Shown here in pieces: positions 1-64,000 of a stretch of DNA of 64,000 nt. Numbering within the stretch: position 1 is the first letter of the stretch; the number at the start of each line of letters is the position of its first letter. The notes under the pieces were generated by a model. It saw only the letters and a program-made list of their open reading frames with translations. It was not told where the DNA came from and did no database searches. The translations under genes were made by a program, and so were the position numbers. This stretch comes from Candidatus Azobacteroides sp. (GTDB lineage Bacteria; Bacteroidota; Bacteroidia; Bacteroidales; WRGA01). The stretch spans positions 1,165-65,164 of the forward strand of contig WRGA01000120.1 of assembly GCA_009787405.1 (NCBI GenBank), written 5' to 3'.

Positions 1-2
1 CT

Positions 3-1232
3 TTAAAAATCTGCAAAGTCATGGATCAAGCCATGAAAATGGGAGCGCCTGTCATCGGAATCAATGATTCGGGAGGTGCACGGATTCAGGAAGGAATTAA
101 TGCGCTGGCCGGGTATGCCGAAATTTTTCAACGTAATGTTCTTGCTTCGGGTGTCATTCCCCAAATTTCGGGAATTTTCGGGCCTTGCGCCGGCGGCTCG
201 GTTTATTCTCCCGCTCTCACCGATTTCAACATCATGACCAAAGGTACAAGTTACATGTTTTTGACCGGGCCGAAAGTCGTAAAATCCGTGTTGGGTGAAG
301 ATGTTTCCCAAGAACAATTGGGGGGTGCGAGCATTCATGCTTCCAAATCGGGAGTCGCTCATTTTGCCACGGATAGCGAAGAAGAAGGATTGATGTTGAT
401 TCGCAAACTGCTTGGGTTCATGCCTCAGAATTGTCTGGAAGAAGCTCCTCTTCTTGCCTGTAAAGATCCGTTCGACCGGTTGGAAGATTCGTTGAATGAC
501 ATTATTCCCGACCAGCCCAATAAAGCATACGACATGTACGAAGTGATCGGCGCCATCGTCGATAACGGAGAATTTTTGGAAGTTCATAAAGATTATGCGG
601 CGAACATCATCGTCGGATTTACCCGTTTCAACGGAATATCAGTCGGGTTGGTCGCTAATCAGCCGAAAGTGCTGGCCGGAGTTCTCGACAGCAATTCTTC
701 CCGAAAAGCCGCACGGTTCATCCGTTTTTGCGATGCTTTCAATATTCCGATCGTTACGCTGGTGGATGTACCCGGATTCTTGCCCGGAACGCAACAGGAA
801 TACGGCGGGGTCATTCTGCACGGAGCCAAATTGTTATATGCTTACGGAGAAGCCACCGTTCCCAAAGTAACGGTTACTTTGAGAAAATCATACGGAGGCG
901 CCTATTGCGTGATGAGTTCCAAACATTTGCGCGGAGACATCAATTATGCATGGCCTTCGGCCGAAATCGCAGTGATGGGGCCGGCCGGCGCCATTGAGGT
1001 GCTGTTCGGAAAAGAAATGGCTGCTTCGAGCGATCCGGTGGCTTTCGCGGCGGAAAAAGAAAGCGAATACAAGGAAAAATTCGCCAATCCGTACAATGCA
1101 GCCAAATACGGGTATATCGACGATGTTATCGAACCGCGCAACACGCGCTTTCGCATCATCAGGGCTTTGCAGCAGTTGGCAACCAAAAAATTGACCAATC
1201 CTCCCAAAAAACATGATAATTTACCTTTATAA
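3..1232 (+). CDS. mmdA: Acyl-CoA carboxyltransferase = methylmalonyl-CoA decarboxylase alpha subunit (5' end cut by window edge)
   Basis: Frame is open from nt 3. Motifs [18 protein letters not shown] and [13 protein letters not shown] are typical of the carboxyltransferase (PccB/MmdA) family. Followed by OadG-like, biotin-carrier and Na+-pump beta genes. Confidence 0.9.
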
Positions 1233-1259
1233 GAAAATAAGTAAGTTTAACTTTTACAA

Positions 1260-2165
1260 ATGATAATGGAAAAATATATGAATAAGAGGTATTTGTCATT
1301 GATCGGAATGTTGATTTTGCTTGTGACGGGAATCCGGGCGCAAACGACATCGGATTTGCGGTTGAATGAACTGCTGCCTTTGAATGTCGATAATTATGAA
1401 GATGATTTCGGTATACGAAGCGCTTGGATCGAGATATTTAATACGTCGTACAGTACCGTCGATATCGGCGGCTGTTTTTTGACCAATGACATTAAAGAAC
1501 CGACCAAATATCGGATTCCGAAAGGGGATGTTTTGACGAAAATAAAACCTCGTCAACATGTTTTGTTTTGGGCTGACAATAAGCCCGTTCACGGCACGTT
1601 TCACGTGAATTTCACATTGAGTGAATCTAATTTCGTCGCATTGTTTGCCTCAGACGGAAAAACATTGATCGACAGTATCAGATTTCCCGAACCGGTTGCG
1701 GATGTTTCTTACGGACGATTGACTGACGGAGGAAAAAAATGGGCTTCTTTGGACAGAACAACTCCAAATTCCACCAATACCATCGTCGAGCCGGAAACTG
1801 AAAATAATAAGTTGTTGGAAAAAGATCCGATCGGTATCGTCATGTCCGTGACAGCCATGTCGGTGGTATTTATAGCGTTGGCGCTTTTGTTTCTCATTTT
1901 CAAAATCATCGGAAAAAATGCCATCGTGATCAATCATAAACGGGCTGTGAGAGCCGCAGTAAAACAAGAGAAATATAATAAACCGCCGATTATGGCTTCC
2001 GGACAGGAATCGGGTGAAATTTGCGCCGCCATTGTTTTCGCCATCGATGATTATCTGAAAGATGAGCATGATATCGAAAACACCATTTTGACGATTACCA
2101 AAGTTGCCCGCACCTATTCTCCGTGGAGTTCGAAGATTTATAATTTGAGACAATTCCCGCGATGA
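1260..2165 (+). CDS. Exported lamin-tail-domain (LTD)-like protein fused to an OadG-like single-TM anchor (small decarboxylase subunit position)
   Basis: N-terminal signal-like segment. LRLNELLP...AWIEIFNTS...GGCFLTND resembles LTD. One TM (VMSVTAMSVVFIALALLFLIF) followed by a short tail, as in OadG/MmdD-type subunits. Sits between the alpha and biotin-carrier genes. Confidence 0.6.
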   Translation: MIMEKYMNKRYLSLIGMLILLVTGIRAQTTSDLRLNELLPLNVDNYEDDFGIRSAWIEIFNTSYSTVDIGGCFLTNDIKEPTKYRIPKGDVLTKIKPRQHVLFWADNKPVHGTFHVNFTLSESNFVALFASDGKTLIDSIRFPEPVADVSYGRLTDGGKKWASLDRTTPNSTNTIVEPETENNKLLEKDPIGIVMSVTAMSVVFIALALLFLIFKIIGKNAIVINHKRAVRAAVKQEKYNKPPIMASGQESGEICAAIVFAIDDYLKDEHDIENTILTITKVARTYSPWSSKIYNLRQFPR

Positions 2166-2199
2166 AATTTTACAAATCAACTCATTTACGATTTTTATT

Positions 2200-2658
2200 A
2201 TGAAAGATTATAGAATTAAAATAAACGGTAATTTTTATCATGTTCATATCAACGACATTGATGAATACACTGCAACCGTGGAAGTAAACGGAACGCCTTA
2301 CCGTGTTCAGCTGGAAGGTGAAATTCAAAAAACAGCCGCCGCCAAAAAACCGGTGAGCGCAATTCCCAAAGCGCAGGCGAATAATCCTGCCATAACAATT
2401 GCGGCCCCGTCCGCTCCGGTTTCGAAACCGGCAATGCCGTCTCACGGTTCTTCCATTAAAGCGCCGCTTCCGGGTGTTGTCCTCGAAATTATTGTCAAAC
2501 CCGGCGATGTGGTCAAACCGGGACAAAAATTATTGACATTGGAAGCCATGAAAATGGAAAACAACATTTTGGCCGACAGAGACGGTACGGTAAGCGAAAT
2601 CAAAATAACTCAAGGACAGTCCGTGTTGGAAGGAACCGACTTAATCATTATCGAATAA
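2200..2658 (+). CDS. mmdC: Biotin carboxyl carrier subunit of the decarboxylase
   Basis: C-terminal biotinyl domain with the EAMKMEN biotinylation motif; Ala/Pro-rich linker; operon context. Confidence 0.85.
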   Translation: MKDYRIKINGNFYHVHINDIDEYTATVEVNGTPYRVQLEGEIQKTAAAKKPVSAIPKAQANNPAITIAAPSAPVSKPAMPSHGSSIKAPLPGVVLEIIVKPGDVVKPGQKLLTLEAMKMENNILADRDGTVSEIKITQGQSVLEGTDLIIIE

Positions 2659-2659
2659 C

Positions 2660-3814
2660 ATGAACGAATCATTGTCTTTTTTAACGGAAAATTTAGGCGA
2701 GTTTTTCAAGTATACCGGAATAGCCAATGTCACTTTCGGTCATATCGTCATGATTTGTGTCGGTCTTATTTTTATCACGCTGGCTATCGTGAAAGAATGG
2801 GAACCGATGTTGCTTGTGCCCATCGGCTTCGGTATTCTCATCGGAAACATTCCGTTTTTCTCGGGATTACAAGTGGGAATCTATGAAGAAGGTTCTGTAC
2901 TGAATATTTTATATTCGGGAGTGAGAAACGGTTGGTATCCTCCGCTGATCTTTTTGGGTATCGGGGCCATGACCGACTTTTCATCCCTTGTTTCCAATCC
3001 CAAACTGTTATTGATCGGAGCCGCCGCTCAATTGGGAATTTTCGGGGCTTATATGTTATCCTTGCTGTTGGGGTTTGCTCCCAACGAAGCCGCTTCCATC
3101 GGAATCATCGGTGGCGCTGATGGCCCTACGGCCATTTTCCTGGCTTCCAGACTGGCTCCGGACATCTTGGGTGCGGTTGCTATTTCGGCTTATTCTTATA
3201 TGGCATTGGTGCCGTTGATTCAACCGCCGATCATGAAATTGTTCACCACCCGGAAAGAACGGTTGATTCGGATGAAGCCTCCGCGTGCTGTTTCTCAAAC
3301 CGAAAAAATATTATTCCCTATTGTCGGATTTTTACTGACTTGTTTCATCGTTCCTTCGGGATTGCCGTTGTTGGGGATGTTATTTTTCGGAAACTTGTTG
3401 AAAGAAAGCGGGGTGACACGTCGTTTGGCCGAAACCGCCCGCGGGCCGATGATCGATATCGTAACGATCTTGATCGGGGTTACGGTAGGAGCATCAACTC
3501 AAGCGACCACTTTCTTAGTCTCCGAATCGGTAAAAATATTCGCCATCGGAGCATTCTCATTCATTATTGCTACCGCTGCGGGTGTATTATTTGTGAAAGT
3601 TTTGAATTTATTCCTGAAAAAAGGGAACAAAATCAATCCGTTGATCGGTAATGCCGGGGTATCGGCCGTGCCGGATTCGGCACGTGTCTCGCAAATCATC
3701 GGACAACAATACGATCCGTCCAACCATTTATTGATGCACGCCATGGGCCCCAATGTTGCAGGGGTTATCGGAAGTGCTGTGGCAGCAGGGATTTTGTTGG
3801 GATTCTTGTCGTAA
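2660..3814 (+). CDS. mmdB: Na+-translocating decarboxylase beta subunit (OadB/MmdB family)
   Basis: 384-aa polytopic membrane protein. IGGADGPTAIF and GIGAMTDFSSL motifs are typical of OadB/MmdB. Starts 1 nt after the carrier stop. Confidence 0.9.
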   Translation: MNESLSFLTENLGEFFKYTGIANVTFGHIVMICVGLIFITLAIVKEWEPMLLVPIGFGILIGNIPFFSGLQVGIYEEGSVLNILYSGVRNGWYPPLIFLGIGAMTDFSSLVSNPKLLLIGAAAQLGIFGAYMLSLLLGFAPNEAASIGIIGGADGPTAIFLASRLAPDILGAVAISAYSYMALVPLIQPPIMKLFTTRKERLIRMKPPRAVSQTEKILFPIVGFLLTCFIVPSGLPLLGMLFFGNLLKESGVTRRLAETARGPMIDIVTILIGVTVGASTQATTFLVSESVKIFAIGAFSFIIATAAGVLFVKVLNLFLKKGNKINPLIGNAGVSAVPDSARVSQIIGQQYDPSNHLLMHAMGPNVAGVIGSAVAAGILLGFLS

Positions 3815-3876
3815 AGAGTTAAGAATTAGGAGTTAAGAGTTAAGAGTTTTTAACTTTACGGAAAGGCATATCATAC

Positions 3877-3927
3877 AATTCACGGCAGCCGTGATCACTT
3901 TTGCTGATCATGGTTGCCGTGTGAATT
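3877..3927. terminator. Imperfect long hairpin after the mmd operon
   Basis: aattcacggcagccgtgatca / tgatcatggttgccgtgtgaatt inverted repeat with loop cttttgc, about 60 nt after the mmdB stop. Confidence 0.4.
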
Positions 3928-4055
3928 ATTATCGTTGTCTGATACGGAAATATGGTAAATTGAGCGCTGAAATAGAAGCGCGAACCAACCGGCCATCGAA
4001 TTATCCATCATAAACGAAAAAGAACCGGCTCACTCATAAAAGTTGCTTTCTAATA

Positions 4056-4626
4056 TCAATTATCGGTGTCGTCAAGAACATTAGCGAATTTCTGCCATTG
4101 ACTTGCCGATTTATAAGCGCATTCATACCCTGCCGGAACATATACCGTACACGTCGTTTTATTTATGCCTTTAAAACAATTCTCGCCTGCTGTTGGCGGT
4201 GTCGGGTTTTGACTTGTGATTATTGTCAATCTGTTGCACCCCTGAAACGCTTCGCTTTCTATTTCCGTAACACTTGTTCGGGATTTTTATCTCCTGCAAA
4301 CTTGTGCATTTATCAAATGCCCGTCTTCCGATTATCTTAAGGTAATTGTTATAAAATGTTACAGAAACAAGATTACTGCAATCCTTAAATGCCCGATTCC
4401 CGATATTTCCTACATTAACGATGTAAACATTTTTTATAGAAGTATGATAACCCTCTAATTTCCATGGTGCTTCACCTTCGGCCGGATCCCCAAAATCTAC
4501 CATTTTACTGCCTCCTGCTGCAGATGCTATGTCCAATTCGCCGTCGCTGTATAGTGTTGCGGTAACATTTGAATTATAACCGGGATTGCCGATATTCCAC
4601 TCTTTTACTATTGTTAAGTTAATCAT
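4056..4626 (-). pseudogene. BspA-like leucine-rich-repeat (LRR_5-type) protein, frameshifted
   Basis: ORF 4171..4626 has the family N-terminus and repeats (NIGNRAFKDCSNLVSVTF, IGRRAFDKCTSLQEIKIP). After about nt 4275 the expected continuation (SVTEIESEAFQGCNRLTIITSQNPTPP...CTVYVPAGYECAYKSASQWQKFANV, stop 4056-4058) is in another frame. Confidence 0.7.
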
Positions 4627-4872
4627 GAATTGATATTACATAATGCTTATTATCAAGGATATAATAACTATTATATATGCCATTTCAATATAAATATAAC
4701 ACTACTGCTTACCTCATTGTTTTGTCTGTAAAAGTACAAAGAACAAGCAGCCATACCGAACAATAAAAAATAACCCTTACTTATCAGGCTTTTCAGACTT
4801 GCCTCGTTTTTGAACCGGGTTTCGAGTTTCGGTACACTGTTTAAATTTCTGTTTTGTTGCATAATTTTAAAA

Positions 4873-5157
4873 ATGATTATCGGATGTTATGCCCGGCTCT
4901 CCCCGCAAGTGGGGCATAAAATGTAATATTCGTTTTTTAAAAATTATGTTCTAAAAAATGTTGTTTTCCGTCCCGTCAGGGACAACATATCGGTAGAAAA
5001 GAGAATTTCTCCGATGGACAGGGAGTGAAGAGCCGGTGTTTTTCTACCGATATAACATCCCCCCTGACGGGACAAAAAAGAACGAATATTTTTTGAAACA
5101 CGGACCCATTTTGACATTCCACCCACGGGGATAGCCGGGTTAGCATCCGATAATCAT
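4873..5157. repeat. Foldback MITE-like element, family 1, copy A (short form)
   Basis: About 25-nt terminal inverted repeats (atgattatcggatgttatgcccggct / agccgggttagcatccgataatcat) and internal gtcccgtcagggac-type palindromes. Homologous to 10923-11264 and 21236-21544, which are in the opposite orientation. Confidence 0.85.
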
Positions 5158-5181
5158 TAAACCTTATTTCCCGAAAGTCCG

Positions 5182-5527
5182 GATCTTCCTCACTTTAACT
5201 CTTTCATGATTGTAACGGTTGACAAAACACGAATTGAATGTATAAATACACTTTTTGAGAGTATCGATCTTCCTCATTTTATCCTTTATGATCATTACTG
5301 TTTATAAAACACGAATTGAATGTATTAAATACACATTTTAAGAGTGTCTATCTTTCTCATTTTATCCTTTATGATCATTACTGTTTATAAAACACGAATT
5401 GAATGTATTAAATACACATTTTAAGAGTGTCTATCTTTCTCATTTTACTCTTCATCATTAATTACTGCTTATAAAACACGAATTGAATGTATTAAAAATA
5501 CACATTTTAAGAGTGTATATCTTTTTT
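5182..5527. repeat. Tandem array, about 83-bp unit x about 4.2 copies
   Basis: The anchor acacgaatt recurs at 5227, 5309, 5392 and 5476. Copies 2 and 3 are near-identical. Each unit contains the imperfect palindrome aatgtattaaatacacatt. Confidence 0.9.
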
Positions 5528-5831
5528 ATACTCTTAAAGTGAGTATTTATTTTAATCTTAATGGTTTAAATTCAATATTTGCCACTCTATATATCCTTAT
5601 TTTATAAAAAATGTCTTTACTAGGTTTATTACTCATCCTACTTTTGTCTCCGAATTCGAAGTACTAATCTCAAAACGTGTTATTTGTATTCCGTCCCTTA
5701 TATTCCGGGTGTCAAATTCATATTGAAACCCGTCCGGATTGATGAATCGGGAAAGGGCTATTTTTTTAACAAGTTTTTCTTGGCAAATTATAAAAACAAT
5801 TATAAAAACAATTACTAAAAACGTAAACGTA

Positions 5832-8800
5832 ATGAAACCCGAAAAATTGAACAAAAAAACAGCTTTTATGCCCAAGTGGAAACATAAAGGACAAAGTGAC
5901 GCTTTTTCTCTTGCTTTTATGAAGCTCGGAATGATTTTGATGCTATGTGTCATGGGATTAAATGTCTCGGCACAAACCGATGCTGCCGAAACGGTAACCT
6001 TAGCCAATTCGGGAACTGAATTCTATGTGGCATTCGGAAAAAATCACAAGGAGTCGACGATCAATGCTGCGGGCGATAATGTGGTATTGGTATTGCGGAT
6101 AATCAGTCAGGCAGATACAGAGGTAACGTTGTCATTTACGGAAAACCCGCTCCTTAATATCACTATTCCCGTTCCCGGCGGAACAATCTATGACTACACA
6201 TTGACACCGGCGCAGGCGGACGCTTCTTATTCGGGATATATGACTTATTCCCAAAGGGCAAAGAAATCCATCCGGGTAACCGCTACCGAACCGATCACTT
6301 TGGTCATGATGAACAGCGCTCATGCTTCGGTAGAAACCACTCTTGTTTGGCCGGTAGAAAACTGGGGAACGGAATATTATAATATCGGTCTTGCACCATA
6401 TTATTACAGCGGAGACGTAAACAATTGCAACGGATATCTGCTGATTGCCAAAGAAAACGGCACTACAGTTTCAGGCACTGTGAATGACATTCTGAATATG
6501 GATGCAGGGGAAGTGTATCATTTCTACGACGGCAACACGAATACGAATACGACGGGAACGCATATTGTATCCGACAAACCGATTGCTTTTTATCAAACCA
6601 ATACACAAGCCGCAGTTCGTACCTCAGGCTCAACTCCGGTTGATTATTATAATTATAACTTGGAACAATTGCCGCCGGTTAACCAGTGGGGAACGAAATT
6701 CATAGCGCCGGCCAATGACGTCAGTTCGAATGACGGGATCTTCTATGCCGGTTTTTTCCGGGTGTATGCCAAAGAAAATAATACCCTCGTTACGGCCGAA
6801 TTCGCAAATGGAACAACGAAAACCTATACCATCAACAATTCGAATGCTAGGAACAGGTATGTAGATATCATACTTGACATTAAAAATGTCAATAATCTTG
6901 AGAATAACACAGGCAGTAAAGCTTGTTACATCACCTCGGATAAACCGGTGGGTATTTGCAGCATTCATACATCCTGGGAGGTAGGCAGGGAGTATTCGCA
7001 ACCCGCAATAGCGTGGCTGCCTCCGTTGGAACAGAAGACGTATAATGTGCTGATGAGTCCGCTTGATTTTAACAGCGAACATGTGTATATTAAGATGTCT
7101 CACTTCTTCACGGTTATTGTGCCTACCGCAAGCAAGGACAATACGACTGTTTCCCTTAACGGAGGCTCTGCTCAACCGGTGGGAAATTTATCCCAATTTA
7201 CATGGATGGAACATAATATCGGAGGCAGCGGCTACTCTGCCGGACGGTATTATTTCGGTGATAGCAATAACCCCAATTGCGGTTCGGACTGTTACTTGAA
7301 TACAATCGCCTTGGTTAGTAATCCCGACGGTTTGATTATGTTGGCTTACGGACAAGGGAGCTATACCAAATATTTCTACAGTGCAGGTTCCGCATCCCGA
7401 GATTTGGCGGCAAGTTTCACCGTCAACGGTGAAACTTATTACGAAATGGACGGAAAAACCTATTGCAACACTTCCGATTTTACTTTTGCAGCCGACAGTC
7501 AGGATCCGAATGCACTGAATACTATTGTTTGGACGCTGAACGAAGTGGAAATACCGGGTTCCGGCAATCAAAAAACAGTCACCGTAAACAACTTACCGGA
7601 TGGTTATTACACCGTCAAGATGTTAGTCAACAATAAAACTTATACCACTCATTTCTATGCAGGCGGAAGCCCTGTCATCTGGACGCCCGAAGCCAACAGC
7701 GACAGCGATAAGAATAACTGGAATAATGCCGCCAACTGGACGCCGGCTTTGGTTCCTTCGTCCTGTCACAATGTGTTTATTCCCGGCAACAGCACGCATT
7801 ATCCTTTGCTGACAAGCCGGGCGGAGTGTCGCGACATTTATTTCATGCAGGGCGGCGAACTGGGACGTCCCGACTTTTTGACTTACGAAAAAGCGCGTGT
7901 ACAATACAATTTCGGACTCCTGCTGTCGCAACAGACAACCGCGAACGATAATAAAGACTTTGTGACCGGAAGCGGTTCCACGGCCGACCGGATGCTTTAT
8001 TCCGCCGCCGTTTCCGCTCCGTTGGGCAGAGAACGGTGGTATGCGTTTTCCGCCCCGTTACGTGGAATTGTAACCGGAGATTTGAGTTTCGGCGGATTTC
8101 CGCTCACGTTCATGAAAAAATTCGGACCGGCTTCGAAAGATGACGTTCAGTATCCCGTAGGAGAATGGACGACTCCTTATACAAGTCTGACGGAAACATT
8201 TTCCCCCACCGAAGGATTCGGATTCTATATGTACGGTTACAGTGAAATGTATGATGATACAGGCTGCCTCGAATACGGATTATTCAACGATCTGAATGAC
8301 CTGGATTATCTTTCTCCGGGCAAAAGCGGACGTTCTTACGGAATTAAACAAACAAACGGCGTGCTCGAACTGCCCTTCTTTGCCGATCCGTCGGGCATGG
8401 ATGCGCACCGCACGCAGGAATATGACGGAACAACCCGGAAAAGTACGTTTTATTACATTTCCGACGGTTCGATCGGCCCGGTCAACTCCTTTACGGGAAG
8501 ATCGACAACCGTCGACCGGGAAGACAATAACGGCAACTACCGGTTTATTGCCGAAAAATATGTTTCCGGTAGCTGGAACTTCCAAAATCCCATACATCAT
8601 GACATTACCGGATTGAACATCGGAGACGAGTTTCTGGTCGGAAATCCCTACATGTCGTCGATTGACATGGCCGCATTCTGCCTGGAAAATGCAGCATCGG
8701 TCGAGCCGGAGTTTCATATCTGGAACGGAGTTTCCTTTGATACCTACGGGGTAAACACAACAACAGGCGTCGTTACGCCGACCGTTCCGGGCGGTTCGCC

Positions 8801-9608
8801 TTATGTGGCTCCGTTACAGGGCTTTTTCCTGACATACAAAGGCGGTGACGTTCTTTTTGACGTGGAAAAAATCTCAACCGTCCGTCCGACCGGTTCCCCC
8901 TCTAATTTGAGGAACGCGAAAGAAACGGGAGAAGAAAACATTTTACGGATCAAAGCCGAAAACGATCTCGCAACTTCTTATGCGCTGGTCGGATACCGGG
9001 AAGGAGCAGACAACGGATTTATCCGCGGGAAAGATGTGCAAAAATTGTTTTCACCCTACGACTATGTGCCTGAAGTATACACACTGGCGGGAAAAATACC
9101 GGCGGACATCAATTTCATCAACGACGACGACGACGTTATCGTTCCTCTGGGCATAAAAACGGAACAGACCGGAGAAATCCGTCTGACTTTCACCGGCATG
9201 GACAACTATAACCGGGCATCCGAGATTGTATTGATAGATATGTTGTTAAACAAAGAGATTGATTTAAGCGGACTGCCAAGTTATGTTTATTCATTTGAAA
9301 ATAAAACGACCGGAATACAAAATGACAGATTTCTCATCCGTTTCCGGAGCAATATGGCCTCTCTGTCTTCGGTGGAAGGAGACGAATGTATACAAATTTA
9401 CTCGAATTTATCGGGTATCCTGATTAATGCGTCGACATCCGATCCGATCATGGAAGTACAGGTCTGTGACCTTCAAGGCAGAATATTGTATGAAAAAACA
9501 TTTGCGGGGATCACGACCTGCCAAATACCCGGCAATTTTGATGCAGGTTGTGTGATTGTCCGTGTGGAAACCAAAGACCGGGTGAAAAGCGAAAAAGTGA
9601 TCCGGTAA
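5832..9608 (+). CDS. Large secreted/surface protein with a T9SS C-terminal sorting domain
   Basis: Long ORF with signal-like MKLGMILMLCVMGLNVSAQ; alternative start at 5919; the track start 5739 is TTG. C-terminal about 80 aa (VQVCDLQGRILYEK...VIVRVETKDRVKSEKVIR) resembles T9SS CTDs. The N-terminal GTEFYVAFGKN region resembles the IgGFc-binding-type beta-rich domain (weak call). Confidence 0.75.
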   Translation: MKPEKLNKKTAFMPKWKHKGQSDAFSLAFMKLGMILMLCVMGLNVSAQTDAAETVTLANSGTEFYVAFGKNHKESTINAAGDNVVLVLRIISQADTEVTLSFTENPLLNITIPVPGGTIYDYTLTPAQADASYSGYMTYSQRAKKSIRVTATEPITLVMMNSAHASVETTLVWPVENWGTEYYNIGLAPYYYSGDVNNCNGYLLIAKENGTTVSGTVNDILNMDAGEVYHFYDGNTNTNTTGTHIVSDKPIAFYQTNTQAAVRTSGSTPVDYYNYNLEQLPPVNQWGTKFIAPANDVSSNDGIFYAGFFRVYAKENNTLVTAEFANGTTKTYTINNSNARNRYVDIILDIKNVNNLENNTGSKACYITSDKPVGICSIHTSWEVGREYSQPAIAWLPPLEQKTYNVLMSPLDFNSEHVYIKMSHFFTVIVPTASKDNTTVSLNGGSAQPVGNLSQFTWMEHNIGGSGYSAGRYYFGDSNNPNCGSDCYLNTIALVSNPDGLIMLAYGQGSYTKYFYSAGSASRDLAASFTVNGETYYEMDGKTYCNTSDFTFAADSQDPNALNTIVWTLNEVEIPGSGNQKTVTVNNLPDGYYTVKMLVNNKTYTTHFYAGGSPVIWTPEANSDSDKNNWNNAANWTPALVPSSCHNVFIPGNSTHYPLLTSRAECRDIYFMQGGELGRPDFLTYEKARVQYNFGLLLSQQTTANDNKDFVTGSGSTADRMLYSAAVSAPLGRERWYAFSAPLRGIVTGDLSFGGFPLTFMKKFGPASKDDVQYPVGEWTTPYTSLTETFSPTEGFGFYMYGYSEMYDDTGCLEYGLFNDLNDLDYLSPGKSGRSYGIKQTNGVLELPFFADPSGMDAHRTQEYDGTTRKSTFYYISDGSIGPVNSFTGRSTTVDREDNNGNYRFIAEKYVSGSWNFQNPIHHDITGLNIGDEFLVGNPYMSSIDMAAFCLENAASVEPEFHIWNGVSFDTYGVNTTTGVVTPTVPGGSPYVAPLQGFFLTYKGGDVLFDVEKISTVRPTGSPSNLRNAKETGEENILRIKAENDLATSYALVGYREGADNGFIRGKDVQKLFSPYDYVPEVYTLAGKIPADINFINDDDDVIVPLGIKTEQTGEIRLTFTGMDNYNRASEIVLIDMLLNKEIDLSGLPSYVYSFENKTTGIQNDRFLIRFRSNMASLSSVEGDECIQIYSNLSGILINASTSDPIMEVQVCDLQGRILYEKTFAGITTCQIPGNFDAGCVIVRVETKDRVKSEKVIR

Positions 9609-9780
9609 AATAAAAATCAAAAAATGATTTTAAAAACAAAATTTGAGATGCAATTGTTTTTTCATAACATTATATGAATACCGATAACCCGTTGTTTCAT
9701 GTTCTGAAAGAGCAAAATTAAACAGCGCAGAGTATTGCCCTGCGGCGGAAATGACAAAAATAATCCGAAAGCCCTGAAGG

Positions 9781-9825
9781 GGTGTAATCAATTGATAATA
9801 TCATGATTACGCCCTTTTGGTTTTT
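9781..9825 (+). terminator. Intrinsic terminator-like hairpin + T-run
   Basis: ggtgtaatca (9781-9790) pairs with tgattacgcc (9804-9813), followed by cttttggttttt. Confidence 0.5.
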
Positions 9826-9965
9826 CACTTGGAAAATAATATCCTGTAAATCACCGGATTATATTTTATTTTATTTTGTGGGGTACGATCCCCCGCTGTG
9901 GCGGACGGACAACATGCCCGCTGCGACGGAGTAAAAGAAGAGTTGAAAATTACAGAGATTTGTTA

Positions 9966-10289
9966 TCAATCAAAAAATTGCCCTGCAACATGATTATTTG
10001 TAATATAACGAATAAAATAAAGAGAATCGGTTTTTTGAAAGAAAATATACCACGTCGTTTGTTTATTATGATTGTATGTAATATAAAACAAATTGCTTCC
10101 ATATTTGGAAAAATGAACAGGAGCAGGTTTATGTGGTTTCGTTGTGATATTATTCTTGACATAATTCACCAAATCTTCGATATATTGAGCAGAATATTCA
10201 TAAAAAGAAAAATATCCTTTTTCTATCAGTATATCTATCAATTCATCAAGAAACAGTAAAACATCTCTATGATATTTTATTTCTGTCAT
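9966..10289 (-). CDS. Small protein, possible RelE/ParE-like toxin (hypothetical)
   Basis: 107 aa from ATG 10289 (MTEIKYHRDVLLFLDELIDIL...). Overlaps the upstream 75-aa ORF by 23 nt. Size and arrangement are typical of type II TA pairs; no catalytic motif was recognised. Confidence 0.35.
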   Translation of the reverse strand: MTEIKYHRDVLLFLDELIDILIEKGYFSFYEYSAQYIEDLVNYVKNNITTKPHKPAPVHFSKYGSNLFYITYNHNKQTTWYIFFQKTDSLYFIRYITNNHVAGQFFD

Positions 10290-10494
10290 CAAATTTATTT
10301 CGCAACATAATTTTTGTTTCTGATAAAAATTCATCAGAAGTTAAACCGTTTTCCCAACCGTCGGGATACTGCAAAATTCCCAATTGTTGCAACAAAGGAT
10401 TCAAAAGTTGCGCATGCCGCATCATATCTATACGGATATAACGGTTGTTACCCTTTGCATCTTTTTCAAACGTAATACCTTTTACTGTCTTCAT
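10267..10494 (-). CDS. Small protein, possible antitoxin partner (hypothetical)
   Basis: 75-aa ORF (MKTVKGITFEKDAKGNNRYIRIDMMRHAQLL...) immediately upstream of and overlapping the 107-aa ORF. Confidence 0.35.
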   Translation of the reverse strand: MKTVKGITFEKDAKGNNRYIRIDMMRHAQLLNPLLQQLGILQYPDGWENGLTSDEFLSETKIMLRNKFDDRNKIS

Positions 10495-10654
10495 TTTTTA
10501 TCATTGTTAATGTTACAAATATAATATGATTTTTCCCCATCGCAAAATAAAATTCAGAAAACAATGACTAAACCCGATTTTTCCCCACAACGTCCCTGCC
10601 ACGACGGAGGCATAGCTTTTAATCACGCTTGCACGTTGTTTTATCAGGGAATAA

Positions 10655-10697
10655 ATGAAAAAAAACAGCTGCCCCTCGTTAGGAAACAAAGGGCAGC
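10655..10697 (-). terminator. Intrinsic terminator (minus strand)
   Basis: gctgccc (10668-10674) / gggcagc (10691-10697) stem. On the minus strand it is followed by a T-run (complement of atgaaaaaaaaca). Confidence 0.55.
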
Positions 10698-10741
10698 GAG
10701 GATATACAAAATTTTATCGGGACTATGTTTTATTCATCATT

Positions 10742-10906
10742 TTACCTGCTAAGAGGCGGATTTTTGATACCTCTGACCCCATTTTCATTATAATAAATTT
10801 CCTCTCCGTTAGAAGAAGTCGATGTACTTGCTGTTCCCGCAGGGATTTGAGCATAAGCATAACATCTTCCTGATATAAACAGGATTACTAACAAAATCTT
10901 TTTCAT
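10742..10906 (-). CDS. Small exported peptide (54 aa), hypothetical
   Basis: Below the ORF-track size cut-off. MKKILLVILFISGRCYAYAQ signal-like N-terminus. Its own terminator lies 45 nt downstream. Confidence 0.35.
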   Translation of the reverse strand: MKKILLVILFISGRCYAYAQIPAGTASTSTSSNGEEIYYNENGVRGIKNPPLSR

Positions 10907-10922
10907 AATCAAATAATTTTAA

Positions 10923-11264
10923 ATGATCATCGGATGTTATACCCGGTTATTCCTACAACCGGAATGTAAAAAATGTGTTAATGTTTCAAAAAATATTCGT
11001 TCTTTTCTGTCCCGTCAGGGACATTATATTGGTAGAAAAACATCACCTCTTCACTCCCCACCCCGTTAAGGACAAAATATTTTCTTCTTCACATTACGTC
11101 CCTGACGGGACTTTGGCCAACGAAGGAATTCTCCTTCCTACCAATATATTGTCCCTGACGGGACGGAAAACAACATTTTCCGGAACGGATTTTTCAAAAA
11201 AAACGAATATTACATTTTTACACCCCACTTGTGGGATAAGGTAGGTGCAACATTCGATAATCAT
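10923..11264. repeat. Foldback MITE-like element, family 1, copy B (long form)
   Basis: Same termini (atgatcatcggatgttatacccgg ... cattcgataatcat) and internal palindromes as copies A and C. Confidence 0.85.
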
Positions 11265-11291
11265 TTAATTTTATTAAATACAAATTAAAAA

Positions 11292-11470
11292 TTAGTTTAA
11301 ATTAAAATGCAAAAAATTAAATTTCAAATTCATCCCCACATTTGCGAGGCATCTGTTAGTTGCATAAAAGAGCTGTTCTTTACACTGATAATCTTCGGGA
11401 TCAAGCCATTCCTTTTTCAATTTGCGCCAAAGAGTTTCAACCATATTCATGTGAGGACTATAACTATAAG
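11292..11470 (-). pseudogene. IS630/Tc1-mariner-family transposase, C-terminal remnant only
   Basis: YSPHMNMVETLWRKLKKEW matches the region around the last catalytic acidic residue (YSPELNPIE..W..LK) of DDE_3 transposases. Only about 55 aa remain. Confidence 0.6.
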
Positions 11471-11509
11471 GAAAAAGAAAGAAAAGGAACAATGCCCATT
11501 AATCATTCG

Positions 11510-11650
11510 AAAGCAAAAATACTACTTTTATTATAAAAATAATCGAAATACGCAAATTTTTTGGGAGAAAAAACAAATTTTAATCAGATTATGTTCTGTA
11601 CTCCCTGAAAATAGTGTAATTTTACGTTTTAGAATTTTTAACATGCCCCA
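11510..11650. repeat. Dispersed about 150-bp repeat, family 4, copy 1
   Basis: taatcattcgaaagcaaaaatact...aataatcgaaatacgcaaattttttgggagaaaaaacaaatttta...ttttacgttttagaatttttaa is closely similar to 52449-52608. Confidence 0.8.
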
Positions 11651-11840
11651 TGCTCACGCCAATTCTGATAAATCGGAATTCACTCGAGCTTGCGGAACCT
11701 TCATGACTTTTAACTCTTAATTGTTTTACCCACGTCCCATAACTCTTAACTCTTAATTCTTAACTCTTAACTTTTCATTTTTAACTTTCTTTCGTAAAAT
11801 AAAAAAATCCTTCAATGTTATGAATATGAATTGAATATGC

Positions 11841-11848
11841 TATCTTTG
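11841..11848 (+). promoter_or_regulatory. Bacteroidetes -7 promoter box (TAnnTTTG)
   Basis: tatctttg, 46 nt upstream of ATG 11894. Confidence 0.4.
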
Positions 11849-11893
11849 GCACGCATTGTCTCTCTATATTAATAACATAAATCTATAATCATT

Positions 11894-12994
11894 ATGAAAG
11901 CTAAAATTCGTGTTTACGGTAAATCCCAGAGCCGCACGGCGTTAGGTATTATCAATGCTTATTTGAAATTGCATCCTGATTCTACCTTATCGGATCTACA
12001 GCAGGCTTTTCCTCAATCTCTCAATCCCAAAGGTTTTACAGACAACATTATTGTACCCAAGGAAGAGGCCCAAAAGGAAGGAAACGAGAAATTGTTTTTT
12101 GAAAGAGAAGATGAGTTAGTCGTTCTGAAAAACGGGGAAAAACTTGCTTTGGTGGAACATTGGAACAAAGATGAATTTGACGCAATTTGTGAACATGCCA
12201 AACAATACGGCATCGATGTCGCCGAAGTTGAAGAAACCAAACCGTTTGAAAAGGGAAGCTATGAACTGGAATATCTCGATAAATCTGTTCCTTTGGAGCC
12301 ATCTCCGGACACCGGCGGCAAGAAATGCAAATGTCGGTGGTGGTGGCTTCTTCTGCTGTTGTTACTGCTGCTGATTATCCTGTTCTGTTGGAAAAAATGT
12401 TGCTCCGGCCCGGCGGTGAATCCGAATGCCGCTCTTACAACCGATACCATCAAGGCGCCTGTTTCGAACGCAACCGTTGTCGACAGCATTAACGGAACAC
12501 CGGTTTCTCCGTCTGATAACATAGGGGATACTATTACCCTCAAACTGCCCGACGGAAAAGAATGGAAAATATGGCCAAACGGTTCTGAATATCAGTTATA
12601 TACGTTCCTTAATTCTGATGCGAAAGTCGATACCCTCGATAAAACCCAAGGATGGATCACGCTGGACAAGTTATATTTCCAACCCGGTAAATCAAAGTTG
12701 ACTCCCGAATCGGAAAATCAGTTGAAAAATATTGCCGGGATCTTGAATCTTTTCCCTGATTCTCACATTAAAATAGGCGGATATACCGATAATACCGGTA
12801 CTGAAAGCGTCAACATGAAAGTCTCTACGGAAAGAGCAAGAGTGACGGCCGAAAAACTGATAGCTTCAGGCGTCGGTAAAAATCGCGTGACCTACGAAGG
12901 ATACGGACAGCAACACCCTGTTTGTCCCGAAAACAATACTGATTCTTGCCGCACGCTGAATCGTCGGATAGATGTCAGAATAACTCAAAAATAA
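11894..12994 (+). CDS. OmpA-family protein with a cytoplasmic N-domain, one TM and a C-terminal OmpA/MotB peptidoglycan-binding domain
   Basis: TM WWWLLLLLLLLLIILFCW. C-terminus GYTDNTGTESVNMKVSTERA...NRRIDVRI is typical of OmpA_C. Confidence 0.8.
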   Translation: MKAKIRVYGKSQSRTALGIINAYLKLHPDSTLSDLQQAFPQSLNPKGFTDNIIVPKEEAQKEGNEKLFFEREDELVVLKNGEKLALVEHWNKDEFDAICEHAKQYGIDVAEVEETKPFEKGSYELEYLDKSVPLEPSPDTGGKKCKCRWWWLLLLLLLLLIILFCWKKCCSGPAVNPNAALTTDTIKAPVSNATVVDSINGTPVSPSDNIGDTITLKLPDGKEWKIWPNGSEYQLYTFLNSDAKVDTLDKTQGWITLDKLYFQPGKSKLTPESENQLKNIAGILNLFPDSHIKIGGYTDNTGTESVNMKVSTERARVTAEKLIASGVGKNRVTYEGYGQQHPVCPENNTDSCRTLNRRIDVRITQK

Positions 12995-13041
12995 CCGGAT
13001 TTTAATGTTATGATCGAGCGAGTCATAACATTAAAATTCGG
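12995..13041. terminator. Bidirectional terminator hairpin between convergent genes
   Basis: 19-bp stem ccggattttaatgttatga / tcataacattaaaattcgg (1 mismatch). The right arm overlaps the asnS stop codon. Confidence 0.65.
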
Positions 13042-14428
13042 CATTTCCCGGAGTGCGCGGGAACGGAATGACATCCCTGATATTGGACATTCCGGTGACA
13101 AATAACAACAATCGTTCGAATCCGAGCCCGAATCCGGCATGTGGGGCCGTTCCGAAACGGCGGGTATCCAGGTACCACCACATGTCTTTGTCGGGGATGT
13201 TCATCTCTTTGATGCGTCGGGCTAATTTTTCGTAACACTCTTCCCGTTGCGAACCGCCGATGATTTCTCCGATTTTCGGGAAAAGTACGTCCATGGCACG
13301 AACGGTTTTTTGGTCATCATTCAATTTCATGTAAAAGGCTTTGATGTCTTTCGGATAATCCGTCAGTATCACCGGTTTTTTGAAATGTTGTTCCACCAGA
13401 TAACGTTCGTGTTCCGATTGAAGATCCGCACCCCAAAAAACAGGAAACTCGAATTTTTGTCCCGATTCTTCCAGAATTTTGATGCCTTCAGTGTACGTCA
13501 ACCGTACAAAATCATTGTTCACGATGAATTGCAACCGTTCGATTAATTCTTTGTCGAACATCTCGCACAAGAATTTCAAATCGTCCGTACAATGATTCAA
13601 CGCATAACGAACCAGATATTTCAGGAAATCTTCCGCCAAATCCATGTTGTCGTGAATATCGAAAAATGCGACTTCCGGTTCGATCATCCAAAATTCAGAC
13701 AGGTGGCGGGGCGTGTTCGAATTTTCGGCCCTGAACGTCGGCCCGAAAGTATAAATCGCGCCCAAAGCCATGGCTCCGAGTTCTCCTTCCAATTGTCCCG
13801 AAACGGTAAGGCTTGTCGATTTTCCGAAAAAATCTTGAGTATAATCGATTTCCCCTTCGGCATTTTTCGGGCAGTTATCCAACGGCAAAGTGGTTACCTG
13901 AAACATCGCGCCGGCGCCTTCACAATCGGAAGCCGTGATAATCGGCGTATGCAAATAATAATAGCCGTGATCGTTGAAGTATTTGTGAATGGCGTATGCC
14001 ATGTGATGACGAATACGCAATACGGCTCCGAACGTATTGGTGCGGGGACGCAAATGCGCGATTTCACGCAAAAACTCCAACGAATGTCCTTTCTTTTGCA
14101 ACGGATAAACAGCAGGATCGGCCGTTCCGAAAATTTCGATTTCTTCCGCACGGATTTCGGCGGCCTGTTCTTTTCCCTGCGATTCGACCAATTTCCCGTT
14201 GACACTGATACAGGCTCCGGTGGTGATCGGTTTCAGAAATTCTTCGCCGAACTTTTCGACATCAACGACTATTTGAATATTATTTATGGTAGAACCGTCA
14301 TTTAATGCGATAAAATTGACTTGTTTGCTGCCTCTCCGGGTTCGCACCCATCCTTTCACATTGATTGTTGCTTCGAAAGCGTTCGATTTCAACGCTTCCG
14401 TAATTTTAGTTCTACGAATTTGTTCCAT
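13031..14428 (-). CDS. asnS: Asparagine--tRNA ligase
   Basis: Class IIb aaRS motifs including [21 protein letters not shown]. The N-terminus MEQIRRTKI... (ATG 14428) fits the family better than the track start 14452. Confidence 0.92.
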
Positions 14429-14531
14429 TGTTTTTAAAGTTACGAGATACAAGTTACGAGTTACAAGACCGGCTGTTTTTAATCCTCCTGATTTTCCGAC
14501 CTTGTAACTCGTATACCCGTATCTATTTTAT

Positions 14532-15998
14532 TTATTCAAATGCTCCCATTTTAAGCATATCTACCTCTCTTTGAGATAAATAACGCCATTTTCCGCGAGG
14601 CAGGTTTTTCTTGGTCAATCCGGCAAAATACACACGATCCAACTTTATCACCTTATAATCCAACTGATCGAAAATACGACGTACAATCCTGTTTTTACCG
14701 ATATGCAGTTCAATGCCCACTTCCCTTTTATCTTCCTCTTTTGCATAACTGATGGCATCGGCATGTACTTTTTCGTCGTCCAAATCGATACCGTCGGCTA
14801 TTTGCTGCATATCCGCTTTGGTAAGCGGTTTATCCAAAATCACATGATAAATTTTCTTTTTCACGAATTTCGGATGAGTCAATTTAGAAGCCAATTCCCC
14901 GTCATTTGTCAGCAACAACACCCCGGTCGTGTTTCTGTCCAAACGTCCGATCGGATAAATCCGTTCGTTGCAAGCGCCTTTCACCAGATCCATCACCGTC
15001 ATTCGTTCTTGAGGATCATCCGAAGTGGTCACACAGTTTTTGGGTTTATTCAACAATACATACGCCTTTTTTTCCAGTGTAACGAGTTGATTGTGAAACA
15101 TGATTTTGTCGTTGCGGAAAACCTTTTTCCCCAATTCCGTGACAACATCCCCGTTTACGCTTACCACACCTGCCTGAATGTATTCGTCGGCTTCGCGTCG
15201 GGAACAAACGCCGGCGTTCGCCAAATATTTATTCAAACGCAAAGGAACCGTCGGATCCGTAACCGTTTCGCGATATTCCAACTGTTTCTTTTGGCTGTAT
15301 TTTGCATTCGGATCAATTCTCTTCCGCCCTTGATTTCCTTGTCCTCCCGGTCTTCTTGCCGAAAAATTGTTCCCGGACGGAGAAAATTGCCCTCCTCGGT
15401 TGTTTCCTCCGGGAACGATACGTTCTCCTATGCGCGGGCGTTTCTTGCGTTCGCCGCCGGATTGAGAAAAAGACGATGAACGAGACTCTTGTCGTTCGCC
15501 GAATCTTGATCCGGATTGATATCCCGAACCGTCACGATCATAATTCGGGCGGTTCGGTCTTTGTCCGTAATTTCCGTCTCTGTTATAATCCCTGCCGGTG
15601 TTTCTGTTATAATTTCCGTCGTTGTTGTTCCTGTTGTTGTAGGAACGACCTCCTCCGAAAGAATTTCGTTCGTAATTTCCGCCTTCGTAATTCCGATTAT
15701 CGTTACGGTAGCCGGAATTATTATTCCATCCGCCGTCCCGATTATCTCGGTTGTCTCGGTTGTAGGGTCGTCTTTCATAAGAATTACCGGCATTATCCCG
15801 ATTGTAAGGACGATTCCCTTGATTGTAATTTCGACTGTCTCTGTTGAATGGTCTGCCGCCTTCACGGTTGTTGAAGTTGTTACTTCCGGTGTTGTTTTCA
15901 CGGTTAATTCTGTTTCCCGAATAATGATTTTCGGAACGATTTGCGTCTGAATATCCATCTTCGGACTTTCTACGCCTGTAGTTGTTTTCTTGCTCCAT
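14532..15998 (-). CDS. rluB: Pseudouridine synthase (RluB/RsuA family) with a long N/R/G/Y-rich N-terminal extension
   Basis: S4 domain (LNKYLANAGVCSRREAD) and catalytic GRLDRNTTGVLLLTNDG. The first about 235 aa are low complexity. Confidence 0.85.
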   Translation of the reverse strand: MEQENNYRRRKSEDGYSDANRSENHYSGNRINRENNTGSNNFNNREGGRPFNRDSRNYNQGNRPYNRDNAGNSYERRPYNRDNRDNRDGGWNNNSGYRNDNRNYEGGNYERNSFGGGRSYNNRNNNDGNYNRNTGRDYNRDGNYGQRPNRPNYDRDGSGYQSGSRFGERQESRSSSFSQSGGERKKRPRIGERIVPGGNNRGGQFSPSGNNFSARRPGGQGNQGRKRIDPNAKYSQKKQLEYRETVTDPTVPLRLNKYLANAGVCSRREADEYIQAGVVSVNGDVVTELGKKVFRNDKIMFHNQLVTLEKKAYVLLNKPKNCVTTSDDPQERMTVMDLVKGACNERIYPIGRLDRNTTGVLLLTNDGELASKLTHPKFVKKKIYHVILDKPLTKADMQQIADGIDLDDEKVHADAISYAKEEDKREVGIELHIGKNRIVRRIFDQLDYKVIKLDRVYFAGLTKKNLPRGKWRYLSQREVDMLKMGAFE

Positions 15999-16034
15999 TT
16001 TATTTGATTAATGTATTAAAAAAATTACCGGAAT

Positions 16035-17378
16035 TTATATTCCTGTATAATTATGTGGTGTAATTGATCGTAATTCATCTTTTACTTTTTCACTGACATT
16101 CAACCCGTCAATGAATGTCCGAATCGAATCGGCGGTAACCGCTTCATTGGTCCGTGTCAGATCCTTCAACGCTTCATACGGTTCGGGATATCCTTCCCGG
16201 CGGAGAATAGTTTGAATGCCTTCCGCCACGACACTCCAATTGGCTTCGAGATCTTTGTTCAGCGCTTTTTCGTTCAACAATAATTTATCCAATCCTTTTA
16301 ACGTACTTTGCAGGGAAATTATTGTGTGGGCAAACGGAACGCCGATATTCCGTAATACGGTTGAATCGGTCAAATCGCGTTGTAACCGTGAAACCGGTAA
16401 TTTAGCCGATAAATGGTCGAATATGGCATTGGCAAAGCCCAAATTTCCTTCGGAATTTTCGAAATCGATCGGATTCACTTTGTGAGGCATTGCCGAAGAA
16501 CCGACTTCACCCGGTTTAATCTTTTGTTTGAAATATTCCATGGAAATATACATCCAAAAATCACGGTTCATGTCAATCAAAATGGTATTAATCCGTTTCA
16601 TGCCGTCGAGCAATGCGGATAAATTATCGTAATTGGAAACTTGGGTCGTCAGCTGTTCCCGTTCCAGTCCGAATTTATCCATCACAAACTGATTGCCGAA
16701 TCTGTTCCAATTGATATCGGGATAAGCAAGCTTATGGGCATTGAAATTTCCCGTGGCGCCTCCGAATTTGGCTGAAATCGGCGTCGATTTTACGATTTGC
16801 AATTGTTGTTCCAAGCGGTTTACAAATACACCGATTTCCTTTCCCAAGCGGGTGGGAGAAGCGGGTTGTCCGTGAGTCCTCGCCAACATGGGAATGTTTT
16901 TCCATTCGTTCGCGTAATGATTCAATTGAACGATTACATTCTGAAGCATCGGAAAATAGGTATTTTGCAACGCTTCTTTTAATGAAAGGGGAATGGCTGT
17001 ATTATTGATATCTTGCGAAGTCAATCCGAAATGAATAAATTCTTTATAATCGCTTAACCCCAATTGATCGAATTTTTCCTTGATGAAATATTCGACCGCT
17101 TTCACATCATGATTGGTGGTATTTTCAATGTCCTTGATGTGTTGAGCGTCTTCCGGAGTGAATTTCAAGTACAAATCTTTCAGTTTGCCGAACAATGCCG
17201 GATTAATATCCCTCAATTGAACCAAGGGCAATTCACACAACGTAATAAAATATTCTGTTTCGACTCTTATCCGATACCTGATCAAGGCAAATTCCGAAAA
17301 ATAATCCGCTAATTCAGCGGTCTTATTCCTGTATCGTCCGTCGATCGGAGAAATTGCCGTCAATGTTGTTAAATCCAT
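16035..17378 (-). CDS. purB: Adenylosuccinate lyase
   Basis: Fumarate-lyase signature SSAMPHKVNP. N-terminus MDLTTLTAISPIDGRYR (ATG 17378; the track start 17405 is probably too long). Confidence 0.92.
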   Translation of the reverse strand: MDLTTLTAISPIDGRYRNKTAELADYFSEFALIRYRIRVETEYFITLCELPLVQLRDINPALFGKLKDLYLKFTPEDAQHIKDIENTTNHDVKAVEYFIKEKFDQLGLSDYKEFIHFGLTSQDINNTAIPLSLKEALQNTYFPMLQNVIVQLNHYANEWKNIPMLARTHGQPASPTRLGKEIGVFVNRLEQQLQIVKSTPISAKFGGATGNFNAHKLAYPDINWNRFGNQFVMDKFGLEREQLTTQVSNYDNLSALLDGMKRINTILIDMNRDFWMYISMEYFKQKIKPGEVGSSAMPHKVNPIDFENSEGNLGFANAIFDHLSAKLPVSRLQRDLTDSTVLRNIGVPFAHTIISLQSTLKGLDKLLLNEKALNKDLEANWSVVAEGIQTILRREGYPEPYEALKDLTRTNEAVTADSIRTFIDGLNVSEKVKDELRSITPHNYTGI

Positions 17379-17600
17379 AGTTTTTTCATATAATGAGGGG
17401 TGCAAAGGTAATATATAATTTACAAACGGACAATTTGTATTTACAATTTACGGAAAGTATTTCTTTTTTATTTTGAGTTTCCGGAAAAAAGCGCTTACTT
17501 TGCGCAAATTTTAAACATTACTTCACAGTCGAAAGAATGTACACCGGAAATATACATACGAAGTCGAATTTTACAGACCTCACCGGTTATTATTTTTATT

Positions 17601-17634
17601 AAAATGCGTTGGTTTTGACCGACGCATTTTTTTT
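17601..17634 (+). terminator. Canonical intrinsic terminator/attenuator hairpin in the purB-carB divergent spacer
   Basis: aaaatgcgttgg / ccgacgcatttt 12-bp stem (one G-U), loop ttttga, then an 8-T run, 64 nt before the carB ATG. Confidence 0.6.
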
Positions 17635-17697
17635 GTAAAACGGTGTCCCGGCAATATTATAAATCGTAAATCATAAATATCAGTAAGTAATAGCATT

Positions 17698-20600
17698 ATG
17701 GCAGTAAACAACAACATCAGGAAGGTGATCGTACTTGGTTCGGGTGCGTTAAAAATCGGACAAGCGGGTGAGTTTGATTATTCAGGCTCCCAAGCGTTGA
17801 AAGCATTGAAAGAAGAAGGCATTTCAACGGTGTTAATCAATCCCAATATTGCCACGATACAAACGTCGGAAGGCATTGCGGATCAAGTTTATTTTTTGCC
17901 GGTTACCCCTTATTTTGTTGAAGAAATCATTAAAAAAGAAAAGCCCGACGGTATTTTGTTGGCTTTCGGCGGACAAACGGCGTTGAATTGCGGTACGGAA
18001 ATGTATTTGAACGGCACATTGAAAAAATACGGCGTGGAAGTGCTGGGAACTTCCGTCGAGGCTGTCATGGCTACAGAAGACCGCGAATTGTTCGTGAAAA
18101 AATTGAACGAAATCAATGTAAAAACGCCGGTCAGTCAAGCCGTAGAAACCATGGAAGATGCGGTTGAAGCTGCCAAGCGCATCGGATTTCCGATCATGGT
18201 GCGTTCGGCGTATGCGTTGGGCGGGCTGGGAAGCGGCATCACCAAAAATTTGGATGAATTTAAAACGTTGTGCGAAAGTTCGTTTGCCTATTCCAAGCAA
18301 ATTTTGGTGGAAGAATCGTTGAAAGGCTGGAAAGAAATCGAATTTGAAGTCATCCGCGACAAAAACGACCATTGTTTTACGGTGGTTCCGATGGAGAATG
18401 TCGATCCGCTCGGCGTGCATACCGGCGAAAGTATTGTTGTCGCCCCGATTTGCTCGTTGTCGAAAGATCAAATCACGATATTGGAAGATTTGGCGAAGAA
18501 AATTGTCCGTCACATCGGTATTGTGGGTGAATGTAACATTCAGTATGCGTTCAATGCTCAAACCAACGATTATCGCGTAATCGAAATCAATGCCCGTCTC
18601 AGCCGCTCTTCGGCGCTGGCATCCAAAGCAAGCGGTTATCCGCTGGCGTTTGTTGCGGCTAAATTGGCGTTGGGCTATTCTTTAGATCAAATCGGAGAAA
18701 TGAATACGCGCAATTCCGCGTATGTAGCTCCTTCGGTCGATTACATGATCGTAAAAATTCCCCGCTGGGATTTGAATAAATTTGTCGGGGTATCCCGTCA
18801 AATCGGTACCGGCATGAAATCGGTCGGTGAAATCATGTCTATCGGAAAATCATTCGAAGAAATCATTCAAAAAGGTCTCCGGATGATCGGGCAGGGGATG
18901 CACGGATTTGTCGGAAATCATGAAATCGAATTTGACAATTTGGACGAAGAATTGGCCAATCCGACCGACTTGCGTATTTTTGCCGTTGCCAAAGCGTTTG
19001 AAAGAGGATATTCGCTTGAGAAAATACAGGATTTGACGAAAATAGATGCTTGGTTTTTGAGCAAATTGAAAAATATTTACGATTATTCGCTTGTTCTATC
19101 GAAATACAATATCATCGAAGAACTTCCACCGGATGTGTTGAGAGAAGCAAAACGCTTGGGATTCTCCGATTTCCAGATCTCGCGGTTTGTTGAAAATCCG
19201 TCCGGAAACGGTGAAAAAGAATCACTTCGTGTTCGTTCGATCCGGAAAAAAGGATCTATTTTACCTTCCGTAAAACGTATCACCACGGTGGCTTCCGACA
19301 ATCCGGATTTGACGAATTATCTGTACATGACATACGACGGTTCGGAACATGACATTCCGTTTTTCAAAAACGACAAATCGGTGGTGGTATTGGGTTCGGG
19401 TGCGTATCGCATCGGAAGTTCGGTGGAATTTGACTGGTGTTCGGTCAATGCCACGCAAACTGCACGTAAACTGGGTTATAAATCGATCATGATCAATTAC
19501 AATCCTGAAACGGTGTCCACCGATTACGACATGTGCGATCGCCTGTATTTCGATGAATTGTCGCTTGAACGGGTATTGGATGTATTGGATCTGGAAATGC
19601 CGAAAGGCGTGATCGTTTCGATGGGAGGACAAATTCCGAATAATCTGGCCATGCGCCTGCATCGTCAGGATGTACCTGTTTTGGGTACTTCTCCGGTATC
19701 GATCGACCGGGCAGAAAACCGTCATAAATTTTCGAGCATGCTCGATCAGTCGGGAATTGACCAACCGGCGTGGAAAGAACTTTCGAGTATGAAAGAAATC
19801 AACGAATTTGTCGAAAAAGTCGGTTATCCGGTACTGGTTCGTCCTTCATACGTCCTTTCGGGCGCCGCGATGAATGTGTGTTACAATGCCGAAGAGTTGG
19901 AAACGTTTCTTAAGCTGGCCGCAAAAGTGTCCAAAGAATTTCCGGTGGTGGTTTCCCAATTCCTGCAAAACGCCAAAGAAATCGAATTAGATGCGGTTGC
20001 CAAAAATGGCGACGTAGTGGAATATGCCATTTCCGAACATGTTGAATTTGCCGGCGTTCACTCAGGTGATGCCACGTTGGTTTTTCCGGCTCAAAAAATC
20101 TATTTCGAAACAGCACGCAGAATCAAAAAAATCGGTCGTCAAATCGCCGATGAATTAAACATCAGCGGACCGTTTAACATTCAGTTTTTAGCCAAAAACA
20201 ACGAAGTGAAAGTTATCGAATGCAACCTTCGCGCTTCACGCAGCTTCCCCTTCGTATCGAAAGTACTTAAACGTAATTTCATCGAAACGGCAACCCGCAT
20301 TATGTTGGATGCTCCGTATGAACAGCCTGACAAATCGGCATTCGACATCGACCGGATCGGCGTAAAAGCGTCGCAGTTTTCGTTCGGCCGTTTGCATAAT
20401 GCCGATCCGGTGCTTGGCGTGGACATGTCGTCGACCGGCGAAGTGGGATGCCTCGGCGACGATTTCAGCGAAGCTTTGTTGACGTCGATGATTGCCGTGG
20501 GATATAACATTCCGAAAAAAAGCATCATGGTTTCTTCGGGCGATACCAAATCAAAAGTCGATTTGCTCGATGCCTGTAAATTGTTGCAGGAAAACAATTA

Positions 20601-20919
20601 CGAAATTTATGCGACGGCGGGAACCAAAAAGTTTTTGAACGAAAACGGCGTGAATGCCAAAGTAGTGGGCTGGCCCGACGAAGAGACGGATCTCAATATC
20701 ATGAATATGATTGCCGGTCATCAATTCGATTTAATCGTGAACATTCCGAAAAATCATACCCGTCGGGAATTGACCAACGGATACAAAATCCGCCGCGGAG
20801 CCATCGATCACAATATTCCGCTCATCACGAACGCCCGATTGGCAAGTGCATTTATCGAAGCTTTTTGTTCTGTGAAGATTAAAGACATTCAGATTAAAAG
20901 TTGGCAGGAATATGTGTGA
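17698..20919 (+). CDS. carB: Carbamoyl-phosphate synthase large subunit
   Basis: 1073 aa. Duplicated ATP-grasp halves and a C-terminal MGS-like domain. N-terminus KVIVLGSGALKIGQAGEFDYSGSQA is typical. Confidence 0.95.
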   Translation: MAVNNNIRKVIVLGSGALKIGQAGEFDYSGSQALKALKEEGISTVLINPNIATIQTSEGIADQVYFLPVTPYFVEEIIKKEKPDGILLAFGGQTALNCGTEMYLNGTLKKYGVEVLGTSVEAVMATEDRELFVKKLNEINVKTPVSQAVETMEDAVEAAKRIGFPIMVRSAYALGGLGSGITKNLDEFKTLCESSFAYSKQILVEESLKGWKEIEFEVIRDKNDHCFTVVPMENVDPLGVHTGESIVVAPICSLSKDQITILEDLAKKIVRHIGIVGECNIQYAFNAQTNDYRVIEINARLSRSSALASKASGYPLAFVAAKLALGYSLDQIGEMNTRNSAYVAPSVDYMIVKIPRWDLNKFVGVSRQIGTGMKSVGEIMSIGKSFEEIIQKGLRMIGQGMHGFVGNHEIEFDNLDEELANPTDLRIFAVAKAFERGYSLEKIQDLTKIDAWFLSKLKNIYDYSLVLSKYNIIEELPPDVLREAKRLGFSDFQISRFVENPSGNGEKESLRVRSIRKKGSILPSVKRITTVASDNPDLTNYLYMTYDGSEHDIPFFKNDKSVVVLGSGAYRIGSSVEFDWCSVNATQTARKLGYKSIMINYNPETVSTDYDMCDRLYFDELSLERVLDVLDLEMPKGVIVSMGGQIPNNLAMRLHRQDVPVLGTSPVSIDRAENRHKFSSMLDQSGIDQPAWKELSSMKEINEFVEKVGYPVLVRPSYVLSGAAMNVCYNAEELETFLKLAAKVSKEFPVVVSQFLQNAKEIELDAVAKNGDVVEYAISEHVEFAGVHSGDATLVFPAQKIYFETARRIKKIGRQIADELNISGPFNIQFLAKNNEVKVIECNLRASRSFPFVSKVLKRNFIETATRIMLDAPYEQPDKSAFDIDRIGVKASQFSFGRLHNADPVLGVDMSSTGEVGCLGDDFSEALLTSMIAVGYNIPKKSIMVSSGDTKSKVDLLDACKLLQENNYEIYATAGTKKFLNENGVNAKVVGWPDEETDLNIMNMIAGHQFDLIVNIPKNHTRRELTNGYKIRRGAIDHNIPLITNARLASAFIEAFCSVKIKDIQIKSWQEYV

Positions 20920-21027
20920 GATTATGGCGGATACCCATCATGATATAACGGTTCGGATAAGGAAAAGATTTTTTTGATATTAAGGACTGATTTCATGCTT
21001 TATATCCCACTGATTCGTATGGTTTTG

Positions 21028-21060
21028 TAATCGGTGCGTAATCATCATATGCACCGATTA
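21028..21060. terminator. Perfect 10-bp hairpin downstream of carB
   Basis: taatcggtgc ... gcaccgatta with a 13-nt loop. The T-tract is weak, so terminator function is uncertain. Confidence 0.3.
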
Positions 21061-21235
21061 TAAAATTGCCGCAGGCGGGTGGCGGAAAATTTTTCTGTTG
21101 AAAGTCGGCCCCGCCTGTGGCAAAACCGTTAGTTGTTATAGCCGGTATTATTTTTCGAAATCCCAAGATAAAACCTCAACACCTCTTTCGCTAACCTTAT
21201 ATTTTCCGGCTGACGTTTTAGAAATGCTTGCTTTT

Positions 21236-21544
21236 ACCCTATCCCCGTATAGGAGGGTATGAAAAATATTTCAAATATTCGTTCTTTTTTGTCCCGCCGG
21301 GGATGTTATATCGGTAGAAAAACACCATCCTTTCGCCTTCTGTCCCGCCGGGGACAAAATGTTTTCCTTCCCGCATTACGTCCCTGACGAGACTTTGGCC
21401 ACCGGAGAAATTCTCCTTTCTACCAATATGTTGTCCCCGGCGGGACGAAAAACAACATTTTTTAGAACATAATTTTAAAAAAACGAATATTACATTTTTA
21501 TACCCCACCTGCCGGGAGAGCCGGGCATAACATCCGATAATCAT
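21236..21544. repeat. Foldback MITE-like element, family 1, copy C (left terminus truncated)
   Basis: The right end ...gagagccgggcataacatccgataatcat matches the copy A terminus. The left end stops at ggggatag-equivalent sequence and lacks the terminal repeat. Confidence 0.85.
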
Positions 21545-21640
21545 TTAAGATTTTTATCTTACTATATCAACCTTTTACAAAACTTCCGAATATGACCGGA
21601 ACAACTTCTTTGCCGGTCAAGTTTTACCGGCCGGCCGGAT

Positions 21641-23968
21641 TCAATACAACACTTTGACGGTTCGATTTCCGGATTTCACGATATATATGCCGCGAACCGG
21701 CAGACTGACTTCCGTTTTATCGCCTTTGGCAATATCCCGGTGAATGCAGATGCCGGAAATGTTATATACATTCCACATTTCCCCTGCAACGAGACCGCTG
21801 ACGTGCAATGTTCCGTTTTGGACGTATGCTTCCAATCCGGTTGCCTGCGGAGTGTTGATGCCGCTCGCATAAGCTGCCGTGATGATGCCCGTTCCTTCGA
21901 TTATCACGCTGCTTTCACCGCTTTCGAGAGCCACCGAAAAAGTAAACGAGCCGTTTGTTCCTGCCGAAGCCGGCATCATGCCGGTGACGGTAATATCATC
22001 CGCCGTTACCGTAAGACCTGTCTTATACCTAATCAGATTGTTGATATAGTCGACAAGCCGGGCTTTCACGGCATCTTCGGTGTTTGCAATCACTTCGGCT
22101 ACCGTATAGCTTACATTTTCCATCAAATCTGCGGCGGCATCCACTGCCTCTTGATTCGTCAGATACGTCAGATTCAGCGTACCTTGCAGTAATTTGCCGG
22201 TTAACCCGGTGGGCGAGGTGAAGGCGGAAGAGAGTGCATCGGCGCTGTTACTTGTCAGCACGCCGGCAATATACGACAAGGCGGGGTCATCAAACGTAAC
22301 GCCGGCGTCGAACGGAATACCGTTGGCGGTGTAAGTATCGGCACTGCCCGTCAGACTGAGATTGACCTGCTGATTATAGCCGAAGAACGACCACCCTACT
22401 AAACCGGAAAGCTCCGACAAATCTAACGTGGTCAGACTGTTGCCGTCGCAGGCAAGCCACCACAAATTGATAAGTCCCGACAAATCTAACGCAGTCAGAC
22501 CGTTGTTGTAGCAGTTAAGAGCTTGCAAATTGATAAGTCCCGACAAATCTAATGCAGTCAGACCATTGTTGCTACAAGAAAGATCTCGCAAATTGGTAAG
22601 TTCCGACACGTCCAACGCTGTCAAACTGTTGCCCTCGCAAGCAAGACTTTGCAACCCGATAAGCCCCGACAAATCTAACGCAGTCAGATCATTGTTGCTA
22701 CAAGAAAGATCTCGCAAATTGGTAAGTTCCGACAAATCTAACGCAGTCAGACCGTTGTTGTAGCAGTTAAGAGCTTGCAAATTGATAAGCTCCGACACGT
22801 CAAGTGTGCCGGTCAGTGATTGACTTGAAATATCTAAATCGGTAATGCGCTTGTCGATTCCATCATTCGACCAAACAGTAACACCTATCCATTCGCTCGG
22901 AAGGGAACTGCCGTCGGCAGGGGCTTTCGTCAATTGCAGACCATTGTTGTCGATGATAGCATTGATAACGGCAATGTCGCCGGGATGGTAGATTCCCGGA
23001 GCGCCTTGATAGCCCAAGCTCAACGTACCTTCCAGTAATCTACCTGTCAAACCGGTGGGTATTGAGAAAGAAGAAGTGTTTGGCGTATATGTACTTCTCA
23101 GTACCCCGCCGCTGTAAGACAAGGCAGGATCGCCAAACGTAACGCCGGTGCCGAACGTAACATCAGCGGTGTAGATGCCGGCGTTGCCTGTCAGGATGAG
23201 ATTAATCCGCTGATTACTACCGTCGAAATGTAAATTATCGGGAAGTCCCGACAAATCCACCGCAGTCAAATTGTTACTGAAGCATTCAAGACTTTGCAAT
23301 CCGGTAAGCCCCGATACATTCAATGTAGTCAGACTATTGTTGTTACAGTAAAGACCTCGCAAATTGGAAAGCCCCGATGCATCCAACGCAGTCAGATTGT
23401 TGAAGGGGCAACCAAGATATTGCAAACCGGTACACCCCGACACGTCCAACGCAGTCAGATTGTTGTTGCTACAGTAAAGATCTCGCAAATCGGAAAGCCT
23501 CGAAACATCTAACGCAGTCAGACTGTTGACCCAGCACCAAAGAGTTTGCAGAGCGGTAAGCCCTGAAACATTCATTGCAATCAGACTGTTTTCACCACAC
23601 TTAAGAGTTTGCAAATTGGTAAGCCCTGACACGTCAAGTGCGCCGGTCAGCGATTGACTTGAAATATCCAAGCCGGTAATGCGCTTGGTTCCATCATTTG
23701 ACCAAGTGACACCTGTCCAGTCACTCGGAACGGAACCGCCGTCGGTAGGGGCTTTTGTCCATTGCAGTCCGTTGTTGTCGATGATGGCGTTGATAACGGC
23801 TATGTCGCCGGGATGGTAGGTCTGCGCAAAGGCAGAGGTTACGGCGAAAGGCGCCCATACAAAAGCGAGAAGGGCAACCGACGCCCTGCCGGAAAATCGT
23901 TTGCCCGTGCCATGCGCTGCAAACACGGCTGCCAAAGCAGCGATAAAAGAAAGACCGGTTGTTTTCAT
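21641..23968 (-). CDS. Leucine-rich-repeat surface protein with a T9SS C-terminal sorting domain
   Basis: Signal peptide. Two tandem modules, each opening YHPGDIAVINAIIDNNGLQ.TKAP and followed by 22-23-aa LRRs (L..L.C..N.LTALDVSGL). C-terminal VRGIYIVKSGNRTVKVLY is a T9SS-like tail. Confidence 0.85.
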   Translation of the reverse strand: MKTTGLSFIAALAAVFAAHGTGKRFSGRASVALLAFVWAPFAVTSAFAQTYHPGDIAVINAIIDNNGLQWTKAPTDGGSVPSDWTGVTWSNDGTKRITGLDISSQSLTGALDVSGLTNLQTLKCGENSLIAMNVSGLTALQTLWCWVNSLTALDVSRLSDLRDLYCSNNNLTALDVSGCTGLQYLGCPFNNLTALDASGLSNLRGLYCNNNSLTTLNVSGLTGLQSLECFSNNLTAVDLSGLPDNLHFDGSNQRINLILTGNAGIYTADVTFGTGVTFGDPALSYSGGVLRSTYTPNTSSFSIPTGLTGRLLEGTLSLGYQGAPGIYHPGDIAVINAIIDNNGLQLTKAPADGSSLPSEWIGVTVWSNDGIDKRITDLDISSQSLTGTLDVSELINLQALNCYNNGLTALDLSELTNLRDLSCSNNDLTALDLSGLIGLQSLACEGNSLTALDVSELTNLRDLSCSNNGLTALDLSGLINLQALNCYNNGLTALDLSGLINLWWLACDGNSLTTLDLSELSGLVGWSFFGYNQQVNLSLTGSADTYTANGIPFDAGVTFDDPALSYIAGVLTSNSADALSSAFTSPTGLTGKLLQGTLNLTYLTNQEAVDAAADLMENVSYTVAEVIANTEDAVKARLVDYINNLIRYKTGLTVTADDITVTGMMPASAGTNGSFTFSVALESGESSVIIEGTGIITAAYASGINTPQATGLEAYVQNGTLHVSGLVAGEMWNVYNISGICIHRDIAKGDKTEVSLPVRGIYIVKSGNRTVKVLY

Positions 23969-24394
23969 TGTTGAATCAGTATTAAATTAGTACTCATAAA
24001 AATTGCAGATTTACGGAAATAGGTACCGCCGGGTACAACGTAATAAAAAAGAAGAGGCGTGGGAACTCTGTCTTAATTTTTTATTCGTTTCGAGGTATCG
24101 CCAAACACCTGCAACTCAAATAACAATAGACAAGCCCACGCCTTATTGAATACTTATGGATAAGTAAAACAAATAAAGGTGAGCGTTTAGTCGTCTACCA
24201 TTCTTGAGCTGCTTGAAAATTGGCGATTTTCGAAACAAGAATAATATATTAAAAAACGCTCTTCGTAAATAAAAGCGTCCCTTTTTTATGGTTCAAAAAG
24301 GAACGTCGTAAAAGTAGTAAAAGAATTAAAAAAGTATGACAAAAAAGTAAGAAATTTCACGATTACACAAAAAATGTTTTTCCGGTACAGTATA

Positions 24395-24690
24395 AGCAGT
24401 ATTTTTTATCAAATCCTCGGAGGCAGACACTGCTTCACGGTTCATCCGGTAAGTCAGGTATAGCGTGCCTTCCGGCCGGTTGTTTGTCTAAACCGGCGGA
24501 TGATGAGCAAGAGGAAACAGCCGGCGTATTGTCAGTGATTTTCAGTACGCCGTCACTGTAAGACAAGGTGGAAATGCCAAATATAACATCGGCCCGGCAA
24601 ACACGGCCAAAGCAGCGATAAAAAAAGACCGGTTATTTTCATTGTTGGATTCGTATTAAATTAGTATTCATGAAAATTGCAGATATACAA
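24395..24690 (-). pseudogene. Collapsed, frameshifted remnant of a paralogue of the adjacent LRR gene, including its 5' leader
   Basis: 24600-24690 matches 23925-24012 (signal-peptide codons plus upstream leader). 24440-24600 resembles the region around 22170-22300. The reading frame breaks after about 30 codons. Confidence 0.7.
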
Positions 24691-24895
24691 AAAATTTCTT
24701 TTCAAACTCTTAAAAAATATTTTTTGTCAAAAAGAAGAGTATAAACAGGTAATGATATAGAAACGAGCAAACTGCTTTTGCTTGCTGTGTTCTTCCATTG
24801 TTCCAAATAACTTGTGACAAAGGTGAATTATTCCGGAAATTAACAAGATATGCCTTATGTATTAAGAAAAACCGGAAAAATTAAATGCTTTGCAT

Positions 24896-24903
24896 TATCT
24901 TTG
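24896..24903 (+). promoter_or_regulatory. Bacteroidetes -7 promoter box (TAnnTTTG)
   Basis: tatctttg, 29 nt upstream of ATG 24932. Confidence 0.45.
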
Positions 24904-24931
24904 TGTCAATTTTCAAAAAATTTGCCGGCTT

Positions 24932-25342
24932 ATGGAAATTTTTAAATTGGACGGAGAAGACCAGCGGCTTTATTATCTGGTGGCACACTTGGTAATGAAT
25001 GAAGAAGTGCTGAATTATAATCTCCACTATCCTTATAAAACTTCTCCGGAATACAAATGGTTTATTGCCGCAGACAAGGAAAATACACTTGGTTTTATTC
25101 CGGTAAAATTAAAAGAAGGGAAAGCTACAATTAACAATTATTATGTGGCGGATGATGATACAAAAATTTTTTCCTTACTTTTAAAAGAGATCATCCGAGA
25201 GTTTCTGCCGGATTTTGAAATTGAATCGGTCACTCAAATACAGCATGTTCCATATTTTGAGCAAAATGGTTTCTCGATTACTCTTTACTGGAAAAAATAT
25301 GTAAAAATGAAAATACTCCGGAATGAAGAAAAATGTCTATGA
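24932..25342 (+). CDS. Small GNAT-like (acyl-CoA N-acyltransferase fold) protein, hypothetical
   Basis: 136 aa from the first ATG (the track start 24890 is TTG). The pattern FIPVKLKEGKATINNYYV...LLLKEII...FEQNGF resembles a minimal GNAT core. Overlaps the next gene by 20 nt. Confidence 0.4.
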   Translation: MEIFKLDGEDQRLYYLVAHLVMNEEVLNYNLHYPYKTSPEYKWFIAADKENTLGFIPVKLKEGKATINNYYVADDDTKIFSLLLKEIIREFLPDFEIESVTQIQHVPYFEQNGFSITLYWKKYVKMKILRNEEKCL

Positions 25343-26606
25343 ATTGGCAATGAAACGGATAGAGATCATTTTCAACGAGTTTGACAATGTCTACATATCC
25401 TTTTCCGGCGGTAAAGACAGCAGTGTAATGCTGAACCTTTGCATACAATACATAAGAAATAATAACCCGGAAAGAAAAATCGGCGTTTTTCATTTGGATT
25501 ACGAGGTGCAATACAACGAAACCGTTCAATATGTTGACCGTGTATTTCAAATGAATCCCGACATCATTGAAGTGTATCGCATCTGTGTGCCTTTCAAAGT
25601 AAGCACTTGTACTTCAATGTACCAAACATTTTGGCGGCCATGGGACGAGGCATGCAAAAATTTTTGGGTACGCGAGCTTCCTCCCGGCAGTTATACAAAA
25701 GAAGATTTTCCTTTTTATACCGAGGATATGTGGGATTATGATTTTCAAATCCTTTTTTCCCAATGGTATCACCGGTTGAAAAAAGCGAAAAAAACCTGTT
25801 GTCTGGTAGGCATACGGACACAGGAAAGCCTTCATCGCTGGCAAACAGTGCACAGCAACAAAAGATGTAACATGTATCGCTATTTAAAATGGACGCGAAA
25901 GCTATCCGACAATGTTTATAATGCGTATGTAATTTACGATTGGCTCACAACAGATATTTGGGTGGCGAATGCTCGTTTCGTATGGGATTATAACCGCTTA
26001 TATGATCTTTATTACAAAGCAGGCGTTCCGTTGGATAAGCAACGTGTGGCCAGTCCGTTTATATCGGAAGCGCAGGAAAGTTTATTGCTCTATCGCGCGA
26101 TCGACCCTGATATGTGGGGAAAAATGATATGCCGGGTGAATGGAGTGAACTTTACGGCAATTTACGGAAATACAAGCGTCGTTGCCCGAAAGAAGGTCAG
26201 GCTCCCGCCGGAGCACACGTGGGAAAGTTATATGCATTTCCTTTTATCTACTCTGCCGGAATCAACTCGTTTGAACTATTTGCAAAAATTATCCGTAAGC
26301 ATCAATTTCTGGCGCAATAAAGGAGGGTGCCTGTCTGAAGAAACGATTGAAAAGCTGCGTGCTTGCGGTATTGAGATTGAAGTATTAAATCATTCAAACT
26401 ATAAAACGGCTAAGCGTCCGGTTAAAATGGAATATCAGGATGATATAGATCTTCCGGACTTTAAAGACCTCCCGACTTTCAAAAGAATGTGTATCTGTAT
26501 TCTTAAAAATGATCATTTATGCAAGTATATGGGATTTGCCATGACAAAAAAAGAAATTGAGAATAGAAAACGAATCATGGATTTTTACCGGAATGTATAT
26601 AAATGA
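25323..26606 (+). CDS. PP-loop ATP-pyrophosphatase / PAPS-reductase-family protein with a long C-terminal extension (IbrA-like, DUF3440-type)
   Basis: SFSGGKDSSVML PP-loop, VGIRTQES, YDWLTTDIW, and a C-terminal YNRLYDLYYKAGVPLDKQRVASPF region as in IbrA-type proteins. Confidence 0.75.
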   Translation: MKKNVYELAMKRIEIIFNEFDNVYISFSGGKDSSVMLNLCIQYIRNNNPERKIGVFHLDYEVQYNETVQYVDRVFQMNPDIIEVYRICVPFKVSTCTSMYQTFWRPWDEACKNFWVRELPPGSYTKEDFPFYTEDMWDYDFQILFSQWYHRLKKAKKTCCLVGIRTQESLHRWQTVHSNKRCNMYRYLKWTRKLSDNVYNAYVIYDWLTTDIWVANARFVWDYNRLYDLYYKAGVPLDKQRVASPFISEAQESLLLYRAIDPDMWGKMICRVNGVNFTAIYGNTSVVARKKVRLPPEHTWESYMHFLLSTLPESTRLNYLQKLSVSINFWRNKGGCLSEETIEKLRACGIEIEVLNHSNYKTAKRPVKMEYQDDIDLPDFKDLPTFKRMCICILKNDHLCKYMGFAMTKKEIENRKRIMDFYRNVYK

Positions 26607-27115
26607 ACCGTACAGAACCGCACACAAGTCCTGTTTATAATATAAGGGCAATACCGGTAGAAAAAATACGGGCGAACGCATATAACCCGAATGTTGTAGC
26701 ACCCCCCGAACTTAAACTGCTGGAACTGTCGATTTGGGAGGATGGTTATACGATGCCCTGCGTTTGTTATTATCTCCCCGAAGAGGATGTATATGAACTT
26801 GTTGACGGATTTCACCGGTATTTGGTTATGAAAACATCGGTGCGTATTTATGAACGGGAAAAAGGGTTATTGCCCGTAACGTTGATAGATAAAGACCTGT
26901 CGAACCGTATGGCCTCAACCATCAGGCACAATCGCGCTCGCGGAACCCACAGCATCGAACTGATGACTAACATTGTAGCCGAACTCAAAAAGGCGGGAAT
27001 GAGCGATGAGTGGGTCATAAAAAATATCGGCATGGATAAAGATGAATTACTCCGATTCAAACAAATTTCGGGCTTGGCGGAATTATTTGCCGATAAAGAT
27101 TTCAGCATACCGTAA
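26603..27115 (+). CDS. ParB/Srx-like N-terminal domain protein (IbrB-like)
   Basis: IRANAYNPNVV...LLELSIWEDGYTMP...VDGFHRY...IRHNRARG. ATGA overlap with the preceding gene. Confidence 0.7.
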   Translation: MNRTEPHTSPVYNIRAIPVEKIRANAYNPNVVAPPELKLLELSIWEDGYTMPCVCYYLPEEDVYELVDGFHRYLVMKTSVRIYEREKGLLPVTLIDKDLSNRMASTIRHNRARGTHSIELMTNIVAELKKAGMSDEWVIKNIGMDKDELLRFKQISGLAELFADKDFSIP

Positions 27116-27128
27116 ATCAGTAACATTT

Positions 27129-27390
27129 ATCAAATCTTTTTAATAATTCTGTCCCGTCAGGACAAGAGGCTCGCACAGATTTCACGGATTTCACGGATTT
27201 TTTATATAAAGTCCAATTAAAATTTTCAATTAACAAACATCTAATCTGTTTATATACAGAAAATAAGGACTTTGTAAATTGTATTTTTTAACTGTCATTT
27301 ATATAATGGACGTTTTTCAAAATCCGTGTAATCTGTGAAATCTGTGCGAAAATAACGAGAATGTCTATATTATTCCGGATTCTTTAAAAT
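27129..27390. repeat. Long-hairpin repeat, family 2, copy 1 (with about 115-nt loop)
   Basis: tcgcacagatttcacggatttcacggatttt (27171-27201) pairs with aaaatccgtgtaatctgtgaaatctgtgcga (about 27318-27349). Shared leader atcaaatctttttaataattct and tail aaataacgagaatgtctatattattccggattctttaaaat. Confidence 0.85.
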
Positions 27391-27411
27391 ATATCTCGCA
27401 TCAAGTCCAAT

Positions 27412-27584
27412 ATCAAATCTTTTTAATAATTCTATCCATATTGCGTCCCGTCAGGACAAAAGGCTCACACAGATTTCACGGATTACACAGATTTTTTTAA
27501 TGGATGTTTTTCAAAATCTGTGTAATCTGTGAAATCTGTGCGAAAATAACGAGAATGTCTATATTATTCCGGATTCTTTAAAAT
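27412..27584. repeat. Long-hairpin repeat, family 2, copy 2 (short loop)
   Basis: Same leader, about 28-bp stem and tail as copy 1, directly repeated about 283 bp downstream. Confidence 0.85.
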
Positions 27585-27783
27585 GCATCATAAGCCATTC
27601 ATTTTTATTTCAGGTATAATATTAAAAATACAAAAGATGATATATTTTTCGGTATGTTTTCTCATAAAAGATAAAAAACACGCAAAAAAGCATTATCTTC
27701 GCAACATAAAACGTATTTACCGCATATTAAGTCTAATTCTCTTAAAATAAGAAATATACAATTTTATCAAAACATTTTTAAAA

Positions 27784-28851
27784 ATGAAGAAGCATAATTT
27801 TTACGCAGGGCCTTCCATTTTAAGCGAGTACACGGTTAAAAACACGGCGGAAGCAATCCTTGATTTTGCCGGAACCGGGATATCTTTGATGGAAATATCG
27901 CACAGAAGCAAAGAATTCGTGGCGGTGATGGACGAAGCCCGTGCGTTGGTAAAAGAGTTGCTGGATGTTCCGCAAGGGTATGATGTTATTTTTTTGGGAG
28001 GAGGAGCAAGTTTACAATTCTGTATGGCTCCATACAATCTGCTTGAAACAAAAGCCGCTTATTTAGATACAGGAACATGGGCATCCAATGCGATTAAAGA
28101 AGCTAAATTATTCGGTCAAGTGGATGTTGTCGCTTCTTCGAAAGATGCCAATTACAGTTTTATTCCCAAAAATTATGTCGTTCCGTCGGATGTCGATTAT
28201 TTTCATTATACGTCCAATAATACGATTTTCGGCACTCAGATGAAAAAGGATCCGGATGTGGATATACTTTTGGTGTCGGATATGTCTTCCGATATTTTTT
28301 CCCGTCCGATCGATGTTTCGAAATACGCATTAATTTATGCCGGCGCCCAAAAGAATCTTGCGCCCGCGGGAGTAGCCGTTATCATTGTGCGCGAAGATGC
28401 GTTGGGAAAAGTGAGCCGTCCGATTCCGACAATTTTGGATTACCGCACGCACATCAAAAAAGAAAGTATGTTCAATACTCCTCCATGTGTGCCGGTTTAT
28501 GCGGCATTACAAACATTGAAATGGTATAAAGAGTTGGGCGGAGTCAAAGCGATGCAAAAAAGAAATGAAGAAAAAGCCGCTGTTCTGTACGGTGAAATTG
28601 ACCGGAATAAATTATTCAAAGGCACTGCAGCCGTAGAAGATCGTTCGGTGATGAATGTTTGTTTTGTCATGAACGATGAATACAAAGATTTGGAAGACGA
28701 ATTTGCCAAATTCGCCGCATCCAAAGGGATGGTCGGTATCAAGGGACACCGTTCCGTGGGCGGATTCCGTGCTTCAATTTACAATGCATTACCGCTCGAA
28801 AGTGTTCTGGCTTTGGTGGAAGTCATGAAAGAATTTGAAAAACAACATTAA
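27784..28851 (+). CDS. serC: Phosphoserine aminotransferase
   Basis: 355 aa. [10 protein letters not shown]-terminus and the [13 protein letters not shown]-lysine region. Followed by serA. Confidence 0.92.
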
Positions 28852-28858
28852 ATCCGTA

Positions 28859-29782
28859 ATGATGAAAGTTTTAATTGCAACAGACAAGCCTTTTGCGCCG
28901 GATGCCGTGAAAGGGATCAGAGCCGTGGTGGAAAAAGCCGGGCATGAGTTGGTTTTGCTTGAAAAATACACCGAAAAATCGCAATTGATTGATGCTGTAA
29001 AAACAGTGGACGCTGTTATTATTCGCAGTGATATCATTGATGCCGAAGTACTGTCGGCTGCAAATCATTTGAAAATCGTTGTTCGCGCCGGCGCCGGTTA
29101 CGATAATGTCGATTTGGATGCGGCGACTGCAAAAAATGTCTGTGTGATGAATACACCCGGACAAAACGCCAATGCCGTGGCCGAATTGGTTTTGTGCATG
29201 ATGGTGTATGCTGTTCGGAATTTCTTCGACGGTTCATCCGGTTCTGAATTGCTCGGCAAAAAATTAGGTCTTCACGCTTACGGAAATGTAGGACGCAATG
29301 TGGCACGTATTGCCGCCGGGTTCGGGATGGAAGTGTATGCTTACGATCCGTTCCTTCCGGACGATGTAATCGAGAAAGACGGCGTGAAAGCTGTAAAATC
29401 GGTGGAAGAATTATATTCCAGCTGTCCATTTATTTCTCTTCACATTCCGGCCACTTCCGAAACAAAGCAATCCATCAACAAAGCTTTATTGAGCAAAATG
29501 CCCAAAAAGGCCGTGTTGATCAACACAGCCCGCAAAGAAATCATTCATGAACCGGAAATAGCGGAACTGATGCAAGAACGCGCCGACTTTAAATATTTGA
29601 CGGATATTATGCCCGGCAATCATGCCGAAATGCAGGAAAAATTTCCCGGCAGATATTTTTCCACTCCGAAAAAGATGGGTGCACAAACGGCCGAGGCAAA
29701 CAATAATGCCGGCATTGCCGCCGCCAATCAAATCGTCGATTTCTTTAAAACCGGAAATCAAAAATTTAGAGTAAACAAGTAA
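28859..29782 (+). CDS. serA: D-3-phosphoglycerate dehydrogenase (short form)
   Basis: 2-hydroxyacid dehydrogenase fold; NAD site GLHAYGNVGRNVA. First ATG at 28859 (the track start 28835 is TTG inside serC). Confidence 0.85.
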   Translation: MMKVLIATDKPFAPDAVKGIRAVVEKAGHELVLLEKYTEKSQLIDAVKTVDAVIIRSDIIDAEVLSAANHLKIVVRAGAGYDNVDLDAATAKNVCVMNTPGQNANAVAELVLCMMVYAVRNFFDGSSGSELLGKKLGLHAYGNVGRNVARIAAGFGMEVYAYDPFLPDDVIEKDGVKAVKSVEELYSSCPFISLHIPATSETKQSINKALLSKMPKKAVLINTARKEIIHEPEIAELMQERADFKYLTDIMPGNHAEMQEKFPGRYFSTPKKMGAQTAEANNNAGIAAANQIVDFFKTGNQKFRVNK

Positions 29783-29835
29783 ACGAGTAGACAAGTTCAT
29801 TCTTCATCCGAAACTTTACAACTTATCTACTCGTT
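29782..29835. repeat. Hairpin element, family 3 (likely terminator), copy 1
   Basis: aacgagtagacaagtt / aacttatctactcgtt 16-bp stem (1 mismatch). The loop contains catccgaaact. Related to 49827-49868. Confidence 0.7.
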
Positions 29836-29870
29836 CACTTCGTCTACTGCTTATTTGTCTACTGAAAAAT

Positions 29871-31115
29871 ATGGCAAAAATAAAACCGTTTAAAGGTATT
29901 CGTCCGCCGAAGGAATTGGTGGAACAAGTTGCTTCCCGTCCGTATGATGTATTAAATTCGGAAGAGGCCCGCGAAGAAGCGAAAGGAAATGAAAAATCGC
30001 TTTATCATATCATCAAACCGGAAATCGATTTTCCCGCAGGTACAGATGAACACGATCCGAAAGTGTATGACAAGGCGGTGGAAAATTTTCATCTGTTCCG
30101 GCAAAAAGGGTGGTTGAAGCAGGATCCCGAAGAAATGTATTATGTATATGCGCAAACCATGAAGGGACGTACTCAGTACGGATTGGTTGTTTGTGCAAAT
30201 GTCGGCGATTATTTGTCGGGTGTAATCAAAAAACACGAATTGACCCGTAAAGATAAAGAAGAAGACCGGATGATGCATGTCAGAGTCAATAATGCAAACA
30301 TCGAACCGGTTTTCTTTGCTTATCCAGCCCATCAAGAATTGGATGAAATTGTTGCCGGTGTCATTCAAAAAACGCCGGAATATGATTTTGTCGCTCCCGA
30401 CGGATTCGGTCACCATTTTTGGCCGATTGATGATAAGGCGGTCATAAACCGTATTACCGGTATTTTTGCCGGCATACCTTATCTGTATATTGCCGACGGA
30501 CATCACCGTACAGCGGCAGCGGCGTTGGTAGGAGCGGAAAAAGCAAAACAAAATCCGAATCACACCGGAAATGAGGAGTATAATTATTTTTTGGCGGTCT
30601 GTTTTCCCGACAATCAATTGCAGATCATCGATTATAACCGGGTGGTCGAAGATTTGAACGGATTGAGTGACGAAGAGTTTTTGAAGGCTTTGGACGAAAA
30701 TTTTGAAGTGGAAGAAAAAGGGTTCGAAATTTATAAACCCGAAAAATTACATCAATTCTCCTTGTATTTATCCGGCAAATGGTATTCGTTGACGGCCAAA
30801 CCCGGTACTTATAATGATAACGATCCGATCGGTGTGTTGGATGTTACGATTTCTTCTAATTTAATATTGGATAAAATTTTGGGTATCAAAGATTTACGAA
30901 CAGATAAACGGGTAGATTTCGTTGGCGGTATTCGCGGATTGGAAGAACTGAAACGAAGGGTCGACAGCGGAAATATGAAAGCGGCTTTTGCGCTTTATCC
31001 TGTATCGATGCAACAATTGATTGATATTGCCGACACCGGAAATATCATGCCGCCGAAAACAACCTGGTTTGAACCGAAACTTCGCTCCGGGCTTGTTATC
31101 CACAGCTTATCTTAA
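29871..31115 (+). CDS. DUF1015-family protein
   Basis: 414 aa. N-terminus IKPFKGIRP...VASRPYDV and the ADGHHR motif are typical of DUF1015. Sits in a conserved serC-serA neighbourhood. Confidence 0.7.
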   Translation: MAKIKPFKGIRPPKELVEQVASRPYDVLNSEEAREEAKGNEKSLYHIIKPEIDFPAGTDEHDPKVYDKAVENFHLFRQKGWLKQDPEEMYYVYAQTMKGRTQYGLVVCANVGDYLSGVIKKHELTRKDKEEDRMMHVRVNNANIEPVFFAYPAHQELDEIVAGVIQKTPEYDFVAPDGFGHHFWPIDDKAVINRITGIFAGIPYLYIADGHHRTAAAALVGAEKAKQNPNHTGNEEYNYFLAVCFPDNQLQIIDYNRVVEDLNGLSDEEFLKALDENFEVEEKGFEIYKPEKLHQFSLYLSGKWYSLTAKPGTYNDNDPIGVLDVTISSNLILDKILGIKDLRTDKRVDFVGGIRGLEELKRRVDSGNMKAAFALYPVSMQQLIDIADTGNIMPPKTTWFEPKLRSGLVIHSLS

Positions 31116-31293
31116 TAAGTATGTCGAAAAAAATAGTTTATATTTTAAACGCCAAGTCACAAAAACAGAAAGACACGAAGTTTAAATTCTTTACGGCTTT
31201 GTGTCTTCGCATCTTTGCATTTAAAATAGTAGATATTAAATCCTGTCATGTTCTTAAAAATCAAAAGTTTTAATTCTTAATTTTAAAAGTCTT

Positions 31294-31863
31294 ATGATTG
31301 AAAATCTGGTTAAATTAGTTGAACAGTATGCCGGTGATGCTGTCGTAAACAACAAGGCAATTCCTGATGAAAGGAACAGCGCGGTCATCAATGAAACGGC
31401 ATCAAGTATTATGACGAGTTTGCAGGGAATGGCGAGCGGCGGACAGTTGGAACAAATTTTGGCGATGTTTACCGGTAAAGGAGGGGACGGAAGCAATACC
31501 CTTACTCAAAATATTCAAAGTAATGTAGTGTCATCCTTGATGAATAAATTCGGCATCAGTAATTCCATTGCTCAAGGTGTTGCGTCACAATTGGTTCCCA
31601 CGGTTTTGAGCGCCTTGACCAAAAACACCAAGGATCCCAATAATCAGGCGTTTGGCATTAATTCTATTCTTTCTTCCATTACGGGAGGCAAAACGGACGG
31701 AATCGATGTTCAGGGATTGCTCGATAAATTTGCCGGCGGCAGCGACGGTAAGTTCGATTTGAGTGATGTGATGAATTTTCTCGGAAAAGGAAAAGGAAGC
31801 GGTAATTCACAAGGTAATAACGGCGGCGGAATATTAGGAGCATTAGGTAATCTCTTTAAATGA
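31294..31863 (+). CDS. Hypothetical protein with a Gly/Asn-rich C-terminus
   Basis: 189-aa ORF with codon usage like its neighbours. ATGA overlap with the next gene. No motif recognised. Confidence 0.5.
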   Translation: MIENLVKLVEQYAGDAVVNNKAIPDERNSAVINETASSIMTSLQGMASGGQLEQILAMFTGKGGDGSNTLTQNIQSNVVSSLMNKFGISNSIAQGVASQLVPTVLSALTKNTKDPNNQAFGINSILSSITGGKTDGIDVQGLLDKFAGGSDGKFDLSDVMNFLGKGKGSGNSQGNNGGGILGALGNLFK

Positions 31864-32645
31864 AATATGCACTGATTACCGGAGCAACAAGCGGCATAGG
31901 ATATGAATCAGCTTGTATCGCGGCTCAAAAACATATCAATCTGGCATTGATCGGAAGAAATACATCAAAACTTGAACAGCTGAAAACAGAATGGGAGAGG
32001 GAATATTCCATAAATGTCAAAATCATCACCTGCGATTTGTCTGAAGCAAATGCCGTTGAGTACATTACAGAAACCTTGAACACCGCCGGCTTTCGTCCCG
32101 ATGTTTTAATCAATAATGCAGGATTCGGGCTTTTCGGAAAATTTGAAGATACCGATATCCGGAAAGAAACCGATATGCTGCAGGTGAATATCGTCGCTTT
32201 AACCCGACTGACCAAGGTTATTTTCCGTCAAATGGCGGAGCAAGGTTACGGATTTATCTTAAATCTTGCTTCGGTGGCTGGATTTATGCCCGGGCCGTTA
32301 ATGAGTGTCTATTATGCCTCCAAAGCATACGTTTTGTCTTTTTCGCAAGCATTAGCTGAAGAAGCAAAAGGTACGGGGGTCGGTGTCACTGCATTATGTC
32401 CCGGGCCGACTGATAGTAATTTTGTGAACAATGCCGGATTAAATTCGTCCATGCTGTTCAAAAGTTTCGGAAAATTGCCGTCATCGCGGGAAGTAGCCGA
32501 ATTCGGATTCAAAAGCATGGAAAAGAAAAAAACGGTGGCGATACATGGAACCGTCAACCGCTTGATGATATCATTCGTTCGTTTCCTGCCCCGTAAAATG
32601 GTTACACGCATGGTGCATTATGTACAGCGTCCGACATCACCTTAA
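31860..32645 (+). CDS. Short-chain dehydrogenase/reductase (SDR) family oxidoreductase
   Basis: TGATSGIG cofactor motif, NNAG, and catalytic YYASK. Confidence 0.88.
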   Translation: MKYALITGATSGIGYESACIAAQKHINLALIGRNTSKLEQLKTEWEREYSINVKIITCDLSEANAVEYITETLNTAGFRPDVLINNAGFGLFGKFEDTDIRKETDMLQVNIVALTRLTKVIFRQMAEQGYGFILNLASVAGFMPGPLMSVYYASKAYVLSFSQALAEEAKGTGVGVTALCPGPTDSNFVNNAGLNSSMLFKSFGKLPSSREVAEFGFKSMEKKKTVAIHGTVNRLMISFVRFLPRKMVTRMVHYVQRPTSP

Positions 32646-32660
32646 ATAGAAATGATAAGA

Positions 32661-33293
32661 TTATTCCGACTGATACTTCCCGTCGATCCAATCGAAAGAA
32701 ATACTTTCCAGCAAACAGGATTTTAATTTTTCAAACTCTTCTTTGTTCAAATATTGACCGATCGAATACGTTGCCGTAAGTTTCAGGTTATCTTTATTCA
32801 ATGCCAGCTTAATCGGATGCATATCCAATGATTCGATCTTATCGGAGCATGAATCCGTCGGATTGCTTTTGAAAAATGCCGATTCGGTTATAGGAGGAAA
32901 ATAGCTGTTTTTCAATGATTTCCAATCAACTGTATAAAAGGAAATGTCACTGTCACATGCCGGAGCACAACCGGTATTGACCAAACACAATATATTATAA
33001 TATTCATTGATCGGAAGCATTTTAATTTCGATTGAATTTCCCGTCGAAGTCTGCAAAAACAAATAATCGTCGCTTAATTCTTTCAATTCCGATTGTCCTC
33101 CCAAATTATTCCGGACAATCGCATTTTTATTCTCATCCGCCCAAAAATCGATCAATGTCGTCCGTAAATCTTTATCCAACGTTTGCACCAATGAATCGGG
33201 CATCCGGACAAATATATCCGACATTTTTTGCGAATATCCCGCACATCCTCCCCAAAAAGAGATCAACACCAAAACCGCCAATTGTTTCTTCAT
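32661..33293 (-). CDS. Hypothetical exported protein (possibly DUF3256-like)
   Basis: Signal-like MKKQLAVLVLISFWGGCAG. 210 aa. No catalytic motif. Confidence 0.5.
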   Translation of the reverse strand: MKKQLAVLVLISFWGGCAGYSQKMSDIFVRMPDSLVQTLDKDLRTTLIDFWADENKNAIVRNNLGGQSELKELSDDYLFLQTSTGNSIEIKMLPINEYYNILCLVNTGCAPACDSDISFYTVDWKSLKNSYFPPITESAFFKSNPTDSCSDKIESLDMHPIKLALNKDNLKLTATYSIGQYLNKEEFEKLKSCLLESISFDWIDGKYQSE

Positions 33294-33462
33294 ATTTTTG
33301 TATTATTGACCGATTAAAATTCGGTCGTATTTTTATTGATTTGATATTTATTTAGTTTGTTATATTTCTAACCGGTCATTTTTCAAAACGTACCTCCTTC
33401 GGCCTACCGGCTATCGGGCAATCCGTAGGTGTGTTGCCGGCTTTAAAAAATTATACACCTTT

Positions 33463-34734
33463 TTATCCGAAGTCATCAAACATCAACATATCTTCCGGAA
33501 CGCCTATGCTGTCGAGCATTTCTTCCACGGCTTTGGCCATCGGCCCCGGACCGCACATGTAATATTCAATGTCTTCGGGCGCTTCATGGTTTTTCAAATA
33601 ATTGTCGTACAACACTTGATGGATGAACCCGACATAACCGTTCCAATGGTCTTCGGGACGAGGCTCGGACAAAGCGATTTGAAAAGTGAAATTGGAATAT
33701 TCTTTTTCCAGCTCGCGAAAATCGTTTTCGTAAAAAATTTCGTTTTCGGATCGGGCTCCATACCAATAACTGATTTTCCGGTCACGTATATTTAATGTGG
33801 TCAATAAATGCATGATGTGGGAACGAAGCGGAGCCATTCCCGCACCGCCGCCGATGTACAGCATTTCGGACGCGGAATCCAATATCGGATGAAAATCTCC
33901 GTAAGGACCCGAAACAGTAACTTTATCTCCGGGTTTGCAGCCAAAAAGATAAGAAGAACATATTCCCGGTTTGACCTTCGCCCAATCTCCGGTCGATTTG
34001 TCAAACGGCGGAGTCGCAATGCGGATGTTCAACATGATGATATTTCCTTCTGCCGGATGATTAGCCATCGAATAAGCACGAAACGTCTCTTCTTCATTGG
34101 AGCAGGTCAATTTCCACAGGTTGAATTTGTCCCATTCCGATTTAAACCGATCGTCAACTTCGATATCGCTGAATTTCATCGAGTATTCGGGTACATCAAT
34201 CTGAATGTAACTTCCAGATATAAAATCGAGCGTTTCTCCTTCGGGCAGTTTCACCACAAATTCTTTGATAAAAGAGGCCACATTATGATTGGATACGACT
34301 TCGCATACCCATTTTTTGATTCCGAGAATTTCCCGCGGGATTTCCAGTTTCAAATCATTTTTTATTTTTACCTGACATCCGAGTCGCCAATGGTTTTGAA
34401 TTTCTTTTCGGGTAAAAAATCCGGTCTCGGTCGGTAAAATACTTCCGCCGCCGTCAAGCACCCGACATTTGCACATTCCGCAGGTTCCGCCGCCGCCGCA
34501 GGCCGAAGGCAAAAAGATTTGATTATTCCCCAATGTCGTTAATATATTTCCTCCCGGAGAAGTGGTCAATTCCTTTTCTTCATTAATGACAATTTTTACA
34601 TTTCCCTGAGGAAGCAGCTTTTGCTTGGCATACAGCAACACCATGACCAACACCATGGTCACCATTAAAAAAACAGTTATGCCGGCTCCGGCGGTCAATA
34701 TTTCTTTTGAATCCAATAACAACATGTTTTTCAA
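33463..34734 (-). CDS. nqrF: Na+-translocating NADH:quinone oxidoreductase subunit F
   Basis: N-terminal TM, 2Fe-2S motif [15 protein letters not shown] motif RAYSMAN, NAD-binding GGGAGMAP. Confidence 0.93.
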
Positions 34735-34741
34735 TATTTTA

Positions 34742-35707
34742 TTATAAAATTCTCACCCATTTTTTATTGACGATCATCAATATTTTAGTCCCGATAATCG
34801 AAAGAACCGCAGCCATCAAAAAAATATACAACGGCCTCGAGGATATCATATGGAAACAATCGATCAGAAGTATAAACATCGGATGGATGAAATATATACC
34901 GGAAGACAAATCTGCAAGATTCTTACTCTTCCCTGTTTTTTTATGCTTCACATTCCAAATGAAAATCAAAGGACACAAAAAGAATAACGATAAAAACATA
35001 TCGGTACCTGAGATGGATAACCCTATGGTATTATACAAATACACTTCAGCCGGTAAAAGACATAAAAAAAGAACCGTCAAAATGACCCAAATCGTTTGAT
35101 TGTAGAGTTGTGTAATTTTACCTTCATATTGTCGTACCAAAAAACCAAGCACAAAAAAGGGATACCCGAAAAATAAAAAGTTTCTGTATGGAAAATTCCA
35201 CGATAAAACCAATTTGACACCCGAAGGAACTACATCCCATACTTTGGCAATTTCTAATCCCAACCCGATGAGGTATAAAACAAACGCACAAACAATGAAG
35301 GTGTATTTTCCCAAAAAACGGAATTTATTCAAAAAAAGAAAAACCAAAACACCGCCTATCAAAGCAGGTAAATACCATAAGTGGTTATAACCGATCAATA
35401 ATGTCAAAAAAAAGCGTTTGATTTCAAAAGGCGTCGATACGTTAAAATAGAAAGGCAGATAAAGAATCATCCAAATCACATACAACGATACAATATGCTT
35501 CAAGTATTTGATGATGCCTTTTTTATTCTCATAGACGTTGTAAAAATAATATCCGCTGATCACCAAAAATAATGGAACGGCTATGCGGGTGAAACCTCCG
35601 ACCTCGTTTCCGGCATCTCCGAATTCATAACACAAGTTTGCATGTATGGCAATGATCAAAAAACTTAAAACAACTCTTAACCGGTCAATCCGGACATTTC
35701 TCTCCAT
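34742..35707 (-). CDS. Acyltransferase-3 family membrane protein (OafA/YrhL-like O-acyltransferase)
   Basis: 321 aa, about 10 TM. N-terminal RIDRLRVVLSFLIIAIHA is typical of Acyl_transf_3. Lies between nqrE and nqrF with 26-nt and 7-nt gaps. Confidence 0.7.
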   Translation of the reverse strand: MERNVRIDRLRVVLSFLIIAIHANLCYEFGDAGNEVGGFTRIAVPLFLVISGYYFYNVYENKKGIIKYLKHIVSLYVIWMILYLPFYFNVSTPFEIKRFFLTLLIGYNHLWYLPALIGGVLVFLFLNKFRFLGKYTFIVCAFVLYLIGLGLEIAKVWDVVPSGVKLVLSWNFPYRNFLFFGYPFFVLGFLVRQYEGKITQLYNQTIWVILTVLFLCLLPAEVYLYNTIGLSISGTDMFLSLFFLCPLIFIWNVKHKKTGKSKNLADLSSGIYFIHPMFILLIDCFHMISSRPLYIFLMAAVLSIIGTKILMIVNKKWVRIL

Positions 35708-35733
35708 TTTCTGTTACAATTTTTACGTTTCTA

Positions 35734-36351
35734 TTATAATTTTATTCCTAAAAAACTCATGAATGCGATTCCCATTAATCCGGTAATGATAAACGTTATC
35801 CCCAAACCTCTCAACGGTTTGGGCACATCGGAATACTGCAACTTTTCACGAATGGCGGCAATCGCAACAATCGCCAGCAGCCATCCGATTCCCGATCCCA
35901 ATGAGTAAGACACGGCTTCTCCGATACCGGCAAAGTTTTTTTCCTGCATAAACAGTGATCCTCCCAAAATGGCACAGTTTACGGCAATCAACGGCAAAAA
36001 TATTCCCAATGACTGATACAATGCCGGCGAAAATTTTTCGATGACCATTTCCACCAATTGCACAATGGAAGCTATGACAGCGATAAAAATGATGAAACTT
36101 AAAAAACTTAAATCCAAATCGGCAAAGGATTTTCCCAACCAAGCCAATGCTCCGGCTTTAAGAACGTATGTTTCCAACAAATAATTGACGGGCAATGTCA
36201 CAACCAATACAAAGACAACCGCAATTCCCAATCCTCCCGCGGTTTTTACATTTTTAGAGACGGCCAGATAGGAACACATTCCCAAAAAATAAGCAAAAAC
36301 CATATTGTCGATAAAAATCGACTTGATAAATATGTTCAATATATTTTCCAT
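35734..36351 (-). CDS. nqrE: Na+-NQR subunit E
   Basis: 205-aa polytopic protein. [12 protein letters not shown] and AVNCAILG motifs of the NqrE/RnfA family. Confidence 0.9.
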
Positions 36352-36379
36352 TCGTCACATCAAGGTAAAAATCCGATAA

Positions 36380-37009
36380 TCAATTTTCCTGCAAATCCTT
36401 ATTTCTTGCACGATGCACCCAAATGATGCAGGCAACAACAATCAACGCCATCGGAGGAAGAATCATCAATCCGTTGTTCATATACCCTGCATCGTAAAGC
36501 GCTTGAGGAATCACCCGGTAGCCCAATAACGTTCCCGAACCCAACAATTCTCTGAAAAAAGCAACGATAACCAAAATCATTCCGTACCCCAATCCGTTGC
36601 CGACTCCGTCCAAAAAAGCGGGCCATGGTTTATTTCCCAATGCGAAAGCTTCCAAACGTCCCATCAAAATACAGTTGGTGATAATCAATCCGACAAACAC
36701 AGACAATTGCTTGCTGACATCGTAGGCATACGCTTTCAAAATTTCGTTGACAATGGTGACCAATGTTGCGGCCACCACTAATTGCACGATGATCCGGATG
36801 CGTCCCGGAATGGTATTGCGCAATAACGATATGATCACATTGGAAAAAGCCACGACTACGACAACGGATGCCGACATGACCAACGCCGGCTCCAATTTTG
36901 CCGTAACCGCCAACGCCGAACAGATTCCCAATACCAGCACAATGACCGGATTGGATTTGCTGAACGGATTGATCAACACTTTTTTATTTCCGGTTGATAA
37001 TAAACCCAT
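36380..37009 (-). CDS. nqrD: Na+-NQR subunit D
   Basis: 209 aa. NPVIVLVLGICSALAVT and ITNCILMGR motifs of the NqrD/RnfE family. Confidence 0.9.
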   Translation of the reverse strand: MGLLSTGNKKVLINPFSKSNPVIVLVLGICSALAVTAKLEPALVMSASVVVVVAFSNVIISLLRNTIPGRIRIIVQLVVAATLVTIVNEILKAYAYDVSKQLSVFVGLIITNCILMGRLEAFALGNKPWPAFLDGVGNGLGYGMILVIVAFFRELLGSGTLLGYRVIPQALYDAGYMNNGLMILPPMALIVVACIIWVHRARNKDLQEN

Positions 37010-37079
37010 AGTTATTTACGATTTGACAATTTACAAATTACAATTACAATTTTATAATTGCATCTCCTGTAAGGGAGTT

Positions 37080-38168
37080 TTATCTCAGGTCGATGTTGTT
37101 TTCGATGGCGATGCTTAATTCATCGGCATTGATGTCTGTTTCCTGAATATCATCATTATGCCTTTCCAATCGAATCATTTTGCCTTGTTTAAGGTAGTCT
37201 TCTCCGTTAATGATTTTTCCGAATGCCTGAATGCAATCATAGCTTTGGGTGGTGGCGAAAACCTGAACATTCAATTCTTTCGATAATTTAAAAACGATTT
37301 CCCACAATTTTTCAAGAACGGCATAATGAAAACCGGTTTCAAATTCATCAATCAGCAAAAATCCGTTTTTTGCTTCGAATAATCCGTTGAAGACATTCAA
37401 AACACGCACGATACCGATTCCCATACTTTCAGGGGAAACAAGGCTTTGTTGATTCTGCAACTTCAAAACGATGTTTCCTTTTTCCGGAAGGCTGTTATCC
37501 GGTTGAAAAGTGACTTCGGCAATATTTTCGTCCAACATCTTTAACGTTTCCGACAAAACGTTTTTTTTATCCGATTCGACAATATAATCCCACGCGGCTT
37601 TACTTATTCCGCCGATTGTATTTTGAGCGGCAATGGATCTGCAATTTACGTCAAAATGTAATTTTTGAGTCGTTAAAATATGCTCAATCTCTTTTTTCGA
37701 ATAAATAACGGCTTGATCGTCGTTCCCGATTTTTATACCGGTTTTATGCTGAACAACCGGCTTTTCATCCGAAAGAAGTTCCGATTTCACGCCCGATTCG
37801 TCTTCTGTAAAAGCAACTAATTTGAGAAATAAAAGGTGCGCTTCGATCGATCCTTTTTTCAAGGTTTTAATCAACACCCGTTTTTTATCGGACAAATTCT
37901 CCGTCGTTCTGTTTGAGAAAAAGGAAAGAAACGATTTTTTATAATCGATGTCGGAACTTCCTTTTTTGAGATAAATATCTTTCCGACTTTTCAATACGTC
38001 GAATAAATAGATCAAGTTCATTTGAGAAGCATATATACCAATCACTTCCAGCAAAGAGGTCTTTCCGACATTGTTTTTGCCCGTGATTAAATTCACCCGC
38101 TCCAAAGAGATCATCGATATATTTTTCAATATCTTGTAATTTCGTATCAAAAGTTTATCCAGCATCAT
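37080..38168 (-). CDS. AAA_21/ABC-type ATPase (SMC/OLD-like ATPase head, no fused nuclease)
   Basis: Walker A GKNNVGKTS, Walker B LLIDEFETGFH, downstream QVFATTQS. 362 aa. 6 nt after the nqrC stop and 70 nt before the nqrD start. Confidence 0.75.
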   Translation of the reverse strand: MMLDKLLIRNYKILKNISMISLERVNLITGKNNVGKTSLLEVIGIYASQMNLIYLFDVLKSRKDIYLKKGSSDIDYKKSFLSFFSNRTTENLSDKKRVLIKTLKKGSIEAHLLFLKLVAFTEDESGVKSELLSDEKPVVQHKTGIKIGNDDQAVIYSKKEIEHILTTQKLHFDVNCRSIAAQNTIGGISKAAWDYIVESDKKNVLSETLKMLDENIAEVTFQPDNSLPEKGNIVLKLQNQQSLVSPESMGIGIVRVLNVFNGLFEAKNGFLLIDEFETGFHYAVLEKLWEIVFKLSKELNVQVFATTQSYDCIQAFGKIINGEDYLKQGKMIRLERHNDDIQETDINADELSIAIENNIDLR

Positions 38169-38174
38169 ACAATT

Positions 38175-38873
38175 CTATTTTTTCAGCAAAAAGTTTTCGT
38201 AAGCACTCAAACAATTTTTCAACATTTCATTTACCCCTTGGCTGGTAATGGTTCCTCCCGAAATGCCGTCGACATAATCCATGTCATTTTTCGATTGTCC
38301 GGCTTTTACAACGGCGATAGACGTGAATTTACCGTTGCGGGCGATCTGTTTGTCGTAAAACTCCTTTTGAAAATGTTCCGTATCAATTTCGGCGCCCAAT
38401 CCGGGTGTTTCGCCTTTGTGTCCGAATGTTGCGCCGAAAACGGTGATTTTATCGTCATTCAAGGCGATATACCCCCAGACAGGCCCCCATAAACCCGTTC
38501 CGCGAAGCGGAATCACATATTTTTTCGCTCCTTCCGCCATGGCTTCATAAACGGGAAGTTTTCTTTCCGCCACCGGTTTTTTGATTTCTTTTTCGATGTT
38601 TTGATCTACGGTAAAGGCATCTTCTCCGTTTTTTTTATTTCCGTCATACGAAAGCACATATGAATCGGTGATCGTTTTTTGATAGATTTCCTCGGCATCC
38701 TTTGCCGTGGCTGCGATACGGAGCGCCCGAAGAATTTGTTCTTTCTTGTCGATTTCCGCATTTTTTTCCTGCCTTCCGCGCAATCCTTCGGCCGTAAAAG
38801 CCAGCAGCACGGCGACAACAATCACCATTACAGCCGCATATATAATGGTATACGTATTTCCTTCTTTGTTCAT
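38175..38873 (-). CDS. nqrC: Na+-NQR subunit C
   Basis: N-terminal TM. FMN attachment region DGISGGTITSQGV. Confidence 0.9.
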   Translation of the reverse strand: MNKEGNTYTIIYAAVMVIVVAVLLAFTAEGLRGRQEKNAEIDKKEQILRALRIAATAKDAEEIYQKTITDSYVLSYDGNKKNGEDAFTVDQNIEKEIKKPVAERKLPVYEAMAEGAKKYVIPLRGTGLWGPVWGYIALNDDKITVFGATFGHKGETPGLGAEIDTEHFQKEFYDKQIARNGKFTSIAVVKAGQSKNDMDYVDGISGGTITSQGVNEMLKNCLSAYENFLLKK

Positions 38874-38883
38874 TGTCGTTTTT

Positions 38884-40113
38884 TTAATCGCTTTTCAAAC
38901 CGGTTGTATTTTCTTTTTTCACCCGCATTCTTTTCAATCGTCGCTTGATATTGGCCTGAACCACAAAATAATCAATTACCGGGGCAAACATGTTCATCAA
39001 TAAAATGGCCAACATCATTCCTTCGGGATAACCGGGATTTATCACGCGGATGAGTATTCCGAACAATCCGATTAAAAAGCCGTATATGTATTTTCCGCTA
39101 ACGGTTCTTGCCGAAGTCACCGGATCCGTGGCCATAAACACGGCGCCGAAAGCAAATCCGCCCAACAATAAATGTTCATAAGCGGAAATATTCATGGCAG
39201 CTGTGGTTCCGACGGCATTTAAAATTGTACCCATACAAAATCCGCCCACAAAAACGGAAATCATGATTCTCCAATCGGCAATTCCGGTAATGATCAAAAA
39301 TACGGCACCCAATAATATGGCGAATTTGGAAGTTTCTCCGATCGAACCGGGAATAAACCCCCAAAACAAATCCCAAGCCGACAACGGATTTCCCAGAATA
39401 TCCGTCAATTGAACGGTGTGAGCAGTTGCCGTGGCCGCCTGTCCCAAAGGTGTCGCTCCGGAAAATCCGTCCACGGGTGTTCCGGCTCCCAATCCAAATG
39501 TTTCGCTCAATCGAATGAATACCCGGTCTCCCGACATTTTCGAAGGATAAGAAAAAAATAAAAATGCCCGCGTTACCAAGGCGACATTGAAAATATTCAT
39601 GCCGGTTCCGCCAAACACTTCTTTGGCAAAAATAACGGCAAAAGCGGTTGCCACGGCAATCATCCACAACGGAGTATCCACCGGCACAATCATGGGAATC
39701 AACATGCCCGACACCAGAAATCCTTCCTGAATTTCATGCTTGCGCCATTGAGCCGCCATAAATTCAATACTCAACCCGACTCCGTATGAAACGATCAATT
39801 GAGGCAACACAGATAAAAATCCGAACAAGAATATCTCCCGGTATCCGACACTCAGCTGCCCGATTGCCAGATAATGTTGATAACCGACATTATACATTCC
39901 GAACAAAAGTGCGGGAAACAAGGCAATGACCACCATAAACATGGTTCGCTTGGTGTCGATGCTGTCGTGAATGTGTACGCCGCTTCCGGATGTTTTATTT
40001 GGAACGAACAGAAAGGTTTCCAACCCTTCAAAAACCGATTGAAAGGCCCCGAATCTTCCGCCGGGTTCAAAATCCGGTTTTAGTTTGTCCAATAAATTTC
40101 TTAAAAATTTCAT
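38884..40113 (-). CDS. nqrB: Na+-NQR subunit B
   Basis: 409-aa polytopic protein. FMN attachment region DGFSGATPLG. Typical N-terminus MKFLRNLLDKLKP. Confidence 0.92.
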   Translation of the reverse strand: MKFLRNLLDKLKPDFEPGGRFGAFQSVFEGLETFLFVPNKTSGSGVHIHDSIDTKRTMFMVVIALFPALLFGMYNVGYQHYLAIGQLSVGYREIFLFGFLSVLPQLIVSYGVGLSIEFMAAQWRKHEIQEGFLVSGMLIPMIVPVDTPLWMIAVATAFAVIFAKEVFGGTGMNIFNVALVTRAFLFFSYPSKMSGDRVFIRLSETFGLGAGTPVDGFSGATPLGQAATATAHTVQLTDILGNPLSAWDLFWGFIPGSIGETSKFAILLGAVFLIITGIADWRIMISVFVGGFCMGTILNAVGTTAAMNISAYEHLLLGGFAFGAVFMATDPVTSARTVSGKYIYGFLIGLFGILIRVINPGYPEGMMLAILLMNMFAPVIDYFVVQANIKRRLKRMRVKKENTTGLKSD

Positions 40114-40865
40114 TATTTATCCGTGTCATTTTCTTTCCAGACTTGCAATAAAAGGTTTGCCAAGTTCGGATTGATATAATGAATTTTTCCTGTATTGATC
40201 GAGATGCCTCCGACGGCAACGTCAAACGCTCCGTTGTTGACGGCGGTTCCCATATATCCGCCGAAAGGAGCGAATCCCCATCCCGACAAGGTCAAATAGC
40301 TTGCCGACTTTTCAGGGCTTCCCGTAATGGTGACGCTCGTTCCGGTAAATCCGCCTTTGCTGATTTCCGCTTTTGCTCCGATGTCGTTTTCATATCGAAT
40401 ATACGTTCTGTTTTTCACTGCTGTCTTTTTTCCGTTGAATTTAAAGAATGTTTTTCCGTCGCCGTCTTTATCGTTGCCGAAAATATAAATCACATTTTTC
40501 TCCTTCAATTTGTTATTTTCATTCAGATAATCTTGCAAAGCAAAATAAGTACTTAATGTCAAAGACGACTTTTTTGTACCTTGCATATATTCTTCCACCC
40601 GAAAACAATTTGCGCCCGATTTTCCGGCCTCTTCCCGTATAGCTTCGAATAAACGGTCGATACCTTTGTCATCCGTGACTCTTAGGGTTGCCACAAAAAA
40701 AACTCGTCCGCTGTCTTGCGGTTCAGCGAATAAATATTCAAATGCTTGCTGTTCTTTCAGATTAATGAATTCATTCTTCGCCAAAACCTCAATTTCCTGT
40801 GAAAAAAGTGATCCGGACAAAAGAGCAAAAACAAATATAAAAATAAAAAACACCTTTCGATTCAT
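40113..40865 (-). CDS. Hypothetical exported protein
   Basis: Signal peptide MNRKVFFIFIFVFALLSGSLFSQ. 250 aa. Its stop overlaps the nqrB start (TAATG). Confidence 0.6.
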   Translation of the reverse strand: MNRKVFFIFIFVFALLSGSLFSQEIEVLAKNEFINLKEQQAFEYLFAEPQDSGRVFFVATLRVTDDKGIDRLFEAIREEAGKSGANCFRVEEYMQGTKKSSLTLSTYFALQDYLNENNKLKEKNVIYIFGNDKDGDGKTFFKFNGKKTAVKNRTYIRYENDIGAKAEISKGGFTGTSVTITGSPEKSASYLTLSGWGFAPFGGYMGTAVNNGAFDVAVGGISINTGKIHYINPNLANLLLQVWKENDTDK

Positions 40866-40914
40866 ACTACACCACCACTATTAATAAAAAATATACCATC
40901 CATCCCCACAACTC

Positions 40915-42072
40915 TTAATTCTTAACTCTTAACTTATCTTCCAAAATCCCGATCACCTTATCAACATACGCACTCCACGTAAAATGCTCGACGGATTGAT
41001 GAGAACGGATACACATTTGAATGTAATCGGGCGACTGTAATCCCGATTTGATCTGTCCGGCCAATTCCTCCGCCGATTGACCGTCTGAATAATAACCGAA
41101 ATCAATGTTTTTTCCGAATGTTTCCGTAAATTCTCCGTAAGGAGTCGTGATCACGGGATTATAAAAATACATAGCTTCGATCATGGAAGAAAACGCACCC
41201 CATTTCGGAGTGGTATTCACGATAAAACGGGCGTTTTGAAGCAATGTATAATATAAATTCCGCCGGTTATCGTCTGCTTTGTCTAAATATCCGTAACAAC
41301 AGACATTATCTGGAAGCGATTCAAAATCCGAATCCTTCATCCCGATGATGTGAACTTTGACATCCGGATAGTCATTCTTCAGCAAAGATACCGCTTTAAT
41401 CAATTGTTCGGCGCCTTCCAGATAAGCGTTTTTTCTTCCGATAAAAAGCAACTCCTTCGAATTTCTTTTTTTTTCGAGAATTTCCTTTTCCGAAACGAGA
41501 AGCAACGAATTTACCACATTTCCCAAATACCTGATTTCGGGATTCGAATAATTTTCCTTCATGTATCCGGCAATACCCGGAAACAAAGGAAGCACCAAAT
41601 CAGCCTTTTCAATCTGCCGGCGATCCCTTTTAATGCATGACCGCTCGAAACAATCGGGTTGCCGGTTCAAAAAATGTTTGATATAATAATCGTATGTCCA
41701 ATCGCCGAACATCACGGTCGGTTTATCGGTTAAGCCGACCGACGAAAAACTGAGCGTGAGAAACAGAAACACATCCGAATTTTTATATGTGCGAACGGCT
41801 TTCTTGACGCGCTTTCTCACGTTTGAATAATGCAACCGGGAACGGAAATACGTGTACGACGTATCTTTACTCATCCGCTTGACAAACGGGTCGAAAAACT
41901 TGTTGTACACACGGCACAATTGCGCCGATTCACTGATATCGACACGATTTACTTTTATTCCTTTACCGAGAAGGGTTTCGGTAAAAAAATACGGCACATT
42001 CGACCAAGTGCTTAATTTTGACGAATCGCCGTCTGTAAATACCGTGACTTCTTTTATTTTCGATGATTCCAT
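40915..42072 (-). CDS. Glycosyltransferase (GT-B, family 1/4-like)
   Basis: The C-terminal half has a GT1-type pattern (HIIGMKD...; FSSMIEAMYFYNPVITTPYGEF). First ATG at 42072 (the track start 42129 is TTG overlapping the nqrA stop). Confidence 0.65.
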   Translation of the reverse strand: MESSKIKEVTVFTDGDSSKLSTWSNVPYFFTETLLGKGIKVNRVDISESAQLCRVYNKFFDPFVKRMSKDTSYTYFRSRLHYSNVRKRVKKAVRTYKNSDVFLFLTLSFSSVGLTDKPTVMFGDWTYDYYIKHFLNRQPDCFERSCIKRDRRQIEKADLVLPLFPGIAGYMKENYSNPEIRYLGNVVNSLLLVSEKEILEKKRNSKELLFIGRKNAYLEGAEQLIKAVSLLKNDYPDVKVHIIGMKDSDFESLPDNVCCYGYLDKADDNRRNLYYTLLQNARFIVNTTPKWGAFSSMIEAMYFYNPVITTPYGEFTETFGKNIDFGYYSDGQSAEELAGQIKSGLQSPDYIQMCIRSHQSVEHFTWSAYVDKVIGILEDKLRVKN

Positions 42073-42125
42073 TATTCCTTGATTTTCCGTGATGTTTTTG
42101 TTTAATTGTGATTCACGAAATTCGA

Positions 42126-43490
42126 TCAATTCATTTCAACTCTTAATTTATCCAGCCCTTCCCGAATGATCCGCTGAATTTCCAATTTCGATGTGTCGAC
42201 AAATTCGCAAAGCGCAAAATCTTCGGGTGCGACTTCGTAAATTCCCAAATTCTCCATTTTTTCGATATCGAACGCAATAACGGCTTTGAGCAGAAATTCG
42301 GGCAAAATGTCCATCGGAAATACTTTTTCGTACTCGTCGGACATGATAATTGCCCTTTTCCCGCCTTTAATCCGGGCGTCGATCACATATTCTTTGCTTC
42401 GGTCGAACATGGTGATCAGCCGGGTCATAAAACTGCGGCTCACGCTGTATTTTGTAAATCCCGGACTGATCCACCCGAATAATTCGTTTTTTTCGTCCCC
42501 TTCGGGAATAACCGTTATCTGATTGTCATACGCGCCCAAATAACCGTCCGGTTCGATTCGTTTACCGGTCAATACATTTCCGCTGATATACCGGAGATGT
42601 TTACCCGAAGAAACTTCAAACGCCCCTTCGATATTCGCTCCGACAATCATGTCGCAATATCCTCGTTGCAACATTTCGGAACCGGTTAATGCAACGGTTC
42701 GTGTAAAATCGGCAATGCCTTTATTAAACAATCGTCCGACAAAAAGAACATCCGCGGGATGAATCACCCATACCGTCTCGCCTTTATTCAAAGGAGCGAC
42801 ATGATGGATTTGAATACCGACGTTCCCGGCCGGATGCGGACCTTTAAACAGCTCAATGATCACGTTTTTTGCTTCAAGCAGGGCAGGAGAGGACGTTTCG
42901 GGAGAAATGCCGAGATATACTTTTCCGGCGGTCAGTTTGGCCAAAGCGTCGAGCCCCGTTTGAAAATCTTTTTCCCCGTCCTGCAACACAAAATCAATGT
43001 CGGGAGCCAAAGGAGCGGAATCGAACCCGGAAATAAAAATATCGCGGGGCATATCTTTCGGATCAGCAATGACATCATACGGTCTTTGCTTGATATAAGG
43101 CCAGATTCCCGCATTCAATAAACTTTTTTTGATTTCATCTCCCGAAAGAGACTTTACGTCTTTTATGCCGAAATCTTCATATTCGACCGTAAAATCGGCT
43201 TTTATTTCCAATCGAAGCAATTTCCGTTTTTCACCCCGCAAAATGCTTGAGACTGTACCACTCACCGGAGATACGAACTTGATTTCGGGCTGTTTTTTAT
43301 CGATAAACAACACTGATCCTGCTTTGACGGCATCTCCTTCTTTTACGAGAAGTTTGGGAGGTATGGCATGATAGTCTTCCGGAGTCAACGCATAAATCGA
43401 CGGATGAATTTTTTCCGGTAAGCGTATTCTTTCGGCTTTTCCTTGAAGCCTGATATCCAGCCCTCTTTTTATTTTTATCGGCGTCGTCAT
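42126..43490 (-). CDS. nqrA: Na+-NQR subunit A
   Basis: 454 aa. N-terminus IKIKRGLDIRLQGKA...VKEGDAVKAGSVLF is typical of NqrA. Confidence 0.92.
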   Translation of the reverse strand: MTTPIKIKRGLDIRLQGKAERIRLPEKIHPSIYALTPEDYHAIPPKLLVKEGDAVKAGSVLFIDKKQPEIKFVSPVSGTVSSILRGEKRKLLRLEIKADFTVEYEDFGIKDVKSLSGDEIKKSLLNAGIWPYIKQRPYDVIADPKDMPRDIFISGFDSAPLAPDIDFVLQDGEKDFQTGLDALAKLTAGKVYLGISPETSSPALLEAKNVIIELFKGPHPAGNVGIQIHHVAPLNKGETVWVIHPADVLFVGRLFNKGIADFTRTVALTGSEMLQRGYCDMIVGANIEGAFEVSSGKHLRYISGNVLTGKRIEPDGYLGAYDNQITVIPEGDEKNELFGWISPGFTKYSVSRSFMTRLITMFDRSKEYVIDARIKGGKRAIIMSDEYEKVFPMDILPEFLLKAVIAFDIEKMENLGIYEVAPEDFALCEFVDTSKLEIQRIIREGLDKLRVEMN

Positions 43491-43514
43491 TAATTTACCT
43501 GAAATTTTGTGTTA

Positions 43515-43522
43515 CAAAGATA
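43515..43522 (-). promoter_or_regulatory. Bacteroidetes -7 promoter box (TAnnTTTG) for nqrA
   Basis: The minus strand reads tatctttg, 25-32 nt upstream of the nqrA ATG. Confidence 0.45.
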
Positions 43523-43795
43523 ACGATAAAAGTCAAAAGTTGATGAAACATCAGTTAAGAAAAAGGGTGAAGGGCCATGAAAAGGCTTGTAACCCTTTTA
43601 AATGCGCAATAGATTGTAAGGATTTCGCTCTTGTTCCGCCGGAAATAAAATATTCGGTGGAAATAATGTATTTTGATAATCAATGACGTGCCATAGCTTA
43701 GTGTTCGCCCGACAAATGTAACTTTTTCCTTGAATCACAGTCTTTAAAAAACAAGTTTAATGACCCAAAAAGGTACAACCAATGGATTTTATTGT

Positions 43796-43803
43796 TAATT
43801 TTG
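43796..43803 (+). promoter_or_regulatory. Bacteroidetes -7 promoter box (TAnnTTTG)
   Basis: taattttg, 29 nt upstream of ATG 43832. Confidence 0.4.
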
Positions 43804-43831
43804 TAACATCTTTGTATAAGACATCTTGAAC

Positions 43832-44656
43832 ATGACAAAAAACATTCGGATTTTATTTATTTCTCAAGAAATAACACCTTATCTACCTGAATCAGAAATC
43901 GCAATCATCAGCAGACAATTACCACAAGCCACCCAAGAAAAAGGAAGAGAAATCAGAACATTCATGCCTAAATTCGGTTGTATCAACGAAAGGCGCAATC
44001 AATTGCATGAAGTAATCAGACTGTCGGGTATGAATTTGATCATTGATGATACCGATCATCCGTTGATTATTAAGGTAGCGTCAATTCAGACTGCCCGTAT
44101 GCAGGTTTATTTCATTGATAATGAGGATTATTTCCCGCGCAAATCCATCATCGAAAACGGAGAGGAAACAGATAATTTTTTGGATTTTTTCAATAATGAA
44201 GAACGTTCCATATTTTTCATTCGCGGTGTTTTGGAAACCGTGAAAAAATTACGGTGGACTCCCGACATCGTTCATTGCCACGGTTGGCTTACCGCATTGG
44301 CTCCCCTTTATATTAAAAAAGCTTATAATGACGAACCTTCCTTCAGAAATGCCAAAGTAGTTTATTCCATTTATGAAAAGGCATTCAAAAAGCCTTTTGA
44401 AAAGTCTTTTTCGGAAAAAATGCTGTTGCACGGAATCAAAAAAGACCATCTTTCATCCATCAATAAAATAATTGATTATGAGGCAATAAACAAATTGGCC
44501 ATTGATTTTTCGGATGGTGTCATACAAGGAAGTCAAAATGTTAATAAAGCTTTATCGGATTATGCCGCTCAATCAAAAAAGTTATTTTTGCCCTATCAAG
44601 ATGCCGACAATTACATTGATGCTTATAACGAATTTTACGATCGGGTCGTAATGTAA
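43832..44656 (+). CDS. Glycogen/starch-synthase-like protein (GT5 N-terminal-domain type, short form)
   Basis: RILFISQEITPY...HCHGWLTALAPLYIKK resembles the Glyco_transf_5 N-domain. First ATG at 43832 (the track start is TTG). Confidence 0.6.
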   Translation: MTKNIRILFISQEITPYLPESEIAIISRQLPQATQEKGREIRTFMPKFGCINERRNQLHEVIRLSGMNLIIDDTDHPLIIKVASIQTARMQVYFIDNEDYFPRKSIIENGEETDNFLDFFNNEERSIFFIRGVLETVKKLRWTPDIVHCHGWLTALAPLYIKKAYNDEPSFRNAKVVYSIYEKAFKKPFEKSFSEKMLLHGIKKDHLSSINKIIDYEAINKLAIDFSDGVIQGSQNVNKALSDYAAQSKKLFLPYQDADNYIDAYNEFYDRVVM

Positions 44657-44675
44657 ACTTTGACAAATTAATCCA

Positions 44676-46043
44676 ATGAAAATAAAATCTTTAATTGTAT
44701 CGGTCTGTACAATTGTTCTTCTTTTTTCCATCGCTTGTAACGATGATTTAAGCACGATCGGTTTTAATGTTCAACCGCCGGAAGATAACGTTCCGCTGAA
44801 AATCGATACCATTGCCTTGTCATCGTCTACTTTTAAGGTCGATTCCATTTATGCCAAATCAAACAGCGGATTATTGGGCAACTTCGATGATCCTGTTTTC
44901 GGTTCGTTGAAATCGGATTACATGTGTCAGTTTTATTGTCCGGAAGGAAACTTTTTCAGAGATTCCGTCATCAACAACCAAATCGATTCGATCGATGTGA
45001 TGATTTTTTACCGGACTGCCGCAGGTGATACTTTGGCTCCGATGCAATTGAGCGCCTATAAAGTGAGTCAACCGTTGACAAATAACTTTTACACAAATAT
45101 AAATCCGGATGATTATTGTGATATGTCTTCTCCTCTCGGAACGCAAGCCTATACTGCATCCGGAATCGGTATGAGAGATTCGTTGATTTATTCTTCTTCG
45201 GCCTACACTTCCACGAGTTATAAATATATTCGTATCCGCCTCCCGAAAGCCGTGGGGCAGGATATTTACGACAAATCGAAAACCGACGGTATTTTTGCTT
45301 CTCCGGAAGTCTTCAATAATTATTTTCCCGGAGTATATTTCACCACAACATACGGAACGGGAAATATCATAGAAGTATTAAGCACCAACCTGAATATTTA
45401 TTATACCAAATACAATCGGACAAGCGCCGTTGTCAAAGATACCATATCCACTCTGATTGCCACCAAAGAGATTATTCAAATGAATCATTTCGAAAATTCC
45501 GGCATTGACGATCTTTTGGTACCGAACGAAACAACCGATTATATTAAAACACCTGCCGGAATATTTACCGAAATCGAAATTCCGATGGATGAAATCAATG
45601 CCAAAATTCAGCCTAAAAACGGAAATTTCATCACCAACGGTGTCGGATTTAATGTAAAAGTTTATGCCATGCCCGAAGATGCCGTATATCCATTGAGCGC
45701 ACCTCCTTATATGATGATCATTTTGGCTGATGAATACAAAGATTTCTTCGAAAATTACAAAAGGCCGGTGGATATAAATTCTTTTATCGGAACATATATC
45801 GCCGCATACAACGCTACCGGCTTAGTGTATAAATTCAATAATTTGACGCCGTTGATTAAAAAAATCAATGAAAACGGTTCTTACCAAGGAGGAACGGTCA
45901 AAGCTTATTTGATTCCGGTTTCGATCAATATCGACAGTAACGGGAATGTAAATTCCATCGGACATTACCTGAACCCTTCTGCCGTAAGAATCCGAAAAGA
46001 TAAACAAAATATAAATTTCACGATTATTCACAGTGAATTTTAA
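44676..46043 (+). CDS. Lipoprotein-like protein, DUF4270-like
   Basis: Signal + Cys (LLFSIAC). 455 aa. Its position after the glycogen-synthase-like gene is what I recall for DUF4270 genes in Bacteroidetes. Confidence 0.5.
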   Translation: MKIKSLIVSVCTIVLLFSIACNDDLSTIGFNVQPPEDNVPLKIDTIALSSSTFKVDSIYAKSNSGLLGNFDDPVFGSLKSDYMCQFYCPEGNFFRDSVINNQIDSIDVMIFYRTAAGDTLAPMQLSAYKVSQPLTNNFYTNINPDDYCDMSSPLGTQAYTASGIGMRDSLIYSSSAYTSTSYKYIRIRLPKAVGQDIYDKSKTDGIFASPEVFNNYFPGVYFTTTYGTGNIIEVLSTNLNIYYTKYNRTSAVVKDTISTLIATKEIIQMNHFENSGIDDLLVPNETTDYIKTPAGIFTEIEIPMDEINAKIQPKNGNFITNGVGFNVKVYAMPEDAVYPLSAPPYMMIILADEYKDFFENYKRPVDINSFIGTYIAAYNATGLVYKFNNLTPLIKKINENGSYQGGTVKAYLIPVSINIDSNGNVNSIGHYLNPSAVRIRKDKQNINFTIIHSEF

Positions 46044-46107
46044 ACTGAAATTTATTCCGATTAAATTTTGTTATCCTGATTATTAATAATTTTAAATCCA
46101 TTGAATT

Positions 46108-46644
46108 ATGAAAAATTTGTCTGTTTTTTTGGTTTCATTGATTTCAGTGTTTCTGATGTTATCCTGTTCCGGAGGTACCGAGTGTAAAATTGATAATCCG
46201 ACGAATGCCGAAATCAAGGTAATCATCGACGGTAATTCGCCGATAGTTCTCGCTCCGGCAGAATACAACCCCGATACCAAAATCTCTTTGAAAGAAGGTG
46301 AACATACCATGAAAGTGAACGACGGGGATGAAATAAAATTTAAAGTATCCGGAAACACAGGGCTTTTGAATCCTACGTTAAGTACCTACGTATTTGCAAA
46401 AGAAGAATATTCGACAACGGGATTATCCAATGAATTAACAGATACCGATATCGAACTGGACGGAACAACTTATACCGGTCCGTTTGAAAAAATAAGCGAA
46501 GCGTTTATCCCTACGGACGACGTTAATCTCGGAATCGATCAATCGTTTAAATCGGAAATATCGACTCATAAAACGGGGGTTGTCATTATTAAAAAGATCT
46601 TTCGTCAAAAAGATTTCATCGATTATTTTAAACCGCAAGAATAA
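46108..46644 (+). CDS. Hypothetical lipoprotein
   Basis: Lipobox-like FLMLSCSG. 178 aa. Confidence 0.55.
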   Translation: MKNLSVFLVSLISVFLMLSCSGGTECKIDNPTNAEIKVIIDGNSPIVLAPAEYNPDTKISLKEGEHTMKVNDGDEIKFKVSGNTGLLNPTLSTYVFAKEEYSTTGLSNELTDTDIELDGTTYTGPFEKISEAFIPTDDVNLGIDQSFKSEISTHKTGVVIIKKIFRQKDFIDYFKPQE

Positions 46645-46743
46645 TTTATTATATTGAAATACAGGTAATTGAAAGCATTCGGATTCGAATGCTTTTTTTG
46701 CCCTCACAAAAATAATTGAATAACAGTTTAATTGTCAATCGGA

Positions 46744-48216
46744 ATGGGTTCATCCGTCATCTTTTTTGTTCTGGTCTTATATTTCGTCATGCTTCTCGTC
46801 ATTGCTCATTTCACCGGGAAAAACAGCAATAATGACTCTTTCTTTTTAGGAAACCGTAAATCGAAATGGTATGTCGTTGCTTTCGGAATGATCGGCAGTT
46901 CCATATCCGGCGTGACATTCGTGTCGGTTCCGGGCATGGTGCGAAGCATTGATATGAACTATATGCAAACCGTTTTCGGCTTTTTTTTCGGATACCTGAT
47001 CATTGCCCATGTTTTGCTTCCGCTTTATTATAAACTGCATCTGACTTCCATTTATACTTATCTGGATAAACGTTTCGGAAAAAGCGCCTATAAAACGGGC
47101 GCATGTTTTTTTCTGCTTTCCCGCATCATCGGTTCTGCGGCAAGACTTTACATTGTGGTGTTGATTCTTCAATCGTATTTTTTCGATCAATACAACATTC
47201 CGTTTTTGGTGACCACCATCATTATTATCGGACTGATTTGGGCGTATACCTTCAAAAGCGGGGTAAAAACCATTATTTGGACGGATGCGCTTCAGACTTT
47301 TTTTCTGCTGGGCTCGCTGATTCTGATTATTTGGCAGGTTGCATCAGCATTGTATCCGGATGTCGGCAGTGTCATTCAAGCCTTAAAAACCGATGAACAT
47401 GCCAAAATATTTGTTTTTGACGATTGGCAATCTAAACAGAATTTTTTCAAACAATTTATCAGCGGTATTTTTATCACGATCGTCATGACGGGACTGGATC
47501 AGGATATGATGCAAAAAAATCTTTCTTGCCGCACGCTTAAAGATGCTCAAAAAAACATGCATTGGTATGGATTTTCTTTTATTCCGGTCAATTTCTTGTT
47601 TTTATGTTTGGGGATTCTTTTGTTGATTTTCGCTTCTCAAAAAGGGATTCAATTACCCGAAATCGGCGATAAAATTTTACCGATGATCGCCACCGACGGT
47701 TATTTGGGGAATATCGTCATTATTTTGTTTATGATCGGAATCACTGCCGCGTCGTTTTCGAGTGCCGATTCGGCGCTTACGGCTCTCACCACTTCTTTTT
47801 GCATCGATATTTTGAACATCGGAAAATATACGCCGAAGCGCTCCAAACGAATCAGGATGCAAACCCATTTTTGGATTTCGACGGCATTTGTCGTCATCAT
47901 ATTTATTTTCAAATCAGCCGGCAATCAAAGCATCATCGACGCCATTTACATGGTGGCTTCTTATACTTACGGCCCTTTGCTCGGTTTGTTCGCTTTCGGT
48001 CTTTTTACCAAAACCCGGATCAAAGACAAACCGGTGCCTTATATCTGTATTGCGTCGCCTGTTATTTGTTTTATCGCCGACCGGTTGGTGTTTTATTATA
48101 CGGAGTATAAATTCGGATATGAAATATTGATGATCAACGGAATCATTACCATGCTCGGATTGTGGTGTTTTTCCGTAAAAGAACCGGGAGGAAAGAAGTT
48201 AAGAGTTAAGAATTAA
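46744..48216 (+). CDS. Sodium:solute symporter (SSS) family transporter
   Basis: About 490 aa, about 13 TM. GNRKSKWYVVAFGMIGSSISGVTFVSVPG is typical of the SSS N-terminal region. First ATG at 46744. Confidence 0.8.
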   Translation: MGSSVIFFVLVLYFVMLLVIAHFTGKNSNNDSFFLGNRKSKWYVVAFGMIGSSISGVTFVSVPGMVRSIDMNYMQTVFGFFFGYLIIAHVLLPLYYKLHLTSIYTYLDKRFGKSAYKTGACFFLLSRIIGSAARLYIVVLILQSYFFDQYNIPFLVTTIIIIGLIWAYTFKSGVKTIIWTDALQTFFLLGSLILIIWQVASALYPDVGSVIQALKTDEHAKIFVFDDWQSKQNFFKQFISGIFITIVMTGLDQDMMQKNLSCRTLKDAQKNMHWYGFSFIPVNFLFLCLGILLLIFASQKGIQLPEIGDKILPMIATDGYLGNIVIILFMIGITAASFSSADSALTALTTSFCIDILNIGKYTPKRSKRIRMQTHFWISTAFVVIIFIFKSAGNQSIIDAIYMVASYTYGPLLGLFAFGLFTKTRIKDKPVPYICIASPVICFIADRLVFYYTEYKFGYEILMINGIITMLGLWCFSVKEPGGKKLRVKN

Positions 48217-48225
48217 GAGTTATAT

Positions 48226-48837
48226 ATGATTATGGAAATAAAAACAGCAGAATTTGTCATCAGCAACACAGACGTGAAGAAATGTCCGGGAGACGGTCGT
48301 CCGGAATATGCATTTATCGGCCGCTCGAATGTGGGTAAATCGTCGCTAATCAACACGCTGACAAATCATAAGAGTCTGGCCTTGACTTCTTCCACTCCGG
48401 GAAAAACACAATTGATCAATCATTTTTTAATCAATAACGAATGGTATTTGGTCGATTTGCCCGGTTACGGATTTGCCCAACGCGGAAAAGCAGGCAGGGA
48501 AAGCATCCGTAAAATCATAGACCATTATATTCTCTATCGTGATACGCTGACCTGCTTGTTCCTGCTGATCGATTGCCGCCATGAACCTCGTCAAATCGAT
48601 CTGGAATTTATCGAATTTTTAGGCGAAAACGGCATTCCGTTCTGCATCGTTTTTACCAAAACCGATAAAATCAGCAAAAGCAAACTCGCACTAAATACAA
48701 CCGATTACAAAAATAAACTGCTGGAAACTTGGGAAGAACTGCCCCCCGTATTTTTCACGTCATCCTTGAAAAAAGAAGGCAAAGAAGATATTTTGGATTA
48801 TATCGATCGCATAAATCAAGGGTTGAACAAGGCATAA
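48226..48837 (+). CDS. engB: Ribosome-biogenesis GTPase YihA/YsxC
   Basis: G1 [13 protein letters not shown]3 DLPGYGFA, G4 TKTDK. Confidence 0.9.
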
Positions 48838-48878
48838 GATAAGAGGAACAAAAAAATAAACTGAAGATTCGCAACAGT

Positions 48879-49785
48879 ATGGCCGAATTTTTAACTTTTG
48901 CTTATCAGTCGAAAGGCGAGGGTGTAGAAGTGCGTGTACAAGACGACACAATTTGGCTGTCGCAAAAAAACATGGGATTGCTGTTCGATACTTCTACCGA
49001 TAATATCGGGTTGCATCTTAAAAATATTTATGCCGAAGGCAAGTTAAACGAATTTTCAACTACCGAGGATTTCTCGGTAGTTCAACAGGAAGGTAATCGT
49101 GAAGTTTGCAGAATGGTGAAACGCTGCAATTTGGATGCCGTTATAGCTATCGGCTATCGTGTAAATTCCAAACAGGCAACGACCTTTCGGTAATGGGCAA
49201 CGGTTGTTTTACGTGATTTTACATTACGGGAATATATTATCGACCGAAAAAGAATGGAAAACGGCGTTTTTCTCGACGATGACTATTGCAATGGATTATA
49301 ATCCTGAATCGCCCACAACCAGAATGTTTTTTGCAAAAGTTCAAAACAAAATGCATTATGCAGTACATAAACATACGGCTATCGAATTGATTTATCGCCG
49401 AGCCGACCACACAAAAGAAAATATGGAATTGGCCTCTTGGGAAAAATCACCCGGCGGAAAAATTGTAAAAAAACAGATGTAATGATAGCCAAAAACTACT
49501 TGGCAGAAAACGAATTGGAGTTGCCGGAGCGCATTGTCAACGGTTATTTGGATTTTGCCGAAGAGTACGTCAAACGGCATGTTCCTCTCACTAGAGGATT
49601 GGGCAAAACATTTGGATTTGATTTTGCAAGCAAACGGAAGGGATTTGTTACAAAATGCAGGCAAAATAACGGCTGCACTTGCCAAACAACACGCCGAAAC
49701 CGAACTTGAAAAATACCGTCCCATTCAAGACCGCTTTTTTGAATCGGATTTTGATAAAGCGCTGAAAATGCTTGAAAAACAATAA
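48879..49785 (+). pseudogene. RhuM-family protein, multiply disrupted
   Basis: The RhuM-like sequence runs through three frames: ...VIAIGYRVNSKQATTFR* WATVVLRDF, then AMDYNPESPTTRMFFAKVQNKMHYAVHKHTA, then IAKNYLAENELELPERIVNGYLDFAE, then EDWAKHLDLILQANGRDLLQNAGKIT. There is one in-frame TAA, at least 3 frameshifts and an internal deletion. Confidence 0.8.
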
Positions 49786-49826
49786 TATATGTTCACAAAA
49801 TCAAATAATAAGCAGACAAACTAACG

Positions 49827-49868
49827 AGTAGACGAGATTGGCTTTGTGACATCCGAAACTCGTCTACT
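49827..49868. repeat. Hairpin element, family 3 (likely bidirectional terminator), copy 2
   Basis: agtagacgag / ctcgtctact stem. The loop again contains catccgaaact. Lies between convergent genes. Confidence 0.65.
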
Positions 49869-49882
49869 TGTTTACTGTATAC

Positions 49883-52111
49883 TTATTTCTTGATGAATTT
49901 CACCGTTTCGCTTCCCGATTTAGTTTTGATCTCCATAAAGTAAACGCCCGGCAAAAGGTTTTTGACATTCACCGTTCCAGAAATTGCACCAAATTCGGAT
50001 ACCGGGACTCCGGCGATGTTCCGGATAACTACCCATTCGATGCCGTCCGTTTCCGAAACATACAAGAAATCGGTTGCGGGATTCGGATATACTGCTATTT
50101 CGGAATGACCCGTCTTTTTAAGTACGGTTGGATCTTCTGCAAGCGTTGTAAATGTCGATACACGGCCATTGAATGTTCCTTCTGCTGTTATTGCGTAAGC
50201 GTAGAACTTATATTGCGTATCGGGTATCAGCTCAGTCAAATTACCGTCTGCACTTTCTTTCCAGACGGCGGAAGACATTTCTTTATACATAAAGCCTTGC
50301 GATGTAACGACTGACCCATTGGCAGTTACGGTTTTATCAAGCGTAGCCGAATTATGTGTGATATCGGTGACAGTCGTCGATGTGGTAACTGTCGGGTCGG
50401 TAGGGCATTTGGTTTTGAATGTTATTTTCTGACTTCTGACCTCATCACCACATTCATTTATCGCTGTAATCCAAACTTCATAAGTGGTACAAGGTTGAAA
50501 TCTTGGTGACGGAGTTACATTTAAAGTACTTCCACCGCTTCGACTTGCACTCGATGCGGTGGGACTTGTATAGTTCCAAATCCTATAATCTATGGCATTC
50601 GCACAAGCGTCCCAACTGAAAGTAGCTCCATTATCAGTCGGATTTGACACGACAATATTGGTTGGCGTTGCAGGTAAATTGGCTGCTCTATCGCTATAAG
50701 AAGCAATGACATGTTTCATTTCCCGTAAACTGCGGGAAGCATCGGCTTTCGCAGCATCGCCAATGGCAACGGAAATTCCGGAATAATCGATATTTATATT
50801 TGGGTTTGAAAAATAGGAAACACGTTCCCTAGCTATTTCATCAGAATAATACCTGCTATCTGGATAAGACATTACTGAACAATATTTATTCGTACCTCCT
50901 TGCCAATCCCAGCCATACGAATAGGAAAATATTCCGGTACCAGGATCTATCATATTTGCGCCGTGCGCCAAACCCATATTATGCCCTATTTCGTGAACAG
51001 AAGAAAAACGACCACCGGATGGGCTAGCTATATTTCCGATATTAACAACCGAAAAAGCTTTGTCATAATTGGAATCTACATTAAGTAAATCACCCATTCC
51101 GCCACCATTTGTTCCAATCAATTGCACCAGGTCGGCATTATACTGTCTACGCAATTCATGAACATTGTCCATATAACCATCGTAAGGATCGCATAGTCGT
51201 CTCAATGAAGTGCTAATTTCATTGTCTTGTGAGGTAGTCATCTCATTTTCTTCGATATAAGATACTAGTTCCGAATGAACAAGAGTAAGCGTTATACCTG
51301 TCTGGCTGCTACTAAAGCAGGTATTTCCCCAAGCGATCATTGTTGAGATGATATTATTTATCCCGCCGTATGAATTTGCATACGACGCTGCTGCAGGAGT
51401 ATAAACAACCAATAGATCAATAGTTGCAGGATTGTCCGGATCAGCAAATACATCGGGACCACAACTTGCTTGAGCGCTTCTCAACGGCGGTGTTTTTACA
51501 TTTCCGTCTACATCGGTTACACTTACTTCTGCTTCTTTGGAAATGGATATGTCATCATTTTCAAAATGAGTACGTTCAATCTTGCTTTCGTCTATTTCGA
51601 TAAGATAACTCCTTGCATCAGAGCCATACCTGCTCCCGAAATTCTGAGCAAATTCGGGAATCGATACGGTAACAAGCGACTTACCTTCCGGACTTGTTGT
51701 GATAATAGCAAAAGCCATCGGATAGTCGGGCAACTTCAATGTGAGTGTAAAATTGCCGTTCACATTGGTAACAATGTTGCTTACCGTAGCCGTATAAGTT
51801 TTACCTTCAAAAAGTTGTAAATTAACAATATCGCCCACAGATACGCTCTTTGCGTTTTGCAGAGCGGGATTAATAGCAAAAACGCGATAGGCTTTTGCTT
51901 CTTTCAAAAGTTCTTGCGGAATAATATCCGCTAATGCAGCTCTTAAATTAAAATCAGCATTTTCATCGTTCAAATTAATAACTCGTTGCGCCGGAACATT
52001 CATTGACGCACATACTAACATCAGAAAAACGAAAACTCTTTTCAGACTCGCCGCGTTTTTTTGAATGGTTTCTGCCTCCATTACTCGTATTCGGTTTAAA
52101 AACTGTTGCAT
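49883..52111 (-). CDS. Secreted zinc metalloprotease (metzincin/reprolysin-like) with Fn3-like domains and a T9SS C-terminal domain
   Basis: HEIGHNMGLAHG zinc site. Signal KRVFVFLMLVCASMNVPAQ (start 52111 or 52081; the track start 52255 is too long). C-terminal LPGVYFMEIKTKSGSETVKFIKK is a T9SS-like tail. Confidence 0.85.
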   Translation of the reverse strand: MQQFLNRIRVMEAETIQKNAASLKRVFVFLMLVCASMNVPAQRVINLNDENADFNLRAALADIIPQELLKEAKAYRVFAINPALQNAKSVSVGDIVNLQLFEGKTYTATVSNIVTNVNGNFTLTLKLPDYPMAFAIITTSPEGKSLVTVSIPEFAQNFGSRYGSDARSYLIEIDESKIERTHFENDDISISKEAEVSVTDVDGNVKTPPLRSAQASCGPDVFADPDNPATIDLLVVYTPAAASYANSYGGINNIISTMIAWGNTCFSSSQTGITLTLVHSELVSYIEENEMTTSQDNEISTSLRRLCDPYDGYMDNVHELRRQYNADLVQLIGTNGGGMGDLLNVDSNYDKAFSVVNIGNIASPSGGRFSSVHEIGHNMGLAHGANMIDPGTGIFSYSYGWDWQGGTNKYCSVMSYPDSRYYSDEIARERVSYFSNPNINIDYSGISVAIGDAAKADASRSLREMKHVIASYSDRAANLPATPTNIVVSNPTDNGATFSWDACANAIDYRIWNYTSPTASSASRSGGSTLNVTPSPRFQPCTTYEVWITAINECGDEVRSQKITFKTKCPTDPTVTTSTTVTDITHNSATLDKTVTANGSVVTSQGFMYKEMSSAVWKESADGNLTELIPDTQYKFYAYAITAEGTFNGRVSTFTTLAEDPTVLKKTGHSEIAVYPNPATDFLYVSETDGIEWVVIRNIAGVPVSEFGAISGTVNVKNLLPGVYFMEIKTKSGSETVKFIKK

Positions 52112-52448
52112 AACTTTAATTTTTAAATTATTAATAATGAATTGGTTATAAAATTTCTCATCGAAAATGCAACCACACAAAAAAAGCGTGAAACTGTTCG
52201 TTGATTGCTTATTTATATGTCTCGGCTCTGGTAAACCGTTTCCTCCAATAAGCACGAACAGTTCACGCTTTTAGAGCGTGAACCTTCGCTACTTTATTCT
52301 CGAGGGAAATTTACCAGATTTCAGACATATGAGAATAAGAGCGTTAAGCTCAAATTTTAATTCTATGTTTTATCTTTCCGGACAATCGGAACAAATAGTG
52401 CTTATCGGCACTGTTTGTTTGTTTTTATATCATACTCAAAAATTTTGT

Positions 52449-52608
52449 TAATCATTCGGAGGCAAAAATACTGCTTTTCCTATTATAAATAATCGAAATG
52501 CGTAAATTTTTTGGGAGAAAAAGCAAATTTTAGCCGGGTCATGCCTTGTCATCCTTGAAACATTATGTTTTTACGTTTTAGAATTTTTAAATACCCCTTA
52601 TGTAGCAA
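52449..52608. repeat. Dispersed about 150-bp repeat, family 4, copy 2
   Basis: Closely similar to 11510-11650, with a divergent about 25-nt core. Confidence 0.8.
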
Positions 52609-52913
52609 AAAAACAAACAACTGAATTAGAATAGCTTGTATTTTTGTTATTTTTATGGAGCTGTATATAATATCGGAAACTATTGAGTAGGTTATACCTT
52701 AATATTCTCTCCTGCAAAGCCTCGCTGTTCGAAAATAAACTGCCGGGTGTGTTCTTTCGGGCGAACATATACATTACAAAATTATGTTTTTCCTACAGAA
52801 AACGCCCATTTTTATGAAAAATAGATCGCAACAGGCTGATTATCAACGGTGATTTTTAAGGTTATAAAACGTGCAAAAACAGGAATAAGGTTGGGATTAT
52901 GAAAAAAATCCCA

Positions 52914-52921
52914 TATATTTG
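52914..52921 (+). promoter_or_regulatory. Bacteroidetes -7 promoter box (TAnnTTTG)
   Basis: tatatttg, 15 nt upstream of ATG 52936. Confidence 0.35.
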
Positions 52922-52935
52922 CAAGAGGAAAAAGA

Positions 52936-53262
52936 ATGATGAAGCGTCCACAAATAATTCAATCGGTTAAAAAAATATTGCGCGAGGTTACGCCCGAAGC
53001 AGAGGTAATTCTCTACGGTTCGGAAGCTCGTGGCGATGCCCGCAAAAACAGCGATATTGATTTGTTGATACTGATAGATAAGGAAAAAATCACCAATCAG
53101 GACATAATTGATATCACTTATCCTTTATATGATTTGGAATCGGCATTCAATTATCAAATCAGTATCAGCCCGTTGGTTTACAGCCGCAAACAATGGCATG
53201 ACCGTCATTTTCGTACACCGTTTTACATTAATGTAATGAATGAAGGGGTGAAATTGCAATGA
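52936..53262 (+). CDS. Minimal nucleotidyltransferase (MNT/MntA-type antitoxin)
   Basis: GSEARGDARKNSDIDLLIL (GSxxRGx(n)DxD) motif. 108 aa. ATGA overlap with the downstream HEPN remnant. Confidence 0.85.
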   Translation: MMKRPQIIQSVKKILREVTPEAEVILYGSEARGDARKNSDIDLLILIDKEKITNQDIIDITYPLYDLESAFNYQISISPLVYSRKQWHDRHFRTPFYINVMNEGVKLQ

Positions 53263-53535
53263 AACAACAAGCTCTAACAAAGCCTTATTGATAAGATAAG
53301 AAACAACATTGTAACCCAAGCACATCAGGGCGTAAAACAAATGTTTTCGTTACATTTTGTTGCTAACAATAAAATCGGTAAACAACACTCTATTTTCTAC
53401 AGCAGATTGTTTAACGACCGAATGAGCGGCGACTATGACGATTTTGTGCATTATGACAGTGAAACGATAAACACTTTGCGCCCGCAAGCCGAAGAATTTA
53501 TCTCTATTATTGAAGAAGAACTTAAAAAAGAATAG
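53259..53535 (+). pseudogene. HEPN-domain toxin (HepT-like), N-terminal half deleted or frameshifted
   Basis: ATG 53259 gives only MKQQALTKPY*. A different frame from about 53299 reads RNNIVTQAHQGVKQMFSLHFV...RMSGDYDDF..., which looks like the C-terminal half of small HEPN proteins. Confidence 0.7.
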
Positions 53536-53579
53536 ATTCGGGGATATTCGGATTTCACGCCTATAGTGTGTTACCGGCT

Positions 53580-54812
53580 TTAAAAATTCTTGTCATTCTC
53601 CGGTCTGCTTATCTCATATTGAACCAAATAATCAACAATATCTTTTGCTGCCTCCTGCTTCGATTTCAAGGGAAAATCCGTTTTTTTGCCTGATTTGTCT
53701 ATAATCGTAATTTGATTGGTATCGCTACGGAATCCGGCTCCCGGGTTTCGCAATGAATTTAAGACGATGAAATCAAGATTTTTACGTTCCATTTTGGAGA
53801 TGGCATTGAGTTCTTCATCGTCGGTTTCGAGCGCAAAACCGATCAACCTCTGATTTTCTTTTTTCAGGCCGCCCAAACTTGCCGCAATGTCCCGCGTCGG
53901 TTTCAAGTGCAGTATCATATCTTCTTTTTTCCGTTTGATCTTGCTCGAAGCAACCTGTCCGGGTGTAAAATCGGCAACAGCAGCACAGAGTATGGCTATA
54001 TTCATCTCCTTAAATAGATTTGTCGAAGCCTCATACATTTCTTGTGCGCTTTCAACCGGAACAATTTTAATTCGCGGATGTCCGGCTTTGAGGGTTACCG
54101 GCCCCGAAACAAGCGTCACTTCGGCACCGCGGCCGGCACATTCTTCGGCTAAGGCATATCCCATTTTGCCGGAAGAATAATTGCCGATAAAACGTACCGG
54201 ATCTATCTTTTCATACGTAGGTCCCGCCGTGATCAGAATTTTTTTTTTAGACAAATCTTCCCGGGTGGCAAAGAAATTGTTCAACACGGCGACAATTTTT
54301 TCCGGTTCTTCCATGCGCCCTTTGCCTTGCAATCCGCTGGCCAATTCGCCTTCGCCGGGTTCAATGACATAATTGCCGAAGGAACGCAATGTAGCGATGT
54401 TTCGTTGAGTGGCGGGATGCAGATACATGTCGAAATCCATGGCCGGCGCAACAAAAACCGGACAACGGCACGACAAATAAGCGGTCAGCAGGTAATTGTC
54501 GCAGATTCCGTTTGCCATTTTAGCCATGGTATTGGCTGATGCGGGAGCAATGACCATGGCATCTCCCCAAAGTCCGAGTTCGACATGACTGTTCCACATA
54601 CCGCTTTCATCACGGAAAAATTCGCTCAACACCGGTTTTCCGCTTAACGCGGAAAGCGTGACGGGAGTAATAAATTCTTTTCCCGCCGCCGTGATCAACA
54701 CCTGCACTTCCGCGCCCTGTTTGATCAGCAACCGGATAAGATATGCTGACTTATAGGCGGCAATACTTCCGGTTATTCCCACGATGATTTTCTTCCCTTT
54801 CATACCGATCAC
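53580..54812 (-). CDS. coaBC: Bifunctional phosphopantothenoylcysteine decarboxylase / phosphopantothenate-cysteine ligase
   Basis: Flavoprotein N-domain GITGSIAAYKS and C-terminal DFP domain (ITAGPTYEKIDPVRFIGNYSSGKMG). Confidence 0.92.
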   Translation of the reverse strand: MIGMKGKKIIVGITGSIAAYKSAYLIRLLIKQGAEVQVLITAAGKEFITPVTLSALSGKPVLSEFFRDESGMWNSHVELGLWGDAMVIAPASANTMAKMANGICDNYLLTAYLSCRCPVFVAPAMDFDMYLHPATQRNIATLRSFGNYVIEPGEGELASGLQGKGRMEEPEKIVAVLNNFFATREDLSKKKILITAGPTYEKIDPVRFIGNYSSGKMGYALAEECAGRGAEVTLVSGPVTLKAGHPRIKIVPVESAQEMYEASTNLFKEMNIAILCAAVADFTPGQVASSKIKRKKEDMILHLKPTRDIAASLGGLKKENQRLIGFALETDDEELNAISKMERKNLDFIVLNSLRNPGAGFRSDTNQITIIDKSGKKTDFPLKSKQEAAKDIVDYLVQYEISRPENDKNF

Positions 54813-55576
54813 TTGTTGAAATCGCGTAATTTAATATTGGTCAGAACTTTTTTGGTGTCTAATGTAAAATCTCCCTGCATGATCCAACCATAATAACCGG
54901 GATCTTCTTTTAATACATCTGTCACCAGCCGATTTTTGTATTTTCCGAAATTAAACATTTCCCGGTCTTTATCATCGTACACGATGCGTCCGGCAAAATC
55001 CGCATTTCTGGTAAAAGACGAATAATTCGATAAAAAAACGATGTCATTCTTCAATTCGGGATATCGGTCCAATTGCGACTTCAAGACCTCATACGTGGCT
55101 TTGGTGTCGGCTTCCGCCGTATGGGCATGATCCAAATCTTTATCGCAATAAAATTTGTAGGCAGCTGCCAATGTCCGTTGTTCCATTTTATGGAAAATGG
55201 TTTGAACATCGACAAATTTTCGTTTGCGGAAATCCAAATCAATGCCGGCGCGTAAAAATTCTTCCGCCAACAAGGGAATATCGAACCGATTGGAATTATA
55301 ACCGGCCAGATCGCATCCCTCCATGTTCTTCACCAGATTTTTGGCGATTTCTTTGAATGTCGGAGCATGGATCACATCTGCGTCCGATATGCCGTGTATG
55401 GCCGTTGCATATGCCGGAATAGGCATTTCGGGATTGATCCGGTATGTTTTGTTTTCTTCTTTTCCGTTAGGATATACTTTCAAATAAGAAAGTTCAACGA
55501 TCCGGTCTTTGGCGATGTTGATGCCGGTGGTTTCGAGATCAAAAAATATCAACGGATTTTTCAGGCTTAATTCCAT
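54809..55576 (-). CDS. DnaQ-like 3'-5' exonuclease domain protein
   Basis: Exo motifs FFDLETTG, HGISD and HTAEADT. 4-nt overlap with coaBC. Confidence 0.85.
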   Translation of the reverse strand: MELSLKNPLIFFDLETTGINIAKDRIVELSYLKVYPNGKEENKTYRINPEMPIPAYATAIHGISDADVIHAPTFKEIAKNLVKNMEGCDLAGYNSNRFDIPLLAEEFLRAGIDLDFRKRKFVDVQTIFHKMEQRTLAAAYKFYCDKDLDHAHTAEADTKATYEVLKSQLDRYPELKNDIVFLSNYSSFTRNADFAGRIVYDDKDREMFNFGKYKNRLVTDVLKEDPGYYGWIMQGDFTLDTKKVLTNIKLRDFNK

Positions 55577-55590
55577 GCTTCCTGTTCAAT

Positions 55591-56715
55591 TTATTCGCTC
55601 AACATCATCGGCATCAAGAGCATCAACAAATCTTCGTTTTCTTCGTTTTCCAACGGATAAATGATTCCGGCGCGTGAAGGATCGGACAGTTCGATCACAA
55701 TGTCGGATGCCGGCAAATTATATAACAAATCGATGAAGAAGTCTGCTTTGAACCCGATAATAAGCCCTTCGCCGTCATATTGACATGGAACGGTTTCCTC
55801 TGCCGACGTCGAAAAGTCAATGTCTTGAGCCGTCAGCATAATATTATTTTCGATAATTTGCAATTTCACCAGACAGGTTCCCTGATTCGCAAACACCGAA
55901 ACCCGTTTCAAAGCCGTCATGAAGCTCATCCGGTCGATGGTTATTTTATGGGCGTTTCCGGTAGGAATCACCGAATTGTAGTTGGGAAATTTGCCTTCGA
56001 CCAACCGACAGACCATTTTGTAATTAGCCACCAAAACAACGGCATTTTTGTCGTCAAAACTGATTTTGGCTTCACCGGATTCCTTCGGCAAAATATTTCT
56101 CAACAAAGTAGCCGGCTTTTTGGGGAAAATAAACGAAGATGCTTCATTTCCTTTCAACGCCATTTCTTTGAAACGAACCAGCTTGTGTCCGTTTGTCGCG
56201 ACAAACGTAACGTCGTCGGGGCTGATATCAATATAAATACCGTTCATAACGGGACGCAATTCATCGTCAGCCGTGGCAAACAAGGTCAAATTGATTCCGT
56301 TCAACAAATCGCTCACACTCATGGATAGAGAGGTTGCATTGTCTTTCAGTTCCGGCATTTGAGGATATTCTTCTCCTTTTTGTCCGATAAAATTACATTT
56401 TCCGTTTTGGAAATAAATGAATATCTCGATGTTATCGTCGTTAATGTCGAATGTCAACGGTTGTTCGGGAAATTCTTTCAATGGATCCAACAATAATTTG
56501 GCCGAAACCGCAAACTTTCCGCTCCCGGAAACATTTGTAACCTCCATAGAAGTTACCAAGGTCGTTTCTCCGTCCGACGCGGTCATTTTCAATGTATTAC
56601 CGGCAAGCTCAAACAAAAAACTGTCTAAGATGGGAATCGTATTTTTTGAGTTGATCACCTTGTTAATGGCTTGCAAATGGCTTTGTAAAGCTGTACTTGA
56701 TACGACAAATTTCAT
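55591..56715 (-). CDS. dnaN: DNA polymerase III beta sliding clamp
   Basis: 374 aa; three-domain clamp pattern. The N-terminus MKFVVSSTALQSHLQAINKVI and the C-terminal LLMPMM are typical. Confidence 0.92.
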   Translation of the reverse strand: MKFVVSSTALQSHLQAINKVINSKNTIPILDSFLFELAGNTLKMTASDGETTLVTSMEVTNVSGSGKFAVSAKLLLDPLKEFPEQPLTFDINDDNIEIFIYFQNGKCNFIGQKGEEYPQMPELKDNATSLSMSVSDLLNGINLTLFATADDELRPVMNGIYIDISPDDVTFVATNGHKLVRFKEMALKGNEASSFIFPKKPATLLRNILPKESGEAKISFDDKNAVVLVANYKMVCRLVEGKFPNYNSVIPTGNAHKITIDRMSFMTALKRVSVFANQGTCLVKLQIIENNIMLTAQDIDFSTSAEETVPCQYDGEGLIIGFKADFFIDLLYNLPASDIVIELSDPSRAGIIYPLENEENEDLLMLLMPMMLSE

Positions 56716-56852
56716 GTTGTTATATTATTTATGGGTTATTCGGTTTCGAAGTCGGATACATCACACATCGCCGTCTTATCATGTTTTTACATGATAAAAC
56801 CGGAAAGCAAAAGTAGAAAAAAATGTCAGAAAACAAAAATGAATCTTATCTT

Positions 56853-57995
56853 TTATCCGTTTTTCCGGAACAGTAATTCGTAAACTTTCTCGTCAAAGTT
56901 CTTTCTATTGATTTGAAGAAGAGTGCTGATGCATTCAAAATAATTCTCATCCCCTTTTCCGCACTTAATTAATTTGAAAATACCATCCATTCCTTTCTGC
57001 TTTTCCACTTCCCCGCAAATTATGCCTGAAATAACCGCCTTTACGGATATCGGATTAGGGTATCCGTATTCGGCTAATGCATCTGGATTTTCATTGAATA
57101 AATCCGACAAATTCACTTCCGGATGAGCTTTGATATATTGCCGCAGAGCGGAAACCAACTCCGGCTGATCCGGTACCCGACCGTGAATATCAGCATGATA
57201 AGCATTCCCCCAAACATAAGCAATTCCCTCCTCTGCGGCGATATTGATCACTTTTCCCCGAATATTTGCCGCATATTTGTGAAAAATACCATGCGAAAAA
57301 TCTTCATTTTTCATGACGGAAAACAATGTTTTAGGGTCAACGATACCTCCGGTATTAATCATGCCGTTGAAATCCGAGTCGTAACAGCATCCTTGAAGCT
57401 GAAGCACCTCCTGATAATCAGCACACATATACATTTCCAAATCCATAACCGGTAAATGTAATTTTAAGGCCATCGTATTATTTTTTTGATTAAAAATTTC
57501 CGCCTTCTCCATATTGATTGTATCAGGATAATGATAAGTTATGGTACCGATTTGTTTTGTTTTCCAATATTTTGTATTGTATTTTATCGGACCGGTAAAA
57601 ATGATTCCGTCGTTTTCTTGTTTTGCAAGAATCGTGAAAATTTTCCCGATTTCATTATTTCCGATACAGGCAATGGTCGCCATAAAAGATGAAGGCGCGA
57701 CAGGATATAAATTAATCAATCGCCTTTTGAAATAATGTTCTGTAGTATCTTTGCTTCCCGGTTCTTTCAAATTTGCAAAATAATTCCGATTAAAATCAAA
57801 ATTATCGTTATCAATCAGATTGATGCTCATATTTCCGTTATCAATGCCGGTGAAAAGATCATCCAATGACATGATGATCCGATCTTTTATCGAATCAGAA
57901 AAAACAGTATGCAAATTTTTCGATATTTCAAGTTTTGTTTGCGCATCAATCATCCATGAAAAGATTGAAAACATAAATAATAATATTATTTTCAT
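56853..57995 (-). CDS. Hypothetical exported protein
   Basis: Signal-like MKIILLFMFSIFSWMIDAQ. 380 aa. No motif recognised. Confidence 0.55.
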   Translation of the reverse strand: MKIILLFMFSIFSWMIDAQTKLEISKNLHTVFSDSIKDRIIMSLDDLFTGIDNGNMSINLIDNDNFDFNRNYFANLKEPGSKDTTEHYFKRRLINLYPVAPSSFMATIACIGNNEIGKIFTILAKQENDGIIFTGPIKYNTKYWKTKQIGTITYHYPDTINMEKAEIFNQKNNTMALKLHLPVMDLEMYMCADYQEVLQLQGCCYDSDFNGMINTGGIVDPKTLFSVMKNEDFSHGIFHKYAANIRGKVINIAAEEGIAYVWGNAYHADIHGRVPDQPELVSALRQYIKAHPEVNLSDLFNENPDALAEYGYPNPISVKAVISGIICGEVEKQKGMDGIFKLIKCGKGDENYFECISTLLQINRKNFDEKVYELLFRKNG

Positions 57996-58073
57996 ATATT
58001 TATAAATTATTTAAATTTTATATTGATACTTTTTGAATATTTTCTCCTTTAACAAAGTCAAAATCAATTTGTC

Positions 58074-58235
58074 TCGCACAGATTACACGGATTACACGGA
58101 TTTCGGGTGATATTTTCGTTATTTCTTGTGTTTATTATTGCCGGGTTATCACTCTTTTCTATTTGACTTCGTCGATTTTCAATTCACAAATATATTGATT
58201 TTAAAAAATCTGTGCAATCCGTGAAATCTGTGCGA
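58074..58235. repeat. Long-hairpin repeat, family 2, copy 3
   Basis: tcgcacagattacacggattacacggattt ... aaaaatctgtgcaatccgtgaaatctgtgcga with an about 100-nt loop. Related to 27129-27584. Confidence 0.8.
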
Positions 58236-58317
58236 ATCCCCACTAAAAATACTACCATTTATCCGGTTAAAAATCAATTCGAGTTTCAGAAAGTATCTTG
58301 TTTTGAATATTGTTTTG

Positions 58318-58325
58318 TATCTTTG
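58318..58325 (+). promoter_or_regulatory. Bacteroidetes -7 promoter box (TAnnTTTG)
   Basis: tatctttg, 35 nt upstream of ATG 58360. Confidence 0.4.
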
Positions 58326-58359
58326 ATATTTTAAAGAAGCATATTACATTATTATAATT

Positions 58360-61300
58360 ATGAAAATAAAACAAATATTAATCATCGGGTGTTTTTTTGC
58401 ATCGGGATGCTTATTCGCTCAAAAAACAGAAATGAATACATACTATACCAATATGTGGCTTAAGGTAGACGATTTAAATGAGAAATCTCTGCCTCAATCG
58501 GCGCTGGACGAAGTCGATAAAATTTACCGGCAAGCGGTCAAAGAAAAAAACAGTCCGCAAATCATTAAAGCGTTCATGTACAAATCCGATATCGGCACTT
58601 TAATTAACAGTGACAACGCCTTAAATATCATTGAAGAAACAGAGGAATATTTGAAAACTTCTTCCGACGACACAGAAAGAAGCATGCTGTGTTCTGTTTT
58701 GGCGGGAATGTATCAGAATTATTACCGGTCGCAACAATACCTTATTTCCCGTCGCACAGAAATTTCGGGATATGTTCCTTCCGACATCCGGGAATGGACC
58801 AAAAGTCTGTTCATCCGGAAAATCATTGAGGATGTCCGGTTATCGATACAACCTGAAAAAATTCTGCAAAATACCGACGCCTTAAGATATTCCTCTATAT
58901 TGGAAAAAGGAGACGACTCCAGAATATTTCGTCCGACCTTATACGATTTTTTGGCCAATCGCGGAATCGATATATTAAAGGATCTCTTTGATTATCCGCA
59001 ACCCGGCGATAATGCCGATTACCTGCAACCGGCCGGTGATTTTATCAAACTGTCGATTCAGCCGAAAAACGATGATGTCCGGGAAAATATCACAGCCATT
59101 TACCAAAAAATCTTGATTTTCCGATTGAACGATAAAAACAAGGAAGCGTTTTTAATGGCGGATTTAGACCGGTCGGATTTTATTTATCCAAATTCGACCG
59201 CCGACGGAAAAGACAGTTTGTATTTGTCCAATCTGCAACAGTTGAAACAGGAATGGGCGGGAAAAGACATTTCCGTAGAGATTCTGAACAAGGAGGCCGA
59301 ATTTTACCTGAATGAAACCCCTGCTCAAATTTCGGAAGGCAGCGAAAAAAAGCAAACCGATGAGTTGGCGCAAAAACAGAAAGCATACGCCATTTGCCGG
59401 GAAGGCATCGATAAATATCCGAATTACAGGCGGATCGGCATCCTGAAAAATTTGCTGGCCCGATTGACGGCTTCGACGCTCCAAGCTTCGGGAAATAACA
59501 GTGTTTATCCGGATTCGGATTTGGAATTGTCGGTTCATTATAATAATATCAACACCTTAAATGTTCAATTGTATCGCATTGCAAGCGATCGGCCCGGCGT
59601 GAAAGGCTGGGGGGAAAGTTCCGCTTACAAAACAAAAGGAACGTTGATCAAAGAAATGTCTTTTGATTTAAAAACCGTGTTTCCATACGAAAACAAGGAC
59701 ACCGTGTTTAATATACCCGTACCGGCAACGGGATTATACGAATATGTTTTATCGACCGACAACCCGGACATCAAACCGGTTTCAACCGGTTTTGCCGTAA
59801 CGCAACTCGCTTCCATTGCCCGAAACAGGGGGAATAATAACATCGATATTCTGGTTACCGACAGATTGTCGGGAAAACCGGTTGAAAATGCAACGGTTCA
59901 ATTGTATGATAATATCTATGTGAAAAATCCGGTCATCAAAGAAACGATTACCACCGGGAAAGACGGAATCGCCGTTTATTCCGGAACGAAGGGATATACC
60001 GGATACAGCGTCGTTTCAGGTGACGACCGGGCGGGATTTATTTCCAATATGCCTTGGAGTCAGAATTACGGCAATTCGGATAATAACGCACAAGAACAAT
60101 TGACCATTTTAACCGACCGCAGTATTTATCGTCCGGGACAAACCGTTTTTTTCAAAGGAATTGTATGGAAATCGGATGAAAATTCTGCCGTGGTCATTCC
60201 GAACAAAACGGTGGATGTCGTTTTTAAAGATGCGAATTACCAAAATTTAGCGACCAAATCCCTGACTGCCGGAGAATTCGGGTCTTTCACGGGAGAATTT
60301 GTCATTCCGCAACAAGTCCGTTCGGGAACGTTCTATATCACCGGCTTAAACACAACTACTTACATAACGGTATCGGAATATAAACGTCCGACATTTCAAA
60401 TTGATTTTCAACCGATTGCCGATACCTACAGTTTCGGCGATGAAATTTCGGTGAAAGGAAATGCCCGGAATTTTTCGGGAGTGCCTCTGCAAAGCGTACA
60501 GGTTAATTATCAAGTCATACGCCGTCCGCATTTTCTGTATCGTTGGTATCCCGACCACTCAAGCGAAAAACAAATTGCGTCCGGTGTTGCCACGCTCGAT
60601 GATGAAGGAAGATTCACGATTTCATTCAAAGCCGGAAAAGATAAATCGGATTTAAAAGGTGAAACTTATTACACTTACGAGTTGACGGCAAGCATCACCG
60701 ACACAAACGGGGAAACACAGCAAAACACCACTTATGTTTCGGTCGGCGATAAATCGATGCATTTGACATTTTCATTCGACGGAAGCATCGATAAAATACA
60801 ACCCGGATATCTTATAAGCGAAAGCATCGATAAAACACAATCCGGATACCTCAAAATAACCGCGGAAAACCTGAATAACGCACCGATCAAAACGCAAGGA
60901 ACGTATACCTTGTACAGTTTGATCGACGAAACTTCTTTGAAAAAAACAAAAACTCAACCGTTTATCGATGTATATACCGGCGAAGGCGAGCCGCAATATA
61001 ACATCAACAAGGAAGTTTTATCGGGACGGTTTTCCACTCCCGACAGCATTTCGACCGCTTCCTGGAAAAATCTGCCTTCGGGAAGGTATCGTATCGTGGC
61101 TAAAGCTCCCGACAGTAAAGGAAATGAAGTAACGGGGGAACAAAACTTCGTGCTGTATTCAAAGGAGGATCAAAAATCTCCGATACTGACTTACCGATGG
61201 CTGATCAAAGAGAAAACAACGTGCAACCCGGGTGAAAATGCCGAAATTATACTCGGTTCATCTGCTGAAAATGTGTATGTATTATATGAAATTTTCGGGA

Positions 61301-64000
61301 AAAATCAATTATTGGAGCGTAAACGCTTTGAAATCAGCAAGGAAAACAAAAAATTACTGATTCCGTACAAGCCGGAATACGGGAATAATGTTACGTTGTC
61401 TTTAACGTACATCAAAGATGAAACTGTTTTTGCCGAAAATATTCTTTTAACGAAAAAGGAGGAAAATAAAAAACTCGACCTCTCATTCGCTGTTTTTCGC
61501 GACAAATTGTTGCCGGGACAAAAAGAAGAATGGAAACTGACGATCAAAGACGACAAATCCAATGCAGTCGCAGCTGAATTGTTGGCGGGTATGTATGATG
61601 CTTCACTGAATAAGATTCGTCCGCATGCCTGGTATTTCGCTCCGAGAACCATGTCGATGACTTATTTTTATAATTTCGATGAAGGTACGGGGTTCAGAAC
61701 TCAAAATATATCGATGAATTTCAATGAAAAGTACCCGGAAGTTTCCGATTTTAAATTTGATGTCTTGAAAGGAGCTTTTGCGTTGTTCCCTCAAAACAAT
61801 TTGGTTTTATACGAGAAGGTATCCGGTGCATCTACCGGAAGAATAAGAGGTGGTGCTACTCTAAAAGATGAAGGATATTATGCGTCATCAGACAACTCTC
61901 AACTTACATTTGCCCAAGCCGAATTACCTGCAGCATCTTCTGAAACAGTTCAATTTATAACGCCGGCAATAACCGGTTCGGGAGAATCAGGAGAACAAAC
62001 GCCGGCATCTCCCGTTCAAATCCGTCAAAATTTCAATGAAACGGCTTTTTTTCTGCCTCAATTAAAAACCAATGAAAAAGGAGAGGTTGTTATTTCCTTT
62101 ACGGTTCCCGAAAGCACAACCTCGTGGAAGTTCATGGGATTGGCGCACACCAAAGATCTCAAAGTCGGACAATTAACAGCCGAAACGGTTACTCAAAAAG
62201 ATTTGATGGTGATTCCGAACTTGCCGCGCTTTATGCGTCAGGGTGATCGGACATCTGTTTCCGCGAAAATTGCCAATTTGTCGGATAAAAATTTACAGGG
62301 AAAAGTAACTTTGGAGTTGTATGATCCCGAAACCGAAAAAACGGTTGTTTCCGTCGATCATGCCGAACAATCGTTTTCGGTCGATGCCGCCGGATCGAGT
62401 TCGGTGTCGTGGAATTTTACCGTTCCCGAAGGATCGGAACTGCTCGGATGCAGAGTGATTGCCCAAACCTCGCAATTCAGTGACGGAGAACAACATTTAC
62501 TGCCGGTACTTTCCGGGCGGATTCTTGTGACGGAAACTTTACCCATGACCCTTCGTTCAAATCAAACAAGGAGTTTTGAAATGAGTAAACTTATTGATAA
62601 TAAATCTGTTACACTAAGTAATTATCGTCTGACGCTGGAATTTACCGGAAATTCCTCCTGGTATGCCGTTCAAGCATTGCCGACATTATCGAACCCGACC
62701 TCCGACAATGCAATCAGTTGGTTTGCATCTTATTATGTCAATACATTGGCCGGACACATCTCACAATCCAATCCCGAAATCAAAAAGGTGGTCGATATCT
62801 GGCAACAGCAAGCCGGTACAAAGGAGACGTTACTCTCTGCGTTGGAAAAAAATCAAGAGTTGAAATCGGTATTATTGCAGGAAACGCCTTGGGTGCTGGA
62901 TGCCAAAAACGAAACCGAACAAAAACAACGGTTGTCGTTATTGTTTGACCTCAACCGTCAATCACAATCAACTTCCGACGCCTTGCAAAAACTGTCGGAA
63001 CTGCAAAACCAGGACGGAGGTTGGATGTGGTTTAAAGGAATGGCTTCGAGCCGTTACATCACCACATACATTTTGGAAAACATGCACCGTTTATCCAAAT
63101 TGGGAGCCGTTCAATATGGCGAATCCGAAAAAATGATGCAAACAAAGGCGTTGAATTATCTGGATCAGCAAATAGTCGATGATTACGCGAATTTGAAAAA
63201 ATACGGAAATCCGACGAACAACGAAATGCACATCGATGATATGCAAATGTATTATCTCTGTGTCAGAAGCCGTTACAGAGATATTCCGCTATCAAAAAAA
63301 GCGTTGGAAGCCTATAAATATTATGCCGGTCAGGCAGAAACACATCGAAATAAACTGACGTTGTACGGAAAAGCTCAAGGCGCCATGTTTTTCGATCGGG
63401 AAGGAAAAACTTCGATTGTGGGCGAACTGATCCGGTCGTTGAAAGAATTTGCTTCAAAAAGCGATGAACTCGGGATGTTTTGGGCGAACAATCGTTCGGG
63501 ATATTTCTGGAATCAATCGGCCATTGCCGTTCAAACCACCATTTTAGAAGCATTTGATGAAATCGGGAACGGCAACCCGAATTTCGAAACTTCGAATGAT
63601 ATCGAAGAAATGAAACTTTGGCTATTGAAACAAAAGCAGACGCAATCATGGGATGCCGTCCCGTCAACGGTAAATGCGATTTATGCCTTATTGCTTCGCG
63701 GACAAAATCTGTTATCGGGGTCAAAGGAGGTAAACATTCAATGGGGAACCCGGAAAATAGACACCGGCAACAATGAAACCGGAACGGGTTATTTCAAACA
63801 AAGTTTCGATAACCCGGAAATCACGCCCGACATGGGAAAAGTAACGGTTGACAAGCCCGGAGAAGGGATTGCCTGGGGGGCTTTGTATTGGCAGTATTTT
63901 GAAGATTTAGACAAAGTGACCGGACAAACGGGGGCATTATCGGTGGAAAAAATGCTGTTTGTCGAACGCACCGGCGAAAAAGGTAAAACCATCGAACCGG
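58360..64000 (+). CDS. Alpha-2-macroglobulin-family large exported protein (3' end beyond the window)
   Basis: Frame 1 read open in every line I translated from ATG 58360 to the window edge. It is absent from the ORF track because no stop is reached. Signal MKIKQILIIGCFFASGCLFAQ. MG2-like LTDRSIYRPGQTVFFKGIVW. A2M-domain NFNETAFFLPQLKTNEKGEVVISFTVPESTTSWKFMGLAHT. Confidence 0.8.
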   Translation, partial: MKIKQILIIGCFFASGCLFAQKTEMNTYYTNMWLKVDDLNEKSLPQSALDEVDKIYRQAVKEKNSPQIIKAFMYKSDIGTLINSDNALNIIEETEEYLKTSSDDTERSMLCSVLAGMYQNYYRSQQYLISRRTEISGYVPSDIREWTKSLFIRKIIEDVRLSIQPEKILQNTDALRYSSILEKGDDSRIFRPTLYDFLANRGIDILKDLFDYPQPGDNADYLQPAGDFIKLSIQPKNDDVRENITAIYQKILIFRLNDKNKEAFLMADLDRSDFIYPNSTADGKDSLYLSNLQQLKQEWAGKDISVEILNKEAEFYLNETPAQISEGSEKKQTDELAQKQKAYAICREGIDKYPNYRRIGILKNLLARLTASTLQASGNNSVYPDSDLELSVHYNNINTLNVQLYRIASDRPGVKGWGESSAYKTKGTLIKEMSFDLKTVFPYENKDTVFNIPVPATGLYEYVLSTDNPDIKPVSTGFAVTQLASIARNRGNNNIDILVTDRLSGKPVENATVQLYDNIYVKNPVIKETITTGKDGIAVYSGTKGYTGYSVVSGDDRAGFISNMPWSQNYGNSDNNAQEQLTILTDRSIYRPGQTVFFKGIVWKSDENSAVVIPNKTVDVVFKDANYQNLATKSLTAGEFGSFTGEFVIPQQVRSGTFYITGLNTTTYITVSEYKRPTFQIDFQPIADTYSFGDEISVKGNARNFSGVPLQSVQVNYQVIRRPHFLYRWYPDHSSEKQIASGVATLDDEGRFTISFKAGKDKSDLKGETYYTYELTASITDTNGETQQNTTYVSVGDKSMHLTFSFDGSIDKIQPGYLISESIDKTQSGYLKITAENLNNAPIKTQGTYTLYSLIDETSLKKTKTQPFIDVYTGEGEPQYNINKEVLSGRFSTPDSISTASWKNLPSGRYRIVAKAPDSKGNEVTGEQNFVLYSKEDQKSPILTYRWLIKEKTTCNPGENAEIILGSSAENVYVLYEIFGKNQLLERKRFEISKENKKLLIPYKPEYGNNVTLSLTYIKDETVFAENILLTKKEENKKLDLSFAVFRDKLLPGQKEEWKLTIKDDKSNAVAAELLAGMYDASLNKIRPHAWYFAPRTMSMTYFYNFDEGTGFRTQNISMNFNEKYPEVSDFKFDVLKGAFALFPQNNLVLYEKVSGASTGRIRGGATLKDEGYYASSDNSQLTFAQAELPAASSETVQFITPAITGSGESGEQTPASPVQIRQNFNETAFFLPQLKTNEKGEVVISFTVPESTTSWKFMGLAHTKDLKVGQLTAETVTQKDLMVIPNLPRFMRQGDRTSVSAKIANLSDKNLQGKVTLELYDPETEKTVVSVDHAEQSFSVDAAGSSSVSWNFTVPEGSELLGCRVIAQTSQFSDGEQHLLPVLSGRILVTETLPMTLRSNQTRSFEMSKLIDNKSVTLSNYRLTLEFTGNSSWYAVQALPTLSNPTSDNAISWFASYYVNTLAGHISQSNPEIKKVVDIWQQQAGTKETLLSALEKNQELKSVLLQETPWVLDAKNETEQKQRLSLLFDLNRQSQSTSDALQKLSELQNQDGGWMWFKGMASSRYITTYILENMHRLSKLGAVQYGESEKMMQTKALNYLDQQIVDDYANLKKYGNPTNNEMHIDDMQMYYLCVRSRYRDIPLSKKALEAYKYYAGQAETHRNKLTLYGKAQGAMFFDREGKTSIVGELIRSLKEFASKSDELGMFWANNRSGYFWNQSAIAVQTTILEAFDEIGNGNPNFETSNDIEEMKLWLLKQKQTQSWDAVPSTVNAIYALLLRGQNLLSGSKEVNIQWGTRKIDTGNNETGTGYFKQSFDNPEITPDMGKVTVDKPGEGIAWGALYWQYFEDLDKVTGQTGALSVEKMLFVERTGEKGKTIEP

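What the first reader, a model, noticed from the sequence alone, without database searches (positions are those of the whole stretch)
24932..27115. Overlapping GNAT-like / PP-loop PAPS-reductase (IbrA-like) / ParB-like (IbrB-like) cassette: candidate uncharacterised nucleic-acid modification or defence module
**Seen.** Three + strand ORFs overlap by 20 nt (25323-25342) and by ATGA (26603-26606), behind a perfect TAnnTTTG box at 24896-24903. ORF2 (427 aa) has the PP-loop SFSGGKDSS and GIRTQES motifs of the PAPS-reductase/ATP-pyrophosphatase superfamily, the same superfamily as DndC and SspD. It also has a long C-terminal extension like the DUF3440 part of IbrA. ORF3 (170 aa) has a ParB/Srx-type domain (NAYNPNVV...VDGFHRY), like IbrB- and DndB-type proteins. 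ORF1 (136 aa) looks like a minimal GNAT fold.

**Established.** IbrA/IbrB-type pairs are widespread. They were named for an effect on prophage eib expression in E. coli. They have only been predicted computationally to act on DNA, and no biochemical function is established.

**Inference.** This may be a compact ATP-dependent (sulfur or acyl transfer?) nucleic-acid modification or anti-phage module. The GNAT-like partner is not part of the canonical pair.

**Context.** The setting is island-like. The left flank is a decayed duplicate of the neighbouring LRR gene, and the right flank holds two long-hairpin repeats. No cysteine desulfurase, DndDE-like gene or nuclease effector is adjacent.
Basis: partly seen in the sequence, partly recalled or inferred. 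Interest (0 to 1): 0.8.

Follow-up and report, generated by a model that had tools for sequence, protein, structure and literature searches.

The report
GNAT-IbrA-IbrB three-gene operon
A real, horizontally mobile three-gene operon joins the long-known but mechanistically unsolved IbrA/IbrB (YbdN/YbdM) enzyme pair to a dedicated, previously unnamed acetyltransferase-fold protein; this gives a new handle on what the pair does, but nothing here shows it is a phage-defence or sulfur-transfer system.

Summary
Three overlapping + strand genes lie at 24932-27115, behind a TAnnTTTG box.

- **ORF2:** an IbrA/YbdN-family protein. Pfam gives DUF3440 at 1e-90 plus PAPS_reduct, and it is 32% identical to E. 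coli YbdN.
- **ORF3:** an IbrB/YbdM-family ParB/Srx protein, 48% identical to YbdM.
- **ORF1:** no sequence-family hit, but a confident GNAT fold (pLDDT 92.7). The canonical CoA-pyrophosphate loop is not conserved.

The trio is co-linear in 64 of 71 related loci. The three proteins co-diverge (r about 0.8), and the unit has crossed phyla. It usually carries its own promoter box and has no conserved fourth gene.

A homologous GNAT sits between IbrA and IbrB on Ralstonia megaplasmids, and probably also in Clostridia. Sampled phages and mobile elements instead pair IbrA/IbrB with an SNF2-family helicase.

The surroundings are housekeeping genes, not a defence island. There is no PADLOC system match, no cysteine desulfurase (the neighbour is SerC) and no family-wide invariant cysteine. 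Dnd-like sulfur chemistry and a defence role are therefore unsupported.

My best reading is an ATP-dependent machine that modifies or regulates DNA, with a GNAT-fold accessory subunit (confidence about 0.4). I class it as a new variant of a known, unsolved kind.

The parts
24896..24903 (+). Bacteroidota-type -7 promoter box TATCTTTG (TAnnTTTG). It starts 36 nt before the ORF1 ATG.
   Evidence: Sequence. The motif is not enriched window-wide. A box at a similar distance is present in 44 of 64 related loci, against 4 of 64 in a control segment.
24932..25342 (+). ORF1, 136 aa. Atypical GNAT-fold protein and first gene of the operon. It belongs to an unnamed family with no Pfam, NCBIfam, PHROG or PADLOC model.
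   Evidence: No family hits. 155 close homologues, all Bacteroidales among those with a source organism name; the profile search finds 862 proteins, all unnamed or 'hypothetical' in the 120 listed. 309 clusters at 50% identity in 1.84 billion representatives. AF2 model pLDDT 92.7, pTM 0.87. Foldseek gives 205 PDB hits at E<=1e-3, and the 50 listed are all GNAT-family structures, TM up to 0.71. The motif-A loop is not conserved; conserved residues are N30xNYPFKT37, G54FxP57, N68NYY71, H105 and W120xxYxKM126.
25323..26606 (+). ORF2, 427 aa. IbrA/YbdN-family protein: an N-terminal PP-loop ATP-pyrophosphatase domain of the PAPS-reductase clade plus C-terminal DUF3440.
   Evidence: Pfam DUF3440 at 1.2e-90 and PAPS_reduct at 1.5e-12. 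32% identity to E. coli YbdN over the full length, E 2e-62. phrog_2302 at 1e-98. S26xSGGKDS33 and G163IRxxES169 are invariant across the family, but no cysteine is. Best structural match is CysD, then FAD synthase, TilS and APS reductase.
26603..27115 (+). ORF3, 170 aa. IbrB/YbdM-family protein: a ParB/Srx-type N-domain (VDGFHR) plus a conserved C-terminal helical segment (RHNRARG...GMxxDE..R.KQ..GL), which I infer to be HTH-like.
   Evidence: 48% identity to E. coli YbdM, E 1e-50. phrog_2159 at 3.7e-72. Profile against PDB: ParB 6e-6, Noc 2e-5, SbnI and SerK weaker. Pfam ParB_N is below cutoff. 52 positions are at least 95% conserved across phyla.

Best explanation
The three genes form one self-contained operon that is probably translationally coupled. 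It encodes a three-subunit variant of the IbrA/IbrB (YbdN/YbdM) system.

**Shown**
- The gene identities, the operon structure and its own promoter box.
- Strict co-linearity and co-divergence of the three proteins.
- Horizontal transfer of the unit across phyla.
- The same IbrA/IbrB core takes alternative third partners elsewhere: a homologous GNAT in Ralstonia (and probably Clostridia), an SNF2-family helicase in sampled phages and mobile elements, or none in E. coli and Klebsiella.

**Inferred mechanism**
- IbrB, a ParB/Srx-type nucleotide-binding domain plus a probable DNA-binding helical domain, brings the complex to DNA.
- IbrA, a PP-loop enzyme of the PAPS-reductase, CysD and FAD-synthase clade, uses ATP to adenylylate an oxygen on the target.
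- The target is most likely DNA, because the alternative partner is a DNA translocase.
- The GNAT-fold subunit then either adds an acyl or aminoacyl-type group to the activated site, or serves as a substrate-selecting or regulatory subunit. In this clade it has lost the canonical CoA-pyrophosphate loop.

**Expected outcome**
- An epigenetic or regulatory mark that changes gene expression. In E. coli, IbrAB is reported to activate the eib adhesin genes. In Ralstonia, IbrAB, an N-acetyltransferase and the adhesin RadA are co-regulated.
- I do not expect a restriction-type immunity system.
For: - **Operon.** Overlaps of 20 nt and 4 nt. A promoter box recurs upstream of ORF1 in 44 of 64 loci.
- **Unit.** ORF1, ORF2 and ORF3 are the only families conserved across 71 loci, at 64, 71 and 67 loci.
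- **Co-divergence.** Pairwise identities of the three proteins correlate at r = 0.75-0.81.
- **Horizontal transfer.** The window's cassette is closer to Verrucomicrobia and Niabella copies (ORF2 73-74%) than to Bacteroides or Prevotellaceae copies (58-62%).
- **Family membership.** Established.
- **ORF1 fold.** GNAT fold.
- **Ralstonia.** The order is IbrA, 145-aa GNAT, IbrB. The GNAT scores Pfam Acetyltransf_1 25.3 bits against a cutoff of 20.7. hhalign to the ORF1 profile gives 96.7% probability, E 4e-10, and BLAST to ORF1-family representatives reaches 5e-13. The GNAT is found in 129 Ralstonia megaplasmid records, the same number that carry an IbrA homologue.
- **Clostridia.** The order is IbrA, 122-aa ORF, IbrB, with a borderline full-length match to the ORF1 profile.
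- **DNA as target.** Seven mutually homologous SNF2-type helicases sit beside the IbrA/IbrB pair in phages and elements from Firmicutes, Flavobacteria and Alphaproteobacteria.
- **Adenylyl-transfer chemistry.** The PP-loop is invariant and the closest structures are CysD and FAD synthase.
- **Regulatory outcome.** IbrA and IbrB are described as regulators that activate the Eib genes (PMC6008420, citing Sandt et al. 2002). In Ralstonia, IbrAB, an N-acetyltransferase and adhesin RadA rise together in one mutant (bioRxiv 10.1101/2025.06.11.659228), and a YadA-type adhesin gene lies directly upstream of ibrA.
Against: - No biochemical or modification data exist for any member of the family.
- The DUF3440 half of IbrA could not be modelled with confidence (pLDDT below 50 for residues 207-291), so nucleic-acid binding by IbrA is unproven.
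- The closest solved structures to the PP-loop domain act on small molecules (CysD, FAD synthase) or on tRNA (TilS), not on DNA.
- ParB/Srx-fold proteins include small-molecule kinases (SbnI, SerK), which also appear as weak hits.
- The GNAT lacks the canonical CoA loop and may not be catalytic.
- No gene fusion proves a physical complex. The long proteins I examined were assembly artefacts.
- No adhesin or other target gene is consistently adjacent in Bacteroidota.
Confidence: 0.4

Rival explanations
1. It is a transcription-regulatory module with no covalent DNA modification. IbrB is a DNA-binding regulator. IbrA makes or senses a nucleotide-derived ligand. The GNAT acetylates a protein, either IbrB itself or a nucleoid protein.
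For: - IbrA and IbrB are described as regulators that activate the Eib genes (PMC6008420).
- YbdM is listed as a predicted transcription factor, and ybdNM is repressed by the LysR regulator CitR (PMC9068703).
- The Ralstonia GNAT is annotated 'transcriptional regulator' and is co-regulated with an adhesin.
- IbrB has a conserved C-terminal helical segment.
- DndB, a ParB-superfamily relative, is reported to be an ATP-dependent transcriptional regulator (PMC10853773).
Against: - A plain regulator would not need an invariant PP-loop enzyme of 427 aa.
- It would also not need an SNF2 translocase partner in phages.
- 75-90% identity of IbrB to the window copy across families, classes and phyla suggests an enzyme-like constraint rather than a regulator adapted to local promoters.
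- The flanking genes differ between loci.
Confidence: 0.17
2. It is an anti-phage (or anti-plasmid) defence system.
For: - IbrA has distant PP-loop relatives in Dnd, Ssp and BREX type 4 (weak hits).
- ParB-superfamily proteins occur in conflict systems (PMC10853773).
- The cassette is patchily distributed and horizontally transferred.
- In a subset of Bacteroides loci it directly follows an MksE/MksB-like gene set.
Against: - No nuclease or other effector is present, and there is no conserved fourth gene.
- No PADLOC system matches.
- The neighbours are housekeeping or carbohydrate-metabolism genes here and in three other sampled genomes.
- Many phages carry the IbrA/IbrB core themselves: 226 phage records, phrog_2302 and phrog_2159. 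That fits self-modification or counter-defence better than host immunity.
Confidence: 0.13
3. It is a small-molecule pathway. IbrB phosphorylates and IbrA adenylylates a metabolite, and the GNAT N-acylates it, for example in an amino-acid, siderophore or nucleotide-derived product.
For: - The closest structures to IbrA's catalytic domain are CysD and FAD synthase, both adenylyl transfer to small oxyanions.
- ParB/Srx-fold serine kinases SbnI and SerK appear among IbrB's weak hits.
- The cassette sits next to serC-serA here.
- In Klebsiella plasmids the pair sits between fec and iro siderophore genes.
Against: - The neighbours are not conserved, so the serC-serA adjacency looks incidental.
- A metabolite pathway does not explain the SNF2 helicase partner or the position of the module after the lysis genes in three sampled Firmicutes phages.
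- IbrB's strongest natural-protein hits are DNA-binding ParB and Noc.
Confidence: 0.12
4. It is an RNA (tRNA or rRNA) modification enzyme set, by analogy with PP-loop tRNA modifiers such as TilS, TtcA, TtuA and NcsA, and with GNAT RNA acetyltransferases.
For: TilS, NcsA and TtuA are among the structural neighbours of the ORF2 N-domain, and weak TilS and TtcA hits appear in NCBIfam. That GNAT enzymes such as TmcA acetylate tRNA is my own recollection, not tested here.
Against: - The distribution is patchy and the cassette is transferred horizontally, which is unlike core translation factors.
- The alternative partner is an SNF2-family helicase, a family I know as dsDNA translocases.
- The second subunit is a ParB-type protein.
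- No cysteine is invariant, as thiolation would require.
Confidence: 0.07

Closest known systems
E. coli IbrA/IbrB (ECOR-9 island) and the K-12 proteins YbdN/YbdM
   Same: - ORF2 and ORF3 are full-length homologues of YbdN and YbdM (32% and 48% identity).
- They have the same PAPS_reduct + DUF3440 and ParB-like architectures.
- The gene order is the same, IbrA then IbrB with an overlap, and the pair is co-transcribed.
   Different: - The E. coli pair has no GNAT gene, and ybdNM lies next to the LysR repressor gene citR.
- ORF2 carries a roughly 33-residue insertion relative to YbdN.
- The only reported phenotype, activation of eib genes, has no counterpart tested here.
Ralstonia solanacearum megaplasmid operon: IbrA, GNAT, IbrB
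   Same: - It has the same three protein families in one operon.
- Its 145-aa GNAT is homologous to ORF1 (hhalign 96.7%, E 4e-10).
- The GNAT occurs in 129 Ralstonia megaplasmid records, the same number that carry IbrA.
   Different: - The gene order differs: the GNAT lies between IbrA and IbrB.
- The Ralstonia GNAT is recognisable by Pfam and keeps a near-canonical R-G-R-G motif A, whereas ORF1 has an acidic, variable loop there.
- A YadA-type adhesin gene lies upstream.
- Core proteins are only about 28% (IbrA) and 44% (IbrB) identical to the window's.
Phage and mobile-element triad: SNF2-type helicase, IbrA, IbrB (phrog_62, phrog_2302, phrog_2159)
   Same: - The IbrA/IbrB core is the same, up to 57% identical in Streptococcus phages.
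- It is also a three-gene co-directional module.
   Different: - The third partner is an SNF2-family helicase of about 390-470 aa instead of a GNAT.
- The window encodes no such helicase.
- ORF1 has no PHROG family. Only 9 of 2.9 million viral contigs carry a homologue, and the one contig I inspected shows host-like flanks.
DndB/DndC of the Dnd DNA-phosphorothioation system (also SspD and BrxP)
   Same: It pairs a PAPS-reductase-clade PP-loop ATP pyrophosphatase with a ParB-superfamily protein (PMC10853773). ORF3's VDGFHR resembles the DGQHR motif that I recall for DndB (from memory, not tested).
   Different: - The DndC model scores 18.9 bits against a cutoff of 290.
- There is no 4Fe-4S cysteine triad or cysteine dyad.
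- There are no DndA, DndD or DndE genes, and no desulfurase nearby because the neighbour is SerC.
- DUF3440 is absent from DndC (recalled, not tested here).
Phage Mu Mom (a GNAT-fold DNA-modifying enzyme; recalled from the literature, not tested here)
   Same: It is a small GNAT-fold protein with a non-canonical cofactor site that acts on DNA bases. This is precedent for a GNAT fold in DNA hypermodification.
   Different: No sequence or structural comparison with Mom was run. Mom works without a PP-loop or ParB partner.

Membership tests
IbrA / YbdN family (PAPS_reduct + DUF3440) | N-terminal PP-loop (SGGKDS) PAPS-reductase-type domain | tested here: met
   SFSGGKDSS at residues 26-34. Pfam PAPS_reduct 48.3 bits against a cutoff of 22.5. 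The motif is invariant in 16 diverse family members.
IbrA / YbdN family (PAPS_reduct + DUF3440) | C-terminal DUF3440 domain | tested here: met
   PF11922 at 1.2e-90, 302.6 bits, covering profile positions 1-181 of 182.
IbrA / YbdN family (PAPS_reduct + DUF3440) | Full-length homology to an E. coli family member | tested here: met
   32% identity to YbdN over 414 aligned columns, E 2e-62.
IbrA / YbdN family (PAPS_reduct + DUF3440) | Activates prophage eib expression (the phenotype that named the family) | not testable with these tools
   Known only from E. coli ECOR-9 genetics, as cited in PMC6008420.
IbrB / YbdM family (ParB/Srx-like) | ParB/Srx-type N-terminal domain | tested here: met
   Pfam ParB_N alone is below cutoff (19.6 against 26.3 bits). 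A family profile hits ParB 4umk at 6e-6 and Noc at 2e-5. phrog_2159 at 3.7e-72.
IbrB / YbdM family (ParB/Srx-like) | Homology to E. coli YbdM, encoded immediately downstream of the IbrA-type gene | tested here: met
   48% identity, E 1e-50. ATGA overlap with ORF2.
GNAT (GCN5-related N-acetyltransferase) superfamily, for ORF1 | GNAT alpha/beta fold | tested here: met
   AF2 pLDDT 92.7. 205 Foldseek PDB hits at E<=1e-3, and all 50 listed are GNAT-family structures, TM up to 0.71.
GNAT (GCN5-related N-acetyltransferase) superfamily, for ORF1 | Sequence match to a GNAT family model | tested here: not met
   No Pfam or NCBIfam GNAT hit at E<=1. Only weak PDB sequence hits, 0.087-1.1. Homology to a Pfam-recognisable GNAT from Ralstonia is established indirectly (hhalign 96.7%).
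GNAT (GCN5-related N-acetyltransferase) superfamily, for ORF1 | Motif A, the Q/R-x-x-G-x-G/A acetyl-CoA pyrophosphate-binding loop between beta4 and alpha3 | tested here: not met
   The loop reads V-A-D-D-D-T-K here. It is variable and mostly acidic across 22 family members.
GNAT (GCN5-related N-acetyltransferase) superfamily, for ORF1 | Acyl-CoA-dependent acyltransferase activity | not testable with these tools
   Needs cofactor-binding and activity assays.
Dnd DNA phosphorothioation (DndC/DndB) | DndC equivalog match | tested here: not met
   TIGR03183 scores 18.9 bits against a cutoff of 290.4. PADLOC DndC scores 24 bits.
Dnd DNA phosphorothioation (DndC/DndB) | 4Fe-4S cysteine triad and cysteine dyad in the PP-loop enzyme (as described in PMC10853773) | tested here: not met
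   No cysteine is invariant across 16 diverse IbrA-family sequences.
Dnd DNA phosphorothioation (DndC/DndB) | Cysteine desulfurase DndA and DndD/DndE in the neighbourhood | tested here: not met
   Neighbours are carB, an LRR protein, SerC, a SerA-type dehydrogenase and DUF1015. No conserved fourth gene in 71 loci.
Ssp or BREX type 4 (SspD, BrxP) | Match to SspD or BrxP together with the other system genes | tested here: not met
   Only PP-loop-level similarity: BrxP 26 bits over 65 residues, SspD 19.7 bits. No other Ssp or BREX genes nearby.
Any catalogued anti-phage defence system (PADLOC-DB v2) | System-level match of the component proteins | tested here: not met
   ORF1 and ORF3 have no hits, and ORF2 has only weak PP-loop hits.
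Phage/MGE helicase-IbrA-IbrB triad | SNF2-type helicase gene adjacent to the pair | tested here: not met
   No homologue of the seven partner helicases anywhere in the window (best tblastn E 0.44). ORF1 occupies the upstream position instead.

The most novel reading that the evidence does not exclude
GNAT-IbrA-IbrB is a previously unrecognised three-enzyme DNA hypermodification (epigenetic) system. IbrB would target DNA, IbrA would adenylylate a base or backbone oxygen, and the GNAT-fold subunit would install an acyl or aminoacyl-type group from a non-canonical donor. The system is spread by horizontal transfer among Bacteroidota, termite-gut Verrucomicrobia, Clostridia and the plant pathogen Ralstonia. 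It would control expression of surface or adhesin genes. Phages would use the helicase-linked version of the same core to mark their own DNA.
Probability: 0.2. Interest if true: 0.8.

Novelty: new variant of a known kind. Interest (0 to 1): 0.55.

Why it matters
IbrA/IbrB (YbdN/YbdM) is widespread. By my recollection the pair has had no known biochemistry since it was named in 2002, and none of my literature searches turned up a mechanistic study.

The core comes with interchangeable third partners. In cellular genomes of three phyla it is a dedicated GNAT-fold protein. In phages and mobile elements it is an SNF2 helicase. This turns a vague 'DUF + ParB-like' pair into a concrete, testable hypothesis: ATP-dependent activation of DNA followed by group transfer, or a regulated version of that.

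It also points to tractable organisms for testing, such as cultured Bacteroides and Parabacteroides species and Ralstonia GMI1000. In addition, it defines a new unnamed protein family, the ORF1 type, with 862 clusters and no Pfam model. That family could be annotated as 'IbrAB-associated GNAT-fold protein'.

Tried and rejected
- **Literature.** Ten full-text searches found no mechanistic study of IbrA/IbrB or DUF3440 and no description of a GNAT partner. Sandt et al. 2002 and Maindola et al. 2014 are not held.\n- **Known defence systems.** PADLOC gave only weak PP-loop hits, so a Dnd, Ssp or BREX assignment was rejected.\n- **Fusions as evidence of a complex.** P0208 and P0229 are internal duplications. 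P0312 is a frameshifted read-through, and P0395 looks like an ORF1(1-60)-IbrB chimera or deletion. None is usable.\n- **DUF3440 fold.** The ORF2 AF2 model was good only for the PP-loop domain (mean pLDDT 66, and below 50 for residues 207-291). Foldseek therefore returned only generic PP-loop neighbours.\n- **Phage-borne GNAT version.** ORF1 has no PHROG. Its only hits in the phage collection are four unannotated faecal fragments. Only 9 IMG/VR contigs carry a homologue, and the one I inspected has host-like flanks.\n- **'Cassette regulates an adjacent surface protein'.** No LRR homologue and no recurrent neighbour was found in the other Bacteroidota loci. I kept this only as a lead from Ralstonia and E. 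coli.\n- **Neighbouring Aminotran_5 gene as a sulfur donor.** Rejected, because it is SerC.\n- **Right-flank hairpins as a known RNA.** The only Rfam hits are far-below-threshold eukaryotic miRNA families.\n- **TAnnTTTG as significant in itself.** Rejected window-wide. It is supported only by positional conservation across loci.

Full report
**1. Observation**

The window holds three co-directional ORFs exactly as described.
- ORF1 is 24932-25342 (136 aa), ORF2 is 25323-26606 (427 aa) and ORF3 is 26603-27115 (170 aa).
- ORF1 and ORF2 overlap by 20 nt. ORF2 and ORF3 overlap by ATGA.
- The open frame of ORF1 begins at a TTG at 24890. All homologues start M-[ED]-I-[IV]-K-L, so ATG 24932 is the real start.
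- TATCTTTG lies at 24896-24903. The TAnnTTTG pattern is not over-represented in the window (69 found, 65 expected).
- Its position is conserved, however. 44 of 64 related loci have a box within 100 nt upstream of the ORF1 homologue, mostly 29-50 nt from the ATG. A same-sized control segment has one in 4 of 64.
- ORF1 is therefore the promoter-proximal gene of an operon with its own promoter.

**2. Identity of ORF2 and ORF3**

ORF2:
- It matches Pfam DUF3440 (1.2e-90) and PAPS_reduct (1.5e-12).
- It is 32% identical to E. coli K-12 YbdN over its full length, E 2e-62.
- It matches phrog_2302 at 1e-98.

ORF3:
- It reaches ParB_N only below Pfam's cutoff.
- It is 48% identical to YbdM, E 1e-50, and matches phrog_2159 at 3.7e-72.
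- A 13-sequence family profile hits ParB (4umk, 6e-6) and Noc (7ol9, 2e-5) structures. The ParB/Srx-fold serine kinases SbnI and SerK are weaker hits.

Both proteins are therefore members of the IbrA/IbrB (YbdN/YbdM) families. Models for DndC, SspD, BrxP, CysD and TilS give only PP-loop-level scores far below their cutoffs.

Across 16 diverse IbrA-family sequences from Bacteroidota, Clostridia, Alphaproteobacteria, E. coli and a Streptococcus phage:
- the PP-loop S26-x-S-G-G-K-D-S33 and G163-I-R-x-x-E-S169 are invariant;
- no cysteine is invariant. C390 is present in 15 of 16, C400 and C88 in 14 of 16, and the Clostridia and E. coli copies lack several.

DndC is defined by a 4Fe-4S cysteine triad and a cysteine dyad (PMC10853773). 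A Dnd-like sulfur mechanism is therefore not supported for the family.

IbrB is unusually constrained, with 52 positions at least 95% conserved across 22 sequences from several phyla.

The AF2 model of ORF2 is confident only for the PP-loop domain. Its nearest solved structures are CysD, FAD synthase, TilS and APS reductase. This places it in the adenylyl-transfer and PAPS-reductase clade and gives no finer assignment.

**3. Identity of ORF1**

- ORF1 has no hit in Pfam, NCBIfam, PADLOC or PHROGs.
- It is a real protein with 155 close homologues, all Bacteroidales among those with a source organism name.
- A profile search finds 862 clusters. None has a Pfam domain, and the 120 listed are unnamed or 'hypothetical'.
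- It has 309 clusters at 50% identity among 1.84 billion representatives. Almost all are standalone proteins of about 130-140 aa.
- AlphaFold2 gives a confident model (pLDDT 92.7, pTM 0.87).
- Foldseek returns 205 PDB matches at E<=1e-3. The 50 listed are all GNAT-family structures, including YjcF, GCN5, ElaA, SpeG and RimI, with TM up to 0.71.

The defining motif A is not conserved, though. The Q/R-x-x-G-x-G/A loop between beta4 and alpha3 binds the CoA pyrophosphate. Here it reads V-A-D-D-D-T-K, and it is variable and mostly acidic across the family.

The conserved residues lie elsewhere: N30-x-N-Y-P-F-K-T37, W43, G54-F-x-P57, N68-N-Y-Y71, H105 and W120-x-x-Y-x-K-M126. ORF1 is thus an atypical GNAT. 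It may use another donor, or it may be a non-catalytic subunit.

**4. The three genes are one unit**

- A scan of one genome per species returned 68 loci encoding ORF2 relatives. With three loci from ORF1 look-ups, ORF1, ORF2 and ORF3 homologues are co-linear in nearly every Bacteroidota locus. These include Tannerella, Dysgonomonas, Parabacteroides, Proteiniphilum, Rikenellaceae, several Bacteroides species, Phocaeicola, Coprobacter, Prevotellaceae and Niabella. Termite-gut Opitutaceae and Ereboglobus also carry the trio.
- Clustering all flanking ORFs shows only three families shared across loci: ORF2-like in 71, ORF3-like in 67 and ORF1-like in 64. The other large clusters overlap those same genes in another frame or on the other strand. 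No fourth gene is conserved.
- Immediate neighbours differ from locus to locus.
- Pairwise identities of the three proteins correlate at r = 0.75-0.81 over 57 loci. Mean identities are 0.47 for ORF1, 0.66 for ORF2 and 0.79 for ORF3.
- The window's copy is closer to Verrucomicrobia and Chitinophagia copies (ORF2 73-74%) than to same-order Bacteroides (61%) or Prevotellaceae (58%). Two Parabacteroides genomes carry very different versions, 80% against 59%.

The cassette therefore moves horizontally as a unit.

**5. The GNAT partner is not confined to Bacteroidota, and there is an alternative partner**

Ralstonia:
- On Ralstonia megaplasmids the order is IbrA, a 145-aa ORF annotated 'transcriptional regulator', then IbrB.
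- That ORF passes Pfam Acetyltransf_1 (25.3 bits, cutoff 20.7).
- It matches the ORF1 profile (hhalign 96.7%, E 4e-10, 123 columns) and ORF1-family representatives by BLAST down to 5e-13.
- It keeps a near-canonical R-G-R-G motif.
- It occurs in 129 Ralstonia megaplasmid records, the same number that carry an IbrA homologue.

Clostridia: in two MAGs a 122-aa ORF lies between IbrA and IbrB. It aligns end to end with the ORF1 profile at borderline significance (E 1.7e-4, probability 50%).

Pair only: E. coli K-12 and Klebsiella plasmids have the pair with no third gene.

Phages and mobile elements:
- The pair is preceded by a protein of about 390-470 aa in Streptococcus PYS40 and CHPC1148, Lactobacillus CR28, Clostridium phiCs5676-1 and Flavobacterium 23T. 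The same holds in a Flavobacteriales element with an integrase-like ORF and in an alphaproteobacterial contig.
- All seven proteins are mutually homologous (27-93% identity).
- The three scanned carry an SNF2-related domain, and two of them also Helicase_C.
- In three of the Firmicutes phages (PYS40, CR28, phiCs5676-1) the module sits shortly after the lysis genes.
- The window has no such helicase.

The IbrA/IbrB core thus recruits one of at least two third partners.

**6. Context**

- The window's neighbourhood is housekeeping: OmpA-family, a class II aminoacyl-tRNA synthetase, a pseudouridine synthase, adenylosuccinate lyase, carB and an LRR surface protein. After the cassette come SerC, a phosphoglycerate-dehydrogenase-type enzyme and DUF1015.
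- The Aminotran_5 neighbour is SerC (470.7 bits, cutoff 253) and not a cysteine desulfurase.
- GC is 0.32-0.35 over ORF1 and 0.40-0.44 over ORF2-3. Most flanking windows are 0.42-0.47.
- In other genomes the cassette lies beside a queuosine-synthesis gene and Smr, beside anaerobic ribonucleotide reductase and galactose-utilisation genes, or beside glycoside hydrolases and a TonB-dependent receptor.
- None of these is a defence island, and no integrase flanks the Bacteroidota cassettes I sampled.
A decayed, internally deleted copy of the LRR gene lies at about 24380-24693 on the minus strand (88.5% over 96 nt; protein remnants E 1e-7). Two units of a hairpin repeat lie at 27146-27589, with a third copy at 58077-58232.

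**7. Mechanism**

Shown: an autonomous operon, probably translationally coupled, of an invariant PP-loop enzyme, a highly constrained ParB/Srx protein and a co-evolving GNAT-fold protein.

Inferred:
- (a) The three act as a complex.
- (b) The target is DNA. The interchangeable partner is an SNF2-family helicase, a family I know as dsDNA translocases, and IbrB's best natural matches are the DNA-binding proteins ParB and Noc.
- (c) IbrA adenylylates an oxygen on the target, as its closest structural relatives do on sulfate or phosphate.
- (d) The GNAT-fold protein transfers a group or selects and regulates the substrate.
- (e) The outcome is regulatory or epigenetic.

For (e), IbrA and IbrB are described as regulators that activate the Eib genes (PMC6008420). 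From my own knowledge, Eib proteins are YadA-class adhesins. In Ralstonia, a YadA-type adhesin gene precedes ibrA, and IbrAB, an N-acetyltransferase and adhesin RadA rise together in an rprR mutant.

I put this reading at about 0.4. The rivals are:
- a pure regulator (0.17);
- a defence system (0.13);
- a small-molecule pathway (0.12);
- RNA modification (0.07).

The defence reading is weakened by four things. There is no effector gene, no PADLOC match and no defence neighbourhood, and phages carry the core themselves (226 phage records).

**8. Novelty and verdict**

- The IbrA/IbrB pair is known and widespread but mechanistically unsolved.
- I found no literature on a GNAT partner or on the helicase triad as a defined system in ten searches.
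- The cassette is best filed as a new three-component variant of a known kind. ORF1 founds an unnamed GNAT-fold family.
- It is interesting because partner swapping (GNAT or SNF2 helicase) gives a concrete hypothesis for a question I recall being open since 2002.
- Interest is 0.55.

Noticed in passing
window 27146-27589 and 58077-58232: A dispersed intergenic hairpin repeat. Two tandem units lie right after ORF3, with 31-nt inverted arms at 27171-27201/27319-27349 and 27465-27495/27513-27543, and direct repeats of 99 nt (94%) and 58 nt (90%). A third copy lies 31 kb away. The core CACAGATTTCACGGATT gives 12 matches against 0.34 expected. No Rfam family matches; the only hits are far-below-threshold miRNA families. 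It could be a MITE- or REP-like element, or it could act as the operon's terminator.
   Followed up: partly
window 24380-24693 (- strand), with the intact gene at 21641-23968: A decayed, internally deleted duplicate of the neighbouring 775-aa LRR surface-protein gene, including its 5' end and upstream region. 23914-24019 matches 24592-24693 at 86-95%, and protein remnants reach E 1e-7. This leaves a 963-nt gene-free gap upstream of the cassette.
   Followed up: partly
window 24764-24786: A bidirectional terminator-like hairpin lies between the LRR-gene remnant and the cassette promoter box. The simple scan finds no intrinsic terminator after ORF3.
   Followed up: no
L090 2393-10266; L070 (1231-aa ORF ending 23 nt before the ORF1 homologue): In a subset of Bacteroides-type loci the cassette directly follows a gene set made of a 409-aa unknown, MksE and a 1231-aa DUF3584 protein that I take to be MksB-like. 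This resembles a condensin or Wadjet-like operon. ParB-type proteins are known to load SMC complexes (recalled, not tested), so a functional link is conceivable. I did not check for JetD.
   Followed up: partly
L084 2262-7256 (Ralstonia solanacearum megaplasmid CP052131.1): An 865-aa YadA-type trimeric autotransporter adhesin gene lies directly upstream of the IbrA-GNAT-IbrB operon. A preprint reports IbrAB, an N-acetyltransferase and adhesin RadA co-upregulated in an rprR mutant in planta. This echoes E. coli IbrAB activating the eib genes, whose products I recall being the same adhesin class.
   Followed up: partly
L072 4827-7768; L073 4815-7771; L075 1761-4811; L076 1581-4948; L077 1200-4110; L058 3781-6895; L067 1040-4010: A conserved module of SNF2-type helicase, IbrA and IbrB occurs in temperate phages of Streptococcus, Lactobacillus, Clostridium and Flavobacterium, and in two cellular mobile-element contexts. 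In phage 23T the order is helicase, IbrB, IbrA. In PYS40, CR28 and phiCs5676-1 it sits shortly after the lysis genes. I found no description of it as a system.
   Followed up: partly
L072 6022-7269 (Streptococcus phage PYS40): The phage IbrA is 57% identical to the Bacteroidota ORF2. The two sequences align end to end, so they probably share the roughly 33-residue insertion that E. coli YbdN lacks. This points to recent cross-phylum transfer between Firmicutes phages and Bacteroidota chromosomes.
   Followed up: no
L085 4962-6823 (Klebsiella pneumoniae IncFIB plasmid): An IbrA/IbrB pair with no third gene sits between the fecI/fecA ferric-citrate genes and the iroBC salmochelin genes. IbrA homologues occur in 323 Klebsiella and 190 Escherichia plasmid records.
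   Followed up: no
protein P0395 (223 aa, metagenomic): The first 60 or so residues of an ORF1-type protein are joined directly to an IbrB-type sequence, skipping IbrA. It is either an assembly chimera or a natural deletion. It is a single cluster and its context could not be looked up.
   Followed up: no
L083 5562-7817 (Bacteroides finegoldii 'plasmid 67', NZ_OY725969.1): [quoted passage not shown] The partition annotation of the IbrB homologue is probably misleading.
   Followed up: no

Follow-up and report, generated by a model that had tools for sequence, protein, structure and literature searches.

Four unrelated genes interleaved with the six cistrons of a predicted Na+-NQR operon

NQR operons are a textbook case of rigidly conserved gene order. 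In the canonical nqrABCDEF locus of Vibrio cholerae, Bacteroides, Parabacteroides, and Porphyromonas, the six genes follow one another without interruption. The locus described here lies in a stretch of 64,000 nucleotides (the window), from an uncultured Bacteroidales lineage; among named organisms, a Candidatus Azobacteroides MAG is its closest relative. The locus has the same six subunits, the same order, the same cofactor residues, and a single upstream promoter-like box; however, four unrelated genes (seven in the related genome L091) stand between its cistrons. Unrelated genes wedged into a tightly packed, co-oriented unit, with a content that varies among relatives, are also seen with morons, which belong to phage genomes and typically come with a promoter and a terminator. 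Here, in contrast, the context is chromosomal, no signals belonging to the inserted genes are detectable within the window, and viral relatives are lacking (viral-contig scans with three of the inserted genes, those for the ATPase, p250, and AT3 introduced below, gave zero matches).

Price, Arkin and Alm (2006; 'The Life-Cycle of Operons', PMC1480536) described new genes that are inserted beside native genes and expressed from native promoters, and they reported that insertions inside existing operons are much rarer than additions at the end. The genes considered here resemble those of such native-plus-new-gene operons in being lineage-restricted, under purifying selection, functionally unrelated to their hosts, and presumably expressed from a native promoter. 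They differ in that one operon has taken up at least four to seven of them internally and retained them across genus-level or deeper divergence, and in that passengers have survived the loss of the host operon in two sub-lineages. A literature search for Azobacteroides together with nqr, or for interrupted nqr operons, found nothing relevant.

The ORF map, together with Pfam and NCBIfam matches, places all six nqr genes, intact, on the minus strand (Table 1), with the arrangement given by the first-pass annotation: the order A-B-C-D-E-F is kept on one strand, and contiguity is lost to a GT4 glycosyltransferase (GT), an exported 250-aa protein (p250), an AbiLi/PDC-M38A-type ATPase, and an AT3 acyltransferase. 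The junctions had also been called operon-tight, and the recomputed spacings across all nine of them, -1 to 70 nt, agree. At the p250/nqrB junction the p250 stop and the nqrB start share one nucleotide, within TAATG. The nqrA-GT spacing assumes the GT start at ATG 42072, which is favoured by homologues; the mechanical ORF start, a TTG at 42129, would overlap nqrA by 4 nt. The spacing between AT3 and nqrF becomes 16 nt when nqrF is started at its internal ATG.

Table 1. Features of the interrupted nqr locus, in the direction of transcription
Feature	Coordinates	Strand	Spacer to next gene (nt)	Remarks
Candidate Bacteroidetes -7 promoter box TATCTTTG	43515..43522	-		25 nt upstream of nqrA ATG; consensus match
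nqrA	42126..43490	-	53	454 aa; NF003761 619 bits, TIGR01936 509 bits; NQRA_N, NQRA_2nd, NQRA_SLBB domains
Insert 1, GT4-type glycosyltransferase	40915..42072	-	49	385 aa from ATG at 42072; Glycos_transf_1 5.9e-12
Insert 2, p250	40113..40865	-	-1	exported 250-aa protein, no assigned function
nqrB	38884..40113	-	10	409 aa; NF003756 532 bits
nqrC	38175..38873	-	6	232 aa; TIGR01938 208 bits
Insert 3, orphan AbiLi/PDC-M38A-type ABC-like ATPase	37080..38168	-	70	362 aa; degenerate H-loop
nqrD	36380..37009	-	28	209 aa; NF006777 313 bits
nqrE	35734..36351	-	26	205 aa; TIGR01940 314 bits
Insert 4, AT3-family membrane acyltransferase	34742..35707	-	7	321 aa; Acyl_transf_3 2.2e-25, full length
nqrF	33463..34734	-	169	423 aa from TTG, 420 aa from ATG at 34725; TIGR01941 609 bits
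DUF3256 gene	32661..33293	-		downstream neighbour; marks syntenic frame, outside operon claim

The subunits themselves are intact. All six are full length; NqrA, B, D, E, and F exceed the NCBIfam equivalog cut-offs, NqrC exceeds that of TIGR01938, and the Pfam domains agree (in NqrF these are Fer2, FAD_binding_6, and NAD_binding_1). The Thr of the NqrB SGAT motif, the site of FMN attachment, aligns with V. cholerae NqrB T236 (alignment partner: chain 9lrr_B, annotated NqrB, 415 aa), and the SGGT FMN motif of NqrC is the same as that in the solved NqrC chain 3lwx, its top match. The Fe-centre Cys residues align with C29 and C112 of V. cholerae NqrD and with C26 and C120 of NqrE (chains 7xk3_D and 7xk3_E), and the 2Fe-2S Cys motif of NqrF is present as judged by eye in the translated ORF. 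Between the window and the related genomes L081 and L091, dN/dS of the nqr genes is about 0.02-0.09 where dS is finite, values that are approximate since dS is saturated. By these sequence features the locus is a functional Na+-NQR operon; it is no new respiratory machine, and what has settled inside this essential operon are most likely passenger genes.

Relatives of the window carry the same arrangement. L081 has the same gene order, and L091/L092 have this order plus three more inserts, so that L091 holds seven at four junctions; the window, L081, and L091/L092 represent genomes diverged to synonymous saturation. Inserts occupy three junctions in the window, and nqrD-nqrE is the sole nqr pair never separated. 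In a reference set of 80 Bacteroidales nqr loci, gaps of more than 400 nt, taken as gene-sized, were found at 2 of 383 nqr-nqr junctions. These belong to L001, which holds p250 only, and to L078, which holds a radical SAM/SPASM gene at a junction that is also used here by a different gene. The remaining 78 loci, all judged complete, are contiguous and without any such insert, which confirms that the order in the window is unusual. (Enlarged nqrC-nqrD gaps in several Muribaculaceae/Porphyromonadaceae loci were considered as further insertions; the one that was checked, L040, reflects a C-terminal extension of NqrC.) An NQR operon can therefore long tolerate four to seven foreign genes while every subunit stays strongly constrained.

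The inserts have been maintained as well. Because dS is saturated and dN/dS is only approximate, the comparison relies on pN versus pS and on ORF integrity: in the window, L081, and L091, pS of the inserts is 0.7-0.8 versus a pN of 0.17-0.31, and all ORFs are intact. As judged from these comparisons, the inserts are old, vertically inherited, and under purifying selection.

Taken together, these observations are best explained by a stepwise capture of passenger genes by the nqr operon, with expression by read-through, a reading to which we assign a probability of roughly 0.7. The nqr operon of this lineage would have served as a repeated landing site, with unrelated genes entering its intercistronic junctions in the same orientation. 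We infer the following order of events and selective reason. p250, probably the oldest insert, would have entered the nqrA|nqrB junction first, a step common to the Azobacteroides branch; GT4 at nqrA|nqrB, the ATPase at nqrC|nqrD, and AT3 at nqrE|nqrF would have followed in the ancestry common to the window, L081, and L091; L091 would then have gained its three further genes. The passengers would be expressed by read-through from the nqrA promoter, which is conserved, and so hitch-hike on a housekeeping operon that the cell needs constitutively. In two sub-lineages, a later deletion of nqr would have left p250, with or without GT, exactly in place. The series of 0, 1, 4, and 7 inserts, followed by nqr loss, would then constitute an unusually complete record of genes entering, riding, and outliving an operon. 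Cargo capture with co-transcription was one of two explanations offered by the first-pass annotation. Its first half is well supported by the graded insert numbers (1, 4, and 7), by the L078 insert, by vertical inheritance and purifying selection, and by the lack of consensus promoters or terminators inside the operon; its second half, co-transcription, stays at the level of a prediction.

That prediction comes from the regulatory signals around the genes. An octamer identical to TATCTTTG precedes nqrA by 22-33 nt in L081 (7427-7434), L091 (182-189), and L001, within spacers that have otherwise diverged. The earlier statement that the locus has one TAnnTTTG box holds in the sense that this is the sole intergenic box of the operon; there are six other matches on the minus strand, all within coding sequence (35564, 35995, 39295, 39627, 40832, and 41383), and the window as a whole shows no enrichment of the motif (69 found versus 65 expected). 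No TAnnTTTG is present in the junction spacers of the window, L081, or L091, and no terminator-like site in the window junctions, calls that are matches to consensus, and not every Bacteroidetes promoter need conform to TAnnTTTG. In the window the spacers show no structure (z of -0.02 to -1.87). At the level of consensus, then, the genes have the co-orientation, the short spacers, and the freedom from internal signals expected of a single transcription unit. Since no promoter or terminator of their own is recognisable for the inserts in the window, read-through from the nqrA promoter is the most likely means of their expression, and the inserts are probably co-transcribed with nqr.

These same signals bear on the possibility that insertion broke the operon into several independent units, transcribed from internal promoters of non-consensus sequence, and that the tight spacing reflects genome compaction only. 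Operons destroyed by insertion have been described by Price et al. (PMC1480536), and features outside the window offer this idea some footing. L091 has long AT-rich hairpins at four junctions (after nqrA, GNAT, p250, and nqrC; z of -5.6 and -7.2), strong enough that they could terminate or process transcripts. A hairpin of this kind is also present at a convergent gene end, and the operon of L091 may therefore be partitioned or attenuated. In L081 and L091 the spacers upstream of nqrB reach 122-151 nt, room enough for a promoter, and the window and L091 share a conserved stretch, the last ~35 nt of the ATPase-nqrD spacer. However, five of the nine window junctions are at most 26 nt long, one of them overlapping, which leaves no space for a terminator plus a promoter; the window junctions have no terminator-like hairpin; the spacers of three genomes are devoid of TAnnTTTG, and four genomes keep the box ahead of nqrA; and expression of the six NQR subunits, which are still very strongly constrained, has to be coordinated. 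A split operon is thus unlikely, although it is the strongest of the competing explanations. It had also been considered that the interleaved order might be common in the clade, each inserted gene having an independent promoter and terminator: three genomes from a single small clade, diverged from one another, do share the order, but signs of such promoters and terminators are missing from the window.

The second explanation in the first-pass annotation was that the inserted proteins are accessory or maturation factors of the complex. For GT and p250 the relatives speak directly. GT has a C-terminal Glycos_transf_1 domain (45.9 bits versus a gathering cut-off of 26.4), orthologues that are 69-74% identical in L081, L082, L083, and L091, and a broad family beyond these (an identity gradient of 50-30%, with 224 full-length representatives at E<1e-30). 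p250 has no Pfam, NCBIfam, or PADLOC match, and its family comprises 19 clusters; a metagenome scan with the p250 alignment returned one 2-kb contig only. The protein has an N-terminal signal-like helix and an F21 and Q23 that are invariant inside a near-conserved FSQ motif. Its AF2 model has a pLDDT of 81, and a fold search with it matched FvfA, YdgH, and SrfN only marginally, at the N terminus (E of 1e-3), a weak FvfA/YdgH-like N-domain resemblance that provides no functional lead. The gene lies between nqrA and nqrB in L001, L081, and L091, and all three have a DUF3256 gene 3' of nqrF. L082 and L083 keep GT-p250-DUF3256, with DUF3256 directly after p250, and L084 and L094 keep p250; the contig sequences of these four loci contain zero nqr remnants. 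Because the FtsX and DUF3256 flanks occur only within the clade, outgroup synteny was unusable, and a rooted p250 tree was used to polarise the nqr-less loci; they are nested among nqr-bearing ones (bootstrap 84 and 62). GT and p250 stay in place after deletion of nqr and are therefore passengers rather than NQR subunits. No distant p250 homologue lies near nqr. Both genes are independent of nqr, and for them the accessory explanation falls.

The ATPase and AT3 present a different pattern, since within the clade both are confined to nqr operons and are gone wherever nqr is gone. AbiL and the PADLOC candidate system PDC-M38 are two-gene anti-phage systems made up of an AAA_15/AAA_21 ATPase and a small partner. 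The inserted ATPase is homologous to the ATPase of these systems over its full length: it matches PDC-M38A (PDLC04611) at 4.8e-69, with residues 2-362 on profile positions 1-383, AbiLi at 1.4e-46, and Pfam AAA_15/AAA_21, and its Walker A and B motifs are kept. Gene callers start this ORF at the second Met. It differs from the defence ATPases in that ATTHS has become ATTQS, the H-loop His being replaced by Gln, and GDG has become GIG. The His and the Asp are invariant in 12 free-standing relatives and are replaced in all three operon-embedded ATPases; the P0022 ATPase has Asn in place of the catalytic Glu. A typical relative (in L093) is followed by a DUF3226 partner gene. A homologue of this partner was sought in the window, L081, and L091 and is absent; the neighbours of the ATPase are nqrC and nqrD. 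The locus thus contains the A component of the two-gene system but lacks an adjacent partner and intact catalytic motifs. From its sequence, the ATPase is of defence type, without its partner and without the catalytic histidine, yet under selection, and would be a natural case of such a protein being kept after both were lost.

AT3 matches Acyl_transf_3 at 89.9 bits (cut-off 31), with residues 5-306 on profile positions 2-320 of 326. Like GT, it resembles the AT3 O-acyltransferases and GT4 enzymes of surface-glycan loci, with domain matches above Pfam thresholds that are full length; unlike those enzymes, the two are encoded between respiratory-complex genes and not in a polysaccharide locus. 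Its close relatives are found only in L081 and L091 (54-55%); the next are at 38% and are mostly gammaproteobacterial 'surface polysaccharide O-acyltransferase-like' proteins.

It might be argued from this that the inserts, or at least the ATPase and AT3, were recruited as lineage-specific accessory, assembly, or regulatory factors of NQR. Their confinement to nqr operons fits, and an ATPase with no defence partner, clade-specific catalytic substitutions, and purifying selection is the pattern expected after a change of function. However, a single nqrB-to-nqrF deletion would remove both genes together with nqr anyway, and among their nearest homologues outside the clade, neither a typical ATPase homologue nor an AT3 homologue adjoins nqr. 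Moreover, the contiguous reference operons are complete without any such factor, sister genomes carry different sets of inserts (4 versus 7), L078 has another gene at the same junction, and the four inserts have no common NQR-related biochemical theme. We consider this recruitment improbable; for the ATPase and AT3 the earlier suggestion is left unsupported. The four genes instead provide a warning for guilt by association, since they stand at operon spacing and are apparently unrelated in function to their respiratory host operon.

A bolder idea, and a long shot, is that the nqr operon is a privileged 'gene nursery' whose junctions, above all nqrA|nqrB, are a preferred landing pad, and that one or more of the passengers have been co-opted for NQR biology. 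If so, the ATTQS ATPase could be, for example, an ATP-binding, non-hydrolysing assembly or regulatory factor; alternatively, AT3 could modify the lipid or quinone-site environment; and the hairpin spacers of L091 might tune subunit stoichiometry around the passengers.

An interleaving produced by faulty assembly or binning, or by the recent insertion of a mobile element, would fit the overall GC of AT3 and the ATPase (0.35-0.37), which is below that of the nqr genes (0.40-0.46), but it can be given almost no weight: an independent Logan assembly, L097 (run SRR5248864), is 100% identical over 14,574 nt and across all junctions, the same order recurs in two genomes at saturated divergence, and the inserts lack meaningful direct or inverted repeats at their flanks and no integrase or transposase domains were found. 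The junctions at which misassembly had been a concern are thereby secured, the layout of L081 and L091/L092 being the same. Recent horizontal transfer, or a genomic island, is ruled out by the age of the inserts, the lack of repeats, and a GC3 of 0.42-0.47 that falls within the background range of 0.32-0.54; by this measure the inserted genes are not deviant in composition. The Na+-pumping mmd operon adjacent to the locus is uninterrupted.

The array comprises ten co-oriented genes on the minus strand at 33463-43490, as seen in an ORF map of window 31-46 kb. Pfam and NCBIfam profiles recognise NqrA, B, C, D, E and F, with equivalog-level scores for NqrA (619 bits), NqrB (532), NqrD (313), NqrE (314) and NqrF (609). 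Interleaved with them are a Glycos_transf_1 protein (a GT4-type glycosyltransferase, GT), an exported 250-aa protein (p250) with no family match in either collection, an AAA_15/AAA_21 ATPase, and an Acyl_transf_3 acyltransferase (AT3). This bears out the first-pass annotation, which had placed the six nqr genes and the foreign genes on this strand in the order nqrA, GT, p250, nqrB, nqrC, ATPase, nqrD, nqrE, AT3, nqrF; the TAATG overlap of p250 with nqrB and the gaps of 6, 70, 26, and 7 nt that it reported were all correct on remeasuring. Spacing across the array is -1 to 70 nt, with 53 nt between nqrA and GT if the GT start is taken to be the ATG at 42072, the point from which homologues align. 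Judged from sequence, NQR itself is intact: the positions of NqrD C29/C112, NqrE C26/C120, and NqrB T236 are kept in alignment to the V. cholerae structures, and the NqrC SGGT motif is that of the solved NqrC chain 3lwx. An assembly artefact, which would make the junctions spurious, is ruled out, since an independently assembled Logan contig (L097, run SRR5248864) is 100% identical to window 31134-45707 (14,574 nt) across all junctions, and the interleaved order recurs in two sister loci diverged to synonymous saturation, L081 (a 114.7-kb ENA contig) and L091/L092 (NCBI GCA_031553395.1 and a Logan contig).

The nqr operon is usually regarded as invariant, and no earlier description of an interleaved nqr operon was found in the literature. 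An NqrD scan with one genome per species yielded 556 relatives, and the ten window proteins were mapped onto the best 80 of these 556 loci, giving 383 nqr-nqr junctions. Among these best 80 of 556, two of the 383 junctions are able to hold a gene: an 842-nt nqrA-nqrB gap in L001 (a Candidatus Azobacteroides MAG, the nearest relative) with a p250 orthologue at 47% identity, and a 1109-nt nqrA-nqrB gap in L078 (another Bacteroidales MAG) with a radical-SAM/SPASM gene (357 aa, 6980-8053). The nqrA-nqrB junction may be a recurrent insertion point. (L078 also has an Imm33-domain gene after nqrF, at 12621-13127.) The gaps next in size in the 80 loci, up to 379 nt, sit at nqrC-nqrD; in L040, the only such gap examined, the spacing is enlarged because NqrC is longer at its C-terminus by about 75 aa (308 aa vs 232; nqrC at 6793-7719). 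Gaps of 240-380 nt at this junction are also present in L010, L026, L042, L052, and L054. No homologue of GT, the ATPase, or AT3 was found within 10 kb of nqr in the 80 loci. The synteny comparison thus upholds contiguity as the rule and interleaving as unusual, and the loci form a graded series (see table) in which nqrD-nqrE is the only pair never split. No such interruption is seen in the neighbouring operon for the Na+-pumping methylmalonyl-CoA decarboxylase (window 21-3814); therefore, the genome does not fragment all its operons.

Insertion states of nqr loci, and coordinates of L091 repeats and of window features
Feature	Locus	Coordinates	Content
Contiguous state	78 of 80 reference loci		nqrABCDEF
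One-insert state	L001		p250 at nqrA-nqrB
Four-insert state	window, L081		GT and p250 at nqrA-nqrB, ATPase at nqrC-nqrD, AT3 at nqrE-nqrF
Seven-insert state	L091/L092		extra GNAT/YoaP acetyltransferase at nqrA-nqrB; DUF6773-like membrane protein and 224-aa protein at nqrB-nqrC
AT-rich inverted repeats	L091	1576-1661, 3618-3685, 4487-4548, 7603-7658, 13795-13875	
Gamma-type decarboxylase subunit	window	1260-2165	methylmalonyl-CoA/oxaloacetate decarboxylase operon; N-terminal Lamin Tail Domain fusion
BspA-type LRR fragment	window	4171-4626	
IgGFc-binding-like protein	window	5739-9608	1289 aa
LRR_4 protein gene	window	21641-23968	63-nt-period repeats, i.e. 21-residue leucine-rich repeats
TAGATTTG in LRR_4 gene	window	22418, 22481, 22544, 22670, 22733	

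Upstream of nqrA, at 22-33 nt from its ATG, the window, L081, L091, and L001 all carry the octamer TATCTTTG, within spacers that have otherwise diverged. None of the junction spacers in the three interleaved operons has a TAnnTTTG box; coding-strand terminator-like sites occur only inside genes and at chance level (15 found vs 13.3 expected), and structure in the window spacers is not significant. Given a box upstream only, no junction terminators, and unstructured window spacers, the most economical model from sequence would be that the whole array is read through from the candidate nqrA promoter. In L091, long AT-rich inverted repeats of GTTATT/AATAAC-like units are located in the spacers that follow nqrA, GNAT, p250, and nqrC, and a similar hairpin is present at a convergent gene end. 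These repeats are far more strongly folded than shuffled sequences (z of -5.6 and -7.2) and have no counterpart in the window; they may act as terminators or as RNA-stabilising REP-like elements, or be scars left by insertion, and L091 transcripts might undergo attenuation, processing, or stabilisation at them. Immediately ahead of the nqrD start codon, a stretch of ~35 nt, GTAATTTGT..CAAAT.GTAAATA.CTATG, is conserved in the window (minus strand, 37010-37045) and L091 (8810-8844) but not in L081 or L001; it may serve translation initiation or act as an internal signal. In the window, the genes upstream of nqrA are a divergent glycogen-synthase-like one (Glyco_transf_5) and a DUF4270/BamH gene (43826-46043); in L081 (6082-7308), L001 (4403-5632), and the related loci L083 and L084, a co-oriented FtsX/MacB permease takes this place. 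The 5' border of the operon has therefore been locally rearranged, despite which the TATCTTTG box is retained.

The array had been explained either by repeated capture of cargo genes or by the inserts being accessory factors of NQR. For GT and p250 the accessory role is rejected, because both persist where nqr is gone and the distant homologues of p250 found in several metagenomes and one Winogradskyella genome never adjoin nqr. L083 (4178-8701) retains the clade frame of DUF4835, FtsX, and DUF3256 (the conserved neighbour downstream of nqrF), with nothing between the latter two except a small ORF, a PIN gene, GT, and p250. L082 (842-3564) reads GT-p250-DUF3256, and in L084 (8694-11605) and L094 (134-1750) p250 is followed by a TetR gene, with FtsX upstream of p250 in L084. 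No nqr genes or remnants were found in these four loci. Rooting the p250 tree on distant homologues places L082/L083 inside the group delimited by L091 and window/L081 (bootstrap 84), and L084 with L001 (bootstrap 62). This nesting argues that nqr was deleted at least two times with the passengers left in place, and suggests two independent losses of Na+-NQR among clade members, from at least this locus. The p250 model (pLDDT 81) has a signal-like helix, a small alpha/beta N-domain weakly resembling FvfA, YdgH, and SrfN, which are secreted proteins, and a beta-rich domain without a match in the predicted-structure search.

For the ATPase and AT3 an accessory role is unlikely, as the outside homologues nearest to them show no linkage to nqr; their independence from NQR is not demonstrable because one nqrB-nqrF deletion would remove both anyway. 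The ATPase matches PADLOC PDC-M38A (4.8e-69) and AbiLi (1.4e-46), both at full length. In a typical relative a DUF3226 gene comes next; this partner is absent at the interleaved locus. The H-loop His (ATTHS to ATTQS) and the Asp of GDG are replaced in all three operon-embedded copies and the catalytic Glu in one of them; all three residues are kept in 12 of 12 free-standing relatives. Tested for membership, the embedded ATPase fell outside working AbiL/PDC-M38 systems, and by its residues it looks like an orphan with changed function.

Repeated capture of cargo genes by the nqr operon is the reading that is supported. Among the window, L081, and L091, identity is 73-94% for nqr subunits and 50-73% for inserts, pS is saturated (0.7-0.8), pN is 0.03-0.16 for nqr genes and 0.17-0.31 for inserts, and all insert and nqr ORFs are full length and intact. 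From the saturated pS, low pN, and intact ORFs, the inserts are judged to be functional genes inherited from the common ancestor of the three. A GC comparison with the nqr genes sets the inserts apart only in part: total GC is lower for AT3 and the ATPase, because of amino-acid composition, but insert GC3 (0.42-0.47) is within the window background (0.32-0.54). Flanking repeats, integrases, and transposases were not found around the inserts, nor were viral-contig relatives of the ATPase, p250, or AT3. Among 5.8 billion clusters, the sole close relatives of the ATPase and AT3 are the two sister loci (52-57%), beyond which identity falls straight to ~37-38%. GT has relatives of ~380 aa that form a broad family, in which identity declines smoothly (50-30%), and it may be a native-type gene that has changed position. 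[quoted passage not shown] The nqr case follows the same principle as these insertion operons, but is extreme, multi-hit, and long-lived.

Elsewhere in the window, ~5 kb at 57995-63263 contain few, short ORFs (124 and 115 aa), with further ORF-poor gaps at 4626-5739, 10259-11307, and 23968-24890; such stretches may be pseudogenes or degraded genes. At 25323-27115, behind a low-GC 150-aa ORF without a family, lies an overlapping pair encoding a PAPS_reduct + DUF3440 protein (427 aa) and then a weak ParB_N-like protein (170 aa), which resembles IbrA/IbrB-type pairs.
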